Positions 1-64,000 of a DNA stretch of 64,000 nt are shown here, piece by piece. Origin of the DNA: Elusimicrobiota bacterium. GTDB taxonomy: Bacteria; Elusimicrobiota; Endomicrobiia; CG1-02-37-114; XYA2-FULL-39-19. How positions within the stretch are numbered: position 1 is the first letter of the stretch; each line of letters opens with the position of its first letter. The notes under the pieces are model-generated. The model was not told the DNA's origin. It saw only the letters and a list, made by a program, of their open reading frames with translations, and did not search any database. The stretch spans positions 9,047 through 73,046 of the forward strand of contig JAHIVV010000054.1 of assembly GCA_018816525.1 (NCBI GenBank), in the 5' to 3' direction. Position numbers and translations under genes: made by a program.

Positions 1-470
1 CCTATAGAAACCAATTTAAATTACCGATACTCACTGCCCGCCCGTTTGCATTCCTTGGCCCTTATCAACTAATCGATAAACCCTGGGCAATCAACAATTT
101 CATCAGAGACAGCCTGTTAGGCGGGCCTATAAGGATCCTTGGCAATGAAAATACTGTAAGAAGCTATATGTATGCTTCAGATATGGCTTTCTGGTTTTTA
201 AGCATACTTTCTAACGGCAAGGCAGGTTTAGCCTACAACGTCGGAAGCCCTAACAGCATAACGCTTAAAAATCTAGCAGAAAAAATATCCAATAATTTTC
301 CGAATAAAATTAAGATCGTTTCTGAACTTCCTCCTAATAAGAACGCTGATAAATCCAGGTTTGTCCCGGATACTACTTTAGCCAATGAATTTTTAGGATT
401 GAAAGAAACGGTTGATATTGAAGATGCCCTGAGGCGGACTATTACCTGGTACCATGAATTTTTAAAATGA
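1..470 (+). CDS. NAD-dependent NDP-sugar epimerase/dehydratase family protein. This is a C-terminal fragment; the gene starts upstream of the window.
   Basis: The frame is open from nt 3 with no stop (YRNQFKLPILTARPFAFLGPYQ...RSYMYASDMAFWF...TITWYHEFLK*). The SDR-type C-terminal region resembles GDP-fucose-synthase/epimerase C-termini. Its stop overlaps the next start (ATGA). Confidence 0.6.
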   Translation, partial: YRNQFKLPILTARPFAFLGPYQLIDKPWAINNFIRDSLLGGPIRILGNENTVRSYMYASDMAFWFLSILSNGKAGLAYNVGSPNSITLKNLAEKISNNFPNKIKIVSELPPNKNADKSRFVPDTTLANEFLGLKETVDIEDALRRTITWYHEFLK

Positions 471-1405
471 AAAAAAATAAAAAGAACATTCTTATTACCG
501 GAGCAAGGGGATTCATAGGGAAAAACTTAATTGAGCATTTATTGAGTTTTTCTTCATCCAAATATTCACTTTTTTATCCTTACCATTCAGAACTAGATTT
601 ATTAGACTGTGAAAAAGTTCAAGCTTATCTCAAGGATAAAAAAATAGACACTATAGTTCACTGCGCTAATACCGGAGGAACCAGAAAAACCGCATATGAT
701 GCCGGCAGGACGGATGTAACATCAAATAATCTAAGGATGTTTTTTAATTTAGCTCATTGCTTAAACTCAAATATGAAGCTGATAAATTTAGGCACCGGGG
801 CTGAATACTCAATTAAAAATTATAAGCCGAAGATGCCTGAAAACTATTTTGATAAATATGTACCTGAAGATGCTTATGGGTTCTCCAAATATATTTGTTC
901 AAAATTCGCAGAAAAATCAAGCAATATTGTAAGCCTGCGCCTTTTTGGCGTTTATGGTAAATACGAAGATTATGAATACAAATTCATATCAAACTCAATT
1001 GTTAGAAACTTGCTTGGCCTGCCTATTGTTATATCGCAAAATGTCTTATTTGATTTTAGCTATATCAACGATTTAGTAAAAATAATAGAGTATTTCATTA
1101 AAAATAAGCCGAAATACAATACTTACAATCTTGTAACCGGTAAACCAATAGACCTTATAACAATTGCCAAAAATATTAATGATATTTCTTTAAATCCTTC
1201 TAAAATTGTTATTAAGCACCCCGGGCTTAACACCGAATACAGCGGCTCAAATATAAGATTATTGAAGGAAATAGGAAATTTTACTTTTACACCAATTAAC
1301 CGGGCACTTAAAAATTTATATTCATGGTACAAAGACAATATAAACAAAATAGATAAAAAACTTATATATGAGGACAAATATATTCAATACTGCAGAGTAA
1401 AATAA
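467..1405 (+). CDS. NDP-sugar epimerase/reductase of the extended SDR family. It is Fcl/AscE-AscF-like and could be a 3,6-dideoxyhexose synthase.
   Basis: Rossmann motif ILITGARGFIGKNL. ELDLLD...KIDTIVHCANTGG is like GDP-L-fucose synthase. The YxxxK catalytic motif is present (YGFSKYICSK). It sits directly upstream of ddhC. Confidence 0.65.
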   Translation: MKKNKKNILITGARGFIGKNLIEHLLSFSSSKYSLFYPYHSELDLLDCEKVQAYLKDKKIDTIVHCANTGGTRKTAYDAGRTDVTSNNLRMFFNLAHCLNSNMKLINLGTGAEYSIKNYKPKMPENYFDKYVPEDAYGFSKYICSKFAEKSSNIVSLRLFGVYGKYEDYEYKFISNSIVRNLLGLPIVISQNVLFDFSYINDLVKIIEYFIKNKPKYNTYNLVTGKPIDLITIAKNINDISLNPSKIVIKHPGLNTEYSGSNIRLLKEIGNFTFTPINRALKNLYSWYKDNINKIDKKLIYEDKYIQYCRVK

Positions 1406-1416
1406 GGGACATAGTC

Positions 1417-2745
1417 ATGACAAAATTAAAAGAAAATTTAATTAGAGAAGAAATTTTAAAAAAGGTTAAAGAGTATCATTTTTCGAAAATACCCCAAAAG
1501 TTTATTCCGGGTGAAACTTTAGTAAATTATGCCGGTAGAATTTATGACGAAAATGAATTAATGAATCTTGTAAGCTCTTCATTGGATTTTTGGTTGACTG
1601 CAGGGGAATATGCCCAGAAATTCGAAAATAAGTTAGCCGAATTCTTGGGTGTAAAATACTGCCTTTTGAATAATTCCGGTTCTTCAGCGAATCTGCTCGC
1701 TATTTCCGCGCTAACTTCACCCAAACTTAAAGAAAAAAGATTAGTTCCGGGTGACGAAGTAATAACAACTGCCTGCGGTTTTCCTACTACGTTGAACCCT
1801 ATAATCCAAAATAATTTGATCCCTGTATTAATAGATGTTGATTTAGGAACCTACAATATTAAAACAGAAAATATCGAAAAAGCAATCACAAAAAAAACAA
1901 AAGCAATATTTATTCCTCATACATTGGGAAACCCCTTCAATATTGATAAAGTCCAACAGATCGCAGAAAAACATAATTTATGGCTTGTTGAAGACAATTG
2001 TGATGCGTTAGGTTCCAAATATAAAGGAAAGCATACCGGCACGTTCGGCCATTTATCAACTTGCAGTTTTTATCCTGCACACCATATAACCATGGGAGAA
2101 GGGGGCGCTGTTTTAACCAATGATCCTTTATTAAAAAAAATAGTTCTTTCTTTAAGAGATTGGGGCAGGGATTGCTGGTGTGAACCAGGCCATGATGACA
2201 GCTGCGGCAAAAGGTTCAATCAAAAGTTCGGTAAACTCCCTTTTGGTTACGACCACAAATATGTATATTCACACATTGGTTATAATTTAAAACTCACTGA
2301 TATGCAGGCCGCTATAGGTCTGGCGCAATTAGACAAACTTCCAGCATTTATCAAAAAGAGAAAGAAAAATTTCAGTACTCTTTTCGAGCATCTAAAAAAA
2401 CATGATAAGTTTTTACTTTTGCCTGAAAAAACAGAATACTCAGATCCCAGCTGGTTTGGCTTCCCGATTCTGGTAAAGCAAAATGCTCCTTTTAAAAGAA
2501 ACGATATCGTAAGCTTTTTAGAAAACAATAAAATAGCTACCCGTATGCTTTTTGGCGGGAATCTTATTAAACAGCCGGCTTATCAGGATATTAAATATAG
2601 GATTTTTGACAATCTGAATAACACGGATAATGTCATGGACAATTTATTCTGGATAGGCGTATATCCCGGTATAACAAATGAAAAATTAAAATATATCTTT
2701 AAAATAACGAATAGCTTTTTTAATGGTCTCAAAACTTTAAAATGA
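1417..2745 (+). CDS. ddhC: CDP-4-dehydro-6-deoxy-D-glucose 3-dehydrase (E1, PMP-dependent, with a [2Fe-2S] cluster)
   Basis: DegT/DnrJ fold, with the active-site Lys replaced by His (SFYPAHHITMGEGG). The exact E1 Fe-S motif C-X57-C-X1-C-X7-C is present (DNC...DCWCEPGHDDSC). Length is 442 aa, matching RfbH/DdhC. Confidence 0.85.
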   Translation: MTKLKENLIREEILKKVKEYHFSKIPQKFIPGETLVNYAGRIYDENELMNLVSSSLDFWLTAGEYAQKFENKLAEFLGVKYCLLNNSGSSANLLAISALTSPKLKEKRLVPGDEVITTACGFPTTLNPIIQNNLIPVLIDVDLGTYNIKTENIEKAITKKTKAIFIPHTLGNPFNIDKVQQIAEKHNLWLVEDNCDALGSKYKGKHTGTFGHLSTCSFYPAHHITMGEGGAVLTNDPLLKKIVLSLRDWGRDCWCEPGHDDSCGKRFNQKFGKLPFGYDHKYVYSHIGYNLKLTDMQAAIGLAQLDKLPAFIKKRKKNFSTLFEHLKKHDKFLLLPEKTEYSDPSWFGFPILVKQNAPFKRNDIVSFLENNKIATRMLFGGNLIKQPAYQDIKYRIFDNLNNTDNVMDNLFWIGVYPGITNEKLKYIFKITNSFFNGLKTLK

Positions 2746-3776
2746 ATAATGTTAATTTGGAACAAAACATTCTGCTTTCTATTTGTATCCCTACCTGGAA
2801 CAGATATTCCCTTTTAAAAGATTTATTATCAAATCTTTCAAAACAATTAGAAAATACCGATAATGTAGAAATTTGCATCAGCGATAATGCTTCAATTGAC
2901 CAAACCAGAGATTTATCAAACGAAAGCCAGTTCAACTTCAAGTATTTATCTATAAATCATAATAACGAAAACATAGGCTTTGATAGAAATGTTATATACG
3001 TATCAAAAATGGCCAAAGGAAAATATGTATGGCTTTTATCAGATGATGAAGTACTTTGTAAAGATTGTATTAAAAATATTTTAAACTTGATCGAACATTA
3101 TGAACCCTCTGTAATAGCCTTAAATTTTTTAAGGATAACAATATACGGAGAAATGGTGCCGTTCTTTGCCATAAAGGAAACCTTAATTATTGATAAATTA
3201 ACACCTAAATTGAACCCTTTGACATATCTGAGTAAAATCACCTCCATTGTAGTAAAAAGAGACAATATTGATTATTTGAAGCTTGAAGAATTCATAGGGT
3301 CTGAATTCATACATAGTGCGCTTGCAATCACTTGTTTGGTAAGACAATGTAAAATGATCGTTACCAGCGAACCATTTACCGAAGAATTGAAGACGCTTTA
3401 TGTAATAAGATTCAGCCCAAAAAAACTTTTACTTAAAATGATAAAGTTCGGGGGTAAACTCGCAAAATATACACCTTTTGATGAAAATACTTACACCAAA
3501 GATTCAGTTCAACTTTTAGGCATTTATTATGGCTGTAAACAAGGAAATTTCATTGCACCTGATAGATTTCACGTTTGGGATTTACTTCCTTTAATATCAA
3601 GAATCCGGTTTAAAATCTTTTCACCTTTAATCCTAAGGAGAATTGTTTCAATTCTGTTGCCAAAATTCCTTATTCAAATAATTGATAATTTAAGAAATTT
3701 AAAACTTCCTACAGAAAAACATAATAGATTAAAAAAACACAAACAATTCATAAAACATTGGAAGATCGATGAATAA
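2742..3776 (+). CDS. Glycosyltransferase family 2
   Basis: N-terminal LSICIPTWNRYSLL...ICISDNAS, a GT2 DxD-type fold signature. Translationally coupled to its neighbour (ATGA overlap). Confidence 0.7.
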   Translation: MNNVNLEQNILLSICIPTWNRYSLLKDLLSNLSKQLENTDNVEICISDNASIDQTRDLSNESQFNFKYLSINHNNENIGFDRNVIYVSKMAKGKYVWLLSDDEVLCKDCIKNILNLIEHYEPSVIALNFLRITIYGEMVPFFAIKETLIIDKLTPKLNPLTYLSKITSIVVKRDNIDYLKLEEFIGSEFIHSALAITCLVRQCKMIVTSEPFTEELKTLYVIRFSPKKLLLKMIKFGGKLAKYTPFDENTYTKDSVQLLGIYYGCKQGNFIAPDRFHVWDLLPLISRIRFKIFSPLILRRIVSILLPKFLIQIIDNLRNLKLPTEKHNRLKKHKQFIKHWKIDE

Positions 3777-5241
3777 AATACAAGATGCCTCGGTATTATT
3801 GATTGGAAGAGTATTACAAATGGTAGCTGCTGTTATCAGCCTAAGATTACTGACTACTTTTCTGCTTCCAAACGAAGTTGGGCGCTATTATATCATCCTT
3901 AGCGTAATTGCATGGTTCGGCGGAGTTTTTATCAACCCGATATGTATGTATGTAAGCAGAAAATTGATAGAATGGAATTTAGAAGGTTTATCGCGCAAAT
4001 ATATGCTAAAATTCGCTGTTTATTTAATTTACATCACCGCTTTCAGTCTAATATTAACTTTAATATTTTTGAAATTATTTGGAATAGGCACAAACGTTAG
4101 TTATTTTTGGATGTCATCAATACTTGTTGGTAATTTATTGTTTGTCACTTTAACAGGTACCATGCTGAATAATTTGAATATTTTAGGACATCGTATATAT
4201 TTTGTTTTATTCACAAATTTGACTTTGTGGTTCGGCTTGGCTATTTCTATTCTATTAGTAAAGTTTTTTTCGCCGCAAGCAGAATACTGGATTTTTGGGT
4301 CAATTATTTCGAATGTTATAATTCTGCTATTTTCCGCCTTTATTCTATGGAAAATGCTAAATGTTTCTACAAATAACGACGATCTTCCCTATAAAAATGA
4401 TAAAAGTTTTTCATTTTTAGTTGTATTTAAATTTTCAATCCCATTAGCAGTTACGGTATGTTTTTATTGGCTTCATACGCAATCTTACCGTTTTATACTT
4501 GGTTTTAATAGCCAGGAAAACCTGGTTGGCTTATTTGCAGCCGGTTATTCAGTCGCAGCCGGAATAATGATTGCTTTTGAAAATTTGTTCGGGCAATTCT
4601 ATAATCCCTACTTTTTTAATCAAATTGCTAATAAAGACAAGCAGCAAAAAGCAATCGCATGGAATAAATACGCTGATTGTTTCATCCCGTCAATTGTTAT
4701 CATGGGAGTATTTATATCTTGTTCAGCACACTTTTTAATAAAAATATTTGTTGGCAGTAAATTTCAAAATGTTCCTTATATCGTTTTAGGAGCCGCTTTA
4801 ATTGAAACTGTAAGACTCATAGGCAGTTCTTATTATATGGCAGCGCTCGCTCAAATTGACATGAAAATACTTGTGGTGCCTCAATTTATTGGAGCCGCAA
4901 TAGTTCTACTTGGAATATTCACAACACTTCAAATAAACCCATTTGCTTCAATAATTATTTCTATGCTTCTTGGATATATTGTAACTGTTGTTTTAGTTGA
5001 TCTAAAATTAAAGAATGAACTGCCTGTTAAATTTCCATGGGTCAGATTTTTCAAATCTTTTAGTCTAATGATTCCATTTATAGTGTTAACCCTACTACTT
5101 ACAATTTTGATACCAATACCTAATTTCAAACAATCGCTTTTAGTAGTCTGTTTTGGCGGTGTTTATATGATTCTAGCCCAATACATTATTTCTAAATCAT
5201 GGTTGTTTGAAGGATTAAGATTAAAGGGTGATATAGCTTGA
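3769..5241 (+). CDS. wzx: Polysaccharide flippase (Wzx-like, MOP/PST superfamily)
   Basis: 490 aa, about 12-14 hydrophobic helices throughout, typical length and position in an O-antigen locus. Confidence 0.6.
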   Translation: MNKIQDASVLLIGRVLQMVAAVISLRLLTTFLLPNEVGRYYIILSVIAWFGGVFINPICMYVSRKLIEWNLEGLSRKYMLKFAVYLIYITAFSLILTLIFLKLFGIGTNVSYFWMSSILVGNLLFVTLTGTMLNNLNILGHRIYFVLFTNLTLWFGLAISILLVKFFSPQAEYWIFGSIISNVIILLFSAFILWKMLNVSTNNDDLPYKNDKSFSFLVVFKFSIPLAVTVCFYWLHTQSYRFILGFNSQENLVGLFAAGYSVAAGIMIAFENLFGQFYNPYFFNQIANKDKQQKAIAWNKYADCFIPSIVIMGVFISCSAHFLIKIFVGSKFQNVPYIVLGAALIETVRLIGSSYYMAALAQIDMKILVVPQFIGAAIVLLGIFTTLQINPFASIIISMLLGYIVTVVLVDLKLKNELPVKFPWVRFFKSFSLMIPFIVLTLLLTILIPIPNFKQSLLVVCFGGVYMILAQYIISKSWLFEGLRLKGDIA

Positions 5242-6176
5242 AAAATATTAAAATTCCAAATTGTCCGGTATGTGGTTCTACAATTTCCAAAGTACTGTAT
5301 ACTGACCGTAATCGAAGGGACGGGATTGACTGTTCAGGAACTTATGTCAAATGCAATAATTGTAAATTAATTTACTTGAATGAACGGCCGGAATGGGAAA
5401 CAATTGCCGGATATTATTCTTCAACTGAATCTAAACATACAAATACGGGTATTGTGAATTTGGCCGAAGTATTAACAAAAAGTAAAGTTCCCTTTTGGAA
5501 AAAAATTTTGAGAAAATTTATTTCACGCCCACATTCCTGGCCAATAAAGGAAGTTGAAAAAGGAACTTTTAATATACTTGATATTGGCTGCGGCTGCGGA
5601 GCTAAATTGCTAGAATTTAATCAGAGAGGTTATGATGTCTGGGGTTTGGATGTTGGCATTCAGTCTATTCAAAAATGCAAAGAATTATTGCCAAACGGTC
5701 ATTTTATCTGCGGTGAATTACAAACAGCTGGATTACCTAAAGAGACTTTTGATTATATAAGAATTGATAATGCTTTAGAGCATATGCCCAACTGTAGCGA
5801 AGTAATTAAAGAATGTTATCAAATACTTAAAAAAGGCGGAAAACTCATTATTTATGTGCCTCACGGAAATAGTATTACAATGCGTATCCTTGGAAAATAT
5901 TCCATATCATCATGGATACCTTTCCATTTACAACTTTTTACAAAAAAATCTATTTATAAATTACTGAAAGACTCAGGTTTTGATGATATAAAGACTCATT
6001 ATTGTACTCCATCATCCTGGATAATTTTAAGCATATTTCAATTATTCAACAAAAATAGTACTTCTGCCATAAAAATTAATTACCCTGCATGGATTGATTT
6101 TGTAATTTATCCGTTTAATTACATATTGGACCGGTTAGGGATCTCAGAAGAATTAATAGCAGTTGGAAAGAAATAG
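5238..6176 (+). CDS. Class I SAM-dependent methyltransferase with an N-terminal Cys4 zinc ribbon
   Basis: TTG start overlapping the wzx stop. CPVCGS...CNNC zinc-ribbon. Motif I ILDIGCGCGAKLLEF. Confidence 0.7.
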   Translation: MKNIKIPNCPVCGSTISKVLYTDRNRRDGIDCSGTYVKCNNCKLIYLNERPEWETIAGYYSSTESKHTNTGIVNLAEVLTKSKVPFWKKILRKFISRPHSWPIKEVEKGTFNILDIGCGCGAKLLEFNQRGYDVWGLDVGIQSIQKCKELLPNGHFICGELQTAGLPKETFDYIRIDNALEHMPNCSEVIKECYQILKKGGKLIIYVPHGNSITMRILGKYSISSWIPFHLQLFTKKSIYKLLKDSGFDDIKTHYCTPSSWIILSIFQLFNKNSTSAIKINYPAWIDFVIYPFNYILDRLGISEELIAVGKK

Positions 6177-6178
6177 AA

Positions 6179-7594
6179 ATGATAACTAATAATTGGCGTA
6201 AATACTTTTTAGGATTTGGCGTCATAGCAACAATATATTGCTTAATTTCTTTTTCATTAAATGGCTTGACCGAACATAAATCAGAATTCAATGTTCTGTA
6301 TGGGGTTGTGCTCTCCATTACAGCATTCATCGCTATGTATATCTGCTGTCAAGGTAAAAGAGTTTATTACTCTCCAATTACTTTTGCAATGCATTTTATA
6401 ATAGGTTTTCCATTAGCTTTAACATTTGTTTTAGAAGACGAAAATAGCGGTTTTGCCCACAAATATGGACAATATGGCTTTTTCGGGTTTACAAATGCAG
6501 AATATGTAAATGTTGTTTTAGTTGCAATAGTTGGAATTGCAGGCATTGTATTTGGACAATTAATTGCTAAATCACTGGTGAATAAAAACTTTAAAATAAC
6601 AGAAACCTATTTTAAATTGTCGGAAAATAAATTATTATTTTTAATAATTCTATGGTTTGCATTAAGTATTATCCTTAGTACTTTAATGTGGAATTTGGGT
6701 GTGGGACAACTTGGATTAGTGAGGATTGACCCTTTGCCCTTTAGGCTTACTGGAATCATGAATTATACTAGATACATAATTGTTCCAGTAACAAGCATAA
6801 TCTTATTAAGTTTGACACTAAAATATCAAAAAACAACGAATCTAAAAATACTTTTATTACTGATATTCACTGAAGGTTTATATTCAGGAATAGAAGCATT
6901 AAGCAGAGCAGCCTTATTTTTTAGGCTTATTCCGGTAATTCTATATGTATTTATGACTATCCAGACTAACGCAACTAAACGACTTGTATCAAAGTACCTA
7001 ATTTTTGGCTCACTTTTACTTTTATTTTTGTTGCCTTTAACAACTGTTTTGCGCGATATGGCTTACGAAAAAGGTTCATATAAAATTAGTGAAGTTGTTG
7101 AAAAAAAAGATAAACTACATACCGGGGGTTTCCTGAATATTAAAGAAGTTGTTTCTTTTGCAGTCATGAGAATTGGCGGGGTTACTGAATTGATGGCTGT
7201 TTCTGCAAGTCCGTTAAATGATCTGGAAAGCTTTTATGGATCGATGGCTCAAAAAATAGACTTTAATAAGATTGTATATGGTCTTGATCTTACTAACGGA
7301 CCAGGATTCGCGATGGGCTGGGGGGTTAGTTTCTTTGGATATCTGTTTACAAGCGGGAGTACATTAATTGTATTTTTATCATCAGCATTTATATCCGCAT
7401 TTCTTGTTTGGTTAGAATTTAAGTTTTATAAGATTGATGCCCCGGAAGTAAACGCCGTTGTCGGTTTCATGCTGGCTCATTTTTGCTGGGAAGGGGTTAT
7501 TAATCACGTGATTTTTTCATTGTCAGTGGTAGTATTTATTTATTTACTTTTGTCATACAAATACCATCTTAGGGAAACTAAACTTAATGTTTAA
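6179..7594 (+). CDS. Polytopic membrane protein, putative O-antigen polymerase (Wzy-like)
   Basis: 471 aa, more than 10 TM helices, no soluble domain, located between the methyltransferase and a glycosyltransferase in the glycan operon. Confidence 0.4.
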   Translation: MITNNWRKYFLGFGVIATIYCLISFSLNGLTEHKSEFNVLYGVVLSITAFIAMYICCQGKRVYYSPITFAMHFIIGFPLALTFVLEDENSGFAHKYGQYGFFGFTNAEYVNVVLVAIVGIAGIVFGQLIAKSLVNKNFKITETYFKLSENKLLFLIILWFALSIILSTLMWNLGVGQLGLVRIDPLPFRLTGIMNYTRYIIVPVTSIILLSLTLKYQKTTNLKILLLLIFTEGLYSGIEALSRAALFFRLIPVILYVFMTIQTNATKRLVSKYLIFGSLLLLFLLPLTTVLRDMAYEKGSYKISEVVEKKDKLHTGGFLNIKEVVSFAVMRIGGVTELMAVSASPLNDLESFYGSMAQKIDFNKIVYGLDLTNGPGFAMGWGVSFFGYLFTSGSTLIVFLSSAFISAFLVWLEFKFYKIDAPEVNAVVGFMLAHFCWEGVINHVIFSLSVVVFIYLLLSYKYHLRETKLNV

Positions 7595-8783
7595 TAAATT
7601 CAAACATTGCTTGAAAAAAATCAGTCTTTTAAATAAATTAAATACTTCGCTTAAGGGTTTTTATCAATATTATAAAAATAAAAGTGAATTGGCTTATTAT
7701 CGTAGGCAGGCGGCCAGACATAATTTAAAGGTTAGCACTAGTGATGAGTTACGAATAGAGCTTCAAAACCGGCTTAATTCTAAAGGGATAAACCCAAAGC
7801 CAAAGCAAAAAGGCAATCTCCATATTTTTCTTGCCTATGAACAAAACAACTGGGAATCCGTGCTTCCTAGAACCTTGCAGTGCTTTGGAAAGTTAACAAC
7901 ATTTGAATGGAAATCATCTGGTTATAATCAGAGTTCAAACAAATGGATTAGTGTACGCGGAGAAATGAACAATAAAATGTTAAAATGTTTCGAAGAAGCC
8001 GACAAAATACAGCGAATAGACGCTTTCGTAGGATATTTGTGCGGTTACAATATATCTACGAATATTCTTAATGAATTCACTAAGTCAGGAACACCAATAT
8101 TCAATTTTTGCTGGGATGATAAGCTTTTTTTTAAGGGGCCAAAAATTGAAAAAAGGTTTTATGGGTTGGCTGAAATAGCTTCCAGCATAGATTTAAATTT
8201 AACTAATGCGCCAGATTCAATTATAAAATACACTGTTCACGGCGGATTAGCAAAATTTTGGCCTGAAGCAGCGCATCCTGACATTCATAAACCTCATGAA
8301 TGCAATTATCTCTATGATGTATCTTTCGTAGGTAAAAAATACGGATATAGGCCTGCCTTAATCAATTACCTTAGGAGAAATGGCATAAATGTGACGGCCT
8401 TTGGGCAAGGCTGGGAAAACGGGAGTTTATCTGACGAAGAGATGATAAAACTTTACTCAAAAAGCAGGATTAATTTAGGATTCGCCGGAGTTGCTCAGTC
8501 AAATAAACTAATGTGTTTGAAAGGCAGAGATTTTGAGATTCCGATGTCAGGCGGCTTGTATTTAACGCAAGACAACCCGGAATTGAAGCTTGTTTACGCC
8601 ATAGGCAATGAAATATTAACTTATGAAAACAAAAAAGCTTGCCTTGAAAAAATTAAATGGATTTTAAATAACCCATCGAAAGCCGAAAATATTAGAAAAA
8701 ACGGGAGAAGCCGTGCATTAAAGGACCATACCTGGGAAAAACGATTCGAAGAAATATTTCGATTATCGCATATTATGGCATAA
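7587..8783 (+). CDS. CgeB-family / DUF3880-type glycosyltransferase (GT1-like C-terminal domain)
   Basis: C-terminal DFEIPMSGGLYLTQDNPELKLVY...LTYENKKACLEKIKWILNNPSKAENIRKNGRSRALKDHTWEKRFEEIF matches the CgeB / Glyco_trans_1_2 pattern. Confidence 0.55.
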   Translation: MFNKFKHCLKKISLLNKLNTSLKGFYQYYKNKSELAYYRRQAARHNLKVSTSDELRIELQNRLNSKGINPKPKQKGNLHIFLAYEQNNWESVLPRTLQCFGKLTTFEWKSSGYNQSSNKWISVRGEMNNKMLKCFEEADKIQRIDAFVGYLCGYNISTNILNEFTKSGTPIFNFCWDDKLFFKGPKIEKRFYGLAEIASSIDLNLTNAPDSIIKYTVHGGLAKFWPEAAHPDIHKPHECNYLYDVSFVGKKYGYRPALINYLRRNGINVTAFGQGWENGSLSDEEMIKLYSKSRINLGFAGVAQSNKLMCLKGRDFEIPMSGGLYLTQDNPELKLVYAIGNEILTYENKKACLEKIKWILNNPSKAENIRKNGRSRALKDHTWEKRFEEIFRLSHIMA

Positions 8784-8786
8784 ATT

Positions 8787-10151
8787 ATGAAACTATTATT
8801 TATTAACGCAATAAACACAAAAAAGTATATTGAAACTGTTTATCCGCCTTTAGGCCTGGCTTATTTGTCATCCTATTTAAAAAAGCATTTCCAGGCTATT
8901 CAAATTAAAATTATTGACAGCAAAATCGAAGAAACATTAAAAGAGTTTCGACCAAATTATGTAGGTGTTTCATCAGTTTCTCAAAATTTCAATAGAGCTA
9001 TTTTTGTAGCCGATTTGTGTAAAAAGTTGAATATTCCTGTATTTGTCGGAGGAGTTCATATAACGATGCTTCCTGAAAGCTTACCCAAAATATTTGATTT
9101 CGGGGTAGTAGGAGAAGCAGAACAAACAATGGTAGAAGTTGTTGATTACTTGTCTAAAGGCGGCAAATCTGGCTCAATGGAGATGAAATCTATCAATGGC
9201 CTGGTTTTACATGACAATGAAGGTATTTTATTAACAAACAAAAGGCCTCTTTTGGAAAATCTTGACTTACTGCCCTTTCCAGACAGAGATTTGCTGAATA
9301 TACACATTGGCGAAACTACTTATCTATTTTCCTCGCGTGGCTGCCCGTATAAATGTACATTTTGCGCATCAACGCGTTTCTGGAATAAAACCCGCTGGTT
9401 CTCTTCAAATTATGTTTTAGCTGAATTAGAATTGATAATAAATAAATACAAACCAAAAGTTATTACTTTTTATGACGATCTTGCTGTAGCAAATTTAAGT
9501 AGATTTCAAGAGATTGTGAAAGGCATCAAATCTAAAGGAATTGACAAAAAGGTTAAATTTAACTTCTCTTGCAGAGCCAATCTTGTAAACGAAAATTTAA
9601 TAGCAACTCTAAAACAACTTGATATTGAAAGAATATGTTTTGGCCTTGAGTCTGGGTCACAAAAAACGCTGGATTTTCTCAAACCTAAAATGACAATTGA
9701 GAAAAACCGGCTGGCCCTGGATATGTTTCATAAGGCAAAAATTCCTATTCAAGCCACATTTATCATAGGTTCACCGGACGAAAGTGAAAAAGATATCCTT
9801 GAAACCTATTCATTTATAAAAAAAAGTAAATTAATAGACTTTGAGACCTATATATTAACTCCATTTCCCGGAACGCCAGTATGGGATATAGCTTTAAATA
9901 AAGGAATAGTTTCAAACGGCATGAATTGGGAAGATCTTGCCGTAGAAGTAGAAGATAACCCGGAAAATAAAATATTATTATCTAATTTGCCAAAAAACAA
10001 AATAATGGAGCTTTACAACCTGATAAAAAGAGAAAAAATTAGACGCAGGCATAAATACCTGATATTAAGGATAATAACAAATCCATTGTGGATTATAAAG
10101 AAAATTTATGAAAGATACAAAAATTACAAACATAGAAATTCTGTACGATAG
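8787..10151 (+). CDS. B12-binding radical SAM protein (class B radical-SAM, likely methyltransferase-type)
   Basis: N-terminal B12-binding Rossmann region (LLFINAINTKK...YVGVSSVS) followed by CxxxCxxC (SRGCPYKCTFCAS). 454 aa. Confidence 0.8.
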   Translation: MKLLFINAINTKKYIETVYPPLGLAYLSSYLKKHFQAIQIKIIDSKIEETLKEFRPNYVGVSSVSQNFNRAIFVADLCKKLNIPVFVGGVHITMLPESLPKIFDFGVVGEAEQTMVEVVDYLSKGGKSGSMEMKSINGLVLHDNEGILLTNKRPLLENLDLLPFPDRDLLNIHIGETTYLFSSRGCPYKCTFCASTRFWNKTRWFSSNYVLAELELIINKYKPKVITFYDDLAVANLSRFQEIVKGIKSKGIDKKVKFNFSCRANLVNENLIATLKQLDIERICFGLESGSQKTLDFLKPKMTIEKNRLALDMFHKAKIPIQATFIIGSPDESEKDILETYSFIKKSKLIDFETYILTPFPGTPVWDIALNKGIVSNGMNWEDLAVEVEDNPENKILLSNLPKNKIMELYNLIKREKIRRRHKYLILRIITNPLWIIKKIYERYKNYKHRNSVR

Positions 10152-10779
10152 TAAAACCAGCTCTTATTTTAATCTTATAAGAGAAGATTTGATTTCTGAA
10201 ATTCCTTGCGGCCCAAACAGGATACTTGACATTGGCTGCGGTTCAGGGGCGACGGGTTTTGCCCTAAAACAAAAAGGTAAAGCTTCATATGTTGTAGGTA
10301 TTGAGATATCTGATACGATGGCAAAAATTGCTAAAAACCAAATAGATATAGTTATTTTAGGCAATATTGAAGAATTACAACTCGATTTACAAAGCGAAGA
10401 ATTTGATTTTATACTGTTAGGTGACGTGCTTGAACATTTGATAAATCCGTGGGAAGTATTGAATAAAATTAAAAACTATCTAAAACCAAATGGCCGGATA
10501 ATAGCAAGTATTCCAAATGTAAGATGCTGGAAAGTTCTTCTTCCTTTACTTCTTAAGGGGAATTGGGAATATGCTGAAAGCGGGCTTTTGGATATGTCTC
10601 ACCTAAGGTTCTTCACAAAAAAATCAATGATAGCTCTCTTTACTGCAGCAAAATTGAAGATATACAAGTCCTGTGCTCTAATAAATAAAAAAACTAAGAC
10701 CAAATATATTGACATTATGACGTTTGGTTTTTTAAAAGAATTCTTAACATCTCATTATTTGTTCGTTTTAGGGAAATAA
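10108..10779 (+). CDS. Class I SAM-dependent methyltransferase
   Basis: Motif I ILDIGCGSGATGFAL and motif II-like FDFILLGDVLEHL. 223 aa. Overlaps the radical SAM gene by 44 nt. Confidence 0.7.
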   Translation: MKDTKITNIEILYDSKTSSYFNLIREDLISEIPCGPNRILDIGCGSGATGFALKQKGKASYVVGIEISDTMAKIAKNQIDIVILGNIEELQLDLQSEEFDFILLGDVLEHLINPWEVLNKIKNYLKPNGRIIASIPNVRCWKVLLPLLLKGNWEYAESGLLDMSHLRFFTKKSMIALFTAAKLKIYKSCALINKKTKTKYIDIMTFGFLKEFLTSHYLFVLGK

Positions 10780-10781
10780 AA

Positions 10782-11822
10782 ATGAAAATATTAATATATG
10801 GCGAAGGGTATTTCTTTGCAATAGCTCCTCAACTAAAAAAATCCTTTGAACAGTTGAATTGTGAAACAGATATATTCAATTGGACTTCTTATCTTTATAC
10901 AGAACGAGGGGTTAATCTAAAAAATCGTGTCCTCAATAGAATAATGATGCCGCTTATTGCTTCCAGGATAAATAGGGATTTAGTAAATTGCGTAAAAAAC
11001 AGCACATACGATTTTGTTTTGGTGAATAACGGATGGCATCTTACGTCCAAAACCATTGATGCCATAAAAAAACATACTAAGCATGTTATAAATTGGAGCA
11101 CTGATGAATTTTTCAATAATGCGTTTTCTTCCTTTATACACACTGAAACAATTACAAAATATGATTGTGTCTTGACTCAGAGGAAACACCTATTCAACCT
11201 TTATCGCAGCAAGGGGATAAAAAAATTGGAATATTTACCTTTATTTTACTATCCTGAACATCACCCTATCGTTACATCTGAAAATGAAAAAATCATATGG
11301 GGGAGCGGTATCGCTTTTATCGGCTCCTGGAGCAAAAAGAGAGAAAGAATGATTAACTTTTTGGAAGGTCTTGATGTTAAAATATGGGGAGGCCGTTGGA
11401 ATAAAAGCAGTAAGGAATTCAAAAAAAAGTTTAAAGTAAAAAACAAAATAGCATGGTTAGAAGACATGTCCAGAGTAGTAAATTCCACCAAAATAATTAT
11501 AGATACTTTAACCACAGAACAAAACGATGAAATTAATATGAAAAATTACCAAGTGCCAGCTTGCGGAGGATTTCTAATTACAAATAGGACAAATATGCTA
11601 TTAGAATTATTTGAGGAAGGTAAAGAAATTGTCTGTTATGATTCATACAAGGAATTGAAGGAAAAATGTGAATACTATTTGCTTCACGAAGAAGAGAGAA
11701 TTAAAATAGCAGCTAACGCTCACAAAAAGGTTATTGGCGGGCAAAATACGATACTAGACATAGCAAAAAAAATATTGGATATCGTCAATACATTACCTGG
11801 AAAGGAGGTAAGACACGAATGA
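10782..11822 (+). CDS. CgeB-family glycosyltransferase
   Basis: IAFIGSWSKKRERMINFLEG...YQVPACGGFLITNRTNMLLELFEEGKEIVCYDSYKELKEKCEYYLLHEEERIKIAANAHKKV is a canonical CgeB C-terminal pattern. Confidence 0.65.
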   Translation: MKILIYGEGYFFAIAPQLKKSFEQLNCETDIFNWTSYLYTERGVNLKNRVLNRIMMPLIASRINRDLVNCVKNSTYDFVLVNNGWHLTSKTIDAIKKHTKHVINWSTDEFFNNAFSSFIHTETITKYDCVLTQRKHLFNLYRSKGIKKLEYLPLFYYPEHHPIVTSENEKIIWGSGIAFIGSWSKKRERMINFLEGLDVKIWGGRWNKSSKEFKKKFKVKNKIAWLEDMSRVVNSTKIIIDTLTTEQNDEINMKNYQVPACGGFLITNRTNMLLELFEEGKEIVCYDSYKELKEKCEYYLLHEEERIKIAANAHKKVIGGQNTILDIAKKILDIVNTLPGKEVRHE

Positions 11823-12760
11823 AATCTAAACTATTTTTTGTTACAGGCGGATTAGGGTTTATCGGCAAACATTTTGTGCAACGCTGCCTGGATATGAGCC
11901 ATTTTGTAACTAATGTGGACATAATTAATTATGCGGCCGACCGTGTCGCAAATGAGGGGTTCAAAAAACACAGTAATTACCGGCACATTCAGGAAGATAT
12001 TGCTAATCTCAGCCATCTGCCTGAAAGTGATTTCCTGGTCAATTTTGCGGCCGAGTCGCATGTCGACAACTCTATTGCAAACAATCGCCAGTTCTGCCAT
12101 TCGAACATACTTGGTGTTCAGCGGCTTCTCGAGCTTACACGCGCCAAATCCGCATCAGGTGCGCCGCATTTCATCCAGATAAGTACCGATGAAGTTTATG
12201 GCGACATTGTAAACGGCAGGCATACCGAGTCGGATCCACTACGGCCGTCGAACCCTTACTCGGCTACCAAAGCCGCCGCTGATATGCTTGTCATTGGATG
12301 GTCCCGGACCTACTCGCTTCGCTATAACATCGTCCGTATGACCAACAATTATGGGCCAAACCAATACCCGGAGAAACTTATTCCCAAATCGGCATGGCGG
12401 ATGCGGCGTGGCTTGCCGGCAATGATGCATGGCGATGGCAGTTATATACGTTCTTGGCTCCACGTTGAAGATTCGATTGACGCCATTCTCACTATCTTTG
12501 AGAAAGGAGAACCTAATACTGTTTACAACGTGCATGGCAACTGTGAATTGCCGAACATCGAAGTTTTGCGGAAGATCGCAGCCATTTTTAAAGTTCCGGA
12601 AAAGGACGCCTACATCCAAATACCTAACCGGGTTGGCCAAGATGTTCGATACAGTCTTGACGACACGCGTCTACGTGCGCTCGGCTGGAAACCGGTACGG
12701 GATTTTGACGAGGAAATCAAAAAGATTGTCGAGGAAGACGAGTTCAAAAGATTTCTATAA
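11819..12760 (+). CDS. NDP-hexose 4,6-dehydratase (RmlB-like, short form)
   Basis: FFVTGGLGFIGKHF Rossmann; ISTDEVYGD and YSATKAA (YxxxK). First gene of a GC-richer block. Confidence 0.7.
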   Translation: MKSKLFFVTGGLGFIGKHFVQRCLDMSHFVTNVDIINYAADRVANEGFKKHSNYRHIQEDIANLSHLPESDFLVNFAAESHVDNSIANNRQFCHSNILGVQRLLELTRAKSASGAPHFIQISTDEVYGDIVNGRHTESDPLRPSNPYSATKAAADMLVIGWSRTYSLRYNIVRMTNNYGPNQYPEKLIPKSAWRMRRGLPAMMHGDGSYIRSWLHVEDSIDAILTIFEKGEPNTVYNVHGNCELPNIEVLRKIAAIFKVPEKDAYIQIPNRVGQDVRYSLDDTRLRALGWKPVRDFDEEIKKIVEEDEFKRFL

Positions 12761-12784
12761 TAACCTAAACGGGAGGTAACTTAT

Positions 12785-13210
12785 ATGAGTAAGAATGATG
12801 TTTCAGCTTGTCCAACAGGTCCCATAGTTTCAATGATTGCGCCCTTTGAAGATGGCCGGGGTTATATCCAGACGTTAGTAGACGGAGGAATACAGGCTAT
12901 CCAGGTCATCACCTCCAAAGCGAACACTGTCCGGGCTAACCACTACCATAAAGCAGATTCACACTTTATGTATGTAATAAAAGGCACAATGAAATATTTC
13001 CATCGCCCGGCAGGAGATAAGTCGGCCCCAAGTTGGTTATTGGTGAAGGCAGGCCAGATGGTCTTCACTCCGCCTTTAGTGGAACACGCAGTTGAATTCA
13101 CTGAAGACTCGGAATTTCTCAACATCACCGGAAAACCGCGGGACCAGGGTTCGTACGAAGATGACATAGTGCGAGTCGAACTCCATAAACTTTCGGTAAA
13201 AGGGGGCTGA
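12785..13210 (+). CDS. Cupin-fold NDP-4-keto-6-deoxyhexose isomerase/epimerase (FdtA/QdtA-like 3,4-ketoisomerase or RmlC-like)
   Basis: 141 aa small cupin (ANHYHKADSHFMYVIKGTMKYF), strong SD GGGAGG, positioned between a dehydratase and a C-methyltransferase. Confidence 0.5.
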   Translation: MSKNDVSACPTGPIVSMIAPFEDGRGYIQTLVDGGIQAIQVITSKANTVRANHYHKADSHFMYVIKGTMKYFHRPAGDKSAPSWLLVKAGQMVFTPPLVEHAVEFTEDSEFLNITGKPRDQGSYEDDIVRVELHKLSVKGG

Positions 13211-13214
13211 TTCA

Positions 13215-14459
13215 ATGACGCTCCATCATCATAAACGAACAAATTGCAGGCTATGCGGTTCGAAGGAACTTGAAAGTGTGTTGCACCTCAAACCTACGCC
13301 TCCGGCTAACTCGTTTGTATCAGCGGCGGAGAAAGACAAACCGCAGGAATTATATCCTTTAGACGTTTACCGCTGTGCCGACTGCGGCCACCTGCAACTG
13401 CTTGATATTGTTGACCCGAAAGTAATGTTCAGCCACTACGTGTACGTATCAAGTACCTCTCCGGTAATGGTCGGCTATCTCAGAGATCAATGCGCCGCTA
13501 TTGTGCGCCGGCTGAATCTCAAACAGGGAGATCTAGTGGTTGAGTTCGGCTCTAACGACGGTGCGTTACTGCGTTTCTTTAAAGAAGCCGGAATGCGGGT
13601 TTTAGGCGTGGACCCGGCAGGAAATGTTGCCCCGGATTCAGCTGAGATTGAAAATATTATCGATTTTTTCGGCGCCAAAGTGGGTAAACAAATTCGAGAA
13701 AAATATGGCCCGGCAAAGGCAATATGCGCATACAATGTTTGTGCTCACATCGATGACCTTCGCGGAGTTATAGATGGTGTCCGTTCGCTGCTAGCGCCTG
13801 ATGGCCAGTTTGTGTTTGAAGTTGGCTACCTGTTGGATGTTTATCGCAAGACTCTATTTGACACTATATATCACGAACACGTTGATTTTCACCACGTCGA
13901 ACCGTTGAAACGATTTTTTGCCGACAATGGGCTCAAATTACTGCATGCCGAGCGCTCCGATATTCAGGGAGGCGCGCTGGTAGGTTATGTAGGCAGTTCT
14001 ACACAACATGAAGATAACACAGTTGCCGAACTTATCACTGAGGAACATAAAGCGGGACTGCACCTTGCCGATACTTTTCACCGTTGGAGTGATATGATTA
14101 ACATCCGAGGCGAAGAACTAATGTTATTGCTGCGAGGGTTGAAAGCAAAAGGCAGGTCAATTGCTGCCTATGGTGCGACGGCTAAAGCAACAACAATGAT
14201 GTATAACTTCGGGATAGATGTCTCCATCCTTGACTATATTGTCGATGACAATCCGCTCAAGCAGGGAATGTTCACTCCCGGATTACATATACCGGTATAC
14301 TCTGCAAATGTTCTCTATCAAAAAAAACCGGATTATGTTCTTTTGCTCGCGTGGAACTTTGCTGAACCGATAGTAAAAAAACACAGGCTTTATGCCGGAA
14401 ACAAGAGCCGTTTCATCCTGCCGCTTCCTAACCTGACTATAATCGGGGGTGAGTCTTAA
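13215..14459 (+). CDS. NDP-sugar C-methyltransferase (TylC3/NovU-type; SAM-dependent with an N-terminal Zn-binding domain)
   Basis: N-terminal CRLCGS...CADCGH zinc motif. Central VVEFGSNDGALL SAM motif. C-terminal C-methyltransferase-type domain. 414 aa. Confidence 0.65.
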   Translation: MTLHHHKRTNCRLCGSKELESVLHLKPTPPANSFVSAAEKDKPQELYPLDVYRCADCGHLQLLDIVDPKVMFSHYVYVSSTSPVMVGYLRDQCAAIVRRLNLKQGDLVVEFGSNDGALLRFFKEAGMRVLGVDPAGNVAPDSAEIENIIDFFGAKVGKQIREKYGPAKAICAYNVCAHIDDLRGVIDGVRSLLAPDGQFVFEVGYLLDVYRKTLFDTIYHEHVDFHHVEPLKRFFADNGLKLLHAERSDIQGGALVGYVGSSTQHEDNTVAELITEEHKAGLHLADTFHRWSDMINIRGEELMLLLRGLKAKGRSIAAYGATAKATTMMYNFGIDVSILDYIVDDNPLKQGMFTPGLHIPVYSANVLYQKKPDYVLLLAWNFAEPIVKKHRLYAGNKSRFILPLPNLTIIGGES

Positions 14460-15412
14460 TGCAAATTGGGCTGATAGGGGCCGGGCGCTGGGGTAAACGA
14501 TACATCGAGACCCTTAATCGCATGCCCGATATCAATCTTGCCTATTTAGCGAGCAGAAACCCTGAGAGCGTTTCGCTTGTCCCTTCAACCTGCAAGGTAA
14601 CTCCGGACTGGCGTAATCTTTTAGAAAATACCGGCCTTGATGGCATCATTATAGCTACACCGCCGGAAACTCACCTTGAAATAGCGATAGAGTCAATCCA
14701 TGCCGGCATACCGGTTTTAATTGAAAAACCCATGACGATTTCTCTGCCGGCTGCTCAAAATCTAGTTAAAGAAGCGGCTGATTGCGGAATTTTAATAATG
14801 GTTGGGCATACTCACCTGTTCAGTGCTGCGTTTCGTGGACTAAAAATGAAGGGCCAGTCTCTTGGTAAATTGAAAAATATGCATTCATCAGGAGGCGCTT
14901 GGGGACCCTTTCGCCCTGACACTCCGCCGCTGTGGGATTGGGCACCCCATGATATATCAATGTCCATAGAGCTTTCCGGAAGTTTTCCATCGCACATTAG
15001 TGCTAAACGAACCGGATTTATTCAACAACCGCAGGGAACAGGGGAGTCCTTCAGAATCATACTGGATTTCGAATCTGGTGCTTGTTCTGAAATCAATATC
15101 AGTAACATCCAACAAAATAAGCAACGGCTGTTTAAAGCCACATACGAAGGCGGTTCCCTGATTTATGATGACCTTGCGGAAAATAAACTTGTCTTTCAAT
15201 TTTCTTCTAAATCAGCCGTAGAACCTGTTGCGATTGATCACTCTCTGCCGCTTACTAACCTTGTGGCTGATTTCTGCCGCGCTATCGGAGAAGGCCGACG
15301 ATATGATCAGAGTTTGCATCTAGGCCTGCAGGTAGTGGAAGTGTTAACCGAATGTCAAAAGTCCCTTAATGTTACCGAGAGTTACTATAATGCAAAATCA
15401 AATAGAGCCTAA
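14459..15412 (+). CDS. Gfo/Idh/MocA-family NAD(P)-dependent oxidoreductase (probable sugar ketoreductase)
   Basis: N-terminal MQIGLIGAGRWGKRYIETL Rossmann and EKP motif (LIEKPMT). Last gene of the GC-rich block. Confidence 0.7.
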   Translation: MQIGLIGAGRWGKRYIETLNRMPDINLAYLASRNPESVSLVPSTCKVTPDWRNLLENTGLDGIIIATPPETHLEIAIESIHAGIPVLIEKPMTISLPAAQNLVKEAADCGILIMVGHTHLFSAAFRGLKMKGQSLGKLKNMHSSGGAWGPFRPDTPPLWDWAPHDISMSIELSGSFPSHISAKRTGFIQQPQGTGESFRIILDFESGACSEINISNIQQNKQRLFKATYEGGSLIYDDLAENKLVFQFSSKSAVEPVAIDHSLPLTNLVADFCRAIGEGRRYDQSLHLGLQVVEVLTECQKSLNVTESYYNAKSNRA

Positions 15413-16307
15413 AGTTTGTGTAATAATTCCCAATAAAAATGGGGCCAAACATCTTTATTACTCACTCGATTCTTTGGCAAAAACAAATTATAAAAATTAC
15501 AACGTAATATTAGTAGACGACGGTTCTGCAGATGAATCTTTAATCTATGTTAAAGATAAATTTCCAGAAATTAAGATATTAGAAAATATTGGCAAAAAGG
15601 GTTTTGCCGGAGCTGTAAATACCGGTATAAAATACGCCTTAAGTCAAAATGCTCATTATGTAGCTGTTTTTAATACTGATATTAAAATATTGCCTGAATG
15701 GATAAATCTTGTTGTCGATTTATTTGATAAGTTAAGTACGGTTGGGTTGATCGGATATACAGCAATTCCTAAAGAAGAAGAAATTAGTTTTGTAAACTGG
15801 AAAAATATTGACTTTAAATATGAAGAAATAAAGGATTCAAAAGGCGTAGAAGGCTGTTTATACTTATGTCCGTCAGCTGTATTCAGGCATATTGGTTTTT
15901 TTGACGAAGATTATTTTATGTATGGTGAAGATAATGATTTATTTCATAGACTTTTAAAAGCAAATTATAAAATCATAAAAACCAATATTCCTGTATGGCA
16001 CTACGGCGAAGGCTCATCGATAAACAAAGGTTTTTTTGCTACGTGGCTCGCTTATAGAAACGCATTAAGATTTTCAATAAAGAATGAAAATATCATTGGT
16101 GTGTTTTTTAAGGTTCTCTCTCTATTAAATCAGGGATGTAACCCCTTCAGAAAAAGGAAGAAACATAATTCTGTTTACAAAAGAATGAGAAGATATAATC
16201 CAATATTAAACTTCTTGATTATCATTGGAAGCATCTTGTGGAATATTTACCATTTACCAATAACTATCAAACAACGAAATATATTTAATTCGAACTGTAA
16301 GGAGTAA
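15369..16307 (+). CDS. Glycosyltransferase family 2
   Basis: VCVIIPNKNGAKHL...VILVDDGSADES...DEDYFMYGEDND (DxD). An alternative ATG at 15390 (MQNQ...) would give a shorter overlap with the upstream gene. Confidence 0.7.
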   Translation: MLPRVTIMQNQIEPKVCVIIPNKNGAKHLYYSLDSLAKTNYKNYNVILVDDGSADESLIYVKDKFPEIKILENIGKKGFAGAVNTGIKYALSQNAHYVAVFNTDIKILPEWINLVVDLFDKLSTVGLIGYTAIPKEEEISFVNWKNIDFKYEEIKDSKGVEGCLYLCPSAVFRHIGFFDEDYFMYGEDNDLFHRLLKANYKIIKTNIPVWHYGEGSSINKGFFATWLAYRNALRFSIKNENIIGVFFKVLSLLNQGCNPFRKRKKHNSVYKRMRRYNPILNFLIIIGSILWNIYHLPITIKQRNIFNSNCKE

Positions 16308-16311
16308 TAGC

Positions 16312-17367
16312 ATGGCTCAAATATTTTATTTGATAAAAAGAGTTACACGCCTAATTATTAAGCCTTTTAAGGAAAAGATACAAGTAAAATCACTGATAAA
16401 AGAGTTCGTTCTTTTAGTGAAACAATTTCTCCATTATAACATTTCAAGCCTTCCCCGCAGTATTCATATGGAGTTAACAAGTAAATGTAACCTAGCCTGT
16501 AAAGCGTGTTACAGGACCGGCGTTTTGAAAGAATATATGAATTTAAACACAACTATGACGCTATCCGACCTTAAAAAGTTAATTGGAAAGTACGACCCAA
16601 AAAAAGTTAAATCCATTGTTTTGTCGGGAGGTGAAAACCTTCTTCACCCTGACTTTTTCGAAGCTTTGGATATATTGAGAGACAAATTTACAAAAAGCCT
16701 TCTTTTACTTGCAACTAATGGTGTTATTCTTTCGAATGATAAAAACAAATTGGAAAAAGTATGCAAATCTTCGATAAATTCTATCCAGGTTTCGCTTCAT
16801 GGAGCAACACAGGAAACTATTGATTTATTGCAAAAAGGTATTAATTTACAAAAAGTTCTGGAAATAATTGAATTTATAACAAAAAATTCTAAAATAAATG
16901 TGTCTGTTAACTACGTAATTCAGGAAGAAAATGTAAACGAAATTTCAAAATTTCTTGATATAGTTTCGGAATTTAACGTCAAAGATGTTTCATTACATCC
17001 AATGAATTATGCCGGTCATAGAGAAGATGCAGTAAATTACATCGATTTATGGGAAAAAATGAATTTAGAAAAAATATTATCTAATGCCTATAAGAAAGCA
17101 AAATTTCTTGGTATAAATATTTGGCCCTTTAGCACTATGTGTACAAGTGTTTTTGATGTTGATGTTTTAACAGCCAGCGGCGATGTATTACCTTGCTGGG
17201 GACAGTATCTCGTTAAAAAATACAAAATTGGCAATGTTTTTCAGCAAAAGCCTGACGAAATACGTAAAAGTAAAGAAATTAAGGAATTAAAAAAATCGAT
17301 TCTTTCGGGACGCAGCAATAACGAAATGTGCAATTCCTGCTGGGCTAATGGCAAAAAATATATATGA
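16312..17367 (+). CDS. Radical SAM / SPASM-domain protein
   Basis: CNLACKACYRTG (CxxxCxxC) near the N-terminus; GGENLLHPDF; a C-terminal Cys-rich auxiliary-cluster region (LPCWGQY...CNSCWANG). Confidence 0.75.
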   Translation: MAQIFYLIKRVTRLIIKPFKEKIQVKSLIKEFVLLVKQFLHYNISSLPRSIHMELTSKCNLACKACYRTGVLKEYMNLNTTMTLSDLKKLIGKYDPKKVKSIVLSGGENLLHPDFFEALDILRDKFTKSLLLLATNGVILSNDKNKLEKVCKSSINSIQVSLHGATQETIDLLQKGINLQKVLEIIEFITKNSKINVSVNYVIQEENVNEISKFLDIVSEFNVKDVSLHPMNYAGHREDAVNYIDLWEKMNLEKILSNAYKKAKFLGINIWPFSTMCTSVFDVDVLTASGDVLPCWGQYLVKKYKIGNVFQQKPDEIRKSKEIKELKKSILSGRSNNEMCNSCWANGKKYI

Positions 17368-18503
17368 TCATTGCGATAAACGCTATAAATGCACTGGCTG
17401 GCGCAGGTATTTCTACATTAGCCAATCTTTTACCCAAAATTATAGAGCACGACAAAAATAACAAATATATAGTACTTTTATCTACAAAACAATTTGAATT
17501 AAGAAACACAATACCTTCAGGTATACAAATTATTGAAGTTAAATATCTTCCTGTAAATCCATACTTCAGAGTAGTGTTTGAGCAATTAATTCTTCCATTT
17601 TATATACTTTTTTACAAAGTTGATTTGCTTTATTCCATGGCTAATATGACTGTCTTATTTGCTCCTTGCAAAATTGTAATGACAATAGAAAACTCAAATC
17701 CATTTTCAAAAATACCTATAAAATGGTCCTTAAATAACAGAAGTAAAAACTCATTAATCAAATTTCTATCCTGGATTTTTGTCAGAAGAGTTGACATTAT
17801 ACGTTTTGTTTCAAACGACTCTTTAGTGAAAATATCTGAAGAATTAAACATAAATCCCAATAAATGTGTAATGATATCGCATGGATGTGATTTTAAATTC
17901 AGCAAAATAAATCAACTGAATAAAACAAATAATTTTATCTTAACTGTATCTGCAATCCTGCCGCATAAAAACTTAGATAGACTTATAAAAGCTTTTGCGA
18001 TCCTGTTTGACAAATATAACTATAGGGGTAACCTGGTGATAATAGGGGATATTTTAGATTATAGTTATTATAAAACCCTTTTAAAAACAGCTTCAGACTT
18101 TTCTGTAGCTGGTAAAGTTGAGTTAACTGGGAAAATAACATATAATGAACTATCTGCTTTTTACAGAGAGGCTGATGCATTTGTTTTTACATCTATAGAA
18201 GAAACTTTCGGGCTTCCGTTATTAGAAGCAATGACTGCAGGAGTGCCCGTAGCCGCTTCTGATTGTGACCTTAATCCATCATTAAAAAATAAGTGTTTTA
18301 ATCCATTTAAAGAAATTTGCGGTGACGCAATACGTTATTTTGATCCATTTGATCAAAATAATATCGCTGAAGAAGTTAGTAAAATATTGTTCAACGATGT
18401 TCTAAAAAAAGAATTAATAGAAAAAGGGTTATCAAGGGCTGCTTTGTTTTCCTGGGATAAAACTGCAATAAGCTTAATAAATGTTTTTAACAAATTAAAC
18501 TAG
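17364..18503 (+). CDS. Glycosyltransferase family 4 (GT-B, GT1-type)
   Basis: EETFGLPLLEAMTAGVPVAASD, the E-x7-E type motif. Confidence 0.7.
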   Translation: MIIAINAINALAGAGISTLANLLPKIIEHDKNNKYIVLLSTKQFELRNTIPSGIQIIEVKYLPVNPYFRVVFEQLILPFYILFYKVDLLYSMANMTVLFAPCKIVMTIENSNPFSKIPIKWSLNNRSKNSLIKFLSWIFVRRVDIIRFVSNDSLVKISEELNINPNKCVMISHGCDFKFSKINQLNKTNNFILTVSAILPHKNLDRLIKAFAILFDKYNYRGNLVIIGDILDYSYYKTLLKTASDFSVAGKVELTGKITYNELSAFYREADAFVFTSIEETFGLPLLEAMTAGVPVAASDCDLNPSLKNKCFNPFKEICGDAIRYFDPFDQNNIAEEVSKILFNDVLKKELIEKGLSRAALFSWDKTAISLINVFNKLN

Positions 18504-18504
18504 C

Positions 18505-19737
18505 ATGGCTAAACCTATGAACATTTTGTTTGTGCACCAACATTATTATCCGGAACTTGTCGGAACAGGGCGTAGAGCCACGGAGATGTGTGAATTGCTC
18601 GTTAAAAAAGGGCATGAAATAACTGTTCTAACTTCATTTCCGAAAAGAACCTATCACTTAAACAAGGAAGAGCACACCAAGTATCAAGAAATCCATAATG
18701 GAGTAAATATACTGAGGCTAAATCTGATTTTTACGCCTAAAAGCAATCCTATTTTAAGGATGTTGTCTTACTTTGAATTTTCTATCATTTCTCTGTTCAA
18801 AGCAATCAGTTTACGTAAAGAAGTTGATTTATGTTTATCAATGACACCTCTTGCTTCAGGAATTCCGGGTGCCTTGCTCAATAAATTCTACAATTTGCCG
18901 CACCACTTTGATGTCACGGATATTTTACCGGCACTTGGCGTAATTTCCGGAATGTTAAAAAACAAATTACTAATTGGCATCCTGCGAAATGTAGAGCTAT
19001 TTGTTTACAGAAACACAACAACTTTTTCAACAGTTACTGAAAGCATGGGGCAATATATACAGGGATGCTTGAAAACAAAAAAAGAGATGATTTGCGCGTC
19101 TGATTGGGTTGACGTATCTCTTTTTAATGAAAACAAAAATAAATACTGTTCAGAACTGAGAGATAACTATGCACTGAACAACAAAAAAGTTATCTTGTTT
19201 GAAGGTAATGTCGGAAAATTACAAAATTTGAGCATTGTTATTGATATTATTAAAATTTTAGATTCTAAAGGAATTAAGGATTTTGTTTTTTTACTAATCG
19301 GGGACGGTATTGATTTAAACAATATAAAACAACTAACAAAAAAAGAAAATATTGATAAAATAATTTTTATCGGAAGGGTCCAAAGGGAGTATATTCCAAG
19401 CTTTTTAAATATCAGCGACATTCTTTTCTCAAATTACATTGATAATACGCACCTCGATATGTATGTTCCGGGAAAAATGTACGAATATATTTCAGCAAAT
19501 AAACCAATTGTGATGGGGGCCAGAGGGGAATGTGAAAAATTACTCAAAGAAAACAAAATAGGTATAGCGGCAGAACCTTCAAATCCCGCTAAACTTGCAG
19601 AAGCGATAACAGATATCCTGAAAAATGATGGTTATAAAAGAATCAATAACGAGCAGTTGATAAAGAAATATTCTTCCGAGTCCGTCGTAGATAAACTAAA
19701 CAATTTTTTAGTTCATTCGTATGCAAGCAGGACTTAA
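18505..19737 (+). CDS. Glycosyltransferase family 4 (WcaI-like)
   Basis: N-terminal MNILFVHQHYYPELVGTGRRATEM, typical of WcaI-type GT4; 410 aa. Confidence 0.65.
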   Translation: MAKPMNILFVHQHYYPELVGTGRRATEMCELLVKKGHEITVLTSFPKRTYHLNKEEHTKYQEIHNGVNILRLNLIFTPKSNPILRMLSYFEFSIISLFKAISLRKEVDLCLSMTPLASGIPGALLNKFYNLPHHFDVTDILPALGVISGMLKNKLLIGILRNVELFVYRNTTTFSTVTESMGQYIQGCLKTKKEMICASDWVDVSLFNENKNKYCSELRDNYALNNKKVILFEGNVGKLQNLSIVIDIIKILDSKGIKDFVFLLIGDGIDLNNIKQLTKKENIDKIIFIGRVQREYIPSFLNISDILFSNYIDNTHLDMYVPGKMYEYISANKPIVMGARGECEKLLKENKIGIAAEPSNPAKLAEAITDILKNDGYKRINNEQLIKKYSSESVVDKLNNFLVHSYASRT

Positions 19738-19742
19738 CTAAA

Positions 19743-20624
19743 ATGAAAATCCTAATACTTGGCGGAAGCGGAATGCTGGGCCACAGAACATACCTTAAAT
19801 TCAAAGGTAAATTTGACACTTATGCAGCCTTTAGAAATTTTTCACATTACAAAAGATATAGTATTTTCGAAGAGAAAAATGTTATTGACAACTTCTCAAC
19901 CGAAAATATCGAACATATAAAAGGAACTTTATCAAAAATACACCCAAACTGCATTATTAACTGTATCGGCATAACCAAGCAGCAAAAAATTGCTGATGAC
20001 CCGGTTCAGATGATTACAACGAATTCCTTATTTCCGCATATTTTAAGTTCAATATGTGAAGAAGCTGACATAAAATTAATACATATCAGCACCGACTGTG
20101 TTTTTTCCGGAGAAAAAGGGAATTATAAGGAAGATGATTTTTCGGATGCTGTTGATTTGTACGGAAGAACTAAATTTCTTGGCGAAGTAAGAAACATGAA
20201 CAATACATTAACCATAAGAACATCTATAATCGGGAGGGAACTGAAAACCTCTCTGGGCCTGGTTGAATGGTTCTTAAACCAAAAAGAGAATATGATAAAA
20301 GGCTTCAAAAATGCTGTTTTTTCGGGTTTTACCACAGACGCATTATCAGATATCTTTATTGACATTATCCAAAACCATAGTAAAATAAGCGGATTATATA
20401 ACGTTTCTGCCGAACCGATAAATAAGTTTGACCTTTTGAATATTATAAAAAATTCATTCAATGTAAAAACCGAAATTGCTGCATTTGATGATTTTTATTG
20501 CGACCGAAGCCTTGATTCTACAAAATTCAGAGCAAATACCGGTTTCAAGCCTCTTCTCTGGCAAACAATGATTGATAAACTTGCAATCGATACCAATCAA
20601 TATAACATCTGGAGGAACTTATGA
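19743..20624 (+). CDS. RmlD-like NAD(P)H sugar-nucleotide 4-reductase (WbvR-like)
   Basis: MKILILGGSGMLGHR Rossmann. 293 aa, the RmlD_sub_bind size. Immediately precedes the FnlA-like dehydratase. Confidence 0.6.
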   Translation: MKILILGGSGMLGHRTYLKFKGKFDTYAAFRNFSHYKRYSIFEEKNVIDNFSTENIEHIKGTLSKIHPNCIINCIGITKQQKIADDPVQMITTNSLFPHILSSICEEADIKLIHISTDCVFSGEKGNYKEDDFSDAVDLYGRTKFLGEVRNMNNTLTIRTSIIGRELKTSLGLVEWFLNQKENMIKGFKNAVFSGFTTDALSDIFIDIIQNHSKISGLYNVSAEPINKFDLLNIIKNSFNVKTEIAAFDDFYCDRSLDSTKFRANTGFKPLLWQTMIDKLAIDTNQYNIWRNL

Positions 20625-21688
20625 TTTTCGAAGGAAAAAGAATTCTTATTACCGGGGGCACAGGTTCACTGGGTAAAACTCTTGTCCGAAGACTGCTATC
20701 AGGCAAGGATGGCAAACCAAAAAAAATAATCGTGTTTTCACGGGATGAAGCAAAACAGCACCAGATGCGTGTTGATTATAAACATAAAAAATTCGCTACT
20801 GATGAATTGATCTATCATAATTTTGAGGAATTACTTGAGTTTTGGATCGGCGACGTAAAAGATTATCACAGCGTCCTTTCAGCTTTAAGGGATGTTGATA
20901 TAGTTTTCAATGCAGCAGCCTTAAAACAGGTTCCAACCTGCGAATATTTTCCGTTCGAGGCCGTAATGACAAACATCGAAGGCCCCCAAAACATTGTCCG
21001 GGCCATAAAAGAAAATAATCTGCCGATAGAAACCGTAGTAGGCGTTTCTACCGATAAAGCCTGCAAACCTGTGAATGTCATGGGTATGACAAAAGCAATC
21101 CAGGAAAAAATATTTATAAATGCAAATTTGCAGTCTAAAAAAACAAGGTTTATTTGTGTCAGGTATGGGAATGTACTGGCTTCGAGAGGTTCTGTAATCC
21201 CTTTATTTCACGAACAAATTCTAGCCGGGCAGGATATAACCATTACTACAGAAGATATGACAAGATTTTTGCTGCCGCTTGATTATGCCGTAGATATAAT
21301 CTTTGCCGCCGTGAAGAAAGCAAATCCCGGAGAAACCTTTATCCCGCGCGTTCTTTCAGCAAATATGATGGATATTGCAAAAGCTCTTATAGGAAAAAGA
21401 AAAAATAAGATAAAAATAATTGGGATTAGGCCGGGAGAAAAAATCCACGAAATACTGGTTTCCGACGAAGAGGCTTACAGGACTACAACCAGGGGCGAAT
21501 ATTACGTAATACTCCCCATGTTACCCGAATTACAAAATAAAAACGCAGGCAAAACAACCTTCCTGACAAAGGAGTATAGTTCAGGAGACAACGTAATGTC
21601 AACGGATGAAACTTATGAATTATTGAAAAAATTTAAATTACTCTTGGAAAATGACATACTTACGCAAGAAGAGGAATTCCTAAGATGA
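20621..21688 (+). CDS. UDP-N-acetylglucosamine 4,6-dehydratase (FnlA/CapE/WbvB-type, CapD-like)
   Basis: MIFEGKRILITGGTGSLGKTLVRRLL. 355 aa. Short-form CapD/PseB/FnlA family signature. Confidence 0.75.
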   Translation: MIFEGKRILITGGTGSLGKTLVRRLLSGKDGKPKKIIVFSRDEAKQHQMRVDYKHKKFATDELIYHNFEELLEFWIGDVKDYHSVLSALRDVDIVFNAAALKQVPTCEYFPFEAVMTNIEGPQNIVRAIKENNLPIETVVGVSTDKACKPVNVMGMTKAIQEKIFINANLQSKKTRFICVRYGNVLASRGSVIPLFHEQILAGQDITITTEDMTRFLLPLDYAVDIIFAAVKKANPGETFIPRVLSANMMDIAKALIGKRKNKIKIIGIRPGEKIHEILVSDEEAYRTTTRGEYYVILPMLPELQNKNAGKTTFLTKEYSSGDNVMSTDETYELLKKFKLLLENDILTQEEEFLR

Positions 21689-22770
21689 AAATAATAACAA
21701 TACTTGGTACGAGGCCGGAAATAATACGTTTAAGCTTAATAATTGGAAAATTAGATAAAAATTCAAACCATGTATTAGTTCATACAGGCCAAAATTTCAC
21801 TGAATCCCTTAATACGATTTTCTTTGACCAGTTAAAAGTAAGAAAACCGGATTATTTTTTAAATGCAAGGGGAGCAACCATAGGAGAACAAATCAGCCAG
21901 ATTATAGAAAGGACTGAAAAGGTGTTAGTTAAGGAAAAACCGGATGCATTGCTTATCTTGGGAGATACAAATAGCGGCCTTTCCTGCATCCCGGCCAAAA
22001 GGCTGCATATACCGGTTTATCATATGGAGGCAGGCAATAGGTGTTATAATGATAAAGTCCCTGAAGAAATCAACAGAAGAATTATCGACCATTCCAGTGA
22101 TTTTCTCATGCCCTATACACAACGAAGCAAAGAAAACCTTGTGAGAGAAGGTATTGATAGAAATAAAATATTTGTAACCGGCAACCCTATTAATGAGGTA
22201 ATTCTACGCTTTAAAAAACAGATTGACACAAACACTATACTAAATAAGTTAAAAATTAAGAAAGACAAGTATTTCTTGATAACAATGCACAGAGCTGAAA
22301 ATGTCGACAATAATACCAATTTAAAGAGCTTGGTAAACGCATTAGAAAAACTGCATTCTATTTATGGGTATCCTATTATTTGCAGTTTGCATCCCAGAAC
22401 CGCTGACAAAATGAAAAAGTTCAATATTTCGATAACAAACAAAGATATCCGTTTTTTAACGCCTATGGGTTTTTTTGAATTTATCAAGCTTGAGCAAAAT
22501 GCTTTCTGCGTATTAAGCGATAGCGGGACTGTTCAGGAAGAATGTTCTATTTTGATGGTTCCAAATGTAACCATGCGTGATGTTACGGAAAGGCCAGAAA
22601 CCCTGGAATGCGGAAGCAATATACTTTCCGGACTCACCGTAGCTGATATAATTCAATCTGTTAAATTAGTAGCAAATTTAAAATCCAAATGGTCTGCACC
22701 GGAAGAATATAAGGAAAAAAACGTTTCGGATAAAGTGTTAAGGATTATTTTCAGCCGGTTCGATTTCTAA
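21685..22770 (+). CDS. UDP-N-acetylglucosamine 2-epimerase (non-hydrolysing; WecB/FnlC/Cap5G-type)
   Basis: MKIITILGTRPEIIRLS, the canonical WecB N-terminus. Internal HMEAGNR. 361 aa. Confidence 0.8.
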   Translation: MKIITILGTRPEIIRLSLIIGKLDKNSNHVLVHTGQNFTESLNTIFFDQLKVRKPDYFLNARGATIGEQISQIIERTEKVLVKEKPDALLILGDTNSGLSCIPAKRLHIPVYHMEAGNRCYNDKVPEEINRRIIDHSSDFLMPYTQRSKENLVREGIDRNKIFVTGNPINEVILRFKKQIDTNTILNKLKIKKDKYFLITMHRAENVDNNTNLKSLVNALEKLHSIYGYPIICSLHPRTADKMKKFNISITNKDIRFLTPMGFFEFIKLEQNAFCVLSDSGTVQEECSILMVPNVTMRDVTERPETLECGSNILSGLTVADIIQSVKLVANLKSKWSAPEEYKEKNVSDKVLRIIFSRFDF

Positions 22771-22787
22771 TCGTAAGTGGCAACATA

Positions 22788-24098
22788 ATGAAACTGGAAA
22801 CAATTGAACTATTGAGAGATAAGGTTACTAACAAAACCTCAACTGTGGGAGTGATAGGACTGGGCTATGTCGGGTTACCTTTGTTGATGCTCATTTCAAA
22901 ACACGGCTATAAAACCTACGGCTTCGATGTGGACAATAACAAAATCGAATCACTCAAGAAACATACAAGCTATATAGCTCATATTTCTGAAGACAGGCTA
23001 GCTGAGCTAGTGAATTTTTTGCCGACATCTGATTTCAAATTATTAAAACGCTGCGATATAATAGTAATTTGTGTGCCTACGCCTACAACAGAGACAAATG
23101 AGCCTGATTTGAGTTATATAGAGCAGACAGGTGAATCGGTAGCATCAAATATGCGTAAGGGCCAATTAATTGTTCTGGAAAGCACCTCGTATCCGACTAC
23201 AACAAGAGATGTTTTAAAACCTATCCTTGATTCAACGAAATTGAAATGCGGGAAAGATTATTTCCTGGCTTTTTCTCCAGAAAGAGAAGACCCCGGCAAC
23301 AAAAACTTTAATACTGAAACAATTACAAAAGTTGTCGGCGGAATTGACAAAAACTCGACAGAATTGGCTTCATTATTTTATTCAAAAATAATAAATAAAG
23401 TTGTTGTAGTCTCTTCTTGTGAAATAGCAGAATCAACCAAAATGCTCGAAAATACCTTTAGAGCCGTAAATATTGCCTTAGTAAACGAATTGAAAATGTT
23501 ATTTGACCGCATGGGCATTGATGTTTGGCAGGTCATCGAAGCCTCAAAAACAAAACCATTCGGTTTTATGCCGTTCTATCCCGGCCCCGGTTGGGGCGGA
23601 CACTGTATCCCCGTAGACCCGTTTTACCTTTCTTATATCGCCAAGAAGTATGATTATTCTACAAGATTTATAGAATTAGCCGGCCAAATTAATATAAAAA
23701 TGCCTGAATATGTAGTAGAAAAAACGATTGATGCTTTAAATCAAAACAAAAAACAATTAAAGGGGTCTAAAATTTTGATTTTAGGTATAGCTTACAAAAA
23801 GGATATTGGTGATCAAAGGGAATCCCCTGCATTTAAAATAATTGAACTTTTGGAATCAAAAGGCGCAAAAGTTGATTATAATGATCCTTTTATTCCCATT
23901 GTGCCCAAAATGAGAAAGTTCAAAATTTCAAAATCATCGATTAATTTAAATAAAAACTCATTAAGAAAATATGACTGCGTTATGATATTAACCAATCACA
24001 CTTGTTATGATTATGATATGATTTCGCGCTATTCTAAGCTCATCATCGATACAAGAAATTCTATAAAAACAACTTCCAAAAAAATAATTAAGGCATAA
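22788..24098 (+). CDS. Nucleotide-sugar dehydrogenase (UDP-ManNAc/UDP-GlcNAc 6-dehydrogenase-like)
   Basis: VGVIGLGYVGLPLLM Rossmann. GGHCIPVDP catalytic-Cys motif. 436 aa. Confidence 0.75.
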   Translation: MKLETIELLRDKVTNKTSTVGVIGLGYVGLPLLMLISKHGYKTYGFDVDNNKIESLKKHTSYIAHISEDRLAELVNFLPTSDFKLLKRCDIIVICVPTPTTETNEPDLSYIEQTGESVASNMRKGQLIVLESTSYPTTTRDVLKPILDSTKLKCGKDYFLAFSPEREDPGNKNFNTETITKVVGGIDKNSTELASLFYSKIINKVVVVSSCEIAESTKMLENTFRAVNIALVNELKMLFDRMGIDVWQVIEASKTKPFGFMPFYPGPGWGGHCIPVDPFYLSYIAKKYDYSTRFIELAGQINIKMPEYVVEKTIDALNQNKKQLKGSKILILGIAYKKDIGDQRESPAFKIIELLESKGAKVDYNDPFIPIVPKMRKFKISKSSINLNKNSLRKYDCVMILTNHTCYDYDMISRYSKLIIDTRNSIKTTSKKIIKA

Positions 24099-24129
24099 GC
24101 GGATGGCGGTGGGTGTTAAAGGGGATTAA

Positions 24130-25365
24130 ATGCAGTTTAGTAAAGAATTACATAATTCAAGGAATATAGTTTATTGGATATTCATAACCTTGTTTTTCCT
24201 GGTCTCTCTTGTTCCAATGAATTACTTACCTTTCAAAATAGGAGAAATACCATTCCACTACATTTTTACCAGCGGGCTTGTCCTTTTGCTAATTTCATTA
24301 TCCTGGCTTACAGAAAAAAGAATAACATTATTTGATAAGTGGCTTTTATTTGTAATTGCGGGTTTTTGTCTAAGTTTAATTTCGAGTGTTGACAGGCTTT
24401 ATACTATTCGCAGTATTGGCAGTTTCATTTTTAGGGGTTTAGGAATAGCTTTTATTTCACAACGGATTTTAAAAAATAATGGAAAAACGACATCGTCGGC
24501 TATTTTGATTTGTGCTTCCCTTGTTTGCATAGTGGGTTTAATAGAGTTCTTTTTCCATTGGAACCCATTTTCTAAGTTCCCGAGTTTTCAAACACACTGG
24601 GCTTTGTCTCCAAGGTCCGGGATGGCAGGTACAATGGGACATCCTCTTGTTTTGTCCGGCTATTTAGTATTGGTGTTACCTATTGCAATATGGTACATCC
24701 GGGGGCGAAATATAATACTCAAGTCAATTCCTCTTCTTTTAATTTCATTAACAATTTTCTTTTCTTTCTCACGCAGTTCGTGGATTTTAAGTTTGATGCT
24801 AATGTTTTTTTACTTTTACACAGAAAAAAATGAATTTTTTATTAGAAAATGGAAGTTGCTGTTGTCATTAATAATCATTATAACCTTCTTTTTCTTATTT
24901 ACGCATTCGAAGCCATTGTTTATAGAACGGTTTGGTTTCCAAAGTTTAAAATCTAGTATTGTGCACTCTCACCGTTCTGCTTCATACAATACAACCTGGA
25001 CTGTATTAAAAAAATACCCTTTTTTTGGAGTAGGCCTGGGTAATTACCCAATAGCACATGACTTCTATAGAGCTGAGGATTCTACAGAATATTTAAAAAC
25101 CCCTGATAACGTCTTTCTCAGATTTTTATGCGAAATAGGGCTTATAGGTACTGCTATGTTTATAATGTTCATTATTTATTGGCTTCACGTATTATGGAAA
25201 CATCGAATGAATTCCTATATATTTGCCATATTTTTGGGCCTTTCATTTTTCATGTTAAATCAATTAGTAGCAGATTTATTTTATTGGCTGGCGCCTCAAT
25301 TTACTTTTTGGATGCTTTTGGGTATCGCAGTGGGAAATTTAAAAAATAATAAAACCATAATTTAA
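24130..25365 (+). CDS. O-antigen ligase / polymerase family membrane protein (Wzy_C domain)
   Basis: Polytopic. FSFSRSSWILSL resembles the Wzy_C/WaaL signature. A large periplasmic loop precedes the final TM helices. Confidence 0.55.
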   Translation: MQFSKELHNSRNIVYWIFITLFFLVSLVPMNYLPFKIGEIPFHYIFTSGLVLLLISLSWLTEKRITLFDKWLLFVIAGFCLSLISSVDRLYTIRSIGSFIFRGLGIAFISQRILKNNGKTTSSAILICASLVCIVGLIEFFFHWNPFSKFPSFQTHWALSPRSGMAGTMGHPLVLSGYLVLVLPIAIWYIRGRNIILKSIPLLLISLTIFFSFSRSSWILSLMLMFFYFYTEKNEFFIRKWKLLLSLIIIITFFFLFTHSKPLFIERFGFQSLKSSIVHSHRSASYNTTWTVLKKYPFFGVGLGNYPIAHDFYRAEDSTEYLKTPDNVFLRFLCEIGLIGTAMFIMFIIYWLHVLWKHRMNSYIFAIFLGLSFFMLNQLVADLFYWLAPQFTFWMLLGIAVGNLKNNKTII

Positions 25366-25366
25366 A

Positions 25367-26299
25367 ATGAACGCTGATGACATTTCAATAAACATTGTAA
25401 ATTACAATAATATCCAGTTCCTGCAAAATTGCATAAAATCTATATATGAAAATACAAAAAAAATAAATTTTTCTATTTTAATTATAGATAATTTTTCTTC
25501 CGATAATTCCATTGAACTTATTGAAAAAACATTTCCGACCATAAAAATAATCAGAAACAATAAAAATATTGGTTTTGCCAAAGCGCAGAACACAGGATTT
25601 GACAAAGTTGACAGTAGGTATATTCTTATCTTAAATCCTGATACATTGATTCTGGATAATAGTATCGAAAAAATGGTTCTATTTTTAGACCGGAACCCGG
25701 AAGCTGGGATAGTCGGTCCAATTATTTTGAACCCTGATAAAAGCAACCAATGTACGGGAATTACCTATCCCAATAATGTTAATTTGTTATCTGAAACGCT
25801 TTTTTTGGACAGATTTTTTCCAAACAATCGTATCTTTGGAAAACACAAAAAGACATTCGAACCCTATAGAGATACTAAACAAGTTGATTATTTACAAGGC
25901 TCTTGCCTGATGATAAGAAAAAAAGTAATTGAGGAAATTGGTATTTTTGATGAAGATTTTTTCATGTACTTCGAAGAAACTGATTTTTGTTATCGCGCCA
26001 AAAGAAAGGGGTGGAGTATAACTCGTTTGGGAGATTGTTCAATAATACATTTTGGCGGCGGTGAAACAGGTTATTATGATGAATTCAGGCTTTTGCAATA
26101 CACAAGGAGCCTTATTCTATTCTATAAAAAACATTACTCTATAACGGCTGTTTTAGCACTTAAAGTTATTTTATCATTAAGAAATATTACCAGGCTGATT
26201 TTATGGCTTTTAATCGGGCTCACCCTTAGAAACAGAAGGAAAGAATCGAAGAGCAGGCTAAAAGGATATTTCAAGTCCTTTAAATTGCTTTTGGATTAA
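25367..26299 (+). CDS. Glycosyltransferase family 2
   Basis: ISINIVNYNN...LIIDNFSSDNS...DEDFFMYFEETDFCYR. Confidence 0.7.
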   Translation: MNADDISINIVNYNNIQFLQNCIKSIYENTKKINFSILIIDNFSSDNSIELIEKTFPTIKIIRNNKNIGFAKAQNTGFDKVDSRYILILNPDTLILDNSIEKMVLFLDRNPEAGIVGPIILNPDKSNQCTGITYPNNVNLLSETLFLDRFFPNNRIFGKHKKTFEPYRDTKQVDYLQGSCLMIRKKVIEEIGIFDEDFFMYFEETDFCYRAKRKGWSITRLGDCSIIHFGGGETGYYDEFRLLQYTRSLILFYKKHYSITAVLALKVILSLRNITRLILWLLIGLTLRNRRKESKSRLKGYFKSFKLLLD

Positions 26300-26311
26300 A
26301 ACAACTGAAAA

Positions 26312-27280
26312 ATGAAAAATCAGTTTATTTCAATTATTATTCCAACATATAACAGAAGAGAGCTGCTAGTTTCGTGTATTGATTCTATAAACAGACAAAA
26401 TTATTCAAAAGAAGACTTTGAGTTGATTATTGTTGACGACGGTTCAACTGTAAACATAAATGAATTTATAAAAGAATACACGGAAAAAATGCCGTTTTCT
26501 ACTTCAATTATTAATATAAATCGTTCAGGACCGGCTTTTGCCAGAAATACGGGAGTAGAAAAAGCCAGAGGAACTATAATTGCTTTTACAGAAGATGACA
26601 TAATCCTTGATCCAAACTGGCTGAAAACTGGGTCTGGCTGTTTTATCAATGATGAGATTTCAGCAGTTGAAGGAATTACAAAATATATCGATTCAAATAA
26701 ACCTGTTAGAAGGCTTGAGAAGCATTACCAATTAGCTTTCCTGCCATGCAATCTTATGTTTAGAAAAAGTATTTTTAATGAATTGGGCGGATATGACATA
26801 AGTTTTTACGATGAAAATATGAACATTTATTTTCGTGAAGATATCGAGCTTGGATTCAGGCTGCTGGAATCAGGCTATAAAGCGGTCGTTTCTCCGGAAA
26901 TGTTGGCGTATCACCCGCGACAATATCAAACTATTAAGGGCGCCTATGACCACGCTAAACGTTACTATTTTGACCCTTTTTTATGTAAAAAACATAACAA
27001 ATTGTTCAGAAAAATGATTGAAGTTAAAAAAATCGGCATTTTTACAATTAAAAGGCCATTACACTATCTTTCACTGTTCTCGGTTTTATCCTTTATTCTT
27101 GCAATTTCTTTTAATGCCCGTTTTATGCTGCTTTTGTTGTTATTAAACGTTGGTATTTGTTTTAAATACAAGATAAATAATCTTCCCGGCTATTTTGAAA
27201 TTTTACCATTGCCATTATATTACGTTTGGCATTTTTTAAAAGGATGTTTTGAATTCAAGTCTTTTAGGGCTGTCTTATGA
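26312..27280 (+). CDS. Glycosyltransferase family 2
   Basis: ISIIIPTYNRRELL...IIVDDGSTVN...FTEDDIILDPNW. Confidence 0.7.
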   Translation: MKNQFISIIIPTYNRRELLVSCIDSINRQNYSKEDFELIIVDDGSTVNINEFIKEYTEKMPFSTSIININRSGPAFARNTGVEKARGTIIAFTEDDIILDPNWLKTGSGCFINDEISAVEGITKYIDSNKPVRRLEKHYQLAFLPCNLMFRKSIFNELGGYDISFYDENMNIYFREDIELGFRLLESGYKAVVSPEMLAYHPRQYQTIKGAYDHAKRYYFDPFLCKKHNKLFRKMIEVKKIGIFTIKRPLHYLSLFSVLSFILAISFNARFMLLLLLLNVGICFKYKINNLPGYFEILPLPLYYVWHFLKGCFEFKSFRAVL

Positions 27281-27421
27281 GACCGCTGATCATTATTCCT
27301 ACATGCTTAATAAAATCCGAAGGTTACAGATGTTTAATAGAAATGAAATACAGGGCTTTTAGTAATGGTTTCAAAATAAAAGAATATTCGGAAGTGTCAT
27401 CATGGAGGCAATTTTCCTGGT

Positions 27422-28531
27422 ATGGAAATTAAAAATAAAGGGATAAATGTCGCAATTATCCATGATTGGCTAGCCGGAATGAGGGGCGGGGAAAAATGTT
27501 TGGAAGTTTTTTGTGAATTATTTCCTGAAGCAACTCTTTTCTCGCTGGTACATGTAAAAGGTTCTCTGTCTCCAACCATTGAGAAAATGAAAATTATCAC
27601 ATCTTTTCTTCAGCATTTTCCTGACATAGAAAATAAATATAGAAATTACCTGCCTTTAATGCCAATAGCTATAGGACAATTTGATTTAAACGGATATGAT
27701 TTGATAATTTCGTCCAGCCATTGTGTTGCTAAAGGTGTGAAAGTTCCCGAAAGGTCACTACATATATCATATTGTTACACCCCTATGCGTTACATATGGG
27801 ACCTGTACGACCAATATTTTGGAAATTCAAAACTATATGTTAAAATTGCAATGAAAATATTGAGACCAGTCCTTCAATGGTGGGATGTTAACAGTTCAAA
27901 GAGAGTTGACAATTTTGTTGCAATTTCTCAATACATTCAAGAAAGAATAAAAAGGCATTACAACCGCGATTCTATTGTCATTTATCCTCCGGTGAATACT
28001 GAATTTTATACTCTTTCTGATAAATTAGAAAAAAAAGATTACTACCTGGTTGTTTCTGCTTTTGCTCCTTATAAAAGAATAGATTTGGCAATAGAAACTT
28101 TTAATAAAATCGGATTGCCTTTAAAAATAATCGGATCAGGACAGGAGGAAAAAAAATTAAAAAAAATGGCAAATAAAAATATTGAATTTTTAGATTGGAA
28201 GAATGATGATGAACTAAAATATTATTATCAAAATTGCAAAGCTTTAATTTTCCCGGGTGAAGAAGATTTTGGGATCGTCCCCGTAGAAGCGCAGTCTTGC
28301 GGTACTCCTGTCATAGCCTATTCCAGGGGCGGGGCTATTGAAACCATAGTTGACGGCAAAACGGGTGTTTTTTTTGAAAATCAAACAGTCGAATCTCTAA
28401 CTAGAGCAATACATAAACTAGGTAAAATACAATTTGATTCAAAAGAAATTCACGTGCACGCACAAGATTTTAGTCGTAGTGTATTCAAAGAAAAGATCAG
28501 CAAATTCATTGAAAAAAATCTTAAAAACTAG
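27422..28531 (+). CDS. Glycosyltransferase family 4
   Basis: N-terminal VAIIHDWLAGMRGGEKCLE, typical of this GT4 subgroup. C-terminal EEDFGIVPVEAQSCGTPVIAYSRGGAIETI. Confidence 0.7.
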   Translation: MEIKNKGINVAIIHDWLAGMRGGEKCLEVFCELFPEATLFSLVHVKGSLSPTIEKMKIITSFLQHFPDIENKYRNYLPLMPIAIGQFDLNGYDLIISSSHCVAKGVKVPERSLHISYCYTPMRYIWDLYDQYFGNSKLYVKIAMKILRPVLQWWDVNSSKRVDNFVAISQYIQERIKRHYNRDSIVIYPPVNTEFYTLSDKLEKKDYYLVVSAFAPYKRIDLAIETFNKIGLPLKIIGSGQEEKKLKKMANKNIEFLDWKNDDELKYYYQNCKALIFPGEEDFGIVPVEAQSCGTPVIAYSRGGAIETIVDGKTGVFFENQTVESLTRAIHKLGKIQFDSKEIHVHAQDFSRSVFKEKISKFIEKNLKN

Positions 28532-28537
28532 TATAAT
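28509..28537 (+). promoter_or_regulatory. Sigma-70-like promoter candidate (TTGAAA-N17-TATAAT) in the 3' end of the GT4 gene, reading into the priming-transferase gene
   Basis: TTGAAA at 28509-28514, 17-nt spacer, TATAAT at 28532-28537. Followed by a 10-bp-stem hairpin at 28553-28583. Confidence 0.35.
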
Positions 28538-28605
28538 CTGAGTCAGACGAAATCCCAAAATTCGTTTCCACATTAATTTTGGGACAGGAATTGGATGACA
28601 AACTT

Positions 28606-29976
28606 ATGAAAAAACATTCTCACACACTTTTTATATGTGTTCTCTTCGCAGGCGACCTTTTACTGCTCTATTTTTCATTTGTGCTTGGATATTACATAAG
28701 GTTTTTTTGGGCGTCAATTATAACAGTATTTCCTCCTTTTAAAGGCATACCTAACTTTACCATCTACAATGAGTTATTTAAACTCGCGATTTTAGTCTGG
28801 CTGCCTGTATTTATATTTGTGGGATTTTATAAGAAAAAAATTGAATCAGACCTGGACGACCTCGTAAATGTTGTTAAAGGTACAGTCATAGCCACAATCC
28901 TTTTAATGGCTATTACTTTTGTTTACAGGGACGTGGAATTTTCAAGATTTGTTATTGGGATAATCTGGGTTATCAGCAGTATCCTGATATTCATCTGGCA
29001 CTTAACATCAAAATACGTTTTTCAACTCATTATAACTCACTCGCAAAATGTCCTCATTATCGGCAAAATCGAAGAAATTGAAATTCTTAAAAAAACCTTT
29101 CGAAGAAACAGGCACATTAAACCGTTTTTTTTATTTGACTATAAAAACGAAGAAAACATTTTTAACCTGATTACGCAAAAAGACATTAACGAAATACTGG
29201 TGATGAGTTCTCTGTTAAGCAAACAGGAACTGATAGATCTGTCTGATAAATGCGAGGAAAAGAAAATAGAGCTAAAAATAGTCCCAGACCTGCTACAGTT
29301 AAAACTCGGAGAAATACTTATTGACGACTCTTTAGGAATTCCGGTATTTCGTTTGAAATCGCCGTCTTTAGTGGGGGCAAATTTTTATTACAAAAAAATG
29401 TTTGATATATTCCTTTCTATAGTATTTTTGTCTTTCTCAATAGTTCCACTTATTTTCATTGCTATATTTATAAAACTTGATTCAAAAGGAAAAATTCTTT
29501 ATTCTCATCAACGAATGGGTTATAAAGGCAGAGTTTTTAATTTCTTTAAATTCAGAACCATGATGATAAATGCCGACGAAATGCTTGAAAAAATAAAACA
29601 TCTCACTGAACGAAAAGGCCCCGTATTTAAAATGAAAAATGACCCAAGGATTACGAAAATCGGAAAATTTTTAAGAAGATACAGTATCGATGAAATCCCT
29701 CAGATAATAAATATCCTTAGAGGAGAAATGAGTTGGATAGGGCCCAGGCCCCAGGTATTATGGGAAGCTAAAGCCTATGATAATTGGGCCAAGAGGCGCT
29801 TAAGCGTACTGCCGGGAGCAACTGGGCTTTGGCAGGTTTCAGGAAGAGCTTCTCTCAGTTACGAAGAGATGATAGAACTTGATATTTTTTACCTGGAAAA
29901 TTGGTCCTTAGGGCTTGATTTAAAAATATTGTTAAAAACTTTGCCGGCAATTTTCAGCCGAAAAGGAGCGTATTAA
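28606..29976 (+). CDS. Polyprenyl-phosphate sugar phosphotransferase (WbaP/EpsL-type initiating transferase, Bac_transf domain)
   Basis: N-terminal TM helices, a central CoA-like region, and a C-terminal sugar-transferase domain (FKFRTMMINADE...RPQVLWEAKAYDNWAKRRLSVLPGATGLWQVSGR). The ORF track starts at a TTG at 28579, which lies inside the hairpin; the ATG at 28606 is preferred. Confidence 0.8.
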   Translation: MKKHSHTLFICVLFAGDLLLLYFSFVLGYYIRFFWASIITVFPPFKGIPNFTIYNELFKLAILVWLPVFIFVGFYKKKIESDLDDLVNVVKGTVIATILLMAITFVYRDVEFSRFVIGIIWVISSILIFIWHLTSKYVFQLIITHSQNVLIIGKIEEIEILKKTFRRNRHIKPFFLFDYKNEENIFNLITQKDINEILVMSSLLSKQELIDLSDKCEEKKIELKIVPDLLQLKLGEILIDDSLGIPVFRLKSPSLVGANFYYKKMFDIFLSIVFLSFSIVPLIFIAIFIKLDSKGKILYSHQRMGYKGRVFNFFKFRTMMINADEMLEKIKHLTERKGPVFKMKNDPRITKIGKFLRRYSIDEIPQIINILRGEMSWIGPRPQVLWEAKAYDNWAKRRLSVLPGATGLWQVSGRASLSYEEMIELDIFYLENWSLGLDLKILLKTLPAIFSRKGAY

Positions 29977-29979
29977 ATA

Positions 29980-31035
29980 ATGAAAGCTCTCATTTTACTC
30001 GGGGGGATTGGTACCCGGCTAAGGCCATTTACCTGCACAACCCCAAAACCTTTGTTACCTATTTTAAACCAGCCGTTTATAACTTATCAGCTTAACTTAA
30101 TCAAAGAGTTTGGCATAAAAGAAGTAACTTTCTGCCTTAGCTACAGAGCCGAACAATTTAGTAAATTTGTAGGCACCGGAAAAAATTTCGGCCTTAAAGT
30201 GAATTATGTTTACGAAGAAAAACCTTTAGGCACAGGCGGCGCAATAAAAAATGCACAAAAGTTTATTGACCAAACCACGATTATTCTTAATGGAGACATT
30301 CTTACAGACATAAATCTGAAAGAGATGGCCAAATTTCATAACCAGAAAAATGCTATTCTTACTATAGGTCTTGTAAGGGTGAAGGACCCCACCATTTATG
30401 GACTGGTTGAAACAGACAAACAATCAAGAATAGAAAAATTTCTTGAAAAACCTTCCTGGGACGAGGTTACATGTAATACCATAAACAGCGGAATATATAT
30501 TTTTGAGCCTGAATTGCTTGATTACATACCTGTAAATATAAATTATTCTGTTGAAAGAGGATTATTTCCGCACCTTCTTGAAGAACAAAAACCTGTATTT
30601 GGATTCGTTTCTTCGCCATATTGGCTTGATATTGGCACGGTAGAAAAATATGTCCAGGCGCATTTCGACATACTTAAAGGAGAAGTAAAGATACCTGTGC
30701 CGGGCAAGCAGATCAAAAAATCTGTTTGGGCTGACAAAAATGTATCTATAAACGCGAAGTCAGTTATTGAAGGCAAGGTAATAATCGGGCACAACAGCAG
30801 AATTGACGAATTTGTCCAGCTTTCAGGGCTTGTTTCTATAGGAAAAAACTGCAAAATTAAAAAGGGAGCCCAGATTAGTGATTCAGTAATTTTAGACAAT
30901 ACAATAATCGGAGAAGGCACAAAGATTGAAAAATCCATAGTCGGCAGAAATTGTAACGTAGAACCTAATTCGATATTGACTCCAGGCTGTGCAATCGGAG
31001 ACAATTCATTGATAACAAGGTTTTCGAACTTGTAA
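29980..31035 (+). CDS. Sugar-1-phosphate nucleotidyltransferase with a C-terminal left-handed beta-helix (probable mannose-1-phosphate guanylyltransferase)
   Basis: MKALILLGGIGTRLRPFTCTTPKPLLPI, the NTP_transferase G-rich loop. C-terminal hexapeptide repeats. Followed by a PMI-cupin and phosphomannomutase. Confidence 0.7.
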   Translation: MKALILLGGIGTRLRPFTCTTPKPLLPILNQPFITYQLNLIKEFGIKEVTFCLSYRAEQFSKFVGTGKNFGLKVNYVYEEKPLGTGGAIKNAQKFIDQTTIILNGDILTDINLKEMAKFHNQKNAILTIGLVRVKDPTIYGLVETDKQSRIEKFLEKPSWDEVTCNTINSGIYIFEPELLDYIPVNINYSVERGLFPHLLEEQKPVFGFVSSPYWLDIGTVEKYVQAHFDILKGEVKIPVPGKQIKKSVWADKNVSINAKSVIEGKVIIGHNSRIDEFVQLSGLVSIGKNCKIKKGAQISDSVILDNTIIGEGTKIEKSIVGRNCNVEPNSILTPGCAIGDNSLITRFSNL

Positions 31036-31043
31036 AAGGAATG

Positions 31044-31078
31044 CACCCAATATCCTTCCAAGCGGATAGCATTGGGTG
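31044..31078 (+). promoter_or_regulatory. Conserved nested hairpin element, copy 1, about 19 nt upstream of the cupin gene start
   Basis: Outer stem CACCCAAT/ATTGGGTG, inner stem ATCC/GGAT, loop TTCCAAGC, 3' bulge AGC. See the findings. Confidence 0.5.
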
Positions 31079-31096
31079 TTTAAAAGGATAAAAAAA

Positions 31097-31426
31097 ATGA
31101 AAATTGTTAATAAACCATGGGGAAAAGAAATCTGGATTGCTTATACAAAAAAATATTTGGGAAAAATCCTGATAATTAAAAAAGGCCATAGATTAAGCAG
31201 GCAATATCACAAAATTAAAGATGAAACACTTTACTGTGATACCGGAAGATTTGAAATGGAGCTTGGAAGAAAAACATTTACCGTCAAACCGGGGCAAGCT
31301 ATCAGAGTAAAACCTAACACAATCCACCGCATGTTCGCAAAGTATTCCGATGTCAGAATAATTGAAACTTCAACGTCACATCCAAGAGATAGAGTAAGAA
31401 TGGAAGACGATTATGCAAGAAAATAA
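31097..31426 (+). CDS. Cupin domain protein (mannose-6-phosphate isomerase type II C-terminal domain-like)
   Basis: KPWGKEIWIA...GHRLSRQYHKIKDETLY...HPRDRVRMEDDYAR matches ManC C-terminal cupin. The track's GTG start (31076) lies inside the hairpin. The ATG at 31097 has AAGGA 8 nt upstream. Confidence 0.65.
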   Translation: MKIVNKPWGKEIWIAYTKKYLGKILIIKKGHRLSRQYHKIKDETLYCDTGRFEMELGRKTFTVKPGQAIRVKPNTIHRMFAKYSDVRIIETSTSHPRDRVRMEDDYARK

Positions 31427-32849
31427 CATCAAATTCGGTACTGAAGGCTGGAGAGGAATTATTTCCAAAGACTTTACTTTTGAAAATGTCGCAAAAGTAA
31501 GCCAGTCAATTTCCGATTACCTGCGAAGCACCCAAAAACCATCCAATTCGCAATCCGGGCAAAAAATTGCAATTGGTTATGACAACCGGTTTCTTTCAGA
31601 AAAATTTGCCAATTGCTGCGCTCAAGTGTTTTTACAAAACGGTTATGAAGTGATAATATCGGATTCATCTGTCACAACACCCAATCTTTGTTTCATTACA
31701 AAATCGAAAGAAGCGCAAATCGGCATCATGATAACCGCAAGCCATAATCCCGCTATATTTAACGGGCTTAAAGCAAAAGCGCAATATGGCGGGCCTGTAC
31801 CGGAATGGCTTAATAAGGAAATAGAAAAAAATATACCGCAAAGATTTGTCGAGTCTAAAATAGATAATGAGGGTCTAGCGCCTGTCGAATTTAAAGACGA
31901 CTATATTAAATACATCAAAATGTCAGTTGACTTCAGTAAAATAGGGAAAATAAAACAAAATATTGTCTTTGATTGCATGCATGGCCCGGCTTACCGCTAT
32001 ATCGACGGTTTATTTGGCAAGGATAATAAAAAAATAATCAAGTTAAGAGATACAAGGGACGTGCTGTTCGGCGGGTTTAATCCTGAACCGATTGAAAAAT
32101 ATATGTCTTTGACAAAATCGGAGGTAAAAAAACATAAAGCCGCGGCAGGTATTGTAACGGACGGCGACGGTGACCGCGTAGGAGTTGTGGCTGACGGCGG
32201 TATTTACCTGCCTCCTCATACGGTCTTTCCGCTGCTTTTATATTATCAGGCAAAATATAAAAATCAAAAACCAAAAGTCGCGCAAACAATTTCATTAGGC
32301 TATTTATCTGAGCGTATTGCAAAAAAATATAGTCTTGAATTTGAAGAAACACCCGTAGGCTTTAAGTATATAACTGAGAAAATACTTAAAGAGGGGAATA
32401 TCTTCGGCGGTGAGGAATCCTGCGGTTATGCGCTTCCAGGAGAACTGCCGGACAGGGATGGAATACTGTCGGGCCTTACCGTTTTGGAAATGATTGGTTC
32501 GTCAGGAAAAAAACTGTCTGAGCTTGTAAAAGAAATGCAAAAAGAATTCGGAAAATCGTCTTTCATGCGGTATGATTTTCGCCTACCTGAAATAATTTTT
32601 GACAAAAGTTGCTTTGTAAATATTATCAAGGGCTTTATTTCTGAGAAAATAAATGGTAAGACGTTGAAGTCTGTAAAAACCTTTGATGGGATAAAGATAG
32701 TACTTGAAGATGATTCCTGGCTTTTAATGCGGCCCTCAGGAACAGAACCACTGCTTCGGGTGTATTCAGAAACACCGTCACAGAAAACGACACAGCAACT
32801 AATTGATTACGGCAAAAAAATAACCATGAACTATTTTAAAAACAAATAA
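31413..32849 (+). CDS. Phosphomannomutase / phosphoglucomutase (alpha-D-phosphohexomutase family)
   Basis: Active-site TASHNP. Mg-binding GIVTDGDGDRVG. Sugar-binding GGEESCG. Confidence 0.8.
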   Translation: MQENNIKFGTEGWRGIISKDFTFENVAKVSQSISDYLRSTQKPSNSQSGQKIAIGYDNRFLSEKFANCCAQVFLQNGYEVIISDSSVTTPNLCFITKSKEAQIGIMITASHNPAIFNGLKAKAQYGGPVPEWLNKEIEKNIPQRFVESKIDNEGLAPVEFKDDYIKYIKMSVDFSKIGKIKQNIVFDCMHGPAYRYIDGLFGKDNKKIIKLRDTRDVLFGGFNPEPIEKYMSLTKSEVKKHKAAAGIVTDGDGDRVGVVADGGIYLPPHTVFPLLLYYQAKYKNQKPKVAQTISLGYLSERIAKKYSLEFEETPVGFKYITEKILKEGNIFGGEESCGYALPGELPDRDGILSGLTVLEMIGSSGKKLSELVKEMQKEFGKSSFMRYDFRLPEIIFDKSCFVNIIKGFISEKINGKTLKSVKTFDGIKIVLEDDSWLLMRPSGTEPLLRVYSETPSQKTTQQLIDYGKKITMNYFKNK

Positions 32850-32857
32850 AAGAGAGA

Positions 32858-32892
32858 TACCCCATGCTCTTCCAAGCGAGCAGAATGGGGTA
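32858..32892 (+). promoter_or_regulatory. Conserved nested hairpin element, copy 2, immediately upstream of the metK SD
   Basis: Outer stem TACCCCAT/ATGGGGTA, inner stem GCTC/GAGC, loop TTCCAAGC, 3' bulge AGA. The inner stem co-varies relative to copy 1. Confidence 0.5.
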
Positions 32893-32909
32893 CTCAAGAG
32901 GAGAAAGAG

Positions 32910-34079
32910 ATGAGTTTTGTTAGAAAAGATTTCTTTTTTACATCTGAATCAGTAGGCGCCGGCCATCCGGACAAAGTTTGCGACAAAGTTTCTGATGCAG
33001 TATTGGATGATGTTTTAAGGCAGGATCCAAAAGGGCGGGTAGCCTGTGAAACATTTATAACCTTGGGCCTGATCATTGTCGGGGGCGAAATAACCACAAA
33101 AGCTTATGTGGATGTCCCAAGCATTGTAAAAAGAGTAGTCAAAGATATCGGATATAATGATCCAAAATATGGTTTTGATTACAAGAACTGCGGGATATTA
33201 AACGGAATTCACTCTCAATCACCGGACATTTCCCAGGGAGTTGACACAGGCGGCGCCGGAGACCAGGGAATAATGATTGGTTATGCAAATAATCAGACTG
33301 AAGAACTAATGCCTATGCCGATTACTTTAGCCCATAAACTTATCAAAAAAACTAATGAAGCAAGGACTTCCGGCCTTCTTTCTTATTTAGGCCCTGATTG
33401 CAAATCCCAGGTGACTGTTGAATATGTCAACGGCAAACCGGCAAGAGTTGACGCTGTAGTCATTGCATGCCAGCACACCGAAGATGTTTTAGATAAAACC
33501 GGAAAACACATGTCTGAAAATGCAAAAAAACAAATGAAAAAGGAAATAATTGACCCCATAATCGGCAAAATGGCTGATTCAAAAACAAAATATTTTATTA
33601 ACGCAACAGGAAAATTTGTTATCGGCGGGCCTGCATCAGATACAGGTATGACCGGGAGAAAAATTATTGTCGATACTTATGGCGGTTGGGCTCAGCACGG
33701 CGGCGGAGCATTTTCAGGGAAAGACCCGACCAAAGTTGACAGGTCAGCAACTTATATGGCAAGGCATATTGCAAAAAATATTGTCGCAGCGAAGCTTGCT
33801 GATGAATGCCTGGTAGAACTTTCATATTGTATCGGTGTTGCCGACCCTATTTCAATCATGATTGATACCCATAACACAGGTGAAATCAGCGATGAAAGGC
33901 TTGAGAAAATCGTCAGGGACGTGTTCCCACTAACACCCAGGGGTATAATTGATTACCTCAAACTTCGCAGGCCCATATACTGCAAAACAGCTGCCGGCGG
34001 GCATTTTGGCAGAAAAGAAGCTGACTTTCTGTGGGAAAAAACCAACAAAGTTGATGAATTAAGAAAAGCAGCGAAATAA
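32910..34079 (+). CDS. metK: S-adenosylmethionine synthetase
   Basis: [31 protein letters not shown] and the [10 protein letters not shown]-loop, the canonical bacterial MetK motifs. 389 aa. Confidence 0.9.
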
Positions 34080-34102
34080 ATTTAAAAAATAATTAGGAGA
34101 AA

Positions 34103-35427
<1,325 letters not shown>

Positions 35428-35440
35428 AATAATCTAAAAA

Positions 35441-35470
35441 ACTGCCAGCTATAAACTGGCAGTTTTTTTT
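35441..35470 (+). terminator. Rho-independent terminator after ahcY
   Basis: CTGCCAG-CTATAAA-CTGGCAG hairpin followed by T8. Confidence 0.7.
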
Positions 35471-35471
35471 C

Positions 35472-35500
35472 TTGACAAACCGCCTTAATATTTATATAAT
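35472..35500 (+). promoter_or_regulatory. Consensus sigma-70 promoter (TTGACA-N17-TATAAT) for the giant surface-protein gene
   Basis: TTGACA at 35472-35477, exactly a 17-nt spacer, TATAAT at 35495-35500, ATG at 35512. Confidence 0.55.
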
Positions 35501-35511
35501 TTTAACGCTAA

Positions 35512-38500
35512 ATGAAAAAAATAATCTTCTTCCTTTTGGCCATTCTTGCAGTCAATCTTCTCTTACCTGCAATTTCTTTTTCTTCTGCAATTCAAACATC
35601 TACAGAAACAACAACCGGTGTCTGGAATTCAACTTACACTTGGTCCGGCGGTTTAATCCCTGGGCCCGATGATGAAGTAACTGTAAGTGAAGGGTTTTTA
35701 TTGTTAATAGATACTGCTGCTGAATGCAAAGCCATTTCTCTTACACTGGATCAATACGCAACTGTTGAATTCCATCCTTTTGGAGTAAATGCATCAACTC
35801 TTAATGTACGAGGGGATATCACTTTTGGCGATGGCGCTGCTATGACCATGAACGGTTCAAATGCAAATGACAGGATGCTATTAGACGCTAACGACTTAGT
35901 TTTAAACGGCGATGGCTCTTCCTTAACATCCCTGCTCAACACTACACAAACCCAAAATCTTACAATCAATGCCAGAGACATTAAATTAGGTGCTGATAAA
36001 TCAGCGCTTTTTAGAATCACAGCAAGCACAAAATCGATTATTAATTTGGCATGCCGTGATATATCGCTTGCCAATTGTGTTAATTACGGTAATTTTTTTG
36101 ATATAGAGATCAATGCGCCAGATACTACTCTTAATTTAGCTGCCGGACAAATAACTGTAGGGACTTTGAATGATCTTTACATTATGGTGAACTCACAGGC
36201 AAATAAGTGTTTAGCAAACATTTCTTTTGCAAAACTAACTACAAATTCTGAAGGAGTTTTTGATGCCAGGTGCTCTGTATTATCCAGCACGATGTCACTT
36301 TCTCTAAACGGTTCACTATCACCTGCCGCAGTTAGCAACAATGGTACTTTACGTTTAATCGGGACCAATCCAAGCGCAAACCCAAAACCCGATTCTGAAA
36401 ATACGAGAAGAAATATCTCTTTTACAGGTGTTTATGGTGACTCTTATATGCAATGCTATGGTTATACTGACTTTGAAAATGCTTCTATTACTCGTTTTGG
36501 TAAATTCAGAGCAGAAAATAAATATGGTATCTGCTTTTTCAATATAGACGGTGCGATAGATCAAAAAATTTTCCTTTATAACTGCGATATCTCTTCATCA
36601 ATTGATACTGGTATTTATCTTTCCGGGTGTACAAGGCTCAATAGGCAATGGTATGACCAGGGTATATTATCCTGCATAATAAGAGGAAACGGATATAACG
36701 GTATTTGGCTTGATTCAACACAAAAAAGCGAAATTAGAAATTGCAAGATTTATAATAACATTGGAGCAAATATCGGTTACGGAATTCATCTGACAAACAT
36801 ATCAAATGAAAACACAATCAAGAACAATGATGTTTATGCAAATAAAATTATAGGAATTTACCTTAATGGTTCTGATAAAAACCTTATTTCTAACAATCTT
36901 GTCCACGACCAACTGCCGGGTTACGGACAAGAGGGTATTTATCTTTATAACTCCAAAAAAAATATAATTGCCGGGAATAGCTGCTATAGCAACCCTGTTC
37001 ACGGAATTGCTCTAGAGAACGGTTCAAATCTTAACTACGTTGTAGGGAACAATTTCTCAAAAAATCTTGACGGAGGAATGAGAGTCCGTTACAATGCCAA
37101 CGGCAATATATTTATATCCAATGTGAGCTCAGAAAATGCCAGGACCGGTTTTACTTCTCATTCTTCAGTAGATACCTTTTGTGCAAATGAATTATTTCAA
37201 AATAATACAATTGGGGACATCTATATAGAAGGTGAAGAAAATATCGGTTATATTTCTCAACTCTGGATGAAAAATTGTTTATTCAGGAGTACTGTTACCT
37301 TCACGAATACACCGGAAAAACAGGAGTTTACTAAAGAAAATTCATGGGTTATAAGCCAAAAACATAACGGAACAAATGGGTTAACAAGAGTTTGGGGACA
37401 ATTCTCAATACCCCAATCTGCCCATTCCTGGCATACATCCGATCTCCTGAAATTTGACTATAGCGAAAAGTCATACACAGGAAAATCTCACGGCTGGAAC
37501 AAAACTATAAATAATTATGATACACCTATGCTGAGATACGACGATGGAGGTGCTGACGGAGCCGGCATGCCTCCCTTAGGGTCTAATGACATTACATCAA
37601 TTACGCCAAGTTCGACAACAAAAACAGAGCTTTGGATATTAACCTATGAGTCATCAATAAACCGCTGGACGGTTTGGGGTTCAAGTTCGGGGATGCAGAC
37701 AAGGGGCGGCTCTGAAGGAAATGGTTTTGCTAAACCTGACTCCGATTATATCAGTGATAACGGAGAAATAAGATTCAGAATCACTCACCACTACTCTCCT
37801 GTTTCGCCGGGTGAAGAATATACTTTTGTTATTTTAGCAGACTCAAATGACCAAAACACACAAAAAAAAGTAGAACTGTGTGATTTTTCTGATCCTAACT
37901 ATATTGGTGCAAGCTTTACTAATAAAACTGGTGCTACGGTTGAGTTTATTGGTTTATCTACTGCCCCAACTCTTGTCACCAGAAAACTGGCCGAAGACGT
38001 TCCTGATACAAGTTTCTATTACGGTTTGACTTTAGGCGGCATAATAAACAAAATAAAATACACCGATTTGTCATTCCTTGACGGAAAAGGTCTATTCTTA
38101 AATGCTAAACCAGAAAATAATACAGAAAATATCCGTATTGAAAATCTTCTTCCTGGCACAACTTATTCAACCTACATATCTGTTTTGAATGTAACCGACC
38201 ATTACCTTGATTCAGTTTATATTGAAACAACTTCTGTAACCGGAATCTACAACGTAAGGGCTGATGGTTCCACTTTATACTTTAGGGATTACACGAGGCC
38301 TTTCCTGCAGGATAAATTGAGCATTGGTTCAGCCGTTTACTGGGATCCAACTCTTGTATGGAGCGGATTATCAGGTTTTACTGATGATGGCATTGACCCC
38401 AATAACGCTGACCAATCCAGCGCAAGAGAGTTCCAGGTAAAATATATTGACCGCGGGCTGGGAGCTAACGGGAATGCCCCTACTACAGTTCAGGTTTGGA

Positions 38501-40719
38501 TCGATTTTAATGATAACGACACGTATGAAACTTCTGAAAGAATTGGAATGAAATTAAAAACCGGTGTTGGCAATGACAACAATTATACAAATGGCGAAAT
38601 TTTTTACTGTATTATTTCCTCTATCGCTTACACCGGAGACGGTATACTTTCTTTCAGGTTTTATGCAACAAACCCTAATAGCATGACCATTTCTACATAT
38701 TCTTACAGCCTCTATAGCGTAAACAACAATGTAATGAGCACTTATGAAGCTTCCGGTACAGGGATTTCGATGAGTACTTTCACTATTAAAGGAACACCGC
38801 CAAGGATTACGATTGTTACACCTTCAACCGAACAAACAGGCATTGTACCTATAGCTTTTAATTTAATTGATGATAACAACAGGCCTGATCCATTTAATAA
38901 ATGTTCTGTAACGGTTGAATATCGCGACCCTTCCTCAAACACGTGGAAACCGGCTACAATAGGCGTTGGGTCTGAACCTACTACGGATCTGACTGCTGTC
39001 GTTTCACCCGGTATGCTGCATACCTTTATATGGGATTCTTCAACTGATTTAGCAAATAAAGATGTTTCAACTGCAATAAGAATAACCCCTTCAGGAGGAG
39101 ATGGAACTGGTTCAGGAGCCACTACCGGTTCGTTCTTTGTAGATAACATAATCGTATCCAAGCTCATTTTTATATCTTCTGAACAAGAATTGCGCTCCGG
39201 AGCTACCTCACAAATAATTACAATTCAAGGCCAGGATTCAGCAAACAATAAAGATGTGGATGCCAATATGTCAATCAGTTTATTGAGTACATCTACAAAT
39301 TATGCTTTCGTAAGTTCAACTGCTAATGTAACTATTACCAGTGCAACTATGGTTTCAGGTGAAGCAACTTTCAGGTATTGTGATGAACAAAGGGGAAACC
39401 CGACAATTGTTGTTTCTTATCCCGGACTCCAATCAGCCAGCCAGAGTTGGTGGATAACCAAAAATGTAAGCGCCCCCGGCTCTGCCTTGTCTATTACTGT
39501 CACTGATAGTGTAGTAGGCTCCTCTCTGGTTCCAGTCAATGTTACTGTAACATTGAAAGATTTGGACGGCAATCCCGTTGCCAGCAAAGATGTTACTATT
39601 TCTGTATCGGGAACCGACAATTATATAACTCAACCAACTGACAAAACAAATTCAAATGGCCAGGCTTTTGCCTCATTCTGGTCAACAAAAGCTGAAAGAA
39701 AAACAATTACAGCAACAGATATTACTGATAATATCATGATTGTTTCCAGCGCATCAATTAACTTTACTCCTACAAATGTAAACGGCAGTATTTCAACAGT
39801 AAGCATATCCAGCCAGACAGCGATACTGGGCAGTACTGTTACAGTTTATGTAACCTTGCTTGATATATATAGTAATCCTGTTCCCAACAAGCTTGTAAAT
39901 GTAAGTATTCTTCCGAATATAGCAGGGGATTTGCTTACTCTCTCAACAAACTATACTGACAATGCAGGTTTTATCAGAGCTGCAACACTGATGTGTGTGA
40001 GTGCCGGGCAAAGAATAATAAGCGCGCAAGACCAGTCGGATGTTTTACCTTTGACGTCTTCTGTAACCGTAACATTTACTTCTTTAAATGCCATTGATTT
40101 ATCGTCTCCTACGATTGTATCAGTTACTCCTTCAAGCGCCAGCACGCTTACTTCGGGCTTTACTCAAATCATTATCATTGCCTCAGATACCTTATCAGGT
40201 TTAAATTTATCATCTTCCACTATTGCATTGCTTCAAAATGGCACAGCAGCCGCAGGAACATTGTCCATAAGCGGCTCTAATAGCCTGGTTTATACTATAA
40301 CCGGCGAGGTGCAAAATGGTAACTACTCAATAACTGCGACAATCTATGATAATGCAAATAATTATTCCACTTTCAATTCAAGTTTCACCGTAAACATTCA
40401 GAACCCCGAACAAGTGTTTAAAACTCAATCTTACACCTATCCCAACCCAAGCACTGATGGAAATGTAAGGGTTAACTACAGCCTCCTTAATAACGCGACT
40501 AAAGTCACTCTAAAAATTTATAACATTATCGGAGAACTTGTCAGACAGGAAACATTGGATACAACTGTAGGCTCAAATAAAACGTATGTATGGGACTCAA
40601 AAAACCAGGATGGGGAATTGGTAGGAACAGGTGTATATATAATTAAACTGCTTGCAGAAATGGATTCTTCAACCAAGTATACTACGACAAAAAAACAAAT
40701 AGTGATAAAACGTAAATGA
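35512..40719 (+). CDS. Giant secreted surface protein with a signal peptide, parallel beta-helix (PbH1/NosD-like) repeats, multiple Ig-like (Big) domains and a T9SS-type C-terminal sorting domain
   Basis: N-terminal MKKIIFFLLAILAVNLLLPAISFSSA. Repeated N-rich beta-helix rungs (IRNCKIYNN..., IKNNDVYAN..., ISNNLVHD..., IIAGNSCYSN...). Repeated about 90-aa Ig-like modules (ITVTDSVVGSSLVPVNVTVTLKDLDGNPVASKDVTISVSG...). C-terminal about 80 aa (YPNPSTDGNV...KIYNIIGELV...GTGVYIIKL) matches the Por/T9SS CTD pattern. Confidence 0.7.
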   Translation: MKKIIFFLLAILAVNLLLPAISFSSAIQTSTETTTGVWNSTYTWSGGLIPGPDDEVTVSEGFLLLIDTAAECKAISLTLDQYATVEFHPFGVNASTLNVRGDITFGDGAAMTMNGSNANDRMLLDANDLVLNGDGSSLTSLLNTTQTQNLTINARDIKLGADKSALFRITASTKSIINLACRDISLANCVNYGNFFDIEINAPDTTLNLAAGQITVGTLNDLYIMVNSQANKCLANISFAKLTTNSEGVFDARCSVLSSTMSLSLNGSLSPAAVSNNGTLRLIGTNPSANPKPDSENTRRNISFTGVYGDSYMQCYGYTDFENASITRFGKFRAENKYGICFFNIDGAIDQKIFLYNCDISSSIDTGIYLSGCTRLNRQWYDQGILSCIIRGNGYNGIWLDSTQKSEIRNCKIYNNIGANIGYGIHLTNISNENTIKNNDVYANKIIGIYLNGSDKNLISNNLVHDQLPGYGQEGIYLYNSKKNIIAGNSCYSNPVHGIALENGSNLNYVVGNNFSKNLDGGMRVRYNANGNIFISNVSSENARTGFTSHSSVDTFCANELFQNNTIGDIYIEGEENIGYISQLWMKNCLFRSTVTFTNTPEKQEFTKENSWVISQKHNGTNGLTRVWGQFSIPQSAHSWHTSDLLKFDYSEKSYTGKSHGWNKTINNYDTPMLRYDDGGADGAGMPPLGSNDITSITPSSTTKTELWILTYESSINRWTVWGSSSGMQTRGGSEGNGFAKPDSDYISDNGEIRFRITHHYSPVSPGEEYTFVILADSNDQNTQKKVELCDFSDPNYIGASFTNKTGATVEFIGLSTAPTLVTRKLAEDVPDTSFYYGLTLGGIINKIKYTDLSFLDGKGLFLNAKPENNTENIRIENLLPGTTYSTYISVLNVTDHYLDSVYIETTSVTGIYNVRADGSTLYFRDYTRPFLQDKLSIGSAVYWDPTLVWSGLSGFTDDGIDPNNADQSSAREFQVKYIDRGLGANGNAPTTVQVWIDFNDNDTYETSERIGMKLKTGVGNDNNYTNGEIFYCIISSIAYTGDGILSFRFYATNPNSMTISTYSYSLYSVNNNVMSTYEASGTGISMSTFTIKGTPPRITIVTPSTEQTGIVPIAFNLIDDNNRPDPFNKCSVTVEYRDPSSNTWKPATIGVGSEPTTDLTAVVSPGMLHTFIWDSSTDLANKDVSTAIRITPSGGDGTGSGATTGSFFVDNIIVSKLIFISSEQELRSGATSQIITIQGQDSANNKDVDANMSISLLSTSTNYAFVSSTANVTITSATMVSGEATFRYCDEQRGNPTIVVSYPGLQSASQSWWITKNVSAPGSALSITVTDSVVGSSLVPVNVTVTLKDLDGNPVASKDVTISVSGTDNYITQPTDKTNSNGQAFASFWSTKAERKTITATDITDNIMIVSSASINFTPTNVNGSISTVSISSQTAILGSTVTVYVTLLDIYSNPVPNKLVNVSILPNIAGDLLTLSTNYTDNAGFIRAATLMCVSAGQRIISAQDQSDVLPLTSSVTVTFTSLNAIDLSSPTIVSVTPSSASTLTSGFTQIIIIASDTLSGLNLSSSTIALLQNGTAAAGTLSISGSNSLVYTITGEVQNGNYSITATIYDNANNYSTFNSSFTVNIQNPEQVFKTQSYTYPNPSTDGNVRVNYSLLNNATKVTLKIYNIIGELVRQETLDTTVGSNKTYVWDSKNQDGELVGTGVYIIKLLAEMDSSTKYTTTKKQIVIKRK

Positions 40720-41711
40720 AAAAATTTATACTGACTATACTCTCTTTAACTATTTTTTCAATTCTTGCAGCTGATTCTTTTGTTGTCGCGGAATCACCAG
40801 GGACCAGTACGGCTGTCTTCCTTAAATTAATACCTGGTGCCAGGCCGGCAGGTATGGGAAATGCATTTACTGCCATCTCTGATGATTCAAATGCCATCTA
40901 TACGAACTCAAGCGGCCTTATCCAGATTAAATCAATAAATATTTCGGCAACTCATATCTTGTTATTTGAAGATATTACCCATACATCAGTCAACCTTGCT
41001 TATCCTTCAGGCGCTAACACTTTTGGTTTGGGCATCAGTTATCTTTCAACGGGTGAAATCGAAGCCAGGGATTCGACAGGCTTGCTACTTGCAACAAATA
41101 ACTCGGTAAGCAATTCGGTAATCTCAGTTGCTTATACCAGAAAAATAGTGGATAATTTTGGCGTGGGCCTGACAGCAAAAACAATATCACAGAAATACGG
41201 ACTGTATTCAGGCAACGGTATGGCAACAGACGTTTCCGGAATTTATAAGTTCAGAATAAGCGAAGGCTACGTATCAGCAGGATTAGCTTTACAAAACCTG
41301 GGTTCTCCAATCACAATTGCAGATGTAGGAAATAGCCTTCCTACAATTACCAGATTAGGTATTGCTTACATACCTTCAAGCCGCTTTAAGATTGATGTCG
41401 ATGCAGATAAAACATCCGACAGCGCAATGAAAATATATTCCGGAATCGAATACATTTATAACAATTCCTTTGTTTTAAGAGCCGGGCATAACCAGCTTAA
41501 TAAAATATCCGGTACTGAAGGCATTTGCCTTGGTATCGGAACCAGGACTAACCTCGAAAAAGAAGCTTTGTGGGAAGAAGGGACCGTAGAAGAATCAAAA
41601 GAAGAGGGTTCTGAATTTGATTTTGACTACGCTTTAACTTCAAACTCGGAAGATTTAGGCTACACTCACCGCATATCTGTAACCTATAAATTTGGTAACA
41701 AATTCCATTAA
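40716..41711 (+). CDS. Outer-membrane beta-barrel protein of the FadL/PorV (LptO)-like family
   Basis: Signal peptide. N-terminal hatch motif SPGTSTAVFLKLIPGARPAGMGNAFTAISDDSNAIYTNSSGL resembles FadL/PorV. Alternating-hydrophobic beta-strand pattern, C-terminal aromatic (KF). Start overlaps the stop of the giant cargo gene (ATGA). Confidence 0.45.
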   Translation: MKKFILTILSLTIFSILAADSFVVAESPGTSTAVFLKLIPGARPAGMGNAFTAISDDSNAIYTNSSGLIQIKSINISATHILLFEDITHTSVNLAYPSGANTFGLGISYLSTGEIEARDSTGLLLATNNSVSNSVISVAYTRKIVDNFGVGLTAKTISQKYGLYSGNGMATDVSGIYKFRISEGYVSAGLALQNLGSPITIADVGNSLPTITRLGIAYIPSSRFKIDVDADKTSDSAMKIYSGIEYIYNNSFVLRAGHNQLNKISGTEGICLGIGTRTNLEKEALWEEGTVEESKEEGSEFDFDYALTSNSEDLGYTHRISVTYKFGNKFH

Positions 41712-41775
41712 ATACTGCCTTAAATTGACACTACCAGCAAAAAATGATAAAATCACTGTCTAAACCAGGTTTTTT

Positions 41776-42870
41776 ATGAATATATTATTCGCTATACTTC
41801 TTGGAATAACCGTCGTTTTACTGATTTCACTGGTAATTTTGATGGTTCAGTCAAAACCTCAGGAAAAAAACGACCAGCCCTTCGTTCTTTTACAGCAACA
41901 GGTTGAATCTTTAAGGAAACAAGTAAATGATAGCATGCAATCAAATTCGCAAGCTATGGGGCAACAACTCAATTCTGTTATCGAAATAGTAAACAAGCAG
42001 CTCAATAATGTAAATAAAACGCTTGGTGACAGGCTGGAAAATACTTCAAGAGTTGTCGGAGAAGTTCAGAAAGGGCTCGGTTCTCTTTCACAATCAACCG
42101 AAAGAATCCTGGAAGTGGGCAAAGATATATCCTCTTTACAGGAAATTTTGAAAGCCCCGAAGCTAAGAGGATCATTGGGGGAACTATTTCTAAACGAATT
42201 ACTTTCCCAGATACTTCCCCCTGAAAATTTTGCCCAGCAATATAAATTTAAAAGCGGCGAAATCGTTGATGCAATAGTTAAAATAGGCAATAAGATTGTT
42301 TCAGTTGATTCAAAATTTCCGCTTGAGAATTTCGTCAAAATGCTCGAAGCTAAAACTGATGACGAAAAAAGGTCTTTGAGAAAGAAATTCATTACAGACG
42401 TGAAGAAACATATTGATTCAATAGCATCAAAATATATTCTTCCTGACGAAGGCACTTTTGATTTTGCTCTCATGTATATACCTGCAGAAAACGTATATTA
42501 TGAGACAATAATTAAAAACGACCTTCTTGACGAACGCGCTATATCTTCTTATGCTCTCGAGAAAAGAATAGTTCCAGTTTCTCCAAACTCGCTCTACGCA
42601 TATTTGCAGGTGATAGTGCTGGGTTTAAAGGGATTGCAGGTTGAAAAGAATGCTCAATCCATACTGGAAAATTTACAGCGCTTGAAAGGTGATTTTGAAC
42701 GTTTTAAAACGGAATTTGAAATTCTTGGGAAACATTTAAATAGCGCAAAATCCAAATATGAAGACTCCGACAAGCGCCTTATTAAATTCGAGGAGAGATT
42801 GGCCTCTTCAAGCGACAATGTAGCCGTGCCCGCAGGGACACCAGTACAAAAAAATCTACTGGATATCTGA
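41776..42870 (+). CDS. rmuC: DNA recombination protein RmuC
   Basis: N-terminal TM helix, long coiled-coil, then a C-terminal RmuC domain (KFPLENFVKMLEA...IPAENVYYE). Confidence 0.7.
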   Translation: MNILFAILLGITVVLLISLVILMVQSKPQEKNDQPFVLLQQQVESLRKQVNDSMQSNSQAMGQQLNSVIEIVNKQLNNVNKTLGDRLENTSRVVGEVQKGLGSLSQSTERILEVGKDISSLQEILKAPKLRGSLGELFLNELLSQILPPENFAQQYKFKSGEIVDAIVKIGNKIVSVDSKFPLENFVKMLEAKTDDEKRSLRKKFITDVKKHIDSIASKYILPDEGTFDFALMYIPAENVYYETIIKNDLLDERAISSYALEKRIVPVSPNSLYAYLQVIVLGLKGLQVEKNAQSILENLQRLKGDFERFKTEFEILGKHLNSAKSKYEDSDKRLIKFEERLASSSDNVAVPAGTPVQKNLLDI

Positions 42871-42892
42871 TCCAGATCTATGATCTCAGAGG

Positions 42893-42965
42893 GGCTCCAT
42901 CGACTAATGGTTTAGGTCGTAGCCCTCTCAAGGCTGAAATACGGGTTCGAATCCCGTTGGAGCCA
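42893..42965 (+). tRNA. tRNA, predicted anticodon CTC (tRNA-Glu)
   Basis: Hand-folded cloverleaf: acceptor GGCTCCA/TGGAGCC, D-stem GACT/GGTC, anticodon stem TAGCC/GGCTG with loop CTCTCAA (U33, A37), T-arm ACGGG-TTCGAAT-CCCGT, discriminator A, no encoded CCA. Confidence 0.6.
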
Positions 42966-42985
42966 TATAATTTAGACCTAACTAA

Positions 42986-43071
42986 GCCGGCGTGGTGGAA
43001 TGGCAGACACGCGGGTCTCAAAAACCCGTGTCCGTTATGCGGGCATGTCGGTTCAACTCCGACCGCCGGCA
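42986..43071 (+). tRNA. tRNA-Leu (anticodon CAA), type II with a long variable arm
   Basis: Acceptor GCCGGCG/CGCCGGC, anticodon stem CGGGT/ACCCG with loop CTCAAAA, an 18-nt variable arm, T-arm GTCGG-TTCAACT-CCGAC. 86 nt. Confidence 0.8.
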
Positions 43072-43093
43072 TTTTCAAAGTGATTTCTCAATT

Positions 43094-43936
43094 ATGTTAA
43101 GTTTTCCAGGTTTTATTTATCATTTAACGCCAGCTGTTGGAATTGAAACTATTGAGTTCAAGCATATAAGAGATAAAAAAGAACTCAAGGCAGTGATTTG
43201 GAAACCAAAAGGCAAGGGCCCTTTTCCTTTAATCGCTTTCGACGTAGGCTTGCAGTTTAGAATTTGGGAAATACCTGCTTCTGCCGAAATTATGGCCAGG
43301 GCTGGCTACGTAGTATTAGGAACGGAATACAGTCGTGTTGAAATAGCCAAAGGTGAAGTTCAGGCTATTATTAATGCAATAGAATATGCCCATAAAAATT
43401 TTCCATTTATCAGCCCTAAAACAGTACTTGTTGGAGTAAGCATGGGCGGGGCAACAATGCTCAATATCGCTTCGAAAGCAGGCGAAAGACTGAATGTAGA
43501 AGCAGTTATCGCAATGGGGCCTTTCGCTGATTTGGCCCGGGCATATTATTATACACAGGGGTATATCGAGGCCCATCCCCGAACCGATGAACGGGCCCGC
43601 CTTCTTAAACTTTATCAAAAATATGCTTTCACAACTCCTGCGAAAGAGCCAAAGGAGTTTGAGATACGTTCGCCGATGAACTTCGTAAAAAACATAAAAT
43701 GCCCTGTATATCTGATTCACGGTAAAGATGATGAGATCGTGTCGATGGACCATTCAATTGAACTTTATCATAAAATGAAAGAATTGAAAAAGGACGTGCA
43801 TCTCAAAATATTTCCAGGCGAAGGAATCCACACGCCTTTAAAATTAAAGTGTATGTTGACACGTTTTAATTTCTGGGGATTTTTCAGAACCTGGAATTAT
43901 GTTCACAAGATACTTACTAAACTAAGTTCTAAATGA
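43094..43936 (+). CDS. Alpha/beta hydrolase (dienelactone hydrolase / peptidase S9-like)
   Basis: Nucleophile elbow GVSMGGA. The catalytic His lies near the C-terminus (LIHGKDDEIV...IHTP). The track start 42992 overlaps tRNA-Leu, so the ATG at 43094 is preferred. Confidence 0.6.
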   Translation: MLSFPGFIYHLTPAVGIETIEFKHIRDKKELKAVIWKPKGKGPFPLIAFDVGLQFRIWEIPASAEIMARAGYVVLGTEYSRVEIAKGEVQAIINAIEYAHKNFPFISPKTVLVGVSMGGATMLNIASKAGERLNVEAVIAMGPFADLARAYYYTQGYIEAHPRTDERARLLKLYQKYAFTTPAKEPKEFEIRSPMNFVKNIKCPVYLIHGKDDEIVSMDHSIELYHKMKELKKDVHLKIFPGEGIHTPLKLKCMLTRFNFWGFFRTWNYVHKILTKLSSK

Positions 43937-43962
43937 CTGAGAAATTCCAAATAGGATAAAAT

Positions 43963-44922
43963 ATGAAAAAAATTAAAGATTTGTTATCTATTACCGACTT
44001 AAACAAACAGGAATTCACCAAGATTTTTGCGCTTTCCGTGGCCTTGAAAGACAAGGTAAAAAGAGGTATAAAATACCAGCCGCTTATCGGCAAAACACTT
44101 GCCATGATATTCCAAAAACCTTCCACCAGGACCAGGGCCTCATTTGAAGTAGGCATGACTCAGCTTGGAGGCCATGCAATATTCTTAAACAGCCAGGAAA
44201 CCCAGGTAAAAAGGGGGGAAACTTTTGCTGATACGGCAAGGACTTTATCCAGGTATGTGGACGGTATGATGGTACGCGCAAATACCCACCAGGATATCAT
44301 CGAACTTGCCAAATATTCCACAGTCCCGATAATAAACGGGCTAAGCGACATGGAACATCCTTGCCAGGTATTGGCCGATATTTTCACCATTCTTGAATAC
44401 AAAGTTAAAAGTATGGACGCAGAAAAATGGAAAAAGTACGGCCTTAATAATATCAAAATCACTTACGTAGGAGACGGGAACAATGTAGCAAATTCGCTTA
44501 TGCTGGCAACCTCAATTATGGGCATGAATCTTGTTGTCTGTACTCCTGCAGGTTACGAACCGCATCCGGGCATAATTGACAAAAGCAGGCAAATCTGCAG
44601 AAAATCAGGCGGTAAATTTCAACTTATAAGAAACCCTAAAGAAGCTGTAGAAAACAGCGACGTTCTTTATACGGATGTATGGACAAGCATGGGAAAAGAG
44701 AAAGAAAAGACTAAGCGTATCAAGATATTTGAAGATTACCAATTGAACGCAAGGCTTATATCAAATGCAAAACCAGGCGTCTTAGTAATGCATTGCCTGC
44801 CTGCTCACAGAGGAGAAGAAATAACCGGTGAAGTTATGGACGGCCCAAATTCAATAGTATTTGACCAGGCAGAAAACCGTTTGCATGTCCAAAAAGCCAT
44901 ACTTTTATATTTAATGAGGTAA
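43963..44922 (+). CDS. argF: Ornithine carbamoyltransferase (or a related transcarbamylase)
   Basis: Carbamoyl-phosphate motif STRTRASFE. HPCQ. HCLPAHRGEE, an OTCase-type motif. 319 aa. Confidence 0.65.
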   Translation: MKKIKDLLSITDLNKQEFTKIFALSVALKDKVKRGIKYQPLIGKTLAMIFQKPSTRTRASFEVGMTQLGGHAIFLNSQETQVKRGETFADTARTLSRYVDGMMVRANTHQDIIELAKYSTVPIINGLSDMEHPCQVLADIFTILEYKVKSMDAEKWKKYGLNNIKITYVGDGNNVANSLMLATSIMGMNLVVCTPAGYEPHPGIIDKSRQICRKSGGKFQLIRNPKEAVENSDVLYTDVWTSMGKEKEKTKRIKIFEDYQLNARLISNAKPGVLVMHCLPAHRGEEITGEVMDGPNSIVFDQAENRLHVQKAILLYLMR

Positions 44923-44928
44923 AACAAA

Positions 44929-45441
44929 ATGGCAGTATTACCGATAGTAAAATATCCGGATCCGATTCTCAAGAAAAAAACAAAAATAATTAAAAGCATA
45001 AATGCCAAGACAAAAAAACTCATTAAAGATATGAGCGATACACTCAAAAACGCTAAAGGGTTGGGCCTTGCGGCTAATCAGGTTGGCGTACCTATCAAAA
45101 TCCTTATTATTTCGATTCCGGATGAAAATAAAAATCAAGTTGAATTGGTCCTGATAAACCCGGAAATAACCCAAAAAAAAGACAGCTGCAGCCAGGAAGA
45201 AGGATGTTTATCATTCCCAGGGCTTTACTTGACAATAAAACGCGCTAAAAGCGTTGAAATCAAAGCAGTCGATGACAAAGGACAAATAATTGAGTTTATT
45301 GGGGACGGTTTATTGGCAAGAGTTCTTCAGCATGAAATTGACCACCTTGAAGGCAAGCAATTCATAGACAGGCTTTCAATTTTGTCGAAACTAAAAGTTA
45401 AAAGTGAAATTAAACGCAGAATAAAGGCAGGTACCTGGTAG
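44929..45441 (+). CDS. def: Peptide deformylase
   Basis: GLGLAANQVG, EGCLSFPG and QHEIDHLEG, the three canonical PDF motifs. Confidence 0.9.
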   Translation: MAVLPIVKYPDPILKKKTKIIKSINAKTKKLIKDMSDTLKNAKGLGLAANQVGVPIKILIISIPDENKNQVELVLINPEITQKKDSCSQEEGCLSFPGLYLTIKRAKSVEIKAVDDKGQIIEFIGDGLLARVLQHEIDHLEGKQFIDRLSILSKLKVKSEIKRRIKAGTW

Positions 45442-45454
45442 CTCCGTTAAGCTT

Positions 45455-46111
45455 TTACATAGCATCAACTAATCTATCCGCTTCTTCGGTAATTCTATTT
45501 AATTCATTTTCCAGCTCTAAGGCTTTTTCTTCCAAACTGTCGTTTTCATTTATTGTAATCGTATTACCATGGACAACTACGCATTTGCTAAACGGTACTG
45601 GAAACAGGTACTTATCCCAATTATTAAATATTTTCCTGTTTTTTGCAGAACTGGTTATGGGGATAATCGGGCGATTAATTTTCCTTGCTATGAATAAAAC
45701 TCCGTCTTTAACCTTGAAAACCGGCCCTTTAGGGCCGTCTACCGCAAAAGCTATATTGTTGCCTTCTTTAGCCAATTTTATCATATCAAGAGTGCCTTCA
45801 ATGGCGCCTCTTTTATTGTGCGACCCTCTGACAGGTTTATAACCCAATTTTTTAATTATATTTGTTTGTAATTCGCCGTCTCTGGAAAAACTTGTCATAA
45901 TGCAGATGTCTCTGAAACGATGGCTAAAGATGAGTAAAAACTGCCTTCCATGCCAGAAAGCGTAAATTACACCCTTGCTCTTCTCTTTTTCCTTTTTTAC
46001 AATGTCTTCATTTACAAATTTTATTTTGCAGGTATGGCCTATTAATTTCATCAAAAGGTAAGCGGTGAAAGAAAGGGTTTTGTCGCTAAGTTTGTTGAGG
46101 AAAAAATTCAT
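45455..46111 (-). CDS. DUF374-type lysophospholipid acyltransferase-like protein
   Basis: IYAFWHGRQFLL...FAVDGPKGP pattern of the DUF374/LPLAT family. 218 aa. Confidence 0.5.
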   Translation of the reverse strand: MNFFLNKLSDKTLSFTAYLLMKLIGHTCKIKFVNEDIVKKEKEKSKGVIYAFWHGRQFLLIFSHRFRDICIMTSFSRDGELQTNIIKKLGYKPVRGSHNKRGAIEGTLDMIKLAKEGNNIAFAVDGPKGPVFKVKDGVLFIARKINRPIIPITSSAKNRKIFNNWDKYLFPVPFSKCVVVHGNTITINENDSLEEKALELENELNRITEEADRLVDAM

Positions 46112-46719
46112 TTCTTAACTTTATTGATCCATCTGATTATTGCTGCGCAGCTATAAACCGGGTGAATTTGATTATTTTCGTCAATAGATACACCTATCCT
46201 CTGTGTATCCATTTTCTTGGTAACGCTTTTTTCAATATCGCCGGAGAGTTTTTCCAAGGGGAGCAATGTGCATTCTTCTTCTGCCGATTCTTCATTAATA
46301 ATCCTGTAAATGAAATTGAGGCTGCTGTTGCATGCTTCAAGCCCCAGACTATGGATGATTTCGGAATGCAAGGGTTTGCCGCTTTGCCTGGCAAGTTCTA
46401 TTTCTTTTTCAATTGTATTTCCGATTGTTACAACGATGACACTTACTGATATCGGTACAGGCTTTTGTTCAAAATCCTGGGGAGCTAATTCAAATTTACT
46501 CAGCGCTTCTGAAAGAGGGAACGTTTCGGTAACGCCCGCCGGAGATAAATAATTATTGGATTTTTCTATTTCTTTTAAGACTGCCTCATCAAGCTGGGGT
46601 GTAATTTCTTTTATCTCTGTTGTAAGTTTCAGGTTCCTGAATATTTCTTTTTTTCTTAGAGAAACCTTGAATTTCTTTATTTTCATTTTTTTCGTTTTGA
46701 ATTCTTGTACATAGTCCAT
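46108..46719 (-). CDS. Hypothetical protein
   Basis: 203 aa ORF, translationally coupled to the downstream DUF374 gene. No motif I can assign with confidence. Confidence 0.35.
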   Translation of the reverse strand: MDYVQEFKTKKMKIKKFKVSLRKKEIFRNLKLTTEIKEITPQLDEAVLKEIEKSNNYLSPAGVTETFPLSEALSKFELAPQDFEQKPVPISVSVIVVTIGNTIEKEIELARQSGKPLHSEIIHSLGLEACNSSLNFIYRIINEESAEEECTLLPLEKLSGDIEKSVTKKMDTQRIGVSIDENNQIHPVYSCAAIIRWINKVKK

Positions 46720-47594
46720 TCGTAAACCAGGGGACTAGCTACAAAAACGGTGGAATAGGTGCCTATAATACAACCAAACAAAAGGGCTAACGAAAAATCA
46801 TGAATAACATCTCCTCCAAAAAAGAATAGAGTCAGTAGTACCATTTCAACTGTTAAAGAAGTGATAATGGTCCTGGAAAGAGTCTGGTTTACGCTCACAT
46901 TTAAAATATTCCCTAACGATTCTTTTCTCAGCAATGAGATGTTTTCTCTAATTCTATCATAAATTACAATCGTATCATTTATTGAATATCCTGCAAGCGT
47001 GAGCAAAGCAGCAACAACGGTCAGTGTTATCTCTCTGTCAAATACAGAAAACATCCCAATAGTAATAACAACATCGTGTATCAATGCTAATACACCAGCA
47101 ATACCCCATATCGGCGATTTGAATCTGAATGCAACATAGACAATTATTCCAACAAAGGAAAGTAAAATCGCCCAAATGGCCTGTTTTGAAAGATGTTCGC
47201 TTACGCTGGGACCTACAAACTCGACGCGTTCAACTATAAAATCCTTCGTAGCATCAGATTTGCTCAATCCATCTTTTATTTGAGAAGAAATACTTTCTGC
47301 CGAAGCAGCTTGGCTATCTTTGACTCTTATATTAACCATATTTTTGTTAGGGAAACTCTGCAGCTCAAAGGAAGAAATCCCGGAATCATTTAATGCTTTT
47401 CTTACTGCTTCAATCTGGAAAGGTGCATTGAATTTTACTTCAACAAGCAAGCCTCCGCTAAAATCAATACCAAGATTAAGGCCGTGATGCAGTAAAATGG
47501 AGATGATAGTGATAAGTATTAGCGCTGTGGAAATACCAAAACAAATATACCTCTTACCGATAAAGTCAATGTTTGTGCTGTTTAATAGTCTCAT
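46683..47594 (-). CDS. secF: Protein translocase subunit SecF
   Basis: About 300 aa, six TM helices, conserved SecF regions (GIDFSGG, IHDVVITIG). Directly downstream of secD. Confidence 0.85.
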   Translation of the reverse strand: MRLLNSTNIDFIGKRYICFGISTALILITIISILLHHGLNLGIDFSGGLLVEVKFNAPFQIEAVRKALNDSGISSFELQSFPNKNMVNIRVKDSQAASAESISSQIKDGLSKSDATKDFIVERVEFVGPSVSEHLSKQAIWAILLSFVGIIVYVAFRFKSPIWGIAGVLALIHDVVITIGMFSVFDREITLTVVAALLTLAGYSINDTIVIYDRIRENISLLRKESLGNILNVSVNQTLSRTIITSLTVEMVLLTLFFFGGDVIHDFSLALLFGCIIGTYSTVFVASPLVYEWTMYKNSKRKK

Positions 47595-49012
47595 AATTTT
47601 ATTCTCTCCACCATTTTCTTTTTAAACATATAGTCATAAATGATTTTGGTTATAAAAATCGCCGTAAACATAGAAGTTATTATACCTAAAGTAAGAGTTA
47701 CTGCAAATCCCTTAATAGGCCCGGTTCCAAATTGGAACATAAAAGCTGCAGCTATAAGTGTAGTCAAATTAGAATCTACAATAGCTGAAAGCGCCCTTTC
47801 ATAGCCTAAATCAACGGCAACACGGCTCGTTTTACCCAAATCAAGCTCGTCACGCATCCTCTCCAAAATCAATACATTGGCATCAACTGCCATACCTAGG
47901 GAAAGTATTATACCTGCAATTCCAGGAAGTGTTAAAGTGGCATGAAAGACAGCCATGGCACCAAACAGTATAAAGAAATTCAAAAGTAATGCGATATTCG
48001 TGATAGTACCTGCAAGGGGCTTATAGTAAACAATCATAAAAATCATTACCAACAAAAGCCCTATAACACTAGCAAGTGTTCCTGCACGAATTGAATCTTC
48101 ACCCAATGAAGGGCCGACTGTTCTTTCCTCAATTATTCTTACCGGGGCAGGCAGGGCACCTGCACGAAGAACTGTAGCATAAAACTTCGCTTCTTCGATT
48201 GTAAAATTGCCTTCAATAACTGCTTTACCGTCAGGAATCCTTGTCCTAATAACTGGAGCAGATTGAACTACCCCATCTAACACGATAGCAAGATTTTTGT
48301 TAACATTAGCTTCAGTAACCCGTGAAAATATTTTTGCTCCGTCATTGTTGAATTCTATGCCGACTCTCGGAAGGCCGAATTCTCCGCCAAGTTCTACTTT
48401 TGCATTTACCAGGTAAGCGCCTGTAATTTCCGGGGATGATTTTACTAAGTAAAAACTGCCGTCATTTCTCCCTGACAGCATCATATAACCAGTTGGCATC
48501 ATTTTCAGTATTTCTTTTCTCGTAGATGCTTCTTCAAAACTGAGATTGAGTTCTTTCATTTTTGCCGATATATTGGGTAACTTGTCGGAAGTATCAACAA
48601 TCCTGAATTCAAGCAATGCTGTTTTACCTATGATTTCTTTGGCCCTTTCAGGGTCTTTTACTCCGGGTAATTGCACTGCAATCCATTTCTCGCCTTGTTT
48701 AGTGATAAGGGGTTCTGATACCCCGAATTGGTCAACCCTGTTTCTGACAATTTCAATAGCCCTCTCAAGTGCATCGGCAACACTGGTGTTTTTTTCAAGT
48801 TTTGAATCATCAATTTCGAGCAGAAGATATGTTCCGCCTTTCAAATCCAGACCCAAATTTATTACTTTTGATACGATTTTATCCCTGGACTTTTCTTTAT
48901 TTTCTCGTTCCTGCTGCCCCATACTGTACCATTGAATTGATGGGAAAAGGAAATATGTAGCTGCAGCCAGAACTCCTATAACCAGATAAATCCTCAACTG
49001 TAAATTTTTCAT
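47591..49012 (-). CDS. secD: Protein translocase subunit SecD
   Basis: 473 aa. N-terminal TM helix, a large periplasmic domain, a C-terminal six-TM bundle (GLDLKGG..., GIAGIILSLGMAVDANVLI). Confidence 0.85.
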   Translation of the reverse strand: MKNLQLRIYLVIGVLAAATYFLFPSIQWYSMGQQERENKEKSRDKIVSKVINLGLDLKGGTYLLLEIDDSKLEKNTSVADALERAIEIVRNRVDQFGVSEPLITKQGEKWIAVQLPGVKDPERAKEIIGKTALLEFRIVDTSDKLPNISAKMKELNLSFEEASTRKEILKMMPTGYMMLSGRNDGSFYLVKSSPEITGAYLVNAKVELGGEFGLPRVGIEFNNDGAKIFSRVTEANVNKNLAIVLDGVVQSAPVIRTRIPDGKAVIEGNFTIEEAKFYATVLRAGALPAPVRIIEERTVGPSLGEDSIRAGTLASVIGLLLVMIFMIVYYKPLAGTITNIALLLNFFILFGAMAVFHATLTLPGIAGIILSLGMAVDANVLILERMRDELDLGKTSRVAVDLGYERALSAIVDSNLTTLIAAAFMFQFGTGPIKGFAVTLTLGIITSMFTAIFITKIIYDYMFKKKMVERIKL

Positions 49013-49022
49013 ATTATCTCAC

Positions 49023-49370
49023 TCACGCTTTTTTTTCAGCTTCAATACCGGCCGGGTTTATAACCGTAGCAATAGCTGATTTTAGGATTTGAATTTTTGT
49101 ATTGTCATCAATCTTTAACTCAACAGCTTCAGGTTTTACGTTAATAACTGTTCCATAAATTCCGCCTGAAGTAATAACTTTATCGTCTTTTTTTAATGCG
49201 TTGAGCAATTTCTTATGCTCTTTCTCTCTTTTTTGCTGAGGCCTGATTAACAGGAAATAAAAAATGAAAAAGATAACTATAAGCGGCAAAAATCCGCCTA
49301 ATGCTCCCATTGGGCCTGCTGCCGGTACTGCTGCGCCTGGTGCTGCTTGTGCGTAAAGAAGTTCAATCAT
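49023..49370 (-). CDS. yajC: Preprotein translocase subunit YajC
   Basis: IVIFFIFYFLLIRPQQKREKEHKKLL...GGIYGTV is the YajC signature. The start was moved to the internal Met (MIELLY...), since the track's N-terminal extension MCNCKNNRK... is implausible. Confidence 0.75.
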   Translation of the reverse strand: MIELLYAQAAPGAAVPAAGPMGALGGFLPLIVIFFIFYFLLIRPQQKREKEHKKLLNALKKDDKVITSGGIYGTVINVKPEAVELKIDDNTKIQILKSAIATVINPAGIEAEKKA

Positions 49371-49500
49371 TGTGGTTTCCTCTCTTTTTTCCTTTCGATT
49401 ATTTTTACAATTGCACACGCAATGTTCAATCTGACGAGTTCATTTTTTTCACTGACAAATGCGTCATCTGCGTCATCCATTCAAAGTGTTTTTTTTAGCA

Positions 49501-50637
49501 TCAGCTGTTGTTTTTAGTGCCCAAATAATTTTCAATAAACTTTGCCTTTTCCTGATTGAAATTACCCTCAAGAATCGACTTTTTAATTAAATCGGTTAAT
49601 TTTAGCATAAAAAACACATTATGTAAAGATAATAGCTTTAAAGAAAGCAGCTCTCCGCAGCGGGAAATATGGTGAATATAAGCCCTGGAATACTCGACAC
49701 AAACAGGGCACTTGCAGCCTACTTCAAGCGGCCTGAAATCTTTCGCGTATTCCGCGTTACGGATATTGAGTTTGCCTGAGAAAGTCAACGCTTGCCCGTT
49801 TCGCCCGTTTCTTGTAGGTAAAACACAATCAAACATATCAATTCCCTGTTCAACATAGGACCAGATTTCTTCAGGAGTTCCTATTCCCATGGCATATCTG
49901 GGTTTGTTTTCAGGCAAAAGAGGCGTAATTTTATCAATAATTTCCTGTGAAATTTCCTGTGGCTCGCCTACCGCAAGGCCGCCGATCGCATAACCGTCAA
50001 AATCAAGATCAATGGTCCTTAAAGCGCTTTCTTTGCGCAAATCCAAATAGGTACTGCCCTGGATTATTCCATAAATCAATTGTTTCTGATTTGGCCGTTC
50101 GACATCTGAATTCATAAGCTGGCTTTTACATCTTTTTGCCCAATTTAAGGTCAATTCCATGGAATTCTTCGTATAGTCGTACGTTGAAGGGTAGGGGGGG
50201 CATTCATCGAAACACATCATAATGTCAGTTCCTAATTTTATCTGGATATCAACCACGCTTTCTGGGCTGAAAAAATGAGTGCTGCCGTCAACATGCGACT
50301 GGAACGACACTCCTTCGGAGCTTATTTTCCTTAAATCTGCCATGCTGTAAACCTGAAAACCGCCTGAGTCGGTTATAATACTTCTTTCCCAGTTAATAAA
50401 TTTATGAAGCCCTCCGGATAATTTTATTATTTCCAGGCCGGGCCTAAGGTATAAATGATAGGTATTAGCAATAAAAAGTTCAGTCCCGATTTTTCGAAGT
50501 TCATCATTTGAAATTGTTTTTACCGTACCCTGGGTGGCGACGGGCATAAAAACAGGAGTGGAAACCTCTCCGTGTGAAGTGGTGATTTTTCCAATACGCG
50601 CCTTTGTATTTTTTGATTTTGTTATTATCTGGAACAT
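49501..50637 (-). CDS. tgt: Queuine tRNA-ribosyltransferase
   Basis: N-terminal TSHGEVSTPVFMPVATQGTVK. Catalytic-Asp region. Zn site CKCPVC...H. 378 aa. Confidence 0.9.
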   Translation of the reverse strand: MFQIITKSKNTKARIGKITTSHGEVSTPVFMPVATQGTVKTISNDELRKIGTELFIANTYHLYLRPGLEIIKLSGGLHKFINWERSIITDSGGFQVYSMADLRKISSEGVSFQSHVDGSTHFFSPESVVDIQIKLGTDIMMCFDECPPYPSTYDYTKNSMELTLNWAKRCKSQLMNSDVERPNQKQLIYGIIQGSTYLDLRKESALRTIDLDFDGYAIGGLAVGEPQEISQEIIDKITPLLPENKPRYAMGIGTPEEIWSYVEQGIDMFDCVLPTRNGRNGQALTFSGKLNIRNAEYAKDFRPLEVGCKCPVCVEYSRAYIHHISRCGELLSLKLLSLHNVFFMLKLTDLIKKSILEGNFNQEKAKFIENYLGTKNNS

Positions 50638-50652
50638 TTTTTTATCTTCGGT

Positions 50653-51690
50653 TTATAGAATCAACATTGCATCGCCGTATGAATAAAAGCTGTAATTGTT
50701 TTCTATAGCGCTGCGATAAGCGTTTAAAATATTTTCTCTGCCAGCCAGGGCGCTTACTAAAACAATTGGCGTTGATTTAGGCAGATGAAAGTTAGTTATC
50801 ATGGCATCGACACATTTAAACTTATACCCGGGATAAATAAACAACCCCGTTTCTCCTATTGTTGGTTTTATTAGGCCGTCATTTTGCGAGACTGTTTCTA
50901 ATGTGCGGACTGCGCTGGTACCTGCGGCAAAAATTTTACCGCCTGATTTTTTCGCGCAATTTATCATTTCAGCTTGCTCGGTCCCAATTTCATATTTTTC
51001 CGGGAGCATCACATGTTTTGAAACATCTTCAGAAATAATAGGCCTGAACGTACCCCAGCCTATATGGAGGACAATTTCTGCTATTTTAACGCCTTTTTCT
51101 TTTAACTTTTTCAGGACATCTTCCGTAAAATGCAAACCGGCCGTCGGCGCGGCAATAGAACCAACTACTTTCGCATAAACAGTCTGATATTTTTTGTAAT
51201 CATCTTTTTTAAAAACGCTTTTCTCAGCTTTTCTTTTTATGTACGGAGGAAGGGGCATTTCTCCAAATTCATTAATTAGTTTAAAAACATCAATTCCGGG
51301 CTCAAATTCAAGAATAAATTCACCCGTATCGTTTTTTTCAAGAACTTTAGCGCTTATTTTCCCATCTGAAAAAAAGAGATTTTTATCAAGGATTTTTTGA
51401 CGGCAAAGCCCGGCCCAGCTGTTTTCGTTGATTTTTCGCAAAAACAGGATTTCGATATTTCCTCCTGTAGCTTTTTTGCAAAATACTTTTGCGGGGAAAA
51501 CTTTTGTCTTATTTATAACAAGGCAGTCTCCGGGTTTAATAAACTCGGTTATGTCCTTAAAAATACGATGCTGAATTGCCAGGGTTTTACGGTCTAAAAC
51601 GAGGAGTTTGCTTTCATCTCTTTTGTCTTTAGGAAATTGGGCGATAAAACTTTCAGGGAGAGTATATTCAAAATCGCTCATTCTTCCCAT
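50653..51690 (-). CDS. queA: S-adenosylmethionine:tRNA ribosyltransferase-isomerase
   Basis: MSDFEYTLPESFIAQFP and PLPPYI, canonical QueA motifs. The real start is probably the Met at 51681. Confidence 0.85.
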   Translation of the reverse strand: MGRMSDFEYTLPESFIAQFPKDKRDESKLLVLDRKTLAIQHRIFKDITEFIKPGDCLVINKTKVFPAKVFCKKATGGNIEILFLRKINENSWAGLCRQKILDKNLFFSDGKISAKVLEKNDTGEFILEFEPGIDVFKLINEFGEMPLPPYIKRKAEKSVFKKDDYKKYQTVYAKVVGSIAAPTAGLHFTEDVLKKLKEKGVKIAEIVLHIGWGTFRPIISEDVSKHVMLPEKYEIGTEQAEMINCAKKSGGKIFAAGTSAVRTLETVSQNDGLIKPTIGETGLFIYPGYKFKCVDAMITNFHLPKSTPIVLVSALAGRENILNAYRSAIENNYSFYSYGDAMLIL

Positions 51691-52850
51691 TTTTCTATCT
51701 TTGTGCTGGGGTAATAATGCGCCACTATTTCTTTATAATCATATCCTTTATCAGCCATGCCTTTTGCGCCCCATTGGCACATTCCAACGCCATGGCCCCA
51801 GCCGTTGCCCGTAAATTTGAAAGTTGAGTCATTAATCCTTTTTATCGAGCTGATTTTTGTGCTTTTTATCGTCCAGGGGTCAACAAACAGCCTGAATTTC
51901 GCGGAACTGATGCTTGTCTCGCCGGGTTTATCCTTTTTACTGATATATTTTATCCTGATAGTTTTTGACCTTCCTGATTTGGTTTTATTTTGAAAATAAA
52001 TTCCCGTTATTTCGGCAATGCCCGTGTAACCTTTATAAACGAGTTTTTTTCTTATATAACTTTCTTCTACGTTTTTGCTCCAATAATACTGCGGGCAATT
52101 CTTGCAAAATTTGCATTTAACCGCCGTAAGGTATTTAACAGTTTTACAATCATTTTTCCAGACATTTTTCACATCTTCTGTATAACCTGCGCAGCAGGAA
52201 TGGAAAACTGCATTTATAAGCCGACCGTTATAAACAAGGACCTGCCCCCGGGTTTCTTCAATAGCCTTATTTGTCCTTGGATTTTCACCGTCCATTCCGC
52301 CATAAACCTGGCAATGTACCTTATTGCATAATGAATAACCTTCATCTTTATGCCTGTCAAGGTTGCTTAATGTAAATGTCCGTGATACTACAGCCTGCGC
52401 TTTTAGGGATTCCATCGGCCAGGCAGGATCTACCTCCCGGGTAAGAACACCCGCCAAATAACTTTCTAATCCTAATTCATTTACCACGGTTATTTTACCG
52501 GTTTTTGTTTTTCTTATCAATATGCTGTCGCGGTATCTTTTTCCTTCTATACGGACACACTGATTGGCTGTTTCTGGGGAAAACCTGAGTTCATTTGCAG
52601 ATATTTCCTTATCACCTATAAGTATTCCTTTCTTTAATGGTTTCACCAGGTAGATATCCTTATCTGCCAGGAAACATTTTTCTCCTGTCACTAAGTCGCA
52701 ATAATAATATTCTCCTTCGCAGCCAATATTGACTTTATCCGCATTTTCTTCAATAGCTACTCTAATTATTGTATCCGGCAGCCGGCCTGCATGAAGAACT
52801 GCGGCGTAAAATGCTAATAACAAAAGAATTGGTAATTTATTTTTTTTCAT
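51678..52850 (-). CDS. SpoIID/LytB domain-containing protein
   Basis: Signal peptide. LESYLAGVLTREVDPAWPMESLKAQAVVSRTFTL and HSCCAGYTED are SpoIID/LytB signatures. Confidence 0.75.
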   Translation of the reverse strand: MKKNKLPILLLLAFYAAVLHAGRLPDTIIRVAIEENADKVNIGCEGEYYYCDLVTGEKCFLADKDIYLVKPLKKGILIGDKEISANELRFSPETANQCVRIEGKRYRDSILIRKTKTGKITVVNELGLESYLAGVLTREVDPAWPMESLKAQAVVSRTFTLSNLDRHKDEGYSLCNKVHCQVYGGMDGENPRTNKAIEETRGQVLVYNGRLINAVFHSCCAGYTEDVKNVWKNDCKTVKYLTAVKCKFCKNCPQYYWSKNVEESYIRKKLVYKGYTGIAEITGIYFQNKTKSGRSKTIRIKYISKKDKPGETSISSAKFRLFVDPWTIKSTKISSIKRINDSTFKFTGNGWGHGVGMCQWGAKGMADKGYDYKEIVAHYYPSTKIEKWEE

Positions 52851-53406
52851 TTATGGAATATAAACATCCGCAATATTTTTGCATATATAACTTTTTGTTC
52901 CAAATTTCATTCTTACCCTCATAAAACTCCGGCCTAAAATCCCTGTAAACAAAATCCAATCCTTCTTCCGCTGCTGCCTGAATACCCGCAGCTTTAATCA
53001 AATCGTGTTTTTGATGCGGGCTGGAAAGCAATGTAGTAGAAAAATGCCTAATATTCATCTTCTTTGCTGTCTGAGCTGTTATTTTCATTCTTATTGAATA
53101 ACAGATTCTGCATCTCTCAGGCTCTCCGCTGTTATTTTCTATACTCTTGCTCCACAAATCTTCCGGGTAATCATTCTTTTCCATAAGCCTGTGCTTTTTT
53201 TCTTCAGAAAAGACTTTCAGGGCTTCCTGCCTTTTTTTACGTTCATCAACGGGATATATATTCGGATTAAACCAAAAACCTATAACCTCTTTAAACTCTT
53301 TTTTGAAAGACTCCAGGACTTTCGGAGTACAAACAGCGCAGCAATGATGCAGGAGAATTTTATCAAACATACTTAAAATAGTATCATAATAATCGGTCGA
53401 TGTCAA
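52837..53406 (-). CDS. queH: Epoxyqueuosine reductase QueH (DUF208)
   Basis: LLHHCCAVCT Cys cluster plus downstream CRICY and CGCLYS. 189 aa. Located with tgt and queA. Confidence 0.7.
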   Translation of the reverse strand: MTSTDYYDTILSMFDKILLHHCCAVCTPKVLESFKKEFKEVIGFWFNPNIYPVDERKKRQEALKVFSEEKKHRLMEKNDYPEDLWSKSIENNSGEPERCRICYSIRMKITAQTAKKMNIRHFSTTLLSSPHQKHDLIKAAGIQAAAEEGLDFVYRDFRPEFYEGKNEIWNKKLYMQKYCGCLYSINEKK

Positions 53407-53421
53407 AATAAAACCCGTATT

Positions 53422-54270
53422 TCAGCGACGGAAACCTTCCAGGAAATTATAAACACATTCAGCTAAATCCCTGCTATAACCGCCTTCAAGCACAGCGAAC
53501 CTTTTTGTATGCAGGGCGGCTATCATTTTGCCTATTTTTTCATATGTAGCTGTCTCAAGATTCATCTGAGTAAGCGGGTCCCTTATATATGTATCAAATC
53601 CTGCTGATACTGCAATTACAGCGGGTTTAAATTTTTCTATTTCTTTCAGCGCAATTTCCAATGTTTTAAGGTATTTTTCTTCTCCCGTTTCAGGCGGCAG
53701 GGGAAAGTTTAGGCAATTTTTTTCGGAAGTTAACCCCGACCCTGGATAAAGCGGGACCTGATGCAAAGAAACAAAAAGAATGTTTTCTTTACCTAAAAAA
53801 ATGTTTTGAGTCCCGTTACCGTGATGACAATCTATATCTAAAATAGCAACCGGAGCGGTTCCGGACAAAATTAGTTTTTTTACGGCTATTGCTATGTTAT
53901 TAAAATAACAAAAACCTCCGGAATGGCTTTTTGTGGCATGGTGGCCGGGAGGCCTCATTAAACTAAAAGCGGGAAGACCTTTTAACGCAATTTCTGATGC
54001 CGTTATCGCAGCGCCGGCAGATAATAAGGCATATTCGTAAATTCCCGGAATCGGCTTTATGTCCGGGTCACTAAAAGCCAAAGTTTTGACTTTTTCTACC
54101 ATGGCTTTAGTATGAACTGCTAAAATATCGCTTTCAGCACATTTTTCAGGTTCTACAAATTCAAAGTTTTTCACTTTCAAACATTCGAAAGGTGTCTGGA
54201 TACGTTGTGCAGTTTCATTATAACCTGGATAACTGTATTGCCAACATTTGTTTGAGGTTACAATTTTCAT
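53422..54270 (-). CDS. Histone deacetylase-family (arginase/deacetylase fold) protein, AcuC/acetylpolyamine amidohydrolase-like
   Basis: Zn/catalytic motif ILDIDCHHGNGTQNIF and RPPGHHA. Confidence 0.75.
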   Translation of the reverse strand: MKIVTSNKCWQYSYPGYNETAQRIQTPFECLKVKNFEFVEPEKCAESDILAVHTKAMVEKVKTLAFSDPDIKPIPGIYEYALLSAGAAITASEIALKGLPAFSLMRPPGHHATKSHSGGFCYFNNIAIAVKKLILSGTAPVAILDIDCHHGNGTQNIFLGKENILFVSLHQVPLYPGSGLTSEKNCLNFPLPPETGEEKYLKTLEIALKEIEKFKPAVIAVSAGFDTYIRDPLTQMNLETATYEKIGKMIAALHTKRFAVLEGGYSRDLAECVYNFLEGFRR

Positions 54271-54293
54271 ATAATTGGTTTTTTATAAAAAGG

Positions 54294-55316
54294 TTAGCGC
54301 AATTCTTGCTGGTTCTGAGGCCTGGTTTTTTTTAAATGAGTATAAGCGGCAGGGGTTACAACTCTTCCGCGGGCTGTACGAGCCAGCAAACCTGCCTGAA
54401 TAAGGTAAGGCTCGTAAACATCGGTAAGAGTATCCACTTCTTCCGAAACAGCAACAGAAAGAGTGTCAATACCTACAGGCCCGCCCGAAAATTTATCTAT
54501 AATTGCATTCAAAATCCGGAGGTCCATTGAATCCAAACCTAATGCATCAACACCGAGGGATTGCATGGCTTCTTTAACTATGCCGATTCCAACCTTGCCT
54601 TGCGTTTTTACATCAGCGAAATCCCTGATCCGGCGGAGAAGCCTGTTTGCGATTCTTGGCGTGCCCCTGGAACGAAGAGCGATTTCATGCGCCGATTCAT
54701 CATCAATCGTAACATTTAATATTTTGCTTGAACGCAATATAATGGATTCCAATTCATTTATGGCATAAAAATTCAAGTATTCAACAATACCGAACCTGGC
54801 GCGCATAGGAGATGTTAAAAGGCCCGCCCGGGTTGTTGCGCCTATGAGGGTAAATTTAGGGATATCAAGTTTAATCGTTTTTGCGCTGGGCCCCTGGCCT
54901 ATAATGATGTCCAATTTAAAATCTTCCATTACCGGATAAAGAGCTTCCTCAACAACATGATTTAACCTGTGAATTTCATCAATGAAGAAAACATCTCCTT
55001 CGTTAAGGCTGGTTAATATCGCGGCAAGGTCGCCGACTCTTTCAAGCACCGGGCCGGTTGTAGAGCGCAGGTTTACTCCAAGCTCATTAGAAATAATATG
55101 AGCCAGAGTTGTTTTTCCAAGGCCGGGAGGGGAATAAAATAAGCAATGGTCAAGTGGCTCTTTTCTTTTGCGGGCCGCTTCAATAAATACATGCAGATTT
55201 TGTTTCAACTTCTCCTGGCCGACAAATTCCGCTAAATCCCTGGGCCTCAGAGTTGTTTCAACTTTTTCTTCTGCCTGGTTTGTAGTTCTGTTAGTCAGAT
55301 TTTCTTCGTTATTCAT
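54294..55316 (-). CDS. ruvB: Holliday junction branch-migration helicase RuvB
   Basis: Walker [12 protein letters not shown], Walker B FIDEIHRL, sensor and winged-helix regions. Confidence 0.9.
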
Positions 55317-55927
55317 TGCAGGTATCTCAGCGCTAATTTAATGATTTCGCTTACATTTACGGGATTCTCCAATATTGTCAAACTCTCTTCTACGGCATGG
55401 CGTGCCTGGGCTTCTTTGTATCCAAGCGAAACCAGTGCCTGTATTGCATCTTCCGGCATATTACCGTTTGTTTTTCCGGAGGGCCACTTTTCTTTTCCTG
55501 TAATTTTAACTTTTGAAAGTTTATCGTTTAATAAGGCTACTATTTTTTCTGCGGTTGGTTTTCTAAACCCGAATATAGACGTAAGCAGTTTAGTATCCTT
55601 CTGTGTTACGGCACGCTGAAAATCAGGAAGGGATTTCGTCGCTTTATCCATATAATCCAGGGCTTTTTTTGATCCTGTATTTTTGAGCCCGTCTTTAAAT
55701 ACAAGAAATATCTCTTTATCATCCAGGTTTGTAAAACCGTAAAGGGTTATTCCGCCGCCGTAAATTCCCTGGGTTTCATAAATATAGAGTTTAGCAAGTT
55801 TTCCAGTTGCAGGTAATTTCTCGTAGGTAACAGCTGATATGCTGATATCGTAACCTATGCCGTTTACAGCAAGAATTACAGAATCAACTGACTTCTCTTC
55901 TAATATACCTTCCAAAAATGCGATCAT
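55313..55927 (-). CDS. ruvA: Holliday junction DNA-binding protein RuvA
   Basis: MIAFLEGIL...GIGYDISIS is the RuvA domain I OB fold, followed by HhH motifs. Start set to the internal Met giving an ATGA overlap with ruvC; the track start is at 55975. Confidence 0.8.
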
Positions 55928-56424
55928 TTTACTCCTAAAGTCTGCAGGCGGGAATCGAAAGAATTCAAATGGCATAAACCAACAGCCATTGCATCAGCAA
56001 TGTCATCAGGTTTTGGAATTTCTTTCAATTTCAGGATTATCTTTACCATACGCTGTATTTGCTGCTTATCTGCCGCCCCATATCCTGTTACGGATATTTT
56101 TACCTGTTTTGGGTTATATTCTCTTATCTCCAGGTTGCTGCTGGACATCGCAAGCAATATTACCCCGCGGGCCTGGCTGGTAGCAAGGACTGATTTTGCG
56201 TTTTGAAAAAGATATTGTTTTTCTAAGCTGGCTATCTGGGGTTTATATTTTTTGATGATATTTTCAAGGGATGAATAAAGAATCGACAACCTTTGCGGCA
56301 AATCCATTTTTGCTGGTGTTTCTATACAGCCAAAACCTACTATTGAATTTTCCTTATTGGGCTTTTGTTCAATTACCGCCCAACCGCATCTGGCTAGACC
56401 GGGGTCTATGCCAAGAACTATCAT
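55924..56424 (-). CDS. ruvC: Crossover junction endodeoxyribonuclease RuvC
   Basis: MIVLGIDPGLARCGWAVIE, with downstream acidic catalytic residues. 166 aa. Confidence 0.85.
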   Translation of the reverse strand: MIVLGIDPGLARCGWAVIEQKPNKENSIVGFGCIETPAKMDLPQRLSILYSSLENIIKKYKPQIASLEKQYLFQNAKSVLATSQARGVILLAMSSSNLEIREYNPKQVKISVTGYGAADKQQIQRMVKIILKLKEIPKPDDIADAMAVGLCHLNSFDSRLQTLGVK

Positions 56425-57173
56425 ACACCTGCCTTCTCAAGTATTTCTTTATCTATATCGAAGTTTGCGGAAACATTGGTGACATCGTCGCTATCCTCAA
56501 GAGCATTCATTAATGAAATCATTTGATCTGCTTCTTTACCGGTAAGTTTGATATAGGTTTTTGGTATCATGGTAACCTCGGCATCCATGATGGGTATATT
56601 TTTCTTTTCCAGTTCCTGCTTAATTTTTTCAAAATTCTCCGGAGAAGTTATTATTTCAAAGTTATCTTCATCAGCCTGAAAATCTTCCGCGCCAAGTTCA
56701 AGCGATATGGACATAAGCTCGTCTTCATTGGAATACTTTGATTTTTCAACTGTGATGCTCCCTTTTTTTGAAAACATCCACGCAACGCTTCCGTTTTCGC
56801 CAAGATTTCCGGCGCTGTTGGAAAAAGTTTTTCTAAGCTCGCTTGTGGTCCTGTTTTTATTATCTGTTGTTACTTCAACCAGGACTGCGACTCCGCCCGG
56901 TCCATAACCTTCATAAACCGTTTCTTCATAAGTTACACCCGGAAGCTCACCGGTCCCGCGAAGCGTGGCTTTCTTTATATTATCCTGCGGCATGTTCGCT
57001 TCTTTTGCCTGTTCAATGGCTTTACGCAGCCGCACATTATTGTCGACATTACCGCCGCCGGATTTAGCAGCTACGGTGATTTCCCTTATCAGCCTGGTAA
57101 ATATCTTTCCGCGCTTGGCATCAATAGCACCTTTTTTATGCTTGATACCAGCCCATTTTGAATGTCCTGACAT
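56421..57173 (-). CDS. yebC: YebC/PmpR-family transcriptional regulator
   Basis: MSGHSKWAGIKHKKGAIDAKRGKIFTRLIREITVAAK is the near-universal YebC N-terminus. Confidence 0.9.
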   Translation of the reverse strand: MSGHSKWAGIKHKKGAIDAKRGKIFTRLIREITVAAKSGGGNVDNNVRLRKAIEQAKEANMPQDNIKKATLRGTGELPGVTYEETVYEGYGPGGVAVLVEVTTDNKNRTTSELRKTFSNSAGNLGENGSVAWMFSKKGSITVEKSKYSNEDELMSISLELGAEDFQADEDNFEIITSPENFEKIKQELEKKNIPIMDAEVTMIPKTYIKLTGKEADQMISLMNALEDSDDVTNVSANFDIDKEILEKAGV

Positions 57174-57223
57174 TTAATTACCTCCAAAAACATATAAATT
57201 CGCGTGAACGATATTCTACTAAA

Positions 57224-59653
57224 TTATCTCAAATAATTCAATCTTTCCTGAGCTATTTGGTTTTTTGGGTCTAATTCAAGAACTTTTTGAAATGCTGACC
57301 TGGCATTTTCTTTATCGTTTTTTTGCGAATAAGCCAAACCCAAATTTACCCAAGAAGGCAAGTTGGATGGGCTGATAGTAACAGCTTGCTTGTACTCATT
57401 TATGGCTTCATCAACTTTACCTAAAGTAAAAAATGCATTGGCCAGGTAAAAACGGGCTTTGTAACTGTTGGGGGAAATCTCAACCAGTTGCTTGCATAAC
57501 TTAAGAACTTCCGGCCAATTCTTCTCATTTATTTTCTGCTCAGCTGCTTTTACCAATCTGTCATATTCAAGAATCGGTTCCGATTTTATTCCTGCTTTTT
57601 GCGATGCCACTTCCAGGTTGTGCCTTGCCATCTGAAATTCGGGATTTATTTCTACTGCCCGGCGATAGGCTTCAGCGGCTTTTTTGTTGTCGTTTTTCTT
57701 CGTATAGGCAAAACCAAGATTATTCCAAAAATCTATATTGTTCGGAAAAAAGAAAACAGCCCTTTCAAGAAGCGCAATGGCCCTATCAGGGTCTTTGTCA
57801 ATATTTATCAGAAATATGTTTCCGAGCGCAAAATATCCTTCCTGTGAAATAGGGTTGATGTAAAGCGCCTGAGTGTAATTGTTTAAAGCTTTTTCCATGT
57901 CACCCATTTGTGCATAAACTGTCGCAAGGTTAAAATGTATTTCGTCATAACCGCAATTGGCCGATAAAGCGTTGTAATAAGCCCAAAGAGATTTATCCCG
58001 CTGGCCTAATCTCGCGTAACAATTAGCAAGCTCATACTCGCTGTTAACTTCTTTGTTATTGAAGTGAGCTTTTTCCAAATAAGGAATAGCTGCCGCGACA
58101 TCTCCTTTTTTTGACATCTTGAAACCTTGAAAATAATTTATTTCGCCGAGAAAAAAATTATACCATTTGAAAATAAGAAAAAAGAAAAAAACAATAAGGA
58201 CTGCAAAAATACCCTTCGAAACAGAATTCAATCTGTATTCCTTAATTTTCCTCGTATCATCCATGCCAACCAGTGTGCCCATATTCCACCAATAAAGGAA
58301 CGCCGGCACGCAAAACTGGGTGGACACATTCCCGAATATATTATCAAGAAACATACCTGCGGTTCCGCTCAAAATACCGATAAATATTAATCTTTTGCTT
58401 TCCAAAAATGTGTTTTTGTAAAGATATATTCCATAAGCAAAAAATGAAACTAAAAACCATAAATAAAACGCTACGCCCAGGGTACCTATCTGGGACCAGT
58501 ATTCCAGAATTTCATCGTGAGCATTATTTGCATGAGTCCTAAAACCGCGATAAAGGTCATTAAACAGACTTTTACCCTGGTAAAAAGGGTAGTATAATTC
58601 AAATAAACCCCAGCCTTTGCCTAAAATTGGGTCGTCTTTTACCATCAGCCAGGCGCAGGACCAAATCATAATCCTCTGATGCATAGGACCGTATGAAGTA
58701 TTAGCCACATTTTCTATCTCTGTAATTCTTGATATCGGCGTTGAGCCGCCCAGGCTTCTGGGCCAGGTAAGAAAAGTGACTATGATCACGATAGTGATCG
58801 CAATTATCCATTTCTTTTCGCGCGCAAAAATCGATTTGCTTTTTTCTTTTCTGTAGTCTTTCAGCAGGAACAAACCTATTACCGTAAAAGCCGTAAATAA
58901 ACCTACCCAGGATGACCTGGTCATTGTAGCTACGATGGAGCAAAAATATATTTCAAGCATTCCCAGAAAAAGTATTTTTTTTGCCGCGGAAATCTGGGAA
59001 AGATAAGTCATTAAAATAATGGGGAAAAGCATAACCAGGTAGGATGACATAAAGTTAGGGTTTCCAAACGTAGAAACGGGACGGCCGCCAAAAGGGTTAA
59101 GCGCCTTAGGCCAGACAGGCTCAATTTCCATGTATTGCAAAACACCGTAAAACGCGGCAACAAAACCTACGAAAAACAATGTGTTTATAATTGTGTTAAA
59201 AAACTTTGCGCGTTCCTGCCTTTCATACATGATAGGAATTAACATCGCAGGTATCCAATACGCCATAAGCAAATTAACAAGAGTAAAAATAAACTTTTTA
59301 AAACCTTCAGAAAAAATGCTTGAATAAAGATAGTTAATTCCAAAACCCGGAAGGTTTTTTCCGTCTTCAATTATTTGTTTTATCAGATAAGGCTGATTTG
59401 AAAAATAAGCATAGAGCCAGGTGAACACGGCAAAACCGGTAAAAACTACCAAGGGCAGCTCAATCGGGCTCCATGACCACTTGAAACTTTTTTTCATCAA
59501 AGCGTCAACCAAATACAAAATCCACAAAATTAATATTACGACATTTAATAAAAAAATCTGGAAAAAATAAGGATTCCTTGTGAGGTCAGTGAAGAAAATA
59601 ATAGGCGGGAATATAAGAAGGAATAGTATTATGTACCTGAAATATTTGTTCAT
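57224..59653 (-). CDS. Polytopic membrane protein with an O-antigen-ligase-like (Wzy_C) domain and C-terminal TPR repeats
   Basis: 809 aa. About 12 TM helices. TMTRSSWVGL Wzy_C-like motif. The C-terminal ~300 aa contain multiple 34-aa TPR units (WAYYNALSAN..., ALNNYTQALYINP..., AAEAYRRAVEINP...). Confidence 0.6.
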   Translation of the reverse strand: MNKYFRYIILFLLIFPPIIFFTDLTRNPYFFQIFLLNVVILILWILYLVDALMKKSFKWSWSPIELPLVVFTGFAVFTWLYAYFSNQPYLIKQIIEDGKNLPGFGINYLYSSIFSEGFKKFIFTLVNLLMAYWIPAMLIPIMYERQERAKFFNTIINTLFFVGFVAAFYGVLQYMEIEPVWPKALNPFGGRPVSTFGNPNFMSSYLVMLFPIILMTYLSQISAAKKILFLGMLEIYFCSIVATMTRSSWVGLFTAFTVIGLFLLKDYRKEKSKSIFAREKKWIIAITIVIIVTFLTWPRSLGGSTPISRITEIENVANTSYGPMHQRIMIWSCAWLMVKDDPILGKGWGLFELYYPFYQGKSLFNDLYRGFRTHANNAHDEILEYWSQIGTLGVAFYLWFLVSFFAYGIYLYKNTFLESKRLIFIGILSGTAGMFLDNIFGNVSTQFCVPAFLYWWNMGTLVGMDDTRKIKEYRLNSVSKGIFAVLIVFFFFLIFKWYNFFLGEINYFQGFKMSKKGDVAAAIPYLEKAHFNNKEVNSEYELANCYARLGQRDKSLWAYYNALSANCGYDEIHFNLATVYAQMGDMEKALNNYTQALYINPISQEGYFALGNIFLINIDKDPDRAIALLERAVFFFPNNIDFWNNLGFAYTKKNDNKKAAEAYRRAVEINPEFQMARHNLEVASQKAGIKSEPILEYDRLVKAAEQKINEKNWPEVLKLCKQLVEISPNSYKARFYLANAFFTLGKVDEAINEYKQAVTISPSNLPSWVNLGLAYSQKNDKENARSAFQKVLELDPKNQIAQERLNYLR

Positions 59654-59659
59654 TTCTCT

Positions 59660-62113
59660 CTACTTTTTCGGGGGAGACATAACTCGAAGCAAGTCCGGAT
59701 CTTGGGGATTAATTTCATGAATTCTCTGCCACATTTTCAAAGCTTCCTGAGGTTGGCCTCGTTTATTGTAAATTACTGCTAAATTTTTCAGAGCAGATAC
59801 ATTGTCTTTTCTAATTGTGGATGCTTTCAAATAATATTCTTCGGCCTTCTTTGCATCTCCAGTCATATATTTAAGGTTACCCAAATTAACATAGGTTTCT
59901 GCATATTCATAATTCCTTCTTTGGCCCCAATCTTCCCAGTAAAAACAATGGTAATTACCTTTATGAATTTCGCATTCAGGCGGCACGCTTTCTGCCGGCC
60001 TGCCAATTTGTTTGGAAACCCATTCTTTTTCATCGCTCCCTGGCTGCGTTAGGGATTCAGCCATGTACAAATGCCTCCAATAGGTTTCTTCAGCCTTCTT
60101 TAAATCTCCCATCTGGATATATACATATGCCAAACGGTAATAGTTTTGGGCGAAAATGGGGTCGATCTGGTGGTACATTTCAAATCTTTTTATTGATTCT
60201 TTCCATGCTTCCCTGGCCTTGTCCATTTGATTATTTGACCTGTAAGTTTCACCCAATTTCAAGTACAAAAGGCCTGCCTGATGGTGTGATTGGACGTAAT
60301 TTGGAGCCAGTGTCCAGCAATCCTGGTATTTGCTTATGGACCTTTCTACATCGATTCTTCCTTTATTGCCCAAGTTTATGCCTGACCAGGCCAAATCAGT
60401 TTCATGGTCACCCCATTCCGGATGATACTCGCGGTTGAGCATCCATCTGTCATTGAAAACATTGCCCATGAAATAGTGGGCCATAATAAAACCATAATTT
60501 TTTTGAGCAACAATGTTATAATTGCTCAACGCATCCGACCATTGCCCATTTTTTGAATGGAAAATGGCAATGTTATGATGCACGTCAGCAATAAAATACC
60601 CCCTGAAAACACCTTCAAAAGGGACTTTCACGCCAAAAATAGTTGCCCCTGTTATTCCTACTATAGAAAGTATTATTGCGATCGTCCCTGTAAGGTAATC
60701 GGTTATCAAGATTATTATGAACTGTATAACCCTGCGTGCAATTTTTGGTATAGGGTTGCGAAGGGGCAAAATTGGCTGGGATGCCTGCATAGGCAGCGGA
60801 TTATTTATAGTTAATGTGTTTATCAAACCTACGAGAAGCCACATAAAGATACCGGACGAAACAAATCTTAAAGAAACACACATCAGGTTATGCGATAACA
60901 TTCCTATAAATGCGGAAAGAAAACCAAGCATATAAAATGCTCTCGGGTCAGTTACTATTTTGGTTGCTTTGCCTTTTGCATTGGGCGGAGGTAAATCAAC
61001 TGCAGAAAATATCCTCAGATTTTTTAACCCGGAATTTATACACAAAACTATTATCCATAAGAAAATAGCAAAACCAACTATTCCTTCATCATACCAAACT
61101 TCCAGGTATTCGTTTTCCGGATGGTCTGATTCGGTATTATGTTTTGCTTCGATATAAAATATCTGCGGCCTGCGGAATGCGGGATAAGTCACATAAAATG
61201 TACCAATACCTGTACCTAATATCGGATTTGTATTAATCATTTCCCAGCAGGACATCCAGGTATAGACCCTGAATTTTACAGAATCAGTTCTTTTCATTAT
61301 CTGATCATATACGGCATAAGCGCAGATCAGCAAAACTAAAGAAACAATTATTGATACAATCTTTTTTATGTTATGTTTTTGCAGATGGGCAAAATGCAAT
61401 GCGTATAGAATGCAAAATGCAATAAATCCGGAAGTGAAGCCGATCCAGGCGCCTTTTGATGAAGTAAAAATTGCGTTGAATGCCGTCATCAAAAACAAGA
61501 TACCAAAAAACGGCTGCCGTGTTTTAAAAAACATTGCCAGGCATATAGGGCCTAAAACTACAAGAAAATCACCGTAAAAGTTAGGGTTTCCGAAAGTCGA
61601 GAATATTCTGGTACCGAATGCGCCTCTCCAAATAAACGGGTCCAGGCCTCTTTCAGACATGCCCTGAGGAAAATACCTGGTATCGAGAAACTGTATTATT
61701 CCATAAAAGGTTGCAACGAAACAGGCAAAAAACAGCCAACCCAATAATCTTTTTATTTTTTCTTCCGAGTTAAACTCTTTCATTATTATAAGAGCTATGC
61801 CGAAATAAATAACTTTACGGATTAGCTCCATGCCGCTTGCATATTGAAGAGGTGAGCGCAGATGTGAAATCGTATTGGAAAGCAACACGAGTAAAATGGG
61901 TATTATTACTACGAGGTTCTTTTTGAAGTAGTTTGTGTCATATTCTTCTATTAACTTTATGAGCCAGAGCATTAAAATTAACGCTCCGCCGATTTGGATC
62001 AAAGTAATTTTAATCTGGCAGGAATCATAAGTGCGCAGATAAAAAGCCAGGGAAACCGAGAAATAAAGGATGGGCAAAAAATGCTTGATTATTTTTTCAA
62101 AGGTTTTTGTCAT
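59660..62113 (-). CDS. Polytopic membrane protein with an O-antigen-ligase-like (Wzy_C) domain and C-terminal TPR repeats. A tandem paralog of the preceding gene.
   Basis: 817 aa. Same architecture as its neighbour. TSSKGAWIGF motif. TPRs (EEYYLKASTIRKDN..., ALKMWQRIHEINPQD). Confidence 0.6.
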   Translation of the reverse strand: MTKTFEKIIKHFLPILYFSVSLAFYLRTYDSCQIKITLIQIGGALILMLWLIKLIEEYDTNYFKKNLVVIIPILLVLLSNTISHLRSPLQYASGMELIRKVIYFGIALIIMKEFNSEEKIKRLLGWLFFACFVATFYGIIQFLDTRYFPQGMSERGLDPFIWRGAFGTRIFSTFGNPNFYGDFLVVLGPICLAMFFKTRQPFFGILFLMTAFNAIFTSSKGAWIGFTSGFIAFCILYALHFAHLQKHNIKKIVSIIVSLVLLICAYAVYDQIMKRTDSVKFRVYTWMSCWEMINTNPILGTGIGTFYVTYPAFRRPQIFYIEAKHNTESDHPENEYLEVWYDEGIVGFAIFLWIIVLCINSGLKNLRIFSAVDLPPPNAKGKATKIVTDPRAFYMLGFLSAFIGMLSHNLMCVSLRFVSSGIFMWLLVGLINTLTINNPLPMQASQPILPLRNPIPKIARRVIQFIIILITDYLTGTIAIILSIVGITGATIFGVKVPFEGVFRGYFIADVHHNIAIFHSKNGQWSDALSNYNIVAQKNYGFIMAHYFMGNVFNDRWMLNREYHPEWGDHETDLAWSGINLGNKGRIDVERSISKYQDCWTLAPNYVQSHHQAGLLYLKLGETYRSNNQMDKAREAWKESIKRFEMYHQIDPIFAQNYYRLAYVYIQMGDLKKAEETYWRHLYMAESLTQPGSDEKEWVSKQIGRPAESVPPECEIHKGNYHCFYWEDWGQRRNYEYAETYVNLGNLKYMTGDAKKAEEYYLKASTIRKDNVSALKNLAVIYNKRGQPQEALKMWQRIHEINPQDPDLLRVMSPPKK

Positions 62114-62129
62114 AATCTGTTGTTAAATG

Positions 62130-62201
62130 AGCCGGGAGTGGGGATTGAACCCACGGCCTACGGTTTACGAAACCGTTGCTCTACCACTGAGCTATCCCGG
62201 C
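62130..62201 (-). tRNA. tRNA-Thr (anticodon CGT)
   Basis: Reverse complement folds as acceptor GCCGGGA/TCCCGGC, D-arm GCTC-AGTGGTA-GAGC, anticodon stem ACGGT/ACCGT with loop TTCGTAA, T-arm GTGGG-TTCAATC-CCCAC. Confidence 0.8.
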
Positions 62202-62245
62202 AAAGAGAAATACTGGGTAGCCTGATTATTTTTTTTAATATAAAA

Positions 62246-62317
62246 TGCCGCGGAAGAGAATCGAACTCCCGACGCCAGGTTTTTCAGACCTGCGCTCTAC
62301 CACTGAGCTACCGCGGC
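62246..62317 (-). tRNA. tRNA-Phe (anticodon GAA)
   Basis: Reverse complement: acceptor GCCGCGG/CCGCGGC, D-arm GCTC-AGTGGTA-GAGC, anticodon stem CAGGT/ACCTG with loop CTGAAAA, T-loop TTCGATT. Confidence 0.8.
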
Positions 62318-62349
62318 ATTTTATTTTACCTTTTTAATAAAGAACTAAA

Positions 62350-62583
62350 TTAATCTTTTTTGGGAAGAATTTTACTTTTTGCCAGATTTACCAGATCTTC
62401 AACTTTATCCTTACCTTCTTCAACCCAACACTGGCCCTTTTCTCCCAGGTCTTCAGCTAATACTTTAAGCCTCTGCCTGGTTTCTTTGCCAGATTTTGGT
62501 GCGAAAAGAATGCCTAAACATGCGCCTGCAAGACCACCTAATAAAAAAACAAGAATCGTTTCTCCAGAACTTTTTTCAGACAT
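62350..62583 (-). CDS. YtxH-domain (DUF948-related) small stress protein
   Basis: GGLAGACLGILFAPKSGKETRQRL matches the YtxH signature. 77 aa. Confidence 0.6.
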   Translation of the reverse strand: MSEKSSGETILVFLLGGLAGACLGILFAPKSGKETRQRLKVLAEDLGEKGQCWVEEGKDKVEDLVNLAKSKILPKKD

Positions 62584-62584
62584 T

Positions 62585-62824
62585 TTAGCAACCTCCTTTA
62601 TTCTTTCTTGAAAGCATACTTGCTATAACCCCGATTACTGTGCCGAAAATACCCGTGCTGCTTGTTGTAAAGTTATTTAAAGCTCTTACAAATTTCTCTA
62701 ACTGGAACAAAACATTGCTTATTCTTAATAGAACCAGGCCGATAATTAAAGCTATGAAAAGGTTAGTCAAGGCTATAATGACAACACAAATCACCAAAAT
62801 TGTACCCATTGCTCCACTAATCAT
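62585..62824 (-). CDS. Small membrane protein (DUF948-like)
   Basis: 79 aa with an N-terminal TM helix followed by an amphipathic region. Adjacent and coupled to ytxH, as ytxG-ytxH are in Firmicutes. Confidence 0.35.
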   Translation of the reverse strand: MISGAMGTILVICVVIIALTNLFIALIIGLVLLRISNVLFQLEKFVRALNNFTTSSTGIFGTVIGVIASMLSRKNKGGC

Positions 62825-63204
62825 AATACCTCCCTTGTTTTTAATATTTTTTCAATCTTTTCTTTCATCGACGATATACTGAACGGTTTTCCAATAAAAT
62901 CTTCAGCACCAAAAGTCTTTAAATCATCAACTGTTTTTTTGTCAGCATAAGCCGTAAGCATGATTACAGGAATATTATTAAGCCCGGGCGCGCGTTTTAA
63001 CTCATGGCATAGTGAAATTCCATCCATGCCCGGCAGGCTGACATCTAAAAGAACCAGGTCAGGCTTATTTTTTGCTATTGCTTCAAAAAATAACTGGCCG
63101 TCCGGAATAACTTCTACCTCATACCCGGATTTTTCAAGTTCACCCCTTAACATCTCCTGAATGCCAATATCATCATCAACTAATGCGATACGTTTTTTTG
63201 TCAT
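62821..63204 (-). CDS. Single-domain response regulator (CheY-like receiver)
   Basis: LVDDD acidic pocket, phospho-acceptor D in LVLLDVSLPGMDG, T in IMLTA, K in IGKPF. 127 aa, no output domain. Confidence 0.8.
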   Translation of the reverse strand: MTKKRIALVDDDIGIQEMLRGELEKSGYEVEVIPDGQLFFEAIAKNKPDLVLLDVSLPGMDGISLCHELKRAPGLNNIPVIMLTAYADKKTVDDLKTFGAEDFIGKPFSISSMKEKIEKILKTREVL

Positions 63205-63299
63205 CTGTAATTATGCAATATAGTAAATTCCAAATAAAAGGTCAAGCCAAATTGATGACCAAATTGACAAAACCGGTTCTATATGATAAATTATTTTAT

Positions 63300-64000
63300 A
63301 TGAAGTTAAGGATTTTATATAAGCACATTTTGTGTTTTTTTTCATATCTGCTTGTCTTTATTGTGTCTTCTCAAAACCTGCACGCACTGGCCGAAGGAAA
63401 AGCCCAAATCTCTATAGCCTCACCGGATCCGGCAAATGCCGGTGAACAAATCACGTTCAGGACTGCATTATTAAATCAGGGGAACGAAATCTGGGAAAAG
63501 AACAAGTACTATGTTCAGGCAGAAATATTCAACGAGAACAAAAAATATGTGGGCAGAATAAGATCCGTTAAAGACAATAGCGATATAAGACCAGGGGAGA
63601 CTGCAACTACAGAAATAATATTTTCAGTCCCTACAAATTACAACGGAACTTATTTCTACAAAATATATTTAATCATGGACAATAAATATATTATTGAATC
63701 TGATTTCATCAGGTTCGATGTTTCGGCTATATCTCCTAAAGAACATAAGGCCTTCTGGAAAAGTTTCGGAGGGAGCCTAAATGTGTCTTTGAGGGACACG
63801 GATAAAAATAACTGGAAAGATTTTGTCGGAAGCATAAATTTAAATAGTATTTCTTACGATTCAGAAAACCCGACACAATTTTTCTTTAATACTTACCATA
63901 CTGCACAATCTACAGACACAACAGGCATAAGAAACGAATTATTCAGCTTCCTTTTCAGCAGATATGGAAATAATTACAGCTTTGAATTGGGTGATATCTT
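63300..64000 (+). CDS. Hypothetical secreted protein (3' end beyond the window)
   Basis: ATG at 63300, open to the window end. N-terminal hydrophobic signal-like region (ILCFFSYLLVFIVSSQNLHALA), then a low-complexity N/K/S-rich region. Divergent from the response-regulator gene. Confidence 0.45.
   Translation, partial: MKLRILYKHILCFFSYLLVFIVSSQNLHALAEGKAQISIASPDPANAGEQITFRTALLNQGNEIWEKNKYYVQAEIFNENKKYVGRIRSVKDNSDIRPGETATTEIIFSVPTNYNGTYFYKIYLIMDNKYIIESDFIRFDVSAISPKEHKAFWKSFGGSLNVSLRDTDKNNWKDFVGSINLNSISYDSENPTQFFFNTYHTAQSTDTTGIRNELFSFLFSRYGNNYSFELGDI

What the first reader, a model, noticed from the sequence alone, without database searches (positions are those of the whole stretch)
7587..11822. 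B12-binding radical-SAM enzyme and a methyltransferase sandwiched between two CgeB-family glycosyltransferases inside an O-antigen-type operon
The block has one CgeB-like glycosyltransferase (7587-8783) on each side of a B12-binding radical SAM gene (8787-10151) and a SAM methyltransferase (10108-10779), followed by the second CgeB-like glycosyltransferase (10782-11822). A class-B (cobalamin) radical SAM enzyme in a polysaccharide cluster suggests methylation or another radical modification at an unactivated carbon of a sugar or sugar-nucleotide. That is unusual chemistry for cell-surface glycans. CgeB-family glycosyltransferases are best known from spore-coat glycosylation and are little characterised. 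A second radical SAM/SPASM protein sits at 16312-17367 in the same operon. Two radical-SAM enzymes, three SAM methyltransferases, a C-methyltransferase, and metK and ahcY at the operon's end make the locus unusually SAM-centred.
Basis: partly seen in the sequence, partly recalled or inferred. Interest (0 to 1): 0.7.

Follow-up and report, generated by a model that had tools for sequence, protein, structure and literature searches.

The report
Cobalamin radical-SAM module for surface-sugar tailoring
A vitamin-B12-type radical enzyme sits inside a cell-surface sugar gene cluster, and in hundreds of uncultured microbes it travels with (and is sometimes fused to) methyltransferases and sugar-adding enzymes, which points to an unstudied way of chemically decorating surface sugars.

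Summary
All four ORFs exist at the stated coordinates, and Pfam gives the stated domains: two PF13524 "CgeB-like" transferases, B12-binding + Radical_SAM, and a class I methyltransferase.

- **Unassigned subfamily.** The radical SAM matches no curated family. Its fold is class-B-like, 15-20% identical to MgmA, TsrM, OxsB, TokK and CysS.
- **Size and spread.** There are 3,838 representative clusters at E<=1e-30, and at least 587 species-level genomes. The best 80 are all uncultured lineages, including CPR bacteria and DPANN archaea.
- **Context.** In every neighbourhood annotated gene by gene it lies among polysaccharide-assembly genes.
- **Partners.** The CgeB-like pair is specific to the closest clade (>=50% identity). 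The family-wide partners are a class I methyltransferase and a GT2 like window 15369-16307.
- **Fusions.** Relatives occur fused to methyltransferase, GT2, GT1/4 and SPASM radical-SAM domains. This links the enzyme to glycan assembly.
- **Insertion.** The dehydratase/cupin/C-methyltransferase/reductase cassette (11819-15412) is a high-GC horizontal insertion into the module.

The chemistry is unproven. C-methylation of a sugar is most likely. However, an invariant Gln sits where the radical methylase TokK has Trp, which leaves non-methylating radical chemistry open. I found no literature on such enzymes.

The parts
3769..5241 (+). 13-TM membrane protein, a Wzx-type flippase candidate
   Evidence: No Pfam or NCBIfam hit. 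A hydropathy scan gives 13 hydrophobic segments. Polysacc_synt flippases hold the same position in L001 and L003.
5238..6176 (+). Class I SAM methyltransferase (312 aa)
   Evidence: Methyltransf_11 at 62.5 bits. It is the window protein most similar (24-28% identity) to the methyltransferase that sits directly upstream of the radical SAM in sister loci L001, L002, L003 and L012.
6179..7594 (+). Polytopic membrane protein (471 aa, about 9 TM), a Wzy-like polymerase candidate
   Evidence: No Pfam hit. About 9 hydrophobic segments. A family-less 425-488 aa ORF holds the same position before the first CgeB-like gene, or before a GT11 in L002, in L001, L002, L003 and L008. 24% identical to the L002 copy.
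7587..8783 (+). First CgeB-like (PF13524) glycosyltransferase-like protein
   Evidence: Glyco_trans_1_2 at 86.8 bits. Homologs of 47-58% identity hold the same upstream position in L001, L003, L008 and L012. No solved relative by sequence.
8787..10151 (+). Class B (B12-binding domain) radical SAM enzyme, member of an uncharacterised glycan-cluster subfamily
   Evidence: Pfam. No curated NCBIfam family. C186/C190/C193, G88, H91 and Q66 are invariant in 112 sequences. AF2 model pLDDT 94.5. Foldseek matches MgmA, TsrM, AprD4, OxsB, CysS and TokK. The N-domain aligns with the OxsB, TokK and CysS cobalamin domains. 100% identical to a protein of an 'Elusimicrobia bacterium' MAG.
10108..10779 (+). 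Class I SAM methyltransferase (223 aa), the family-wide partner of the radical SAM
   Evidence: Methyltransf_11/23 and MetW-like. Homologs lie within 4 kb on the same strand in 21 of 40 distant loci with full flanks. Methyltransferase domains are fused to the radical SAM in P0276, P0298, P0249, P0306, P0335, P0325 and P0332. 161 bits to the uncharacterised PDB entry 3cc8.
10782..11822 (+). Second CgeB-like protein, a complete GT-B fold glycosyltransferase
   Evidence: Glyco_trans_1_2 at 91.1 bits. AF2 model pLDDT 94.3. Foldseek matches the retaining GT4 enzymes MshA, BshA, PimB', PglA and ManT at TM up to 0.74. A homolog lies immediately downstream of the radical SAM in 6 of 7 closest loci.
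11819..15412 (+). Inserted four-gene cassette for a C-methyl deoxysugar: 4,6-dehydratase-like, cupin, TylC3-type C-methyltransferase, GFO/IDH/MocA reductase
   Evidence: Pfam. GC is 0.46-0.47 against 0.30-0.35 in the flanks. Amino-acid identity to the L002 and L010 copies is 64-84%, against 54-58% for the flanking radical SAM and GT2. The cassette is absent between the same two genes in L001, L003, L008 and L012.
15369..16307 (+). GT2 glycosyltransferase, a conserved partner of the radical SAM family
   Evidence: Glycos_transf_2 at 77.7 bits. It is the best-matching window GT2 for the GT2 found next to the radical SAM in 5 of 7 close loci and 23 of 40 distant loci. GT2 domains are fused to the radical SAM in P0207, P0318 and P0332.
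16312..17367 (+). Second radical SAM enzyme, with a SPASM/twitch-type C-terminal domain
   Evidence: Pfam. CNLACKAC at residues 59-66, with only four C-terminal Cys. It belongs to a small family of 14 homologs at 41-66% identity. These always lie beside GT4 or GT2 genes in glycan clusters. It is absent from the syntenic L002. A B12-rSAM plus rSAM/SPASM fusion exists (P0273).
17364..18503 (+). GT4 glycosyltransferase that follows the GT2 in the conserved module
   Evidence: Glycos_transf_1 at 100.8 bits. A GT4 holds the same position after the GT2 in L001, L002, L003, L008 and L010.
32910..35427 (+). metK and ahcY (SAM synthesis and SAH removal) at the end of the co-directional array
   Evidence: Pfam. 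A terminator-like hairpin at 35436-35468 follows. A promoter-like site (11/12 match) at 32599-32626 lies upstream of metK. The functional link to the module is not shown.

Best explanation
Window 6179-18503 encodes a glycan-tailoring and assembly module inside a Wzx/Wzy-type surface-polysaccharide cluster.

**The enzyme.** At its core is a cytoplasmic cobalamin-dependent (class B) radical SAM enzyme (8787-10151). It reductively cleaves SAM at a [4Fe-4S] cluster held by C186, C190 and C193. The resulting 5'-deoxyadenosyl radical abstracts a hydrogen from an unactivated carbon of a sugar residue.

**The substrate (inferred).** Most probably this happens while the sugar is on the lipid-linked repeat unit, not on a free nucleotide sugar.

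**The outcome (inferred).** The most likely outcome is transfer of a methyl group from methylcobalamin. That gives a C-methylated sugar, as GenK and GenD1 do on gentamicin sugars.

**The partners.**
- The adjacent class I methyltransferase (10108-10779) adds a conventional O- or N-methyl group to the same residue or a neighbouring one.
- The flanking GT-B transferases (7587-8783 and 10782-11822) and the GT2 (15369-16307) install the acceptor sugar and the next sugar.

**Shown here:** domain identities, the fold, membership of a large unassigned subfamily, its association with glycan clusters, and its linkage and fusion with methyltransferases and glycosyltransferases.

**Inferred:** cobalamin binding, the substrate being a sugar on a lipid-linked intermediate, and methyl transfer as the outcome.

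**Nested confidence:** a glycan-tailoring class B radical SAM, about 0.8. Specifically a C-methyltransferase, about 0.45.
For: **Class B identity.**
- Pfam B12-binding plus Radical_SAM.
- The invariant CxxxCxxC motif.
- AF2 model pLDDT 94.5.
- Top Foldseek hits are MgmA, TsrM, OxsB, CysS and TokK.
- The family profile aligns its N-domain with the cobalamin domains of OxsB (profile 22-329), TokK (56-367) and CysS (31-232). The family's 'GGVH' lies on TokK's 'GGPH'. AprD4's non-cobalamin N-domain scores -1.5 bits.

**Glycan context.**
- Searches show flippases, Wzy_C, GT2, GT4 and Bac_transf genes around relatives from Omnitrophota, WOR-1, Patescibacteria and others.
- A 1.09 Mb Collierbacteria genome has GT2, acyltransferase, GT2, two methyltransferases, a flippase, the radical SAM and two GT4 genes in one compact cluster.

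**Co-conservation.**
- Closest clade: the second CgeB-like gene in 6 of 7 loci, the first in 4 of 7, the GT2 in 5 of 7.
- Distant loci with 4 kb flanks: the GT2 in 23 of 40, an MT223-like methyltransferase in 21 of 40, an MT312-like one in 14 of 40.

**Fusions.**
- Radical SAM plus methyltransferase: at least 6 representative clusters.
- Plus methyltransferase plus GT2: P0332.
- Plus GT2 plus GT1/4: P0207.
- Plus GT2 plus GT2: P0318.
- Plus SPASM radical SAM: P0273.

**Precedent for methylation.** C-methyltransferases are the most represented group of class B enzymes. Their substrates include carbohydrates and gentamicin (review PMC12931638).

**Tight packing.** Overlaps or gaps of 2-44 nt join the genes from 6179 to 12760.
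Against: - No member of the subfamily is characterised, and no curated model is matched.
- TokK Trp76 and the aligned CysS Trp correspond to Gln66 in this family, invariant in 112 of 112 sequences. According to PMC12931638, known radical methylases have a hydrophobic residue under the cobalt. TsrM and OxsB, which do not perform radical methylation, have polar ones. On that small sample this family looks unlike a canonical radical methylase.
- AprD4, a radical sugar 1,2-diol dehydratase that uses no cobalamin, is the best structural match by TM-score (0.70/0.70, 20% identity). Its radical SAM core scores almost as high as MgmA's (86 against 92 bits).
- A class B methylase regenerates methylcobalamin from SAM by itself. 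The tight coupling to a separate class I methyltransferase is therefore not explained by need.
- Cobalamin binding, the substrate and the product were not and could not be tested here.
- The fusions were seen only as predicted proteins, not checked at DNA level. No fused ORF occurs in the 88 loci that hold a relative of this enzyme (L001-L088).
Confidence: 0.5

Rival explanations
1. The radical SAM tailors the glycan but is not a methylase. It uses the 5'-deoxyadenosyl radical, with cobalamin as an electron sink or without using it, to do one of three things to a sugar residue:
- dehydrate or deoxygenate it (AprD4-like);
- oxidise or epimerise it;
- contract its ring (OxsB/HpnJ-like).

The partner class I methyltransferase then methylates the newly created keto/enol or hydroxyl position.
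For: - Gln66 is invariant at the position of TokK Trp76. Polar lower-face residues characterise the non-radical-methylating enzymes TsrM and OxsB (PMC12931638).
- AprD4, which acts on the aminoglycoside sugar of paromamine, is the best TM-score match and has the same length.
- HpnJ and BchE are among the best, though sub-threshold, NCBIfam hits.
- A separate, tightly coupled or fused methyltransferase makes sense if the radical enzyme creates the methyl acceptor.
Against: - The N-domain aligns with true cobalamin domains, not with AprD4's.
- Non-methylating class B enzymes are rare among characterised members.
- No AprD3-like reductase partner is conserved next to the gene.
- The lower-face rule rests on only about six structures.
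Confidence: 0.28
2. The pair works like CysF/CysS in cystobactamid biosynthesis. The class I methyltransferase makes an O-methyl sugar. The class B radical SAM then methylates that methoxy carbon one or more times. The result is O-ethyl or branched O-alkyl sugars on the surface glycan.
For: - The methyltransferase/radical SAM pairing is the most conserved feature of the family, and it is repeatedly fused into one polypeptide.
- Many loci carry two to three paralogous B12 radical SAMs in a row (L004, L003, L017). That would suit iterative alkylation.
- CysS structures with 3-methoxy and 3-ethoxy substrates are among the fold matches, and its N-domain aligns with the family profile.
- CysS is listed as an iterative methyltransferase in PMC12931638.
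Against: - To my knowledge O-ethyl or higher O-alkyl sugars have not been reported in bacterial glycans.
- CysS has Trp where this family has Gln.
- Sequence identity to CysS is only 16-17%.
- There is no direct evidence for the regiochemistry of either enzyme.
Confidence: 0.12
3. The radical SAM acts on something other than the glycan: the polyprenyl carrier, a membrane lipid or a peptide. It merely sits in a glycan cluster.
For: - Sub-threshold similarity to lipid-acting families: HpnJ 101 bits, HpnR 76 bits, ladderane 94 bits. Also to the peptide-acting ApyD (120 bits) and MgmA (96 bits).
- Some relatives are fused to TPR domains.
- One Patescibacteria locus lies beside a type IV pilin gene.
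Against: - All those scores are 4-8 fold below the family cut-offs.
- The context is glycan assembly in every neighbourhood annotated gene by gene.
- Fusions are to GT2 and GT1/4 domains. Those are hard to reconcile with a non-glycan substrate.
- No precursor-peptide or lipid-synthesis genes are conserved nearby.
Confidence: 0.07

Closest known systems
GenK and GenD1 (gentamicin) and MoeK5 (moenomycin): class B radical SAM C-methyltransferases acting on sugars of natural products
   Same: - A B12-binding domain plus a radical SAM core.
- They act on carbohydrate carbons after glycosyl transfer.
- They work alongside class I N- or O-methyltransferases and glycosyltransferases in one cluster.

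The pathway logic is from general knowledge. The enzymes are listed as Csp3-methyltransferases in PMC12931638.
   Different: - They belong to secondary-metabolite pathways of actinomycetes, not to Wzx/Wzy surface-polysaccharide clusters.
- The present family is an unassigned clade, with Gln at the aligned TokK Trp76 position.
MgmA/QCMT (PDB 9CCB), the methyl-coenzyme M reductase glutamine C-methyltransferase
   Same: - The best sequence and fold match among solved structures: profile 91.7 bits, Foldseek E 2.6e-22.
- About 450 aa, the same two-domain architecture with no large C-terminal domain.
   Different: - 17% identity.
- The sequence match starts at profile position 93 and so misses most of the cobalamin domain.
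- The substrate is a protein.
- NCBIfam TIGR04014 scores 96 bits against a cut-off of 360.
AprD4 (PDB 6FD2), a radical SAM 1,2-diol dehydratase of apramycin biosynthesis
   Same: - The same length and overall fold, with the best TM-score (0.70/0.70, 20% identity).
- It acts on a sugar (paromamine).
   Different: - AprD4 is grouped as unrelated to the B12-dependent enzymes in PMC12931638.
- Its N-domain does not align with the family profile (-1.5 bits).
- NCBIfam NF033070 scores 52.5 bits against a cut-off of 500.
- No AprD3-like reductase partner is conserved here.
TokK and CysS, iterative class B radical SAM methylases
   Same: - Their cobalamin-domain motifs align (GGPH/GGPQ with GGVH; W-N with Q-N).
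- Their radical SAM cores align.
- CysS acts downstream of a class I O-methyltransferase (general knowledge).
   Different: - 16-18% identity.
- They have an extra C-terminal domain of about 200 aa.
- They have Trp under the cobalt where this family has an invariant Gln.
- Their substrates are carrier-bound small molecules.
CgeB of Bacillus subtilis and the PF13524 'Glyco_trans_1_2' family
   Same: - Both flanking proteins match PF13524 well above its cut-off.
- JGI labels homologs 'spore maturation protein CgeB'.
- The second protein has a full GT-B fold.
- CgeB is linked to spore-surface polysaccharide (general knowledge).
   Different: - I made no direct comparison with B. subtilis CgeB.
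- The organisms here are not spore formers.
- The two window proteins are only 21% identical to each other.
- They form narrow subfamilies tied to the radical SAM clade: 51 hits in 5.8 billion clusters.
BtrN-type twitch radical SAM sugar dehydrogenases (for the second radical SAM, 16312-17367)
   Same: - A radical SAM core plus a C-terminal Cys-containing domain with enough Cys for one auxiliary cluster.
- A carbohydrate pathway context.
   Different: - No significant sequence match to BtrN was seen. The best solved match is MoaA at 36 bits.
- NCBIfam's twitch model scores 66.6 bits against a cut-off of 170.
- The function is untested.

Membership tests
Radical SAM superfamily | A CxxxCxxC motif binding the [4Fe-4S] cluster, and a partial TIM-barrel core | tested here: met
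   C186-x3-C190-x2-C193 is invariant in 112 of 112 sequences. PF04055 scores 72.4 bits against a cut-off of 29.5. The AF2 model matches radical SAM cores.
Class B (cobalamin-dependent) radical SAM enzymes | An N-terminal Rossmann-type B12-binding domain homologous to those of proven cobalamin binders | tested here: met
   PF02310 scores 52.9 bits against a cut-off of 32.1. The profile aligns through this domain with OxsB, TokK and CysS, including the GG(V/P)H motif. AprD4's non-binding domain does not align.
Class B (cobalamin-dependent) radical SAM enzymes | Actual binding of cobalamin in base-off form | not testable with these tools
   This needs the purified protein, or at least co-folding with the cofactor. 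No cobalamin uptake or synthesis genes lie in the window.
Class B radical Csp3-methyltransferases (TokK, Mmp10, GenK type) | A hydrophobic residue under the lower face of the cobalamin (Trp76 in TokK, Leu322 in Mmp10), as summarised in PMC12931638 | tested here: not met
   TokK W76-N77 and the matching CysS W-N align with Q66-N67. Q66 is present in 112 of 112 family members. The rule rests on few structures and on a sequence alignment, so this lowers the methylase reading but does not exclude it.
Curated class B families (BchE, HpnJ, HpnR, PhpK, MgmA, ApyD, KedN5, ladderane B12 rSAM, BzaD) | A score at or above the NCBIfam curated cut-off | tested here: not met
   Scores against cut-offs: BchE 129 vs 481; ApyD 120 vs 750; PhpK 103 vs 600; HpnJ 101 vs 578; MgmA 96 vs 360; ladderane 94 vs 360; HpnR 76 vs 650; KedN5 55.5 vs 700.
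AprD4 family radical SAM diol dehydratases | A full-length match to NF033070 or AprD4, including its N-terminal domain | tested here: not met
   NF033070 scores 52.5 bits against a cut-off of 500, over residues 173-376 only. The AprD4 N-domain scores -1.5 bits against the family profile.
   The PRK05904 coproporphyrinogen III oxidase model scores 44.1 bits against a cut-off of 355.
PF13524 Glyco_trans_1_2 ('CgeB-like') glycosyltransferases | A PF13524 domain above the gathering score | tested here: met
   86.8 bits (7587-8783) and 91.1 bits (10782-11822) against a cut-off of 25.
PF13524 Glyco_trans_1_2 ('CgeB-like') glycosyltransferases | A complete two-domain GT-B fold | tested here: met
   Tested for 10782-11822 only. 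AF2 pLDDT is 94.3. Foldseek matches MshA, BshA, PimB', PglA, HepE and ManT with TM 0.66-0.74 at 10-14% identity. Not modelled for 7587-8783.
GT4-type retaining glycosyltransferases | The canonical EX7E motif in the C-terminal domain | tested here: inconclusive
   By eye only. 7587-8783 has '...GRDFEIPMSGG' with one Glu. 10782-11822 has '...KNYQVPACGG' with Gln at that place. No acidic residue is invariant in alignment A3. Donor, acceptor and stereochemistry are unknown.
SPASM / twitch radical SAM enzymes (16312-17367) | A radical SAM core plus a C-terminal Cys-rich auxiliary-cluster domain: about 7 Cys for two clusters in SPASM, fewer for one cluster in twitch | tested here: met
   PF04055 scores 69.9 bits and PF13186 scores 34.4 bits against a cut-off of 21.5. 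CNLACKAC at residues 59-66. Only C277, C295, C340 and C343 lie downstream, so one auxiliary cluster (twitch-like) is more likely than two. No curated NCBIfam family is reached.
Wzx/Wzy-dependent O-antigen-type cluster | An initiating phosphoglycosyl transferase, a flippase, a polymerase or ligase-like Wzy_C protein, and glycosyltransferases in one array | tested here: met
   Bac_transf at 28579-29976 (210 bits). Wzy_C at 24130-25365. Nine Pfam-recognised glycosyltransferase genes: four GT2, three GT4 and two PF13524. The flippase is inferred only from 13 TM segments and position. No Wzz chain-length regulator was identified among the ORFs scanned. Whether the product is an O-antigen, a capsule or a protein glycan is unknown.

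The most novel reading that the evidence does not exclude
Uncultured anaerobes across many phyla, including genome-reduced CPR bacteria and DPANN archaea, would use a dedicated cobalamin/radical-SAM plus methyltransferase module to put carbon-carbon-bonded alkyl groups on their surface glycans. These could be ring C-methyl branches made after glycosyl transfer. Or they could be O-ethyl or branched O-alkyl groups made CysS-style from O-methyl sugars. This would be a class of glycan modification not yet described in cell-surface polysaccharides. It would also explain why organisms that cannot make B12 still need it.
Probability: 0.15. Interest if true: 0.85.

Novelty: new variant of a known kind. 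Interest (0 to 1): 0.6.

Why it matters
**For enzymology.** Class B radical SAM enzymes carry out some of the hardest alkylations in biology. Almost all studied examples come from antibiotic, cofactor or peptide pathways. This is a large, coherent and unstudied subfamily:
- 3,838 representative clusters at E<=1e-30;
- at least 587 species-level genomes;
- wired, by gene order and by domain fusion, into surface-glycan assembly.

**For glycobiology.** If the enzymes alkylate or otherwise radically remodel sugars on the growing glycan, that adds a new type of modification to bacterial and archaeal surface polysaccharides.

**For ecology.** It gives a cobalamin-dependent function to host-dependent CPR and DPANN organisms.

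**For biocatalysis.** It supplies compact enzymes (about 450 aa) for late-stage sugar functionalisation.

**For mechanism.** The invariant Gln under the presumed cobalamin site is a testable handle.

Tried and rejected
- **Curated family assignment.** No NCBIfam model came within a factor of about 3.5 of its cut-off for either radical SAM, the CgeB-like proteins or the two membrane proteins.
- **Literature.** Seven full-text searches combined B12/cobalamin/class B radical SAM with polysaccharide, O-antigen, capsule and glycosyltransferase terms, or used PDB codes. None found a paper on such enzymes in surface-glycan clusters. The 2026 review of B12 radical SAM enzymes contains none of polysaccharide, glycan, capsul, O-antigen, glycosyl or sugar in its main text.
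- **Solved relatives of the CgeB-like proteins by sequence.** None.
- **PDB 3cc8,** the close relative of the partner methyltransferase. It is an uncharacterised structural-genomics entry with no relevant paper.
- **DNA-level confirmation of the fusions in the fetched loci.** None of the 88 loci that hold a relative of the B12 radical SAM (L001-L088) carries a fused ORF. The fused representatives could not be looked up, because that tool only accepts proteins from the other search.
- **The unknown C-terminal extensions of seven 640-710 aa relatives.** Six of them form one family. They match none of the window's proteins and no Pfam model at E<=1e-5. I left them unexplained.
- **HemN-like or lipid-modifying identity.** Rejected.
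- **The CgeB sandwich as the defining feature.** Rejected. It is clade-specific.
- **The TylC3-type C-methyltransferase cassette as part of the radical SAM's pathway.** Rejected. It is a separately acquired insertion.

Full report
**1. The observation**

The window carries 32 co-directional ORFs on the + strand from 168 to 35427, with tiny gaps or overlaps.

| Coordinates | Pfam result |
|---|---|
| 7587-8783 | Glyco_trans_1_2 (PF13524), 86.8 bits |
| 8787-10151 | Radical_SAM 72.4 bits + B12-binding 52.9 bits; motif CPYKCTFC |
| 10108-10779 | class I methyltransferase |
| 10782-11822 | Glyco_trans_1_2, 91.1 bits |
| 16312-17367 | Radical_SAM + SPASM |

The surrounding genes are those of a Wzx/Wzy-type surface-polysaccharide cluster:
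- sugar-nucleotide enzymes;
- four GT2 and three GT4 genes;
- a Wzy_C protein;
- a Bac_transf initiating transferase;
- a 13-TM flippase candidate;
- a polymerase-like protein of about 9 TM.

metK and ahcY close the array. A 15-bp hairpin (35436-35468) and a perfect promoter consensus follow.

Small corrections to the finding:
- There are two generic methyltransferases plus one TylC3-type C-methyltransferase, three in all.
- The 'SPASM' domain has only four Cys, enough for one auxiliary cluster.

**2. What the radical SAM is**

It reaches no curated NCBIfam family. BchE is best at 129 bits against a cut-off of 481. HpnJ, HpnR, PhpK, MgmA, ApyD, the ladderane family, AprD4 and coproporphyrinogen oxidase are all far below threshold.

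An AlphaFold2 model built on 112 homologs is confident, with pLDDT 94.5 and pTM 0.91. It matches MgmA/QCMT, TsrM, AprD4, OxsB, CysS and TokK at 15-20% identity.

A family profile aligns through the N-terminal domain with the cobalamin domains of OxsB, TokK and CysS. The family's GGVH lies on TokK's GGPH. The look-alike, non-cobalamin N-domain of AprD4 does not align. I therefore accept class B architecture. Cobalamin binding itself is untested.

**3. The family and its company**

The protein is 100% identical to one from an 'Elusimicrobia bacterium' MAG. An exhaustive HMMER pass over 1.84 billion representatives gives 3,838 clusters at E<=1e-30.

A scan of one genome per species finds at least 587 genomes with a relative. 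The best 80 are all MAGs or other uncultured-organism assemblies:
- Omnitrophota;
- Patescibacteria/CPR;
- Planctomycetota;
- Desulfobacterota-type lineages;
- Elusimicrobiales;
- Anaerolineae;
- Riflebacteria;
- Lentisphaerae;
- DPANN archaea.

*Closest clade.* Pfam-annotated neighbourhoods and my phmmer mapping of the window's proteins onto the 88 loci L001-L088 show this order in the closest clade (>=50% identity):

membrane protein - first CgeB-like - methyltransferase - radical SAM - second CgeB-like - GT2 - GT4

| Partner in the closest clade | Loci |
|---|---|
| Second CgeB-like homolog immediately downstream | 6 of 7 |
| First CgeB-like homolog upstream | 4 of 7 |
| GT2 like window 15369-16307 | 5 of 7 |

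*More distant members (about 40-45% identity).* These lack the CgeB-like genes but keep other partners. Among 40 loci with 4 kb flanks:

| Partner | Loci |
|---|---|
| GT2 like window 15369-16307 | 23 of 40 |
| MT223-like class I methyltransferase | 21 of 40 |
| MT312-like class I methyltransferase | 14 of 40 |
| A second B12 radical SAM paralog | 16 of 40 |

A 1.09 Mb Collierbacteria genome has the gene in a compact glycan cluster: two GT2, an acyltransferase, two methyltransferases, a flippase and two GT4.

**4. Fusions**

About 35 of the 150 best representatives are longer than 550 aa. I scanned twenty of them.

| Architecture (radical SAM first) | Representatives |
|---|---|
| + class I methyltransferase | P0276, P0298, P0249, P0306, P0335 |
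| + methyltransferase + TPR | P0325 |
| + methyltransferase + GT2 | P0332 |
| + GT2 + GT1/4 | P0207 |
| + GT2 + GT2 | P0318 |
| + radical SAM/SPASM | P0273 |
| tandem B12 radical SAM | P0193 |
| + TPR | P0319 |
| contains an intein | P0270 |
| unknown C-terminal extension | seven proteins |

These Rosetta-stone fusions tie the enzyme physically to methyltransferases and glycosyltransferases, and also to the type of second radical SAM seen in the window. That argues it works on the glycan during assembly. I could not verify the fusions at DNA level. None occurs in the 88 loci that hold a relative of this enzyme (L001-L088).

**5. The neighbours**

- **Second CgeB-like protein.** It models as a full GT-B fold (pLDDT 94.3). 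It is closest to the retaining GT4 enzymes MshA, BshA, PimB', PglA, HepE and the methylmannose-polysaccharide mannosyltransferase.
- **The two CgeB-like proteins** are distant paralogs, 21% identical. The second belongs to a narrow family with 51 hits.
- **Partner methyltransferase.** It is close to the uncharacterised PDB entry 3cc8 at 161 bits.
- **Second radical SAM.** It belongs to a small family of 14 homologs. These always lie beside GT4 or GT2 genes. One locus has the same order as the window: GT2, radical SAM, GT4, GT4, RmlD-like, Polysacc_synt_2. It is absent from the otherwise syntenic Omnitrophota locus.

**6. An insertion inside the module**

The four genes 11819-15412 are a dehydratase, a cupin, a TylC3-type C-methyltransferase and a GFO-type reductase.
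- Their GC content is 0.46-0.47, against 0.30-0.35 on both sides.
- They are 64-84% identical to copies in an Omnitrophota MAG and a 'Proteobacteria' MAG.
- The flanking radical SAM and GT2 are only 54-58% identical to their counterparts there.
- In four other loci the second CgeB-like gene and the GT2 are directly adjacent.

So the cassette is a horizontally acquired unit, presumably for a C-methyl deoxysugar. It is not part of the radical SAM's own pathway.

The second CgeB-like protein is 63-75% identical in cassette-bearing loci, against 37-48% elsewhere. It may transfer the cassette's product. That is inference.

**7. Mechanism**

The best-supported reading is a cytoplasmic tailoring step on a sugar of the lipid-linked repeat unit. 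The 5'-deoxyadenosyl radical abstracts a hydrogen atom, and methylcobalamin then most probably transfers a methyl group. The class I methyltransferase adds a conventional methyl group. The flanking transferases build the acceptor and extend it.

Precedents are GenK, GenD1 and MoeK5 on natural-product sugars (listed in PMC12931638; pathway logic from general knowledge).

Against a simple methylase:
- TokK Trp76 and the aligned CysS Trp correspond to Gln66, invariant in 112 of 112 members.
- The review notes hydrophobic lower-face residues in radical methylases and polar ones in TsrM and OxsB.
- AprD4, a sugar diol dehydratase, is structurally as close as the methylases.

I therefore give these estimates:

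| Reading | Confidence |
|---|---|
| Glycan-tailoring class B radical SAM | about 0.8 |
| C-methylation specifically | about 0.45 |
| Non-methylating radical chemistry, followed by class I methylation | about 0.28 |
| CysS-like extension of an O-methyl group | about 0.12 |

**8. Novelty**

I found no paper on class B radical SAM enzymes in surface-polysaccharide clusters. The enzyme class and sugar C-methylation are known. The glycan-assembly context is new, and so are the conserved and fused methyltransferase and glycosyltransferase partnership, the distribution in uncultured lineages, and the Gln at the lower-face position. I rate it a new variant of a known kind, with interest 0.6.

Noticed in passing
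window 11819-15412: A four-gene cassette (4,6-dehydratase-like, cupin, TylC3-type C-methyltransferase, GFO/IDH/MocA reductase). GC is 0.46-0.47 against 0.30-0.35 in the flanks. It is 64-84% identical to copies in an Omnitrophota MAG and a 'Proteobacteria' MAG. It looks like a recent cross-phylum horizontal insertion between two genes that are adjacent in other loci.
   Followed up: yes
window 57224-59653 and 59660-62113 (- strand): Two tandem proteins of about 810 aa, each fusing a Wzy_C (O-antigen ligase/polymerase-like) membrane domain to a long C-terminal TPR array. They could be oligosaccharyl-transferase-like enzymes for protein or lipid glycosylation. A Patescibacteria relative's locus (L006) has Wzy_C and TPR genes directly upstream of the methyltransferase/radical SAM pair, next to a type IV pilin gene.
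   Followed up: no
window 35512-41711: A 1,735-aa beta-helix/Big_1 surface protein. Its C-terminal FlgD_ig domain scores above cut-off, and a Por_Secre_tail (type IX secretion sorting) match is just below cut-off. A weak PorV-like protein follows. This is unexpected for a contig labelled Elusimicrobia.
   Followed up: no
window 35436-35500: A perfect 15-bp stem hairpin flanked by A and T runs, so it can act as a bidirectional terminator. A 12/12 sigma-70 consensus (TTGACA, 17 nt spacer, TATAAT) follows at once. This is a sharp operon boundary after ahcY.
   Followed up: partly
L004/L005 10001-15963; L003 14639-16021; L017: Some relatives' clusters hold three B12-binding radical SAM genes plus a further radical SAM and a methyltransferase in one uninterrupted run (WOR-1 locus L004). 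Others hold a second or third paralog a few genes away. This suggests multi-step or iterative radical tailoring.
   Followed up: partly
protein P0270 (representative library): A family member of 751 aa carries an intein splicing domain (residues 212-478) inserted at the start of the radical SAM core, close to the cluster-binding motif.
   Followed up: no
proteins P0240, P0244, P0246, P0264, P0280, P0337: Six relatives of 636-683 aa share a conserved C-terminal extension of about 250-290 aa. It matches none of the window's proteins and no Pfam model at E<=1e-5. This is an unknown accessory domain of the family.
   Followed up: partly
window 10108-10779: The partner methyltransferase scores 161 bits (E 2.5e-46) against PDB 3cc8, an uncharacterised structural-genomics 'putative methyltransferase'. 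It is far closer to that entry than to any characterised enzyme.
   Followed up: partly
window 10782-11822: The window's own second CgeB-like protein was not returned at 100% identity by the large protein search; the best hit was 80%. The radical SAM (P0001) and the SPASM protein (P0172, 'partial', on a 3.7 kb contig) were returned at 100%. This may be an indexing gap, or the public assembly may differ here.
   Followed up: no
window 49501-53406 (- strand): The queuosine genes tgt, queA and queH lie together with a SpoIID-like gene between them. Next to them are yajC-secD-secF on one side and a histone-deacetylase-family gene followed by ruvB-ruvA-ruvC on the other. This is ordinary housekeeping context.
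   Followed up: no

What the first reader, a model, noticed from the sequence alone, without database searches (positions are those of the whole stretch)
11819..15412. GC-rich, strong-SD four-gene cassette for a C-methylated (branched-chain) deoxysugar embedded in the AT-rich glycan operon
The window is otherwise about 30-35% GC. Between roughly 11.8 and 15.4 kb the composition jumps to about 45-50% GC. Codon usage changes (GGC, CGC and CTG become frequent). Every gene in the block gets a strong SD (GGGAGG, AAGGGGG, GGGGGTGAG), unlike its neighbours. The four genes are an RmlB-like 4,6-dehydratase, a small cupin (FdtA/RmlC-like ketoisomerase/epimerase), a TylC3/NovU-type sugar C-methyltransferase with a Cys4 zinc motif, and a Gfo/Idh/MocA reductase. 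This is the gene logic of antibiotic-type branched deoxysugars such as mycarose, virenose or evalose, which are rare in O-antigens or S-layer glycans. It looks like a laterally acquired functional module recombined into a resident locus without any integrase or transposase.
Basis: partly seen in the sequence, partly recalled or inferred. Interest (0 to 1): 0.65.

Follow-up and report, generated by a model that had tools for sequence, protein, structure and literature searches.

The report
Foreign C-methyl deoxysugar cassette in glycan locus
Four adjacent GC-rich genes in an AT-rich surface-sugar locus of an uncultured Elusimicrobia bacterium very probably make a methyl-branched 6-deoxy sugar, and they belong to a widely shared but uncharacterised gene cassette that travels between bacterial phyla together with its flanking glycosyltransferases.

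Summary
Genes 11819-15412 have 46-47% GC (GC3 0.41-0.51). Their neighbours have 30-33% and the rest of the window averages 36%. Arg and Leu codon use switches, and each of the four genes has a strong SD.

The gene calls are right except for one detail. They are an RmlB-like 4,6-dehydratase, a 141-aa cupin, a TylC3/TcaB9/MtmC-family C-methyltransferase with a Cys4 zinc domain, and a Gfo/Idh/MocA oxidoreductase. The cupin is not detectably FdtA/RmlC-like. It is a four-His metallocupin whose closest fold is the Zn-dependent epimerase domain of CapF.

The same gene order occurs in at least 30 loci: Elusimicrobia, Omnitrophota, Betaproteobacteria and a Mycobacterium isolate. In most hosts the cassette has the host's GC. 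The window's clade is nested among versions from GC-richer hosts, and its third-position changes run GC to AT. That supports a foreign origin with ongoing amelioration.

The unit shared with the closest relative (L001) is not the four genes. It is a 5.5-kb module, GT1_2 + cassette + GT2 (10782 to about 16000), with uniform divergence across the GC steps. The GC mosaic therefore predates this genome.

Most likely product: an NDP-6-deoxy-3-C-methylhexose. Regio- and stereochemistry are inferred only. This is a new variant of a known kind, of moderate interest.

The parts
10782..11822 (+). GT1_2-family glycosyltransferase (PF13524). It is AT-rich (GC 0.33) but co-inherited with the cassette, and it forms the left edge of the shared module.
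   Evidence: Pfam. 80% aa and 83% DNA identity to L001, with similarity starting exactly at 10782. dS 0.76, like the cassette genes. Same relative branch lengths as the cassette.
11819..12760 (+). NDP-glucose 4,6-dehydratase (RmlB-like extended SDR, 313 aa). SD AAGGAGG at 11802-11808. Its start overlaps the GT stop (ATGA).
   Evidence: PF16363 4e-53 and PF01370. TIGR01181 scores 301 bits, below the 365 cutoff. Best PDB match is 2hun, dTDP-glucose 4,6-dehydratase, 1e-73. STDEVYG and YSATK motifs are read directly from the translation. GC 0.472.
12785..13210 (+). Stand-alone 141-aa metallocupin, predicted to be an NDP-4-ketohexose epimerase (CapF-cupin-like). SD GGGAGG at 12771-12776.
   Evidence: Cupin_2 at 28.4 bits and PF14667 at E 1.6e-4. 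AF2 model pLDDT 88. The top five Foldseek hits are CapF entries, best rmsd 1.9 A. H53, H55, H60 and H101 are invariant and align to the OxdC Mn ligands. A natural fusion to the C-MT exists in P0368.
13215..14459 (+). SAM-dependent NDP-hexose C-methyltransferase (TylC3/TcaB9/MtmC family, 414 aa) with Cys4 zinc site C11, C14, C54, C57. SD AAGGGGG at 13200-13206.
   Evidence: PF08421 + PF13489 + PF08484. PDB 4rv9 (MtmC) 1e-84 and TcaB9 6e-62 over the full length. Y219, E221, H222 and H178 align with the TcaB9 active-site motif.
14459..15412 (+). Gfo/Idh/MocA NAD(P) oxidoreductase (317 aa), the predicted terminal ketoreductase. SD GGGGGTGAG at 14445-14453.
   Evidence: PF01408 3e-20. Best PDB match is 3c1a, 'putative oxidoreductase', 5e-55. 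NCBIfam UDP-GlcNAc 3-dehydrogenase scores 96 bits against a cutoff of 450. EKP motif is read from the translation.
15390..16307 (+). GT2-family glycosyltransferase. The ORF opens at 15369 and the likely start is ATG 15390. It is AT-rich, and the right edge of the shared module lies inside it, at about 15.7-16.0 kb.
   Evidence: PF00535. 68% aa identity to L001. DNA identity to L001 falls 0.80, 0.74, 0.68 across the gene. The junction was independently assembled in L105-L107.

Best explanation
A four-gene operon segment converts an NDP-glucose, probably dTDP-glucose drawn from the cell's pool, into an NDP-activated methyl-branched 6-deoxyhexose for a surface glycan.

Proposed steps:
1. The RmlB-like enzyme makes NDP-4-keto-6-deoxyglucose. 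The family assignment is shown; the substrate nucleotide is inferred.
2. The TylC3/MtmC-family enzyme uses SAM to methylate the carbon next to the 4-keto group, most likely C-3. The family and aligned catalytic residues are shown; the position is inferred.
3. The metal-dependent cupin epimerises an acidic centre of the ketosugar, probably C-5 after methylation or C-3 before it. This is inferred from the CapF-like fold, the four-His site, strict adjacency to the C-MT and a natural fusion with it.
4. The Gfo/Idh/MocA enzyme reduces the remaining keto group. This step is inferred.

One of the two co-inherited glycosyltransferases (GT1_2 upstream, GT2 downstream) then probably transfers the sugar.

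Evolution. The cassette comes from a GC-richer gene pool and is being ameliorated. It reached this lineage as part of a roughly 5.5-kb GT + cassette + GT module that was already compositionally mosaic. The route was probably homologous recombination inside a conserved glycan locus, not a mobile element.
For: Family assignments.

The order deh-cupin-CMT-Gfo is conserved in at least 30 loci across phyla. The cupin sits immediately upstream of the C-MT in a second, distant cassette type as well, and the two are fused in P0368. The CapF cupin is a Zn-dependent epimerase of an NDP-4-keto-6-deoxy sugar (PMC5393024), and it is the top fold match.

Foreign origin:
- GC and GC3 are outliers.
- The Omnitrophota homologue L004 encodes 64-84% identical proteins at GC3 0.31, so the proteins do not require high GC.
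- In the NJ tree the window's clade is nested among versions from hosts of 52-65% GC.
- Third-position changes specific to the window lineage are 72-78 GC->AT against 11-28 AT->GC.

Module unit.

Not an assembly artefact. The right junction is present at 99.97% identity in three other deposited assemblies, which may not rest on independent reads. The same mosaic occurs in L001, L002 and L003 from three different samples.
Against: - No enzyme of this clade has been assayed.
- The dehydratase scores below the TIGR01181 equivalog cutoff, and no nucleotidyltransferase is part of the cassette, so the NDP is unknown.
- The nearest characterised relatives of the Gfo protein act at C-3 of sugars, not C-4.
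- C-3 epimerisation before C-3 methylation would be chemically redundant, so the cupin's exact step is uncertain.
- MtmC, the best PDB match of the C-MT, is itself a bifunctional ketoreductase-methyltransferase (from memory), which could make the Gfo role different.
- The parsimony test of amelioration used GC-richer outgroups, which biases the inferred ancestral states towards GC.
Confidence: 0.6

Rival explanations
1. 3-keto logic. The cupin is a 3,4-ketoisomerase. The C-MT methylates C-2 or C-4 next to a 3-keto group. The Gfo/Idh/MocA enzyme is a 3-ketoreductase. The product would be a 2-C- or 4-C-methyl 6-deoxyhexose.
For: The closest characterised Gfo relatives are C-3 enzymes: NCBIfam UDP-GlcNAc 3-dehydrogenase with full-length alignment at 96 bits, and PDB 7bvj, annotated 'Oxidoreductase, NAD-binding', at 3e-11 and the sugar 3-ketoreductase 3rc1 at 7e-5 (their enzyme identities are from memory). 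QdtA, a 3,4-ketoisomerase, appears among the fold hits at rank 39. In the type-B operons the Gfo gene precedes cupin-CMT.
Against: From memory, all characterised TylC3/TcaB9/NovU-family enzymes act on 4-keto sugars. FdtA Pfam gives E = 0.14 and WxcM-like gives E = 0.5 with the family profile. The QdtA superposition has rmsd 8.7 A, against 1.9-2.4 A for CapF. FdtA/QdtA are metal-independent, whereas this family has four invariant His at the metal positions.
Confidence: 0.2
2. Noviose-type logic. The cupin is a 3-epimerase, the C-MT methylates C-5 as NovU does, and the reductase finishes the pathway. The product would be a 5-C-methyl (gem-dimethyl) 6-deoxyhexose.
For: The four-enzyme inventory (dehydratase, cupin epimerase, C-MT, reductase) is, from memory, exactly that of NovT/NovW/NovU/NovS. 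CapF's cupin is an epimerase of an NDP-4-keto-6-deoxy sugar, and it is the best fold match. A C-3 epimerase makes chemical sense only if methylation is not at C-3.
Against: The best solved homologue is the 3-C-methyltransferase MtmC at 1e-84, followed by the 3-C enzymes TcaB9 and KijD1. No NovU sequence was available here for comparison.
Confidence: 0.12
3. The GC-rich block is not foreign. It reflects an assembly chimera, or gene-specific constraint or expression-linked codon bias.
For: The window comes from a metagenome-assembled genome. Three other assemblies of the same organism all break at window 13631, inside the C-MT. In every locus of the extended clade the cassette is GC-richer than its GT neighbours, as is generally seen for sugar-pathway genes against GT genes in O-antigen loci (background knowledge).
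Against: Reading frames run through both junctions with overlapping stop and start codons. Identity to L001 is flat across 13631 and across both GC steps. The same mosaic is seen in independent samples. The cassette exceeds even metK and the other housekeeping genes of the window, whose maximum is GC 0.44. L004 encodes similar proteins at GC3 0.31. There is a strong GC->AT substitution bias.
Confidence: 0.05

Closest known systems
L-mycarose / D-mycarose / tetronitrose / kijanose C-3 methylation step (TylC3, MtmC, TcaB9, KijD1) of actinomycete antibiotic deoxysugar pathways
   Same: Same three-domain C-methyltransferase: Cys4 zinc domain, class I SAM fold and PF08484 C-terminal domain. Full-length alignment, 1e-84 to MtmC, with aligned active-site Tyr/Glu/His residues. 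The substrate arises through an RmlB-type 4,6-dehydratase.
   Different: There is no 2,3-dehydratase and no aminotransferase, so the sugar keeps its 2-OH and 3-OH. The epimerase is a metallocupin rather than RmlC-like TylK/EryBVII. The reductase is Gfo/Idh/MocA rather than an SDR 4-ketoreductase. The context is a surface-glycan locus with Wzx/GT/rSAM genes, not a polyketide cluster.
Virenose (6-deoxy-3-C-methylgulose) pathway proposed for Coxiella burnetii LPS (CBU_0691 C-methyltransferase)
   Same: A TylC3-type C-MT in an LPS O-antigen region, predicted to methylate NDP-4-keto-6-deoxyhexose. The pathway is still only in silico, and its 4-ketoreductase is unassigned in the TDP route (PMC3539893; PMC13552124).
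   Different: The Coxiella proposal uses GDP-mannose, Gmd and a GMER-type SDR. No cupin or Gfo partner is described. Sequence relatedness to CBU_0691 could not be tested here.
CapF (Cap5F) of Staphylococcus aureus, C-terminal cupin domain
   Same: Best structural match: TM 0.69-0.71, rmsd 1.9-2.4 A over 118 columns. It is a metal-dependent cupin acting on an NDP-4-keto-6-deoxy sugar. Its Pfam family PF14667 is the second-best hit, and it passes the cutoff in type-B homologues.
   Different: Only 18-19% identity. The profile E-value to CapF is 0.055. The protein here is stand-alone rather than fused to an SDR reductase. It has four His ligands. Its partner enzyme is a C-methyltransferase.
Noviose pathway NovT/NovW/NovU/NovS (from memory)
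   Same: Identical enzyme inventory in kind: 4,6-dehydratase, cupin epimerase, TylC3-family C-MT and ketoreductase.
   Different: NovW is RmlC-like and NovS is an SDR. Methylation is at C-5. No sequence comparison was made.
Modular O-antigen locus evolution, for example rml gene blocks of enteric rfb clusters (background knowledge)
   Same: A sugar-pathway block of different GC from the surrounding GT genes, exchanged by recombination without mobile-element genes.
   Different: Here the block is GC-richer than the whole genome sample, not merely richer than the GT genes. It is shared across phyla.

Membership tests
TylC3/TcaB9-type NDP-hexose C-methyltransferase | N-terminal Cys4 zinc-binding domain (PF08421) | tested here: met
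   PF08421 78.6 bits, cutoff 31.3. C11, C14, C54 and C57 are read from the translation.
TylC3/TcaB9-type NDP-hexose C-methyltransferase | Class I SAM-MT core plus C-methyltransferase C-terminal domain (PF08484) | tested here: met
   PF13489 57.6 bits and PF08484 154 bits. Full-length alignment to 4rv9 and 3ndi.
TylC3/TcaB9-type NDP-hexose C-methyltransferase | Active-site Tyr / Glu-His / His residues (the residue roles are from memory of the TcaB9 work) | tested here: met
   Query Y219-H-E221-H222 aligns with TcaB9 Y-D-E-H. Query N174...H178 aligns with TcaB9 N...H.
TylC3/TcaB9-type NDP-hexose C-methyltransferase | Methyl transfer to C-3 (not C-5) of an NDP-4-ketohexose | not testable with these tools
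   Needs an assay with NMR, or a phylogeny that includes NovU-type enzymes.
dTDP-glucose 4,6-dehydratase (RmlB) | Extended SDR with a TDE and YxxxK catalytic set | tested here: met
   STDEVYG and YSATK. 2hun at 1e-73.
dTDP-glucose 4,6-dehydratase (RmlB) | Score above the TIGR01181 equivalog cutoff | tested here: not met
   301.2 bits against a cutoff of 365.1. Treat it as RmlB-like with the nucleotide unassigned.
   PF05523 gives E = 0.14 at 12.4 bits. There is no RmlC hit at E <= 1. WxcM-like 4zu4 gives E = 0.5 with the family profile.
CapF-type metallocupin NDP-ketosugar epimerase | Cupin fold closest to the CapF C-terminal domain | tested here: met
   Foldseek ranks 1-5 are CapF entries, E 4e-8 to 6e-7, rmsd 1.9-2.4 A.
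CapF-type metallocupin NDP-ketosugar epimerase | Pfam PF14667 above the gathering score | tested here: inconclusive
   22.2 bits against a cutoff of 28.7 for the window protein. 29.0 and 31.1 bits for the type-B homologues in L016 and L013.
CapF-type metallocupin NDP-ketosugar epimerase | Conserved metal ligands at the canonical cupin positions | tested here: met
   H53, H55, H60 and H101 are invariant in 42 sequences. They align with OxdC H95, H97, E101 and H140 (the ligand numbering is from memory).
Gfo/Idh/MocA oxidoreductase | N-terminal Rossmann domain PF01408 and an EKP motif | tested here: met
   73.6 bits against a cutoff of 24. VLIEKPMT is read from the translation.
Gfo/Idh/MocA oxidoreductase | Acts as an NDP-4-ketohexose reductase | not testable with these tools
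   No characterised close homologue. The best PDB match, 3c1a, is unannotated.
Integrase- or transposase-borne genomic island | Integrase or transposase gene, tRNA target, flanking direct repeats | tested here: not met
   Only chance AT-rich repeats were found. The nearest tRNA is at 42.9 kb. No such ORFs occur between 5 and 24 kb.

The most novel reading that the evidence does not exclude
Gfo/Idh/MocA + four-His metallocupin + TylC3-type C-methyltransferase may form a conserved, so far unrecognised three-enzyme unit for building methyl-branched sugars in cell-surface glycans across many phyla.

Two versions were seen. Type A has an RmlB-like dehydratase (this window, Betaproteobacteria, a Mycobacterium). 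Type B has a PIG-L deacetylase and occurs in many marine and freshwater bacteria, including SAR86.

Its chemistry could differ from the antibiotic paradigm. One possibility is a Gfo-run oxidise-alkylate-reduce cycle. Another is methylation next to a 3-keto group, which would give 2-C- or 4-C-methyl sugars not yet described in polysaccharides.
Probability: 0.2. Interest if true: 0.6.

Novelty: new variant of a known kind. Interest (0 to 1): 0.38.

Why it matters
C-methyl-branched sugars are textbook components of actinomycete antibiotics. In bacterial envelopes they are known from only a few cases, and the best known, virenose of Coxiella LPS, still lacks a biochemically proven pathway.

This cassette is an untested enzyme set: an RmlB-like dehydratase, a CapF-like metallocupin, a C-methyltransferase and a Gfo/Idh/MocA reductase. 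It is spread over at least four phyla, and 618 clusters of the cupin family were found at E <= 1e-10. It is also present in a cultivable Mycobacterium, where the product could be identified directly.

For genome evolution, it shows a pathway-plus-transferase module crossing phylum boundaries while carrying a persistent compositional mosaic. A GC step alone therefore misplaces the recombination breakpoints.

Tried and rejected
- Exact-sequence look-ups of the window's C-MT and cupin found no record. The Gfo protein did work.
- Literature searches for a characterised dehydratase/cupin/C-MT/Gfo pathway, for 6-deoxy-3-C-methyl sugars with gene clusters, and for 3-C-methyl sugars in glycopeptidolipids returned nothing relevant. 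Two queries failed on syntax.
- Flanking repeats and tRNA genes were looked for as integration signatures. None was found.
- I tested whether the cassette alone had been replaced more recently than its GT neighbours, using rate-normalised dN ratios. This was rejected: the ratios are 1.5-2.3 for GT1_2 and 1.2-3.1 for the cassette genes.
- I tested for a dedicated nucleotidyltransferase travelling with the cassette. None does; only 2 cassette loci have one nearby. The window's own NTP-transferase at 29980-31035 is below every NCBIfam cutoff.
- A chimeric join at 13631 was rejected, because identity to L001 and the GC content are continuous there.
- I did not compare with NovU or CBU_0691, because neither sequence could be obtained with the tools.

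Full report
OBSERVATION

The composition step is real and sharp. In 1-kb windows, GC is 0.475, 0.490 and 0.462 between 12 and 15 kb. It is 0.30-0.35 for the 11 kb on either side and 0.36-0.43 in the second half of the window. At 200-nt resolution the rise is at about 11.85-11.95 kb and the fall at about 15.35-15.40 kb.

The step coincides with four co-directional ORFs: 11819-12760, 12785-13210, 13215-14459 and 14459-15412. Their GC is 0.457-0.474 and their GC3 is 0.41-0.51. Their immediate neighbours have GC 0.30-0.33 and GC3 0.26-0.32.

I compared them with the 47 other ORFs of 150 aa or more in the window (GC mean 0.362, sd 0.036, max 0.440). The three long cassette genes are the three GC-richest, with z = 2.6-3.0.
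- Arg is 83% CGN in the cassette and 30% elsewhere.
- Leu CTG is 0.24 against 0.13, and TTA is 0.13 against 0.31.
- Gly GGC is 0.40 against 0.30.

Each of the four starts is preceded by a strong SD: AAGGAGG, GGGAGG, AAGGGGG and GGGGGTGAG. Most neighbouring genes have none, though a few do.

WHAT THE GENES ARE

Gene 1 is an extended SDR of the 4,6-dehydratase type.
- Pfam gives PF16363 at 4e-53. TIGR01181 (dTDP-glucose 4,6-dehydratase) scores 301 bits, below its cutoff of 365.
- The best solved structure is the Pyrococcus dTDP-glucose 4,6-dehydratase 2hun at 1e-73.
- The STDEVYG and YSATK motifs are present.

Gene 3 has all three domains of the sugar C-methyltransferases: PF08421 (zinc domain, with C11, C14, C54 and C57), PF13489 and PF08484. 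It aligns end to end with MtmC (4rv9, 1e-84), TcaB9 and KijD1. The Tyr-x-Glu-His and Asn...His positions of TcaB9 are conserved. This excludes an O- or N-methyltransferase.

Gene 4 is a Gfo/Idh/MocA oxidoreductase (PF01408, EKP motif).
- Its only close solved relative is an unannotated structural-genomics protein, 3c1a, at 5e-55.
- Its closest named relatives are sugar C-3 dehydrogenases and reductases, at far lower scores.

Gene 2 is a 141-aa cupin, but it is not an FdtA or RmlC relative by any test I could run. PF05523 gives E = 0.14, and there is no RmlC hit at E <= 1.
- An AlphaFold model built on 42 homologues has pLDDT 88.
- That domain is a Zn-dependent epimerase acting on the NDP-4-keto-6-deoxy sugar made by CapE (PMC5393024).
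- CapF's Pfam family, PF14667, is the second-best Pfam hit. It passes its cutoff in more distant homologues.
- H53, H55, H60 and H101 are invariant in the family. In a profile search they align with the Mn ligands of oxalate decarboxylase.

I therefore call it a four-His metallocupin and a probable NDP-ketosugar epimerase.

DISTRIBUTION

The window comes from an Elusimicrobia MAG. Exact matches are P0121 and P0241, named by NCBI, on a 75-kb contig.

The four genes occur in the same order in at least 30 other loci:
- another Elusimicrobia MAG (L012);
- an Omnitrophota MAG (L004);
- Burkholderiales, Gallionellaceae and other Betaproteobacteria (L005, L009-L011, L019, L024);
- many unbinned metagenome contigs;
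- the isolate Mycobacterium sp. IS-3022 (L007).

In the Mycobacterium the cassette sits next to an NRPS T-TE end, an MFS transporter, two EryCIII-like GT1 genes and an O-methyltransferase. This is a glycolipid-type locus.

None of these proteins carries a functional name in any source.

The cupin family has 618 clusters at 50% identity with E <= 1e-10. One member, P0368 (561 aa), is a natural cupin::C-methyltransferase fusion.

A second, distant cassette type was also found. It has the order Gfo - cupin - C-MT - PIG-L deacetylase, with its C-MT 45-50% identical to the window's. It is conserved in about 40 marine and freshwater loci, including a SAR86 genome. In L013 a PglF-like dehydratase lies downstream.

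The triad of Gfo, metallocupin and C-MT therefore recurs with two different ways of making the ketosugar. This is the main argument that the three enzymes work on one substrate.

ORIGIN OF THE GC ISLAND

In most hosts the cassette has the host's GC: 0.52-0.65 against flanks of 0.52-0.64.

Some loci also share the neighbouring B12-radical-SAM, GT1_2 and GT2 genes: the window, L001, L006, L012, L004, L026 and L028. In the AT-rich hosts of this clade the cassette stays at 0.45-0.52 (window 0.47 against 0.33, L001 0.50 against 0.30). In Omnitrophota it is 0.39 against 0.35.

Four observations support a foreign, GC-richer origin:
- L004 encodes 64-84% identical proteins at GC3 0.31, so high GC is not a protein constraint.
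- In a neighbour-joining tree of the concatenated proteins, this clade is nested among versions from hosts of 52-65% GC.
- With L012 plus L006 or L028 as outgroups, third-position changes unique to the window lineage are 72-78 GC->AT against 11-28 AT->GC. The L001 lineage shows 16-30 against 15-20.
- The cassette exceeds even the window's housekeeping genes in GC.

This fits a cassette from a GC-richer pool that is being ameliorated, and further along in the window than in L001. One caveat applies: GC-rich outgroups bias parsimony towards GC ancestral states.

THE UNIT OF TRANSFER IS NOT THE FOUR GENES

Three results show this.
- Against L001, DNA similarity starts exactly at 10782, the GT1_2 start codon, and ends near 16281. 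In 300-nt windows the identity is flat at 0.81-0.87 from 10782 to about 15700. It does not change at either GC step. It then decays to 0.68 inside GT2.
- dS is 0.76 for GT1_2, 0.49-0.71 for the four cassette genes and 1.32 for GT2. The genes outside this block are saturated: the rSAM, the other GT1_2, the FnlA-like gene and the 2-epimerase.
- dN to L006, L012, L028 and L004, divided by dN to L001, is 1.5-2.3 for GT1_2 and 1.2-3.1 for the cassette genes. They share one tree. The window's rSAM is equally distant from all of them, at x1.0-1.2.

A GT1_2 + cassette + GT2 module of about 5.5 kb has therefore been inherited or exchanged as a block. It already carried AT-rich transferases next to a GC-rich pathway.

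No integrase, tRNA or meaningful repeats mark the edges. The conserved neighbouring genes would allow homologous recombination, but that route is inferred.

ARTEFACT CHECK

Three other deposited assemblies contain window 13631 to at least 17286 at 99.97% identity. They cover the GC-to-AT right junction, though they may not rest on independent reads. All three break at 13631, inside the C-MT. However, GC and identity to L001 are continuous there.

The left junction has an ATGA stop/start overlap. The homologous mosaic is seen in three independent samples, L001-L003. A chimera is very unlikely.

MECHANISM

Shown: the family assignments, the conserved order, the cupin-C-MT coupling, and the absence of a 2,3-dehydratase, an aminotransferase or a nucleotidyltransferase in the cassette.

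Inferred pathway:
1. NDP-glucose is converted to NDP-4-keto-6-deoxyglucose.
2. SAM-dependent C-methylation occurs at the carbon alpha to the keto group. C-3 is most likely, by homology to MtmC, TcaB9 and KijD1.
3. A metal-assisted epimerisation follows. C-5 is the only acidic centre left after C-3 methylation.
4. The Gfo enzyme reduces the keto group, giving an NDP-6-deoxy-3-C-methylhexose.
5. One of the two co-inherited GTs transfers the sugar.

Rival chemistries are given in the rivals section: a 3-keto route to 2-C- or 4-C-methyl sugars, and noviose-type C-5 methylation. Sequence cannot decide between them.

COMPARISON AND NOVELTY

The kind of pathway is known, from the mycarose, tetronitrose and noviose routes and from the proposed virenose route. 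A C-MT in an LPS locus is also not new; Coxiella's CBU_0691 is an example.

What is new is the particular enzyme set. A CapF-like metallocupin replaces an RmlC-type epimerase, and a Gfo/Idh/MocA enzyme replaces an SDR reductase. Also new are its breadth across phyla and its linkage to two transferases in a mobile module.

The virenose pathway is still unproven and, in one route, lacks an assigned 4-ketoreductase. I could not test whether this cassette is related to it.

VERDICT

This is a real, non-chance feature. It is a new variant of a known kind. Interest is moderate at 0.38. It would be higher if the triad turns out to perform new chemistry.

Noticed in passing
window 1417-2745 (+), with 467-1405: This is an RfbH equivalog (NF011936, 726 bits against a cutoff of 423), a CDP-6-deoxy-hexulose 3-dehydrase. 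It follows an SDR gene at the very start of the window. A 3,6-dideoxyhexose branch seems to be encoded too, but its upstream genes are cut off by the window edge.
   Followed up: partly
window 19743-22770 (+): A trio of an RmlD-like reductase, a PseB/FnlA-like UDP-GlcNAc 4,6-dehydratase and a WecB-type 2-epimerase. This is the gene logic of 2-acetamido-2,6-dideoxy-L-hexoses. It is syntenic downstream of the module in L001 and L004, but with saturated dS.
   Followed up: partly
window 8787-10151 (+) and 16312-17367 (+): Two radical SAM genes bracket the module. One is a B12-binding class-B methylase-like enzyme, which is also conserved next to the cassette in L001, L004, L006, L012 and L028. 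The other is a SPASM-domain enzyme. Their role in glycan modification is unknown.
   Followed up: no
loci L013-L018, L022-L023, L056-L104: A second conserved operon, Gfo/Idh/MocA - cupin - C-methyltransferase - PIG-L deacetylase, occurs in about 40 marine and freshwater contigs. These include SAR86, Chitinophagaceae, Opitutus and Paracoccaceae MAGs. L013 has a PglF-like dehydratase downstream.
   Followed up: partly
protein P0368 (561 aa), no locus: A natural fusion of the cassette-type cupin (residues 6-131) with a full C-methyltransferase (PF08421, PF13489 and PF08484).
   Followed up: partly
window 13631; loci L105-L107: Three other assemblies of the same population (JGI 3300015370, ENA ERZ27247117, NCBI GCA_018830695.1) all begin at the same base inside the C-methyltransferase gene. 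This may reflect strain variation, or a related cassette in a co-occurring organism confusing the assembly graph. L029 comes from the same JGI metagenome.
   Followed up: partly
L007 1-17218 (Mycobacterium sp. IS-3022): The cassette is at native GC (0.62). It sits beside an NRPS carrier-thioesterase end, an MFS transporter, two EryCIII-like GT1 genes and an O-methyltransferase. It looks like a glycopeptidolipid-type locus in a cultivable organism.
   Followed up: partly
L001 13661-14410 (-): A DDE transposase (PF01609) lies just downstream of the module in the closest related locus. There is none in the window.
   Followed up: no
window 35512-40719 (+): A 1735-aa ORF with an N-terminal signal-like segment follows the metK/ahcY genes and is presumably a large surface protein. 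The whole glycan locus (0-30 kb, about 0.32 GC) is itself more AT-rich than the housekeeping half of the window, at 0.38-0.41.
   Followed up: no

Follow-up and report, generated by a model that had tools for sequence, protein, structure and literature searches.

The window, by which we mean the whole 64-kb stretch of DNA analysed, derives from an Elusimicrobiota MAG and contains a two-gene unit consisting of a very large, predicted secreted protein (hereafter the cargo) followed by an outer-membrane barrel; the features of the unit are collected in Table 1. A protein identical to the cargo is present in the public collection under the label Elusimicrobia bacterium; the cargo has only about 10 orthologues, at 42-76% identity, all of which are from Elusimicrobia or unlabelled. 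A first-pass annotation had taken the T9SS-type C-terminal domain (CTD) of the cargo to restrict the source to the FCB group; FCB membership is excluded by the origin of the DNA, and the same module also occurs in other non-FCB phyla.

Table 1. Features of the two-gene unit (positions in the window; residue numbers refer to the respective protein)
Feature	Position	Strand	Basis or remark
Intrinsic terminator, bidirectional	35436..35468	.	3' end of upstream ahcY; 5' limit of the unit
Sigma-70-type promoter TTGACA-N17-TATAAT	35472..35500	+	12/12 consensus match; 11 nt 5' of cargo ATG
Cargo gene, 1735 aa	35512..40719	+	NCBI MBU0952222.1, "right-handed parallel beta-helix repeat-containing protein"
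Sec signal peptide (MKKIIFFLLAILAVNLLLPAISFSSA)	35512..35589	+	Predicted by inspecting translation; AlphaFold N-terminal helix, residues 2-21
Right-handed beta-solenoid, residues about 25-592	35584..37287	+	About 59 strands, about 20 rungs (AlphaFold)
Conserved middle region, residues about 595-1095	37294..38796	+	Orthologue alignment; no fold assigned
Beta-sandwich module, residues about 1098-1195	38803..39096	+	AlphaFold pLDDT 70-85, all-beta
Two Big_1 (intimin/invasin-type) Ig-like repeats, residues 1334-1425 and 1438-1529	39511..40098	+	Pfam
Weak Big_13-like Ig module, residues 1556-1627	40177..40392	+	Pfam E = 0.0087, under cutoff
Type A T9SS-style CTD, residues 1641-1735	40432..40716	+	TIGR04183; motifs YPNP ... 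GELV ... W-x3-N-x2-G ... GVYI ... KKQIVIKRK
ATGA stop/start overlap	40716..40719	+	Translational coupling by sequence, without SD
PorV/PorQ-family outer-membrane barrel, 331 aa	40716..41711	+	NCBI MBU0952223.1; NF033709 154 bits
N-terminal plug (hatch), conserved GARPAGMGNAFTA...N motif	40803..40931	+	Alignments A1 and A2
Barrel wall, 14 long strands, residues 75-325	40938..41690	+	DSSP of AlphaFold model
Promoter-like site TTGACA-N17-TAAAAT with TG	41725..41753	+	11/12 match; precedes rmuC; 3' limit of the unit

The terminator that bounds the unit on its 5' side, previously placed at 35441-35470, is a strong hairpin followed by a T-run (-16.9 kcal/mol; z = -5.4 relative to shuffles, with 0/200 shuffles equally stable). 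The promoter described as textbook deserves the word: it is the sole perfect match in the window, against a chance expectation of 0.01, and a -35/N17/-10 pair is found at the equivalent position in three orthologous loci (TTGACA-N17-TAAAAT, TAAACT or TATAAA, 9-22 nt 5' of the ATG). Because the promoter abuts the start codon, the -10 box lying just 11 nt from the ATG, the cargo mRNA would be near-leaderless. The SD-like usage suggested earlier was not found, as a Shine-Dalgarno site precedes neither the cargo gene nor the barrel gene, and a core SD is present at only 13 of the 55 genes of the window. The overlap of the cargo stop with the barrel start was confirmed. No terminator was found 3' of the barrel gene; the gene downstream of the second promoter-like site is rmuC (RmuC by Pfam). 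The terminator, the unit's own promoter and this second site bear out the view that the two genes form an independent unit.

The N terminus of the cargo, taken as a signal peptide in the first-pass annotation, resembles a Sec signal peptide on inspection of the translation. The beta-solenoid that follows is modelled with a pLDDT of 80-95 and has about 20 rungs rather than the 8-10 first counted (see Table 1); it matches Pfam Beta_helix (8e-23) and NosD, Foldseek ranks AlgG epimerase, phage tailspikes and PL6 lyases highest, and the orthologue profile of the cargo matches AlgG at residues 428-561. In the middle region, many residues are invariant in the orthologues, yet pLDDT is below 50, and searches of Pfam, NCBIfam and the PDB gave no match. 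The claim of at least four tandem Ig modules held for the two clear Big_1 repeats (Pfam 1.4e-12, two stretches), which were also recovered by an internal repeat search and which match the FdeC adhesin (4e9l, 1e-11) in a profile search of the PDB; the remainder comes down to the weak Big_13-like module and one beta-sandwich.

As judged by profile matches, the CTD of the cargo is type A and of a PorZ/PorU-like (FlgD_ig-like) subtype. The NCBIfam type A model TIGR04183 gave 25.6 bits in the full cargo and 31.7 bits with the CTD alone, against a cutoff of 23, in agreement with the type A-like, and not type B, T9SS CTD first proposed; in Pfam, FlgD_ig passes (37 vs a cutoff of 27) and Por_Secre_tail falls below its cutoff (24.7 vs 27). 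The best NCBIfam matches are the C termini of the PorZ and PorU models, and the orthologue profile aligns residues 1573-1721 with the last 150 residues of PorU. The 54 CTDs encoded beside a barrel in the survey described below have the same character: 48/54 are type A by an independent curated model, and the type B model TIGR04131 matches only four; the C terminus of the PorZ model is matched by 45/54 (best 1.5e-20, confined to model positions 666-757) and the PorU model by 36/54. Compared with the PDB, these CTDs match PorZ (5m11, 9e-15) and PorU (6za2, 2e-9) well above cleaved-substrate CTDs, and they carry W-x-x-x-N-x-x-G-x-x-V-A-S-G-V-Y, which aligns with the extra hairpin of PorZ (hairpin: PMC11285876). 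Further, the near-C-terminal basic residue K1728 of the cargo is lysine in 48 and arginine in 6 of 54 homologous CTDs, and, in all solved complexes, the near-C-terminal CTD lysine contacts PorV (PMC10994853).

Profile scores place the barrel, which has a FadL fold, in the PorV/PorQ family, but it is neither a PorV nor a PorQ equivalog. It passes the cutoff of the family model NF033709 (154 bits vs 90) and stays below those for PorV (83 vs 250), PorQ (70.6 vs 220) and PorV2 (39.9 vs 325), with no match to the PorP/SprF models in NCBIfam; the FadL/PorV-like barrel of the first-pass annotation can thus be placed in the PorV/PorQ family rather than with plain FadL or PorP/SprF. Its best solved relative is Flavobacterium PorV (profile match 2e-59), far before FadL (about 4e-5). 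The AlphaFold model (pLDDT 84, pTM 0.80) has its best Foldseek matches in the PorV chains 8gl6_F and 6h3i_F of substrate-bound translocon structures (TM 0.72), followed by FadL/TodX-type channels. Short helices at residues 34-70 lie ahead of the first strand; in the hatch, R43 and N64 are invariant and A42, G48, A50 and D57 nearly so, and the NPA hatch motif reads NSS. The surface-loop insert of about 90 residues present in F. johnsoniae PorV is missing, and an acidic insert at 283-295, of low confidence in the model, is found only in close orthologues.

The order cargo then barrel is conserved in all five orthologous loci (L002-L004, L091 and L092), which span three different flank contexts; the two genes are there spaced by -4 or +4 nt. 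When the window is pooled with 80 GTDB loci, a CTD gene lies directly upstream on the same strand for 54/84 barrels compared with 25/706 non-adjacent genes (Fisher p = 2e-42, odds ratio 49). These figures depend on crude ORF calling and on a CTD HMM that was iterated on the surveyed loci themselves, which are the closest relatives of the window barrel and not a random sample of the family. The 4-nt overlap seen in the window recurs in 13 of the 54 pairs. In the Elusimicrobiota loci, 20/23 barrels have an adjoining upstream CTD gene, and only 4/25 CTD genes are not next to a barrel. This conserved synteny gives strong backing to the earlier proposal that the barrel is dedicated to one CTD protein. 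Judged by labels taken from MAG records, the surveyed loci belong to Elusimicrobiota, Nitrospirota, Desantis-, Firestone-, Gold- and Saganbacteria, Zixibacteria and further groups; the same two-gene module is found in many phyla reported to lack type IX secretion. The partner cargos in other loci are varied surface enzymes and adhesins; among the Elusimicrobiota partners, neither a PorU (C25) nor a full-length PorZ orthologue was seen, and the non-FCB pairs have no other recurrent neighbour gene family.

Two known pairs resemble this arrangement most closely. In PorU-PorV, as in the window, a CTD protein is encoded directly upstream of a PorV-family barrel (porU and porV being adjacent in P. 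gingivalis as PGN_0022/0023), and the CTD subtype is shared; the window pair differs in its beta-helix/Ig passenger where PorU is a C25 sortase, in its barrel, with the PorV score and loop given above, and in its Elusimicrobiota host, which has no known T9SS. In the PorZ-PorQ pair, PorZ is the single best match of the surveyed CTDs, and PorQ, a PorV-like barrel, likewise serves as the anchor of one particular CTD protein, but the window barrel scores far below PorQ, the window passenger lacks the PorZ beta-propellers, and porZ and porQ are presumably not adjacent in P. gingivalis, whereas the window genes overlap. According to reviews, the CTDs of PorU and PorZ remain bound to PorV and PorQ (PMC10202324; for PorU also PMC11285876), and cognate barrels of PorV type have been suggested for particular substrates (PMC10202324). 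By analogy, we consider it rather likely that the unit encodes a cognate cargo and anchor pair, i.e. a surface-display module of this Elusimicrobiota bacterium with its own promoter and translational coupling. The first gene would supply a Sec-exported giant passenger, in which a solenoid of the carbohydrate-binding/modifying (CASH) type is followed by the conserved middle region, the intimin-like Ig modules and the CTD; the second would supply the cognate 14-strand barrel, and the ATGA coupling would keep synthesis of both partners roughly matched. We infer that surface loops of the barrel bind the CTD, touching the conserved lysine, and that the barrel would keep the passenger exposed on the outside of the outer membrane, in the way that PorV holds PorU and PorQ holds PorZ. 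The CTD probably stays attached and uncleaved, although similarity to the PorZ and PorU CTDs is not proof of retention: the cleaved CTD of T. forsythia mirolase likewise has PorZ and PorU as its closest structural matches, and RgpB was still cleaved after the PorZ hairpin had been grafted into it (PMC11285876). More than half of the CTD-binding surface in Flavobacterium is supplied by SprA and not by PorV (PMC10994853), and PorV-like barrels alone may therefore bind weakly.

We disfavour, as very improbable, a reading in which the barrel would be an ordinary FadL-type channel, specific for hydrophobic compounds, whose position beside a large secreted protein is incidental. Its FadL-superfamily fold and hatch, a 14-strand barrel with an N-terminal plug as in FadL/TodX channels and Treponema UPF0164 proteins, would suit such a channel, as would a passed cutoff for Pfam UPF0164 (the Treponema FadL-like family) and a weak Toluene_X match in one orthologue; however, the barrel is far more similar to PorV in sequence, passes the curated PorV/PorQ cutoff, has NSS in place of NPA, and has a CTD protein and not a catabolic operon as its genomic partner, with the close coupling kept across the range of cargo identity and the three contexts. 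It is also unlikely, in our judgement, that the cargo is an ordinary T9SS substrate, such that a complete, perhaps divergent, T9SS is encoded elsewhere in the genome, the barrel is a paralogous PorV-type shuttle taking this one cargo from an SprA-like translocon, and a PorU-like sortase removes the CTD, with the passenger freed or ligated to LPS. The type A CTD with its functionally important lysine, the closeness of the barrel to the shuttle PorV, and the presence of CTD-barrel pairs in FCB lineages reported to have T9SS (Zixibacteria, Calditrichia and Krumholzibacteria loci and one Bacteroidota locus) are consistent with this route. So are O-antigen-ligase-like Wzy_C+TPR genes, which lie in the window (57224-62113) and, in survey locus L016, directly 3' of the CTD-barrel pair, and two NCBIfam models: NF052325, "PorV2", which represents a second PorV-type barrel and is annotated as a putative type IX sorting protein, and NF052323, a CTD protein family named "T9SS-dependent M6-like inactivated metalloprotease". 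Krumholzibacteria and Latescibacteria loci of the survey resemble both; the window barrel is well under the PorV2 cutoff and the window cargo is unrelated to M6 peptidases. Against an ordinary T9SS substrate, surveys report T9SS genes to be absent beyond the FCB phyla and CTD proteins to co-occur only with T9SS (PMC11285876), and we found no paper connecting Elusimicrobia with T9SS or PorV. No T9SS core gene was found in the window or the fetched loci, which says little on the whole genome, and no SprA/Sov homologue in 1.36 Mb of fetched loci plus the window, a low-power test; the lack of PorU and PorZ orthologues among the partners also speaks against this route, and a general shuttle would not predict near 1:1 pairing of CTD gene and barrel.

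The tight 1:1 coupling, the spread through phyla said to be without T9SS, the want of any other recurrent neighbour in the non-FCB pairs and of any T9SS gene near a surveyed pair would instead fit a barrel that, by itself or together with BAM or a type II system, exports and anchors its neighbour without SprA or the PorKLMN motor, in other words a "type IX sorting" device of minimal or ancestral form. For such a device only, a comparison may be drawn with Slam/T11SS (type XI secretion), in which a 14-strand barrel is encoded beside the surface protein it handles and recognizes it via a C-terminal beta domain; the cargos of Slam are either lipoproteins or proteins with a C-terminal barrel of 8 strands, and no sequence relationship was detected. 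We think an autonomous device decidedly improbable, in that no plugged FadL-fold barrel of 14 strands is known to be able to let a folded 180-kDa beta-solenoid through and the phylum assignments are MAG labels; further, the pair is also present in T9SS-bearing lineages, and autonomy is therefore not required.

For the cognate pair that we favour, the folded passenger might cross the outer membrane via a divergent T9SS-like translocon encoded elsewhere, which we suggest tentatively, or, slightly less probably, by a T9SS-independent route. The likeness to SprB-SprF drawn in the first-pass annotation survives in its logic of a large adhesin with a dedicated adjacent barrel needed for its display, as in type B CTD/PorP-like pairs (PMC10202324), but not in its components, since the window CTD is type A and the barrel is of the PorV/PorQ family; PorU-PorV and PorZ-PorQ, whose retained CTDs are closest, are the better analogues.

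The features of the transcription unit encoding the 1735-aa cargo protein and the 331-aa outer-membrane barrel directly 3' of it are collected in the table below. As the first-pass annotation had claimed, the two reading frames overlap, with the tetranucleotide ATGA at 40716-40719 common to the cargo stop and the barrel start. The clean terminator and textbook promoter described in front of the cargo also held up, the former as a hairpin with a T-run downstream of ahcY (the gene upstream of the unit, which ends at 35427) and the latter as the sole perfect TTGACA-N17-TATAAT in 64 kb, against a chance expectation of 0.01. Further, because a -35/N17/-10 pair is kept at the equivalent position in three orthologous loci whose sequences have diverged, we consider the promoter to be probably real.

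Features of the cargo-barrel transcription unit
Feature	Position	Strand	Details
Hairpin with T-run	35436-35468		13-bp stem, -16.9 kcal/mol, z = -5.4
Promoter TTGACA-N17-TATAAT	35472-35500	+	12/12 consensus, begins four bases past the hairpin
Cargo ORF	35512-40719	+	1735 aa, from ORF list/translation
Barrel ORF	40716-41711	+	331 aa, from ORF list/translation

The -10 box lies 11 nt from the cargo ATG, with no Shine-Dalgarno (SD) sequence in between, and the cargo mRNA is therefore predicted to be near-leaderless; the corresponding spacing in the orthologues is 9, 11, and 22 nt. We note that a promoter abutting the ATG without an SD (9-22 nt from the -10 box) is kept in four genomes (those of the window and of the orthologous loci L003, L004, and L092), and that a 5.2-kb gene for a secreted protein would then be translated off a near-leaderless mRNA. 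The sequence before the barrel start also contains no SD, and a core SD (GGAG, GAGG, or AGGA in the 20 nt before the start) was found at only 13 of the 55 window genes. The earlier description of SD usage as "SD-like" was thus wrong, as neither gene has an SD and core SDs are few in the window; this Elusimicrobiota genome uses such sites sparingly. Strong GGAGG sites do precede the genes at 12001-16000, where GC rises to 0.41-0.48 from 0.31-0.35 in the surrounding polysaccharide-synthesis cluster (1-28500) and the neighboring genes lack such sites; this segment is probably a horizontally acquired insert. Downstream of the barrel, no terminator was found, and a second promoter-like site lies between the barrel and rmuC.

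The last 95 residues of the cargo carry a type IX secretion system (T9SS) C-terminal sorting domain (CTD), as had been proposed. TIGR04183 scored 25.6 on the full protein (cutoff 23) and 31.7 on the last 110 aa alone, with a match that ends 14 residues short of the C-terminus, and PF18962 scored 24.7, slightly below its cutoff of 27. The cargo differs from type B CTD proteins, which are described by TIGR04131, in that this model gave no match on it; the CTD is type A. Its motifs are YPNP (1643-1646), GELV, W-x3-N-x2-G, GVYI (GVY at 1707-1709), and a basic C-terminal strand. Among the 54 CTDs encoded immediately upstream of barrels in our survey of related loci (see below), the fold-motif columns are conserved in 46-54 sequences, 48 pass the NCBIfam type A model, and 4 touch the type B model weakly. 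The near-C-terminal lysine column (K1728 in the cargo) holds lysine in 48 and arginine in 6 of them; a lysine near the C-terminus is in contact with PorV in every solved substrate complex (PMC10994853). Further, 45 of the 54 CTDs match the PorZ model at its C-terminal 90 positions (best 1.5e-20), and 36 match the C-terminus of the PorU sortase model. When the CTD profile was compared with PDB sequences, PorZ (5m11, 9e-15) and PorU (6za2, 2e-9) came first and the CTDs of secreted substrates far behind; its alignment with each of these two solved CTDs runs the full length, and the aligned stretch takes in the extra hairpin of PorZ. PorZ and PorU have CTDs that are uncleaved and stay bound to PorQ and PorV (PMC10202324, PMC11285876), and likeness to PorZ/PorU alone does not decide between cleavage and retention (PMC11285876).

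The barrel belongs to the PorV/PorQ family: NF033709 scored 154.3 bits against a cutoff of 90 over residues 31-326 of 331, and an identical protein is named "PorV/PorQ family protein" by NCBI. The proposed FadL/PorV-like character was therefore upheld at the level of this family and at no finer one, as the equivalog models for PorV (NF033710; 83.4 bits, cutoff 250), PorQ (NF033711; 70.6 bits, cutoff 220), and PorV2 (about 40, cutoff 325) all fell short, and neither PorP/SprF nor Toluene_X appeared among the NCBIfam/Pfam matches of the barrel (E <= 0.01 for PorP/SprF). With a profile of 22 barrel sequences, the match to Flavobacterium johnsoniae PorV was full-length (2e-59), and FadL matched at only about 4e-5; unlike the F. 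johnsoniae protein, the window barrel lacks a loop insert of ~90 residues. The AlphaFold model (pLDDT 84, pTM 0.80) shows a helical N-terminal plug followed by 14 long strands, and Foldseek placed PorV of the translocon structures (8gl6_F, 6h3i_F) first, with a TM score of 0.72, and FadL/TodX second. With the family cutoff passed and PorV ahead in both profile and fold searches, we conclude that the barrel is not a plain FadL-family transporter. The hatch motif NPA of FadL/PorV reads NSS at barrel residues 64-66 (40905-40913); this position holds NPS and NAS in the two nearest orthologues, and NPA in remoter relatives, the asparagine alone being invariant. We also noted an acidic insert, EEGTVEESKEEGSE, at residues 283-295 (41562-41600), which is modeled with low confidence and is confined to barrels partnered with the cargo family of the window. 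The tail of the cognate CTD, KKQIVIKRK, is very basic, and a charge match between insert and tail is possible.

The cargo (MBU0952222.1) and barrel (MBU0952223.1) are recorded in public collections under an Elusimicrobia bacterium MAG, on a contig of 75,343 bp, and Rifle-aquifer Elusimicrobia genomes are syntenic with the window. About ten cargo orthologues were found (42-76% identity), and all organism-labeled ones are from Elusimicrobia. As Elusimicrobiota is a separate phylum outside the FCB group, the placement in that group that had been drawn from the CTD is refuted. In every orthologous locus the barrel gene comes next after the cargo gene, overlapping it by 4 nt or lying 4 nt away, in three flank contexts (metK-ahcY/rmuC, metallophosphatase/ndk, and trkA/polysaccharide deacetylase). 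Scanning the barrel alignment against one genome per GTDB species gave 80 loci, among at least 484 relatives. Elusimicrobiota account for 22 of these and Bacteroidota for a single one; the others come from Zixibacteria, Nitrospirota, Desantisbacteria, Firestonebacteria, Goldbacteria, Saganbacteria, FCPU426, Calditrichia, Krumholzibacteria, Latescibacteria, WOR-3, and Spirochaetia.

The adjacency of CTD gene and barrel was surveyed in these loci with in-house ORF calls and a CTD HMM seeded by four cargo orthologues. A CTD gene lay directly upstream on the same strand of 54 of 84 barrels, whereas CTD genes made up 25 of the 706 genes at other positions in these loci (p = 2e-42, odds ratio 49). 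We therefore rejected chance adjacency, and the survey strongly backs the suggestion that the CTD cargo has a dedicated barrel partner. The 4-nt overlap is common to 13 of the surveyed pairs. In the Elusimicrobiota loci, 20 of 23 barrels are paired, and 4 of 25 CTD genes do not adjoin a barrel. The passengers vary and include subtilases, BNR-type glycosidases, Kelch and other propellers, pectate-lyase-like helices, and CarboxypepD_reg plus Ig arrays. Clustering of all locus proteins gave no additional neighbor common across phyla; conserved neighbors occur only within the Krumholzibacteria/Latescibacteria group, along with a housekeeping dehydrogenase in Zixibacteria. Given diverse passengers and no other recurrent family, the module is any passenger with a CTD, followed by a private barrel.

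Several loci depart from the simple pair. Two PorV/PorQ-family barrels in tandem come after a single CTD gene in five Zixibacteria loci (L014, L017, L020, L022, and L024), in one from Bacteroidota (L055), and in one from Elusimicrobia (L072). PorV/PorQ-family proteins of 640-700 aa, twice the usual length and thus with an extra domain fused to the barrel, occur in L026, L048, L052, L056, L057, L074, L077, and L086, which come from Spirochaetia, FCPU426, and Goldbacteria and, in one case, Elusimicrobia. In an Endomicrobiales locus (L007, 1-20580), a remote barrel homologue (P0022; 395 aa), whose C-terminal tail is long and charged, sits between two proteins of >3000 aa, one carrying methyltransferase domains and the other many F5/8 type C (discoidin) repeats. 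Finally, in L038 (3367-9773), a 1953-aa ORF without a family match precedes, at a distance of 90 nt, a 151-aa ORF that is little beyond a CTD, and the barrel comes next; a frameshift or an error in assembly has probably divided a single giant cargo gene into these two ORFs.

Over the window cargo as a whole, Pfam reported Beta_helix, NosD, two Big_1, a weakly scoring Big_13, and, above its cutoff, FlgD_ig. Residues 1-1200 were modeled in AlphaFold with an alignment of nine orthologues, and the model confidently shows residues 25-592 as a continuous β-solenoid of about 59 strands, twice the extent seen by Pfam, and the earlier count of 8-10 β-helix rungs has to be raised to roughly 20. A β-sandwich at residues 1098-1195 is also confident, and an orthologue profile matches the Ig modules to FdeC, an intimin-like adhesin. 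At 13-16% identity, the solenoid is similar in fold to AlgG epimerase (which it also matches weakly by profile), to phage tailspike depolymerases, and to PL6 lyases, and it belongs to the carbohydrate-binding/modifying β-helix class. It reached no family cutoff for these lyases and epimerases; the AlgG-type DPHD motif was not found in the cargo by eye (the nearest string is NPVHG, 494-498), and no catalytic motif could be established in the modeled solenoid. Between solenoid and sandwich, residues 595-1095 (37294-38796) form a stretch of ~500 residues in which dozens of positions do not vary across the orthologues; it has no match in Pfam, NCBIfam, or the PDB and an AlphaFold pLDDT below 50, and may be a conserved domain.

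The best-supported reading, by analogy with PorU-PorV and PorZ-PorQ, in which a retained CTD is held by a barrel, is that cargo and barrel would act as a cognate cargo and anchor (or carrier) pair. Sec would export both proteins and the outer membrane receive the barrel; the CTD would then dock onto the barrel and keep the solenoid/Ig stalk exposed at the cell surface, where the solenoid might bind or modify a polysaccharide, and translational coupling would keep the partners in step. How the passenger would cross the outer membrane admits three possible routes: a classical T9SS encoded elsewhere in the genome, a divergent and so far unrecognized T9SS, or a T9SS-independent route. CTD proteins are said to occur only alongside secretion genes, and published surveys find T9SS genes absent outside FCB phyla (PMC11285876). 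With the Porphyromonas gingivalis Sov sequence from the supplement of PMC7323717 as query, tblastn and phmmer searches for SprA/Sov over 1.36 Mb (window plus loci) gave nothing better than E = 1.5. The T9SS core search, which covered 64 kb of the window genome and +/-10 kb around related pairs and is of low power, returned no Sov, PorU, PorZ, or other core gene. Since T9SS genes are scattered across genomes, the Sov negative carries little weight. Pfam and NCBIfam reported no T9SS core family over the window genes, and the families they did report were of housekeeping and polysaccharide synthesis only (both for the best 25 of 46 families in the upstream half).

Candidates for hidden translocons, namely the large non-CTD proteins beside barrels (1519-2155 aa), matched no T9SS family, and one proved to be a glycosidase and one an adhesin. 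Matches of Elusimicrobiota partners to PorU and PorZ were confined to the CTD part of the models, which sets them aside as orthologues; a partial PorZ-like body was seen only in L023, a locus from a bacterium without an organism label. We consider it unlikely that the pairs constitute a system for outer-membrane display that works autonomously, with neither SprA nor the PorKLMN motor, whether in Elusimicrobiota or in Nitrospirota, Desantisbacteria, Firestonebacteria, Goldbacteria, and Saganbacteria. If they did, the carrier/anchor half of type IX secretion would be older and far more widespread than the whole system, and the T9SS of Bacteroidota would have arisen by construction around this half.

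Type IX secretion, the CTD signal, and PorV-type carriers have been described as limited to Bacteroidota and a few FCB relatives, and the window and 80 related loci run counter to this picture for the CTD and the carriers: a canonical type A CTD on varied passengers is hard-wired to a private PorV/PorQ-family barrel in Elusimicrobiota and several further phyla beyond the FCB group. The parts of the module are of known kinds, the barrel being already annotated publicly. NCBIfam also has models for PorV2, described there as putatively a type IX sorting protein, and for a T9SS-dependent M6-like protein, and the Krumholzibacteria pairs resemble both. In the literature, we found no description of how general the operon of a type A CTD gene and a private PorV-like barrel is, or of its non-FCB prevalence, and no paper connecting Elusimicrobia to T9SS or PorV. 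The importance of the module hinges on a whole-genome T9SS census. If these phyla hold an unrecognized T9SS, the distribution of the system would be redrawn; if the pair works without one, it would be a minimal device for surface anchoring or export, from which the T9SS attachment complex could plausibly have evolved. For uncultured phyla, the module offers an annotation rule, in which a CTD gene directly upstream of a PorV-like barrel denotes a surface protein and its anchor.

Two further neighborhoods deserve mention. In the orthologous locus L091, a GldA/F/G-like ABC transporter set (ABC_tran, ABC2_membrane, ABC_transp_aux, and DUF4340; 18696-22853) lies 3.5 kb downstream of the cargo-barrel pair, and it is absent near the pair in the window. 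The window also encodes, on the minus strand at 57224-59653 and 59660-62113, tandem proteins of ~810 aa with an O-antigen-ligase (Wzy_C) membrane domain and C-terminal TPRs, a homologue of which in another Elusimicrobia genome (L016, 10887-13076) begins 1 nt past a CTD-barrel pair. From this placement, CTD proteins may be connected with a glycan-ligase step.
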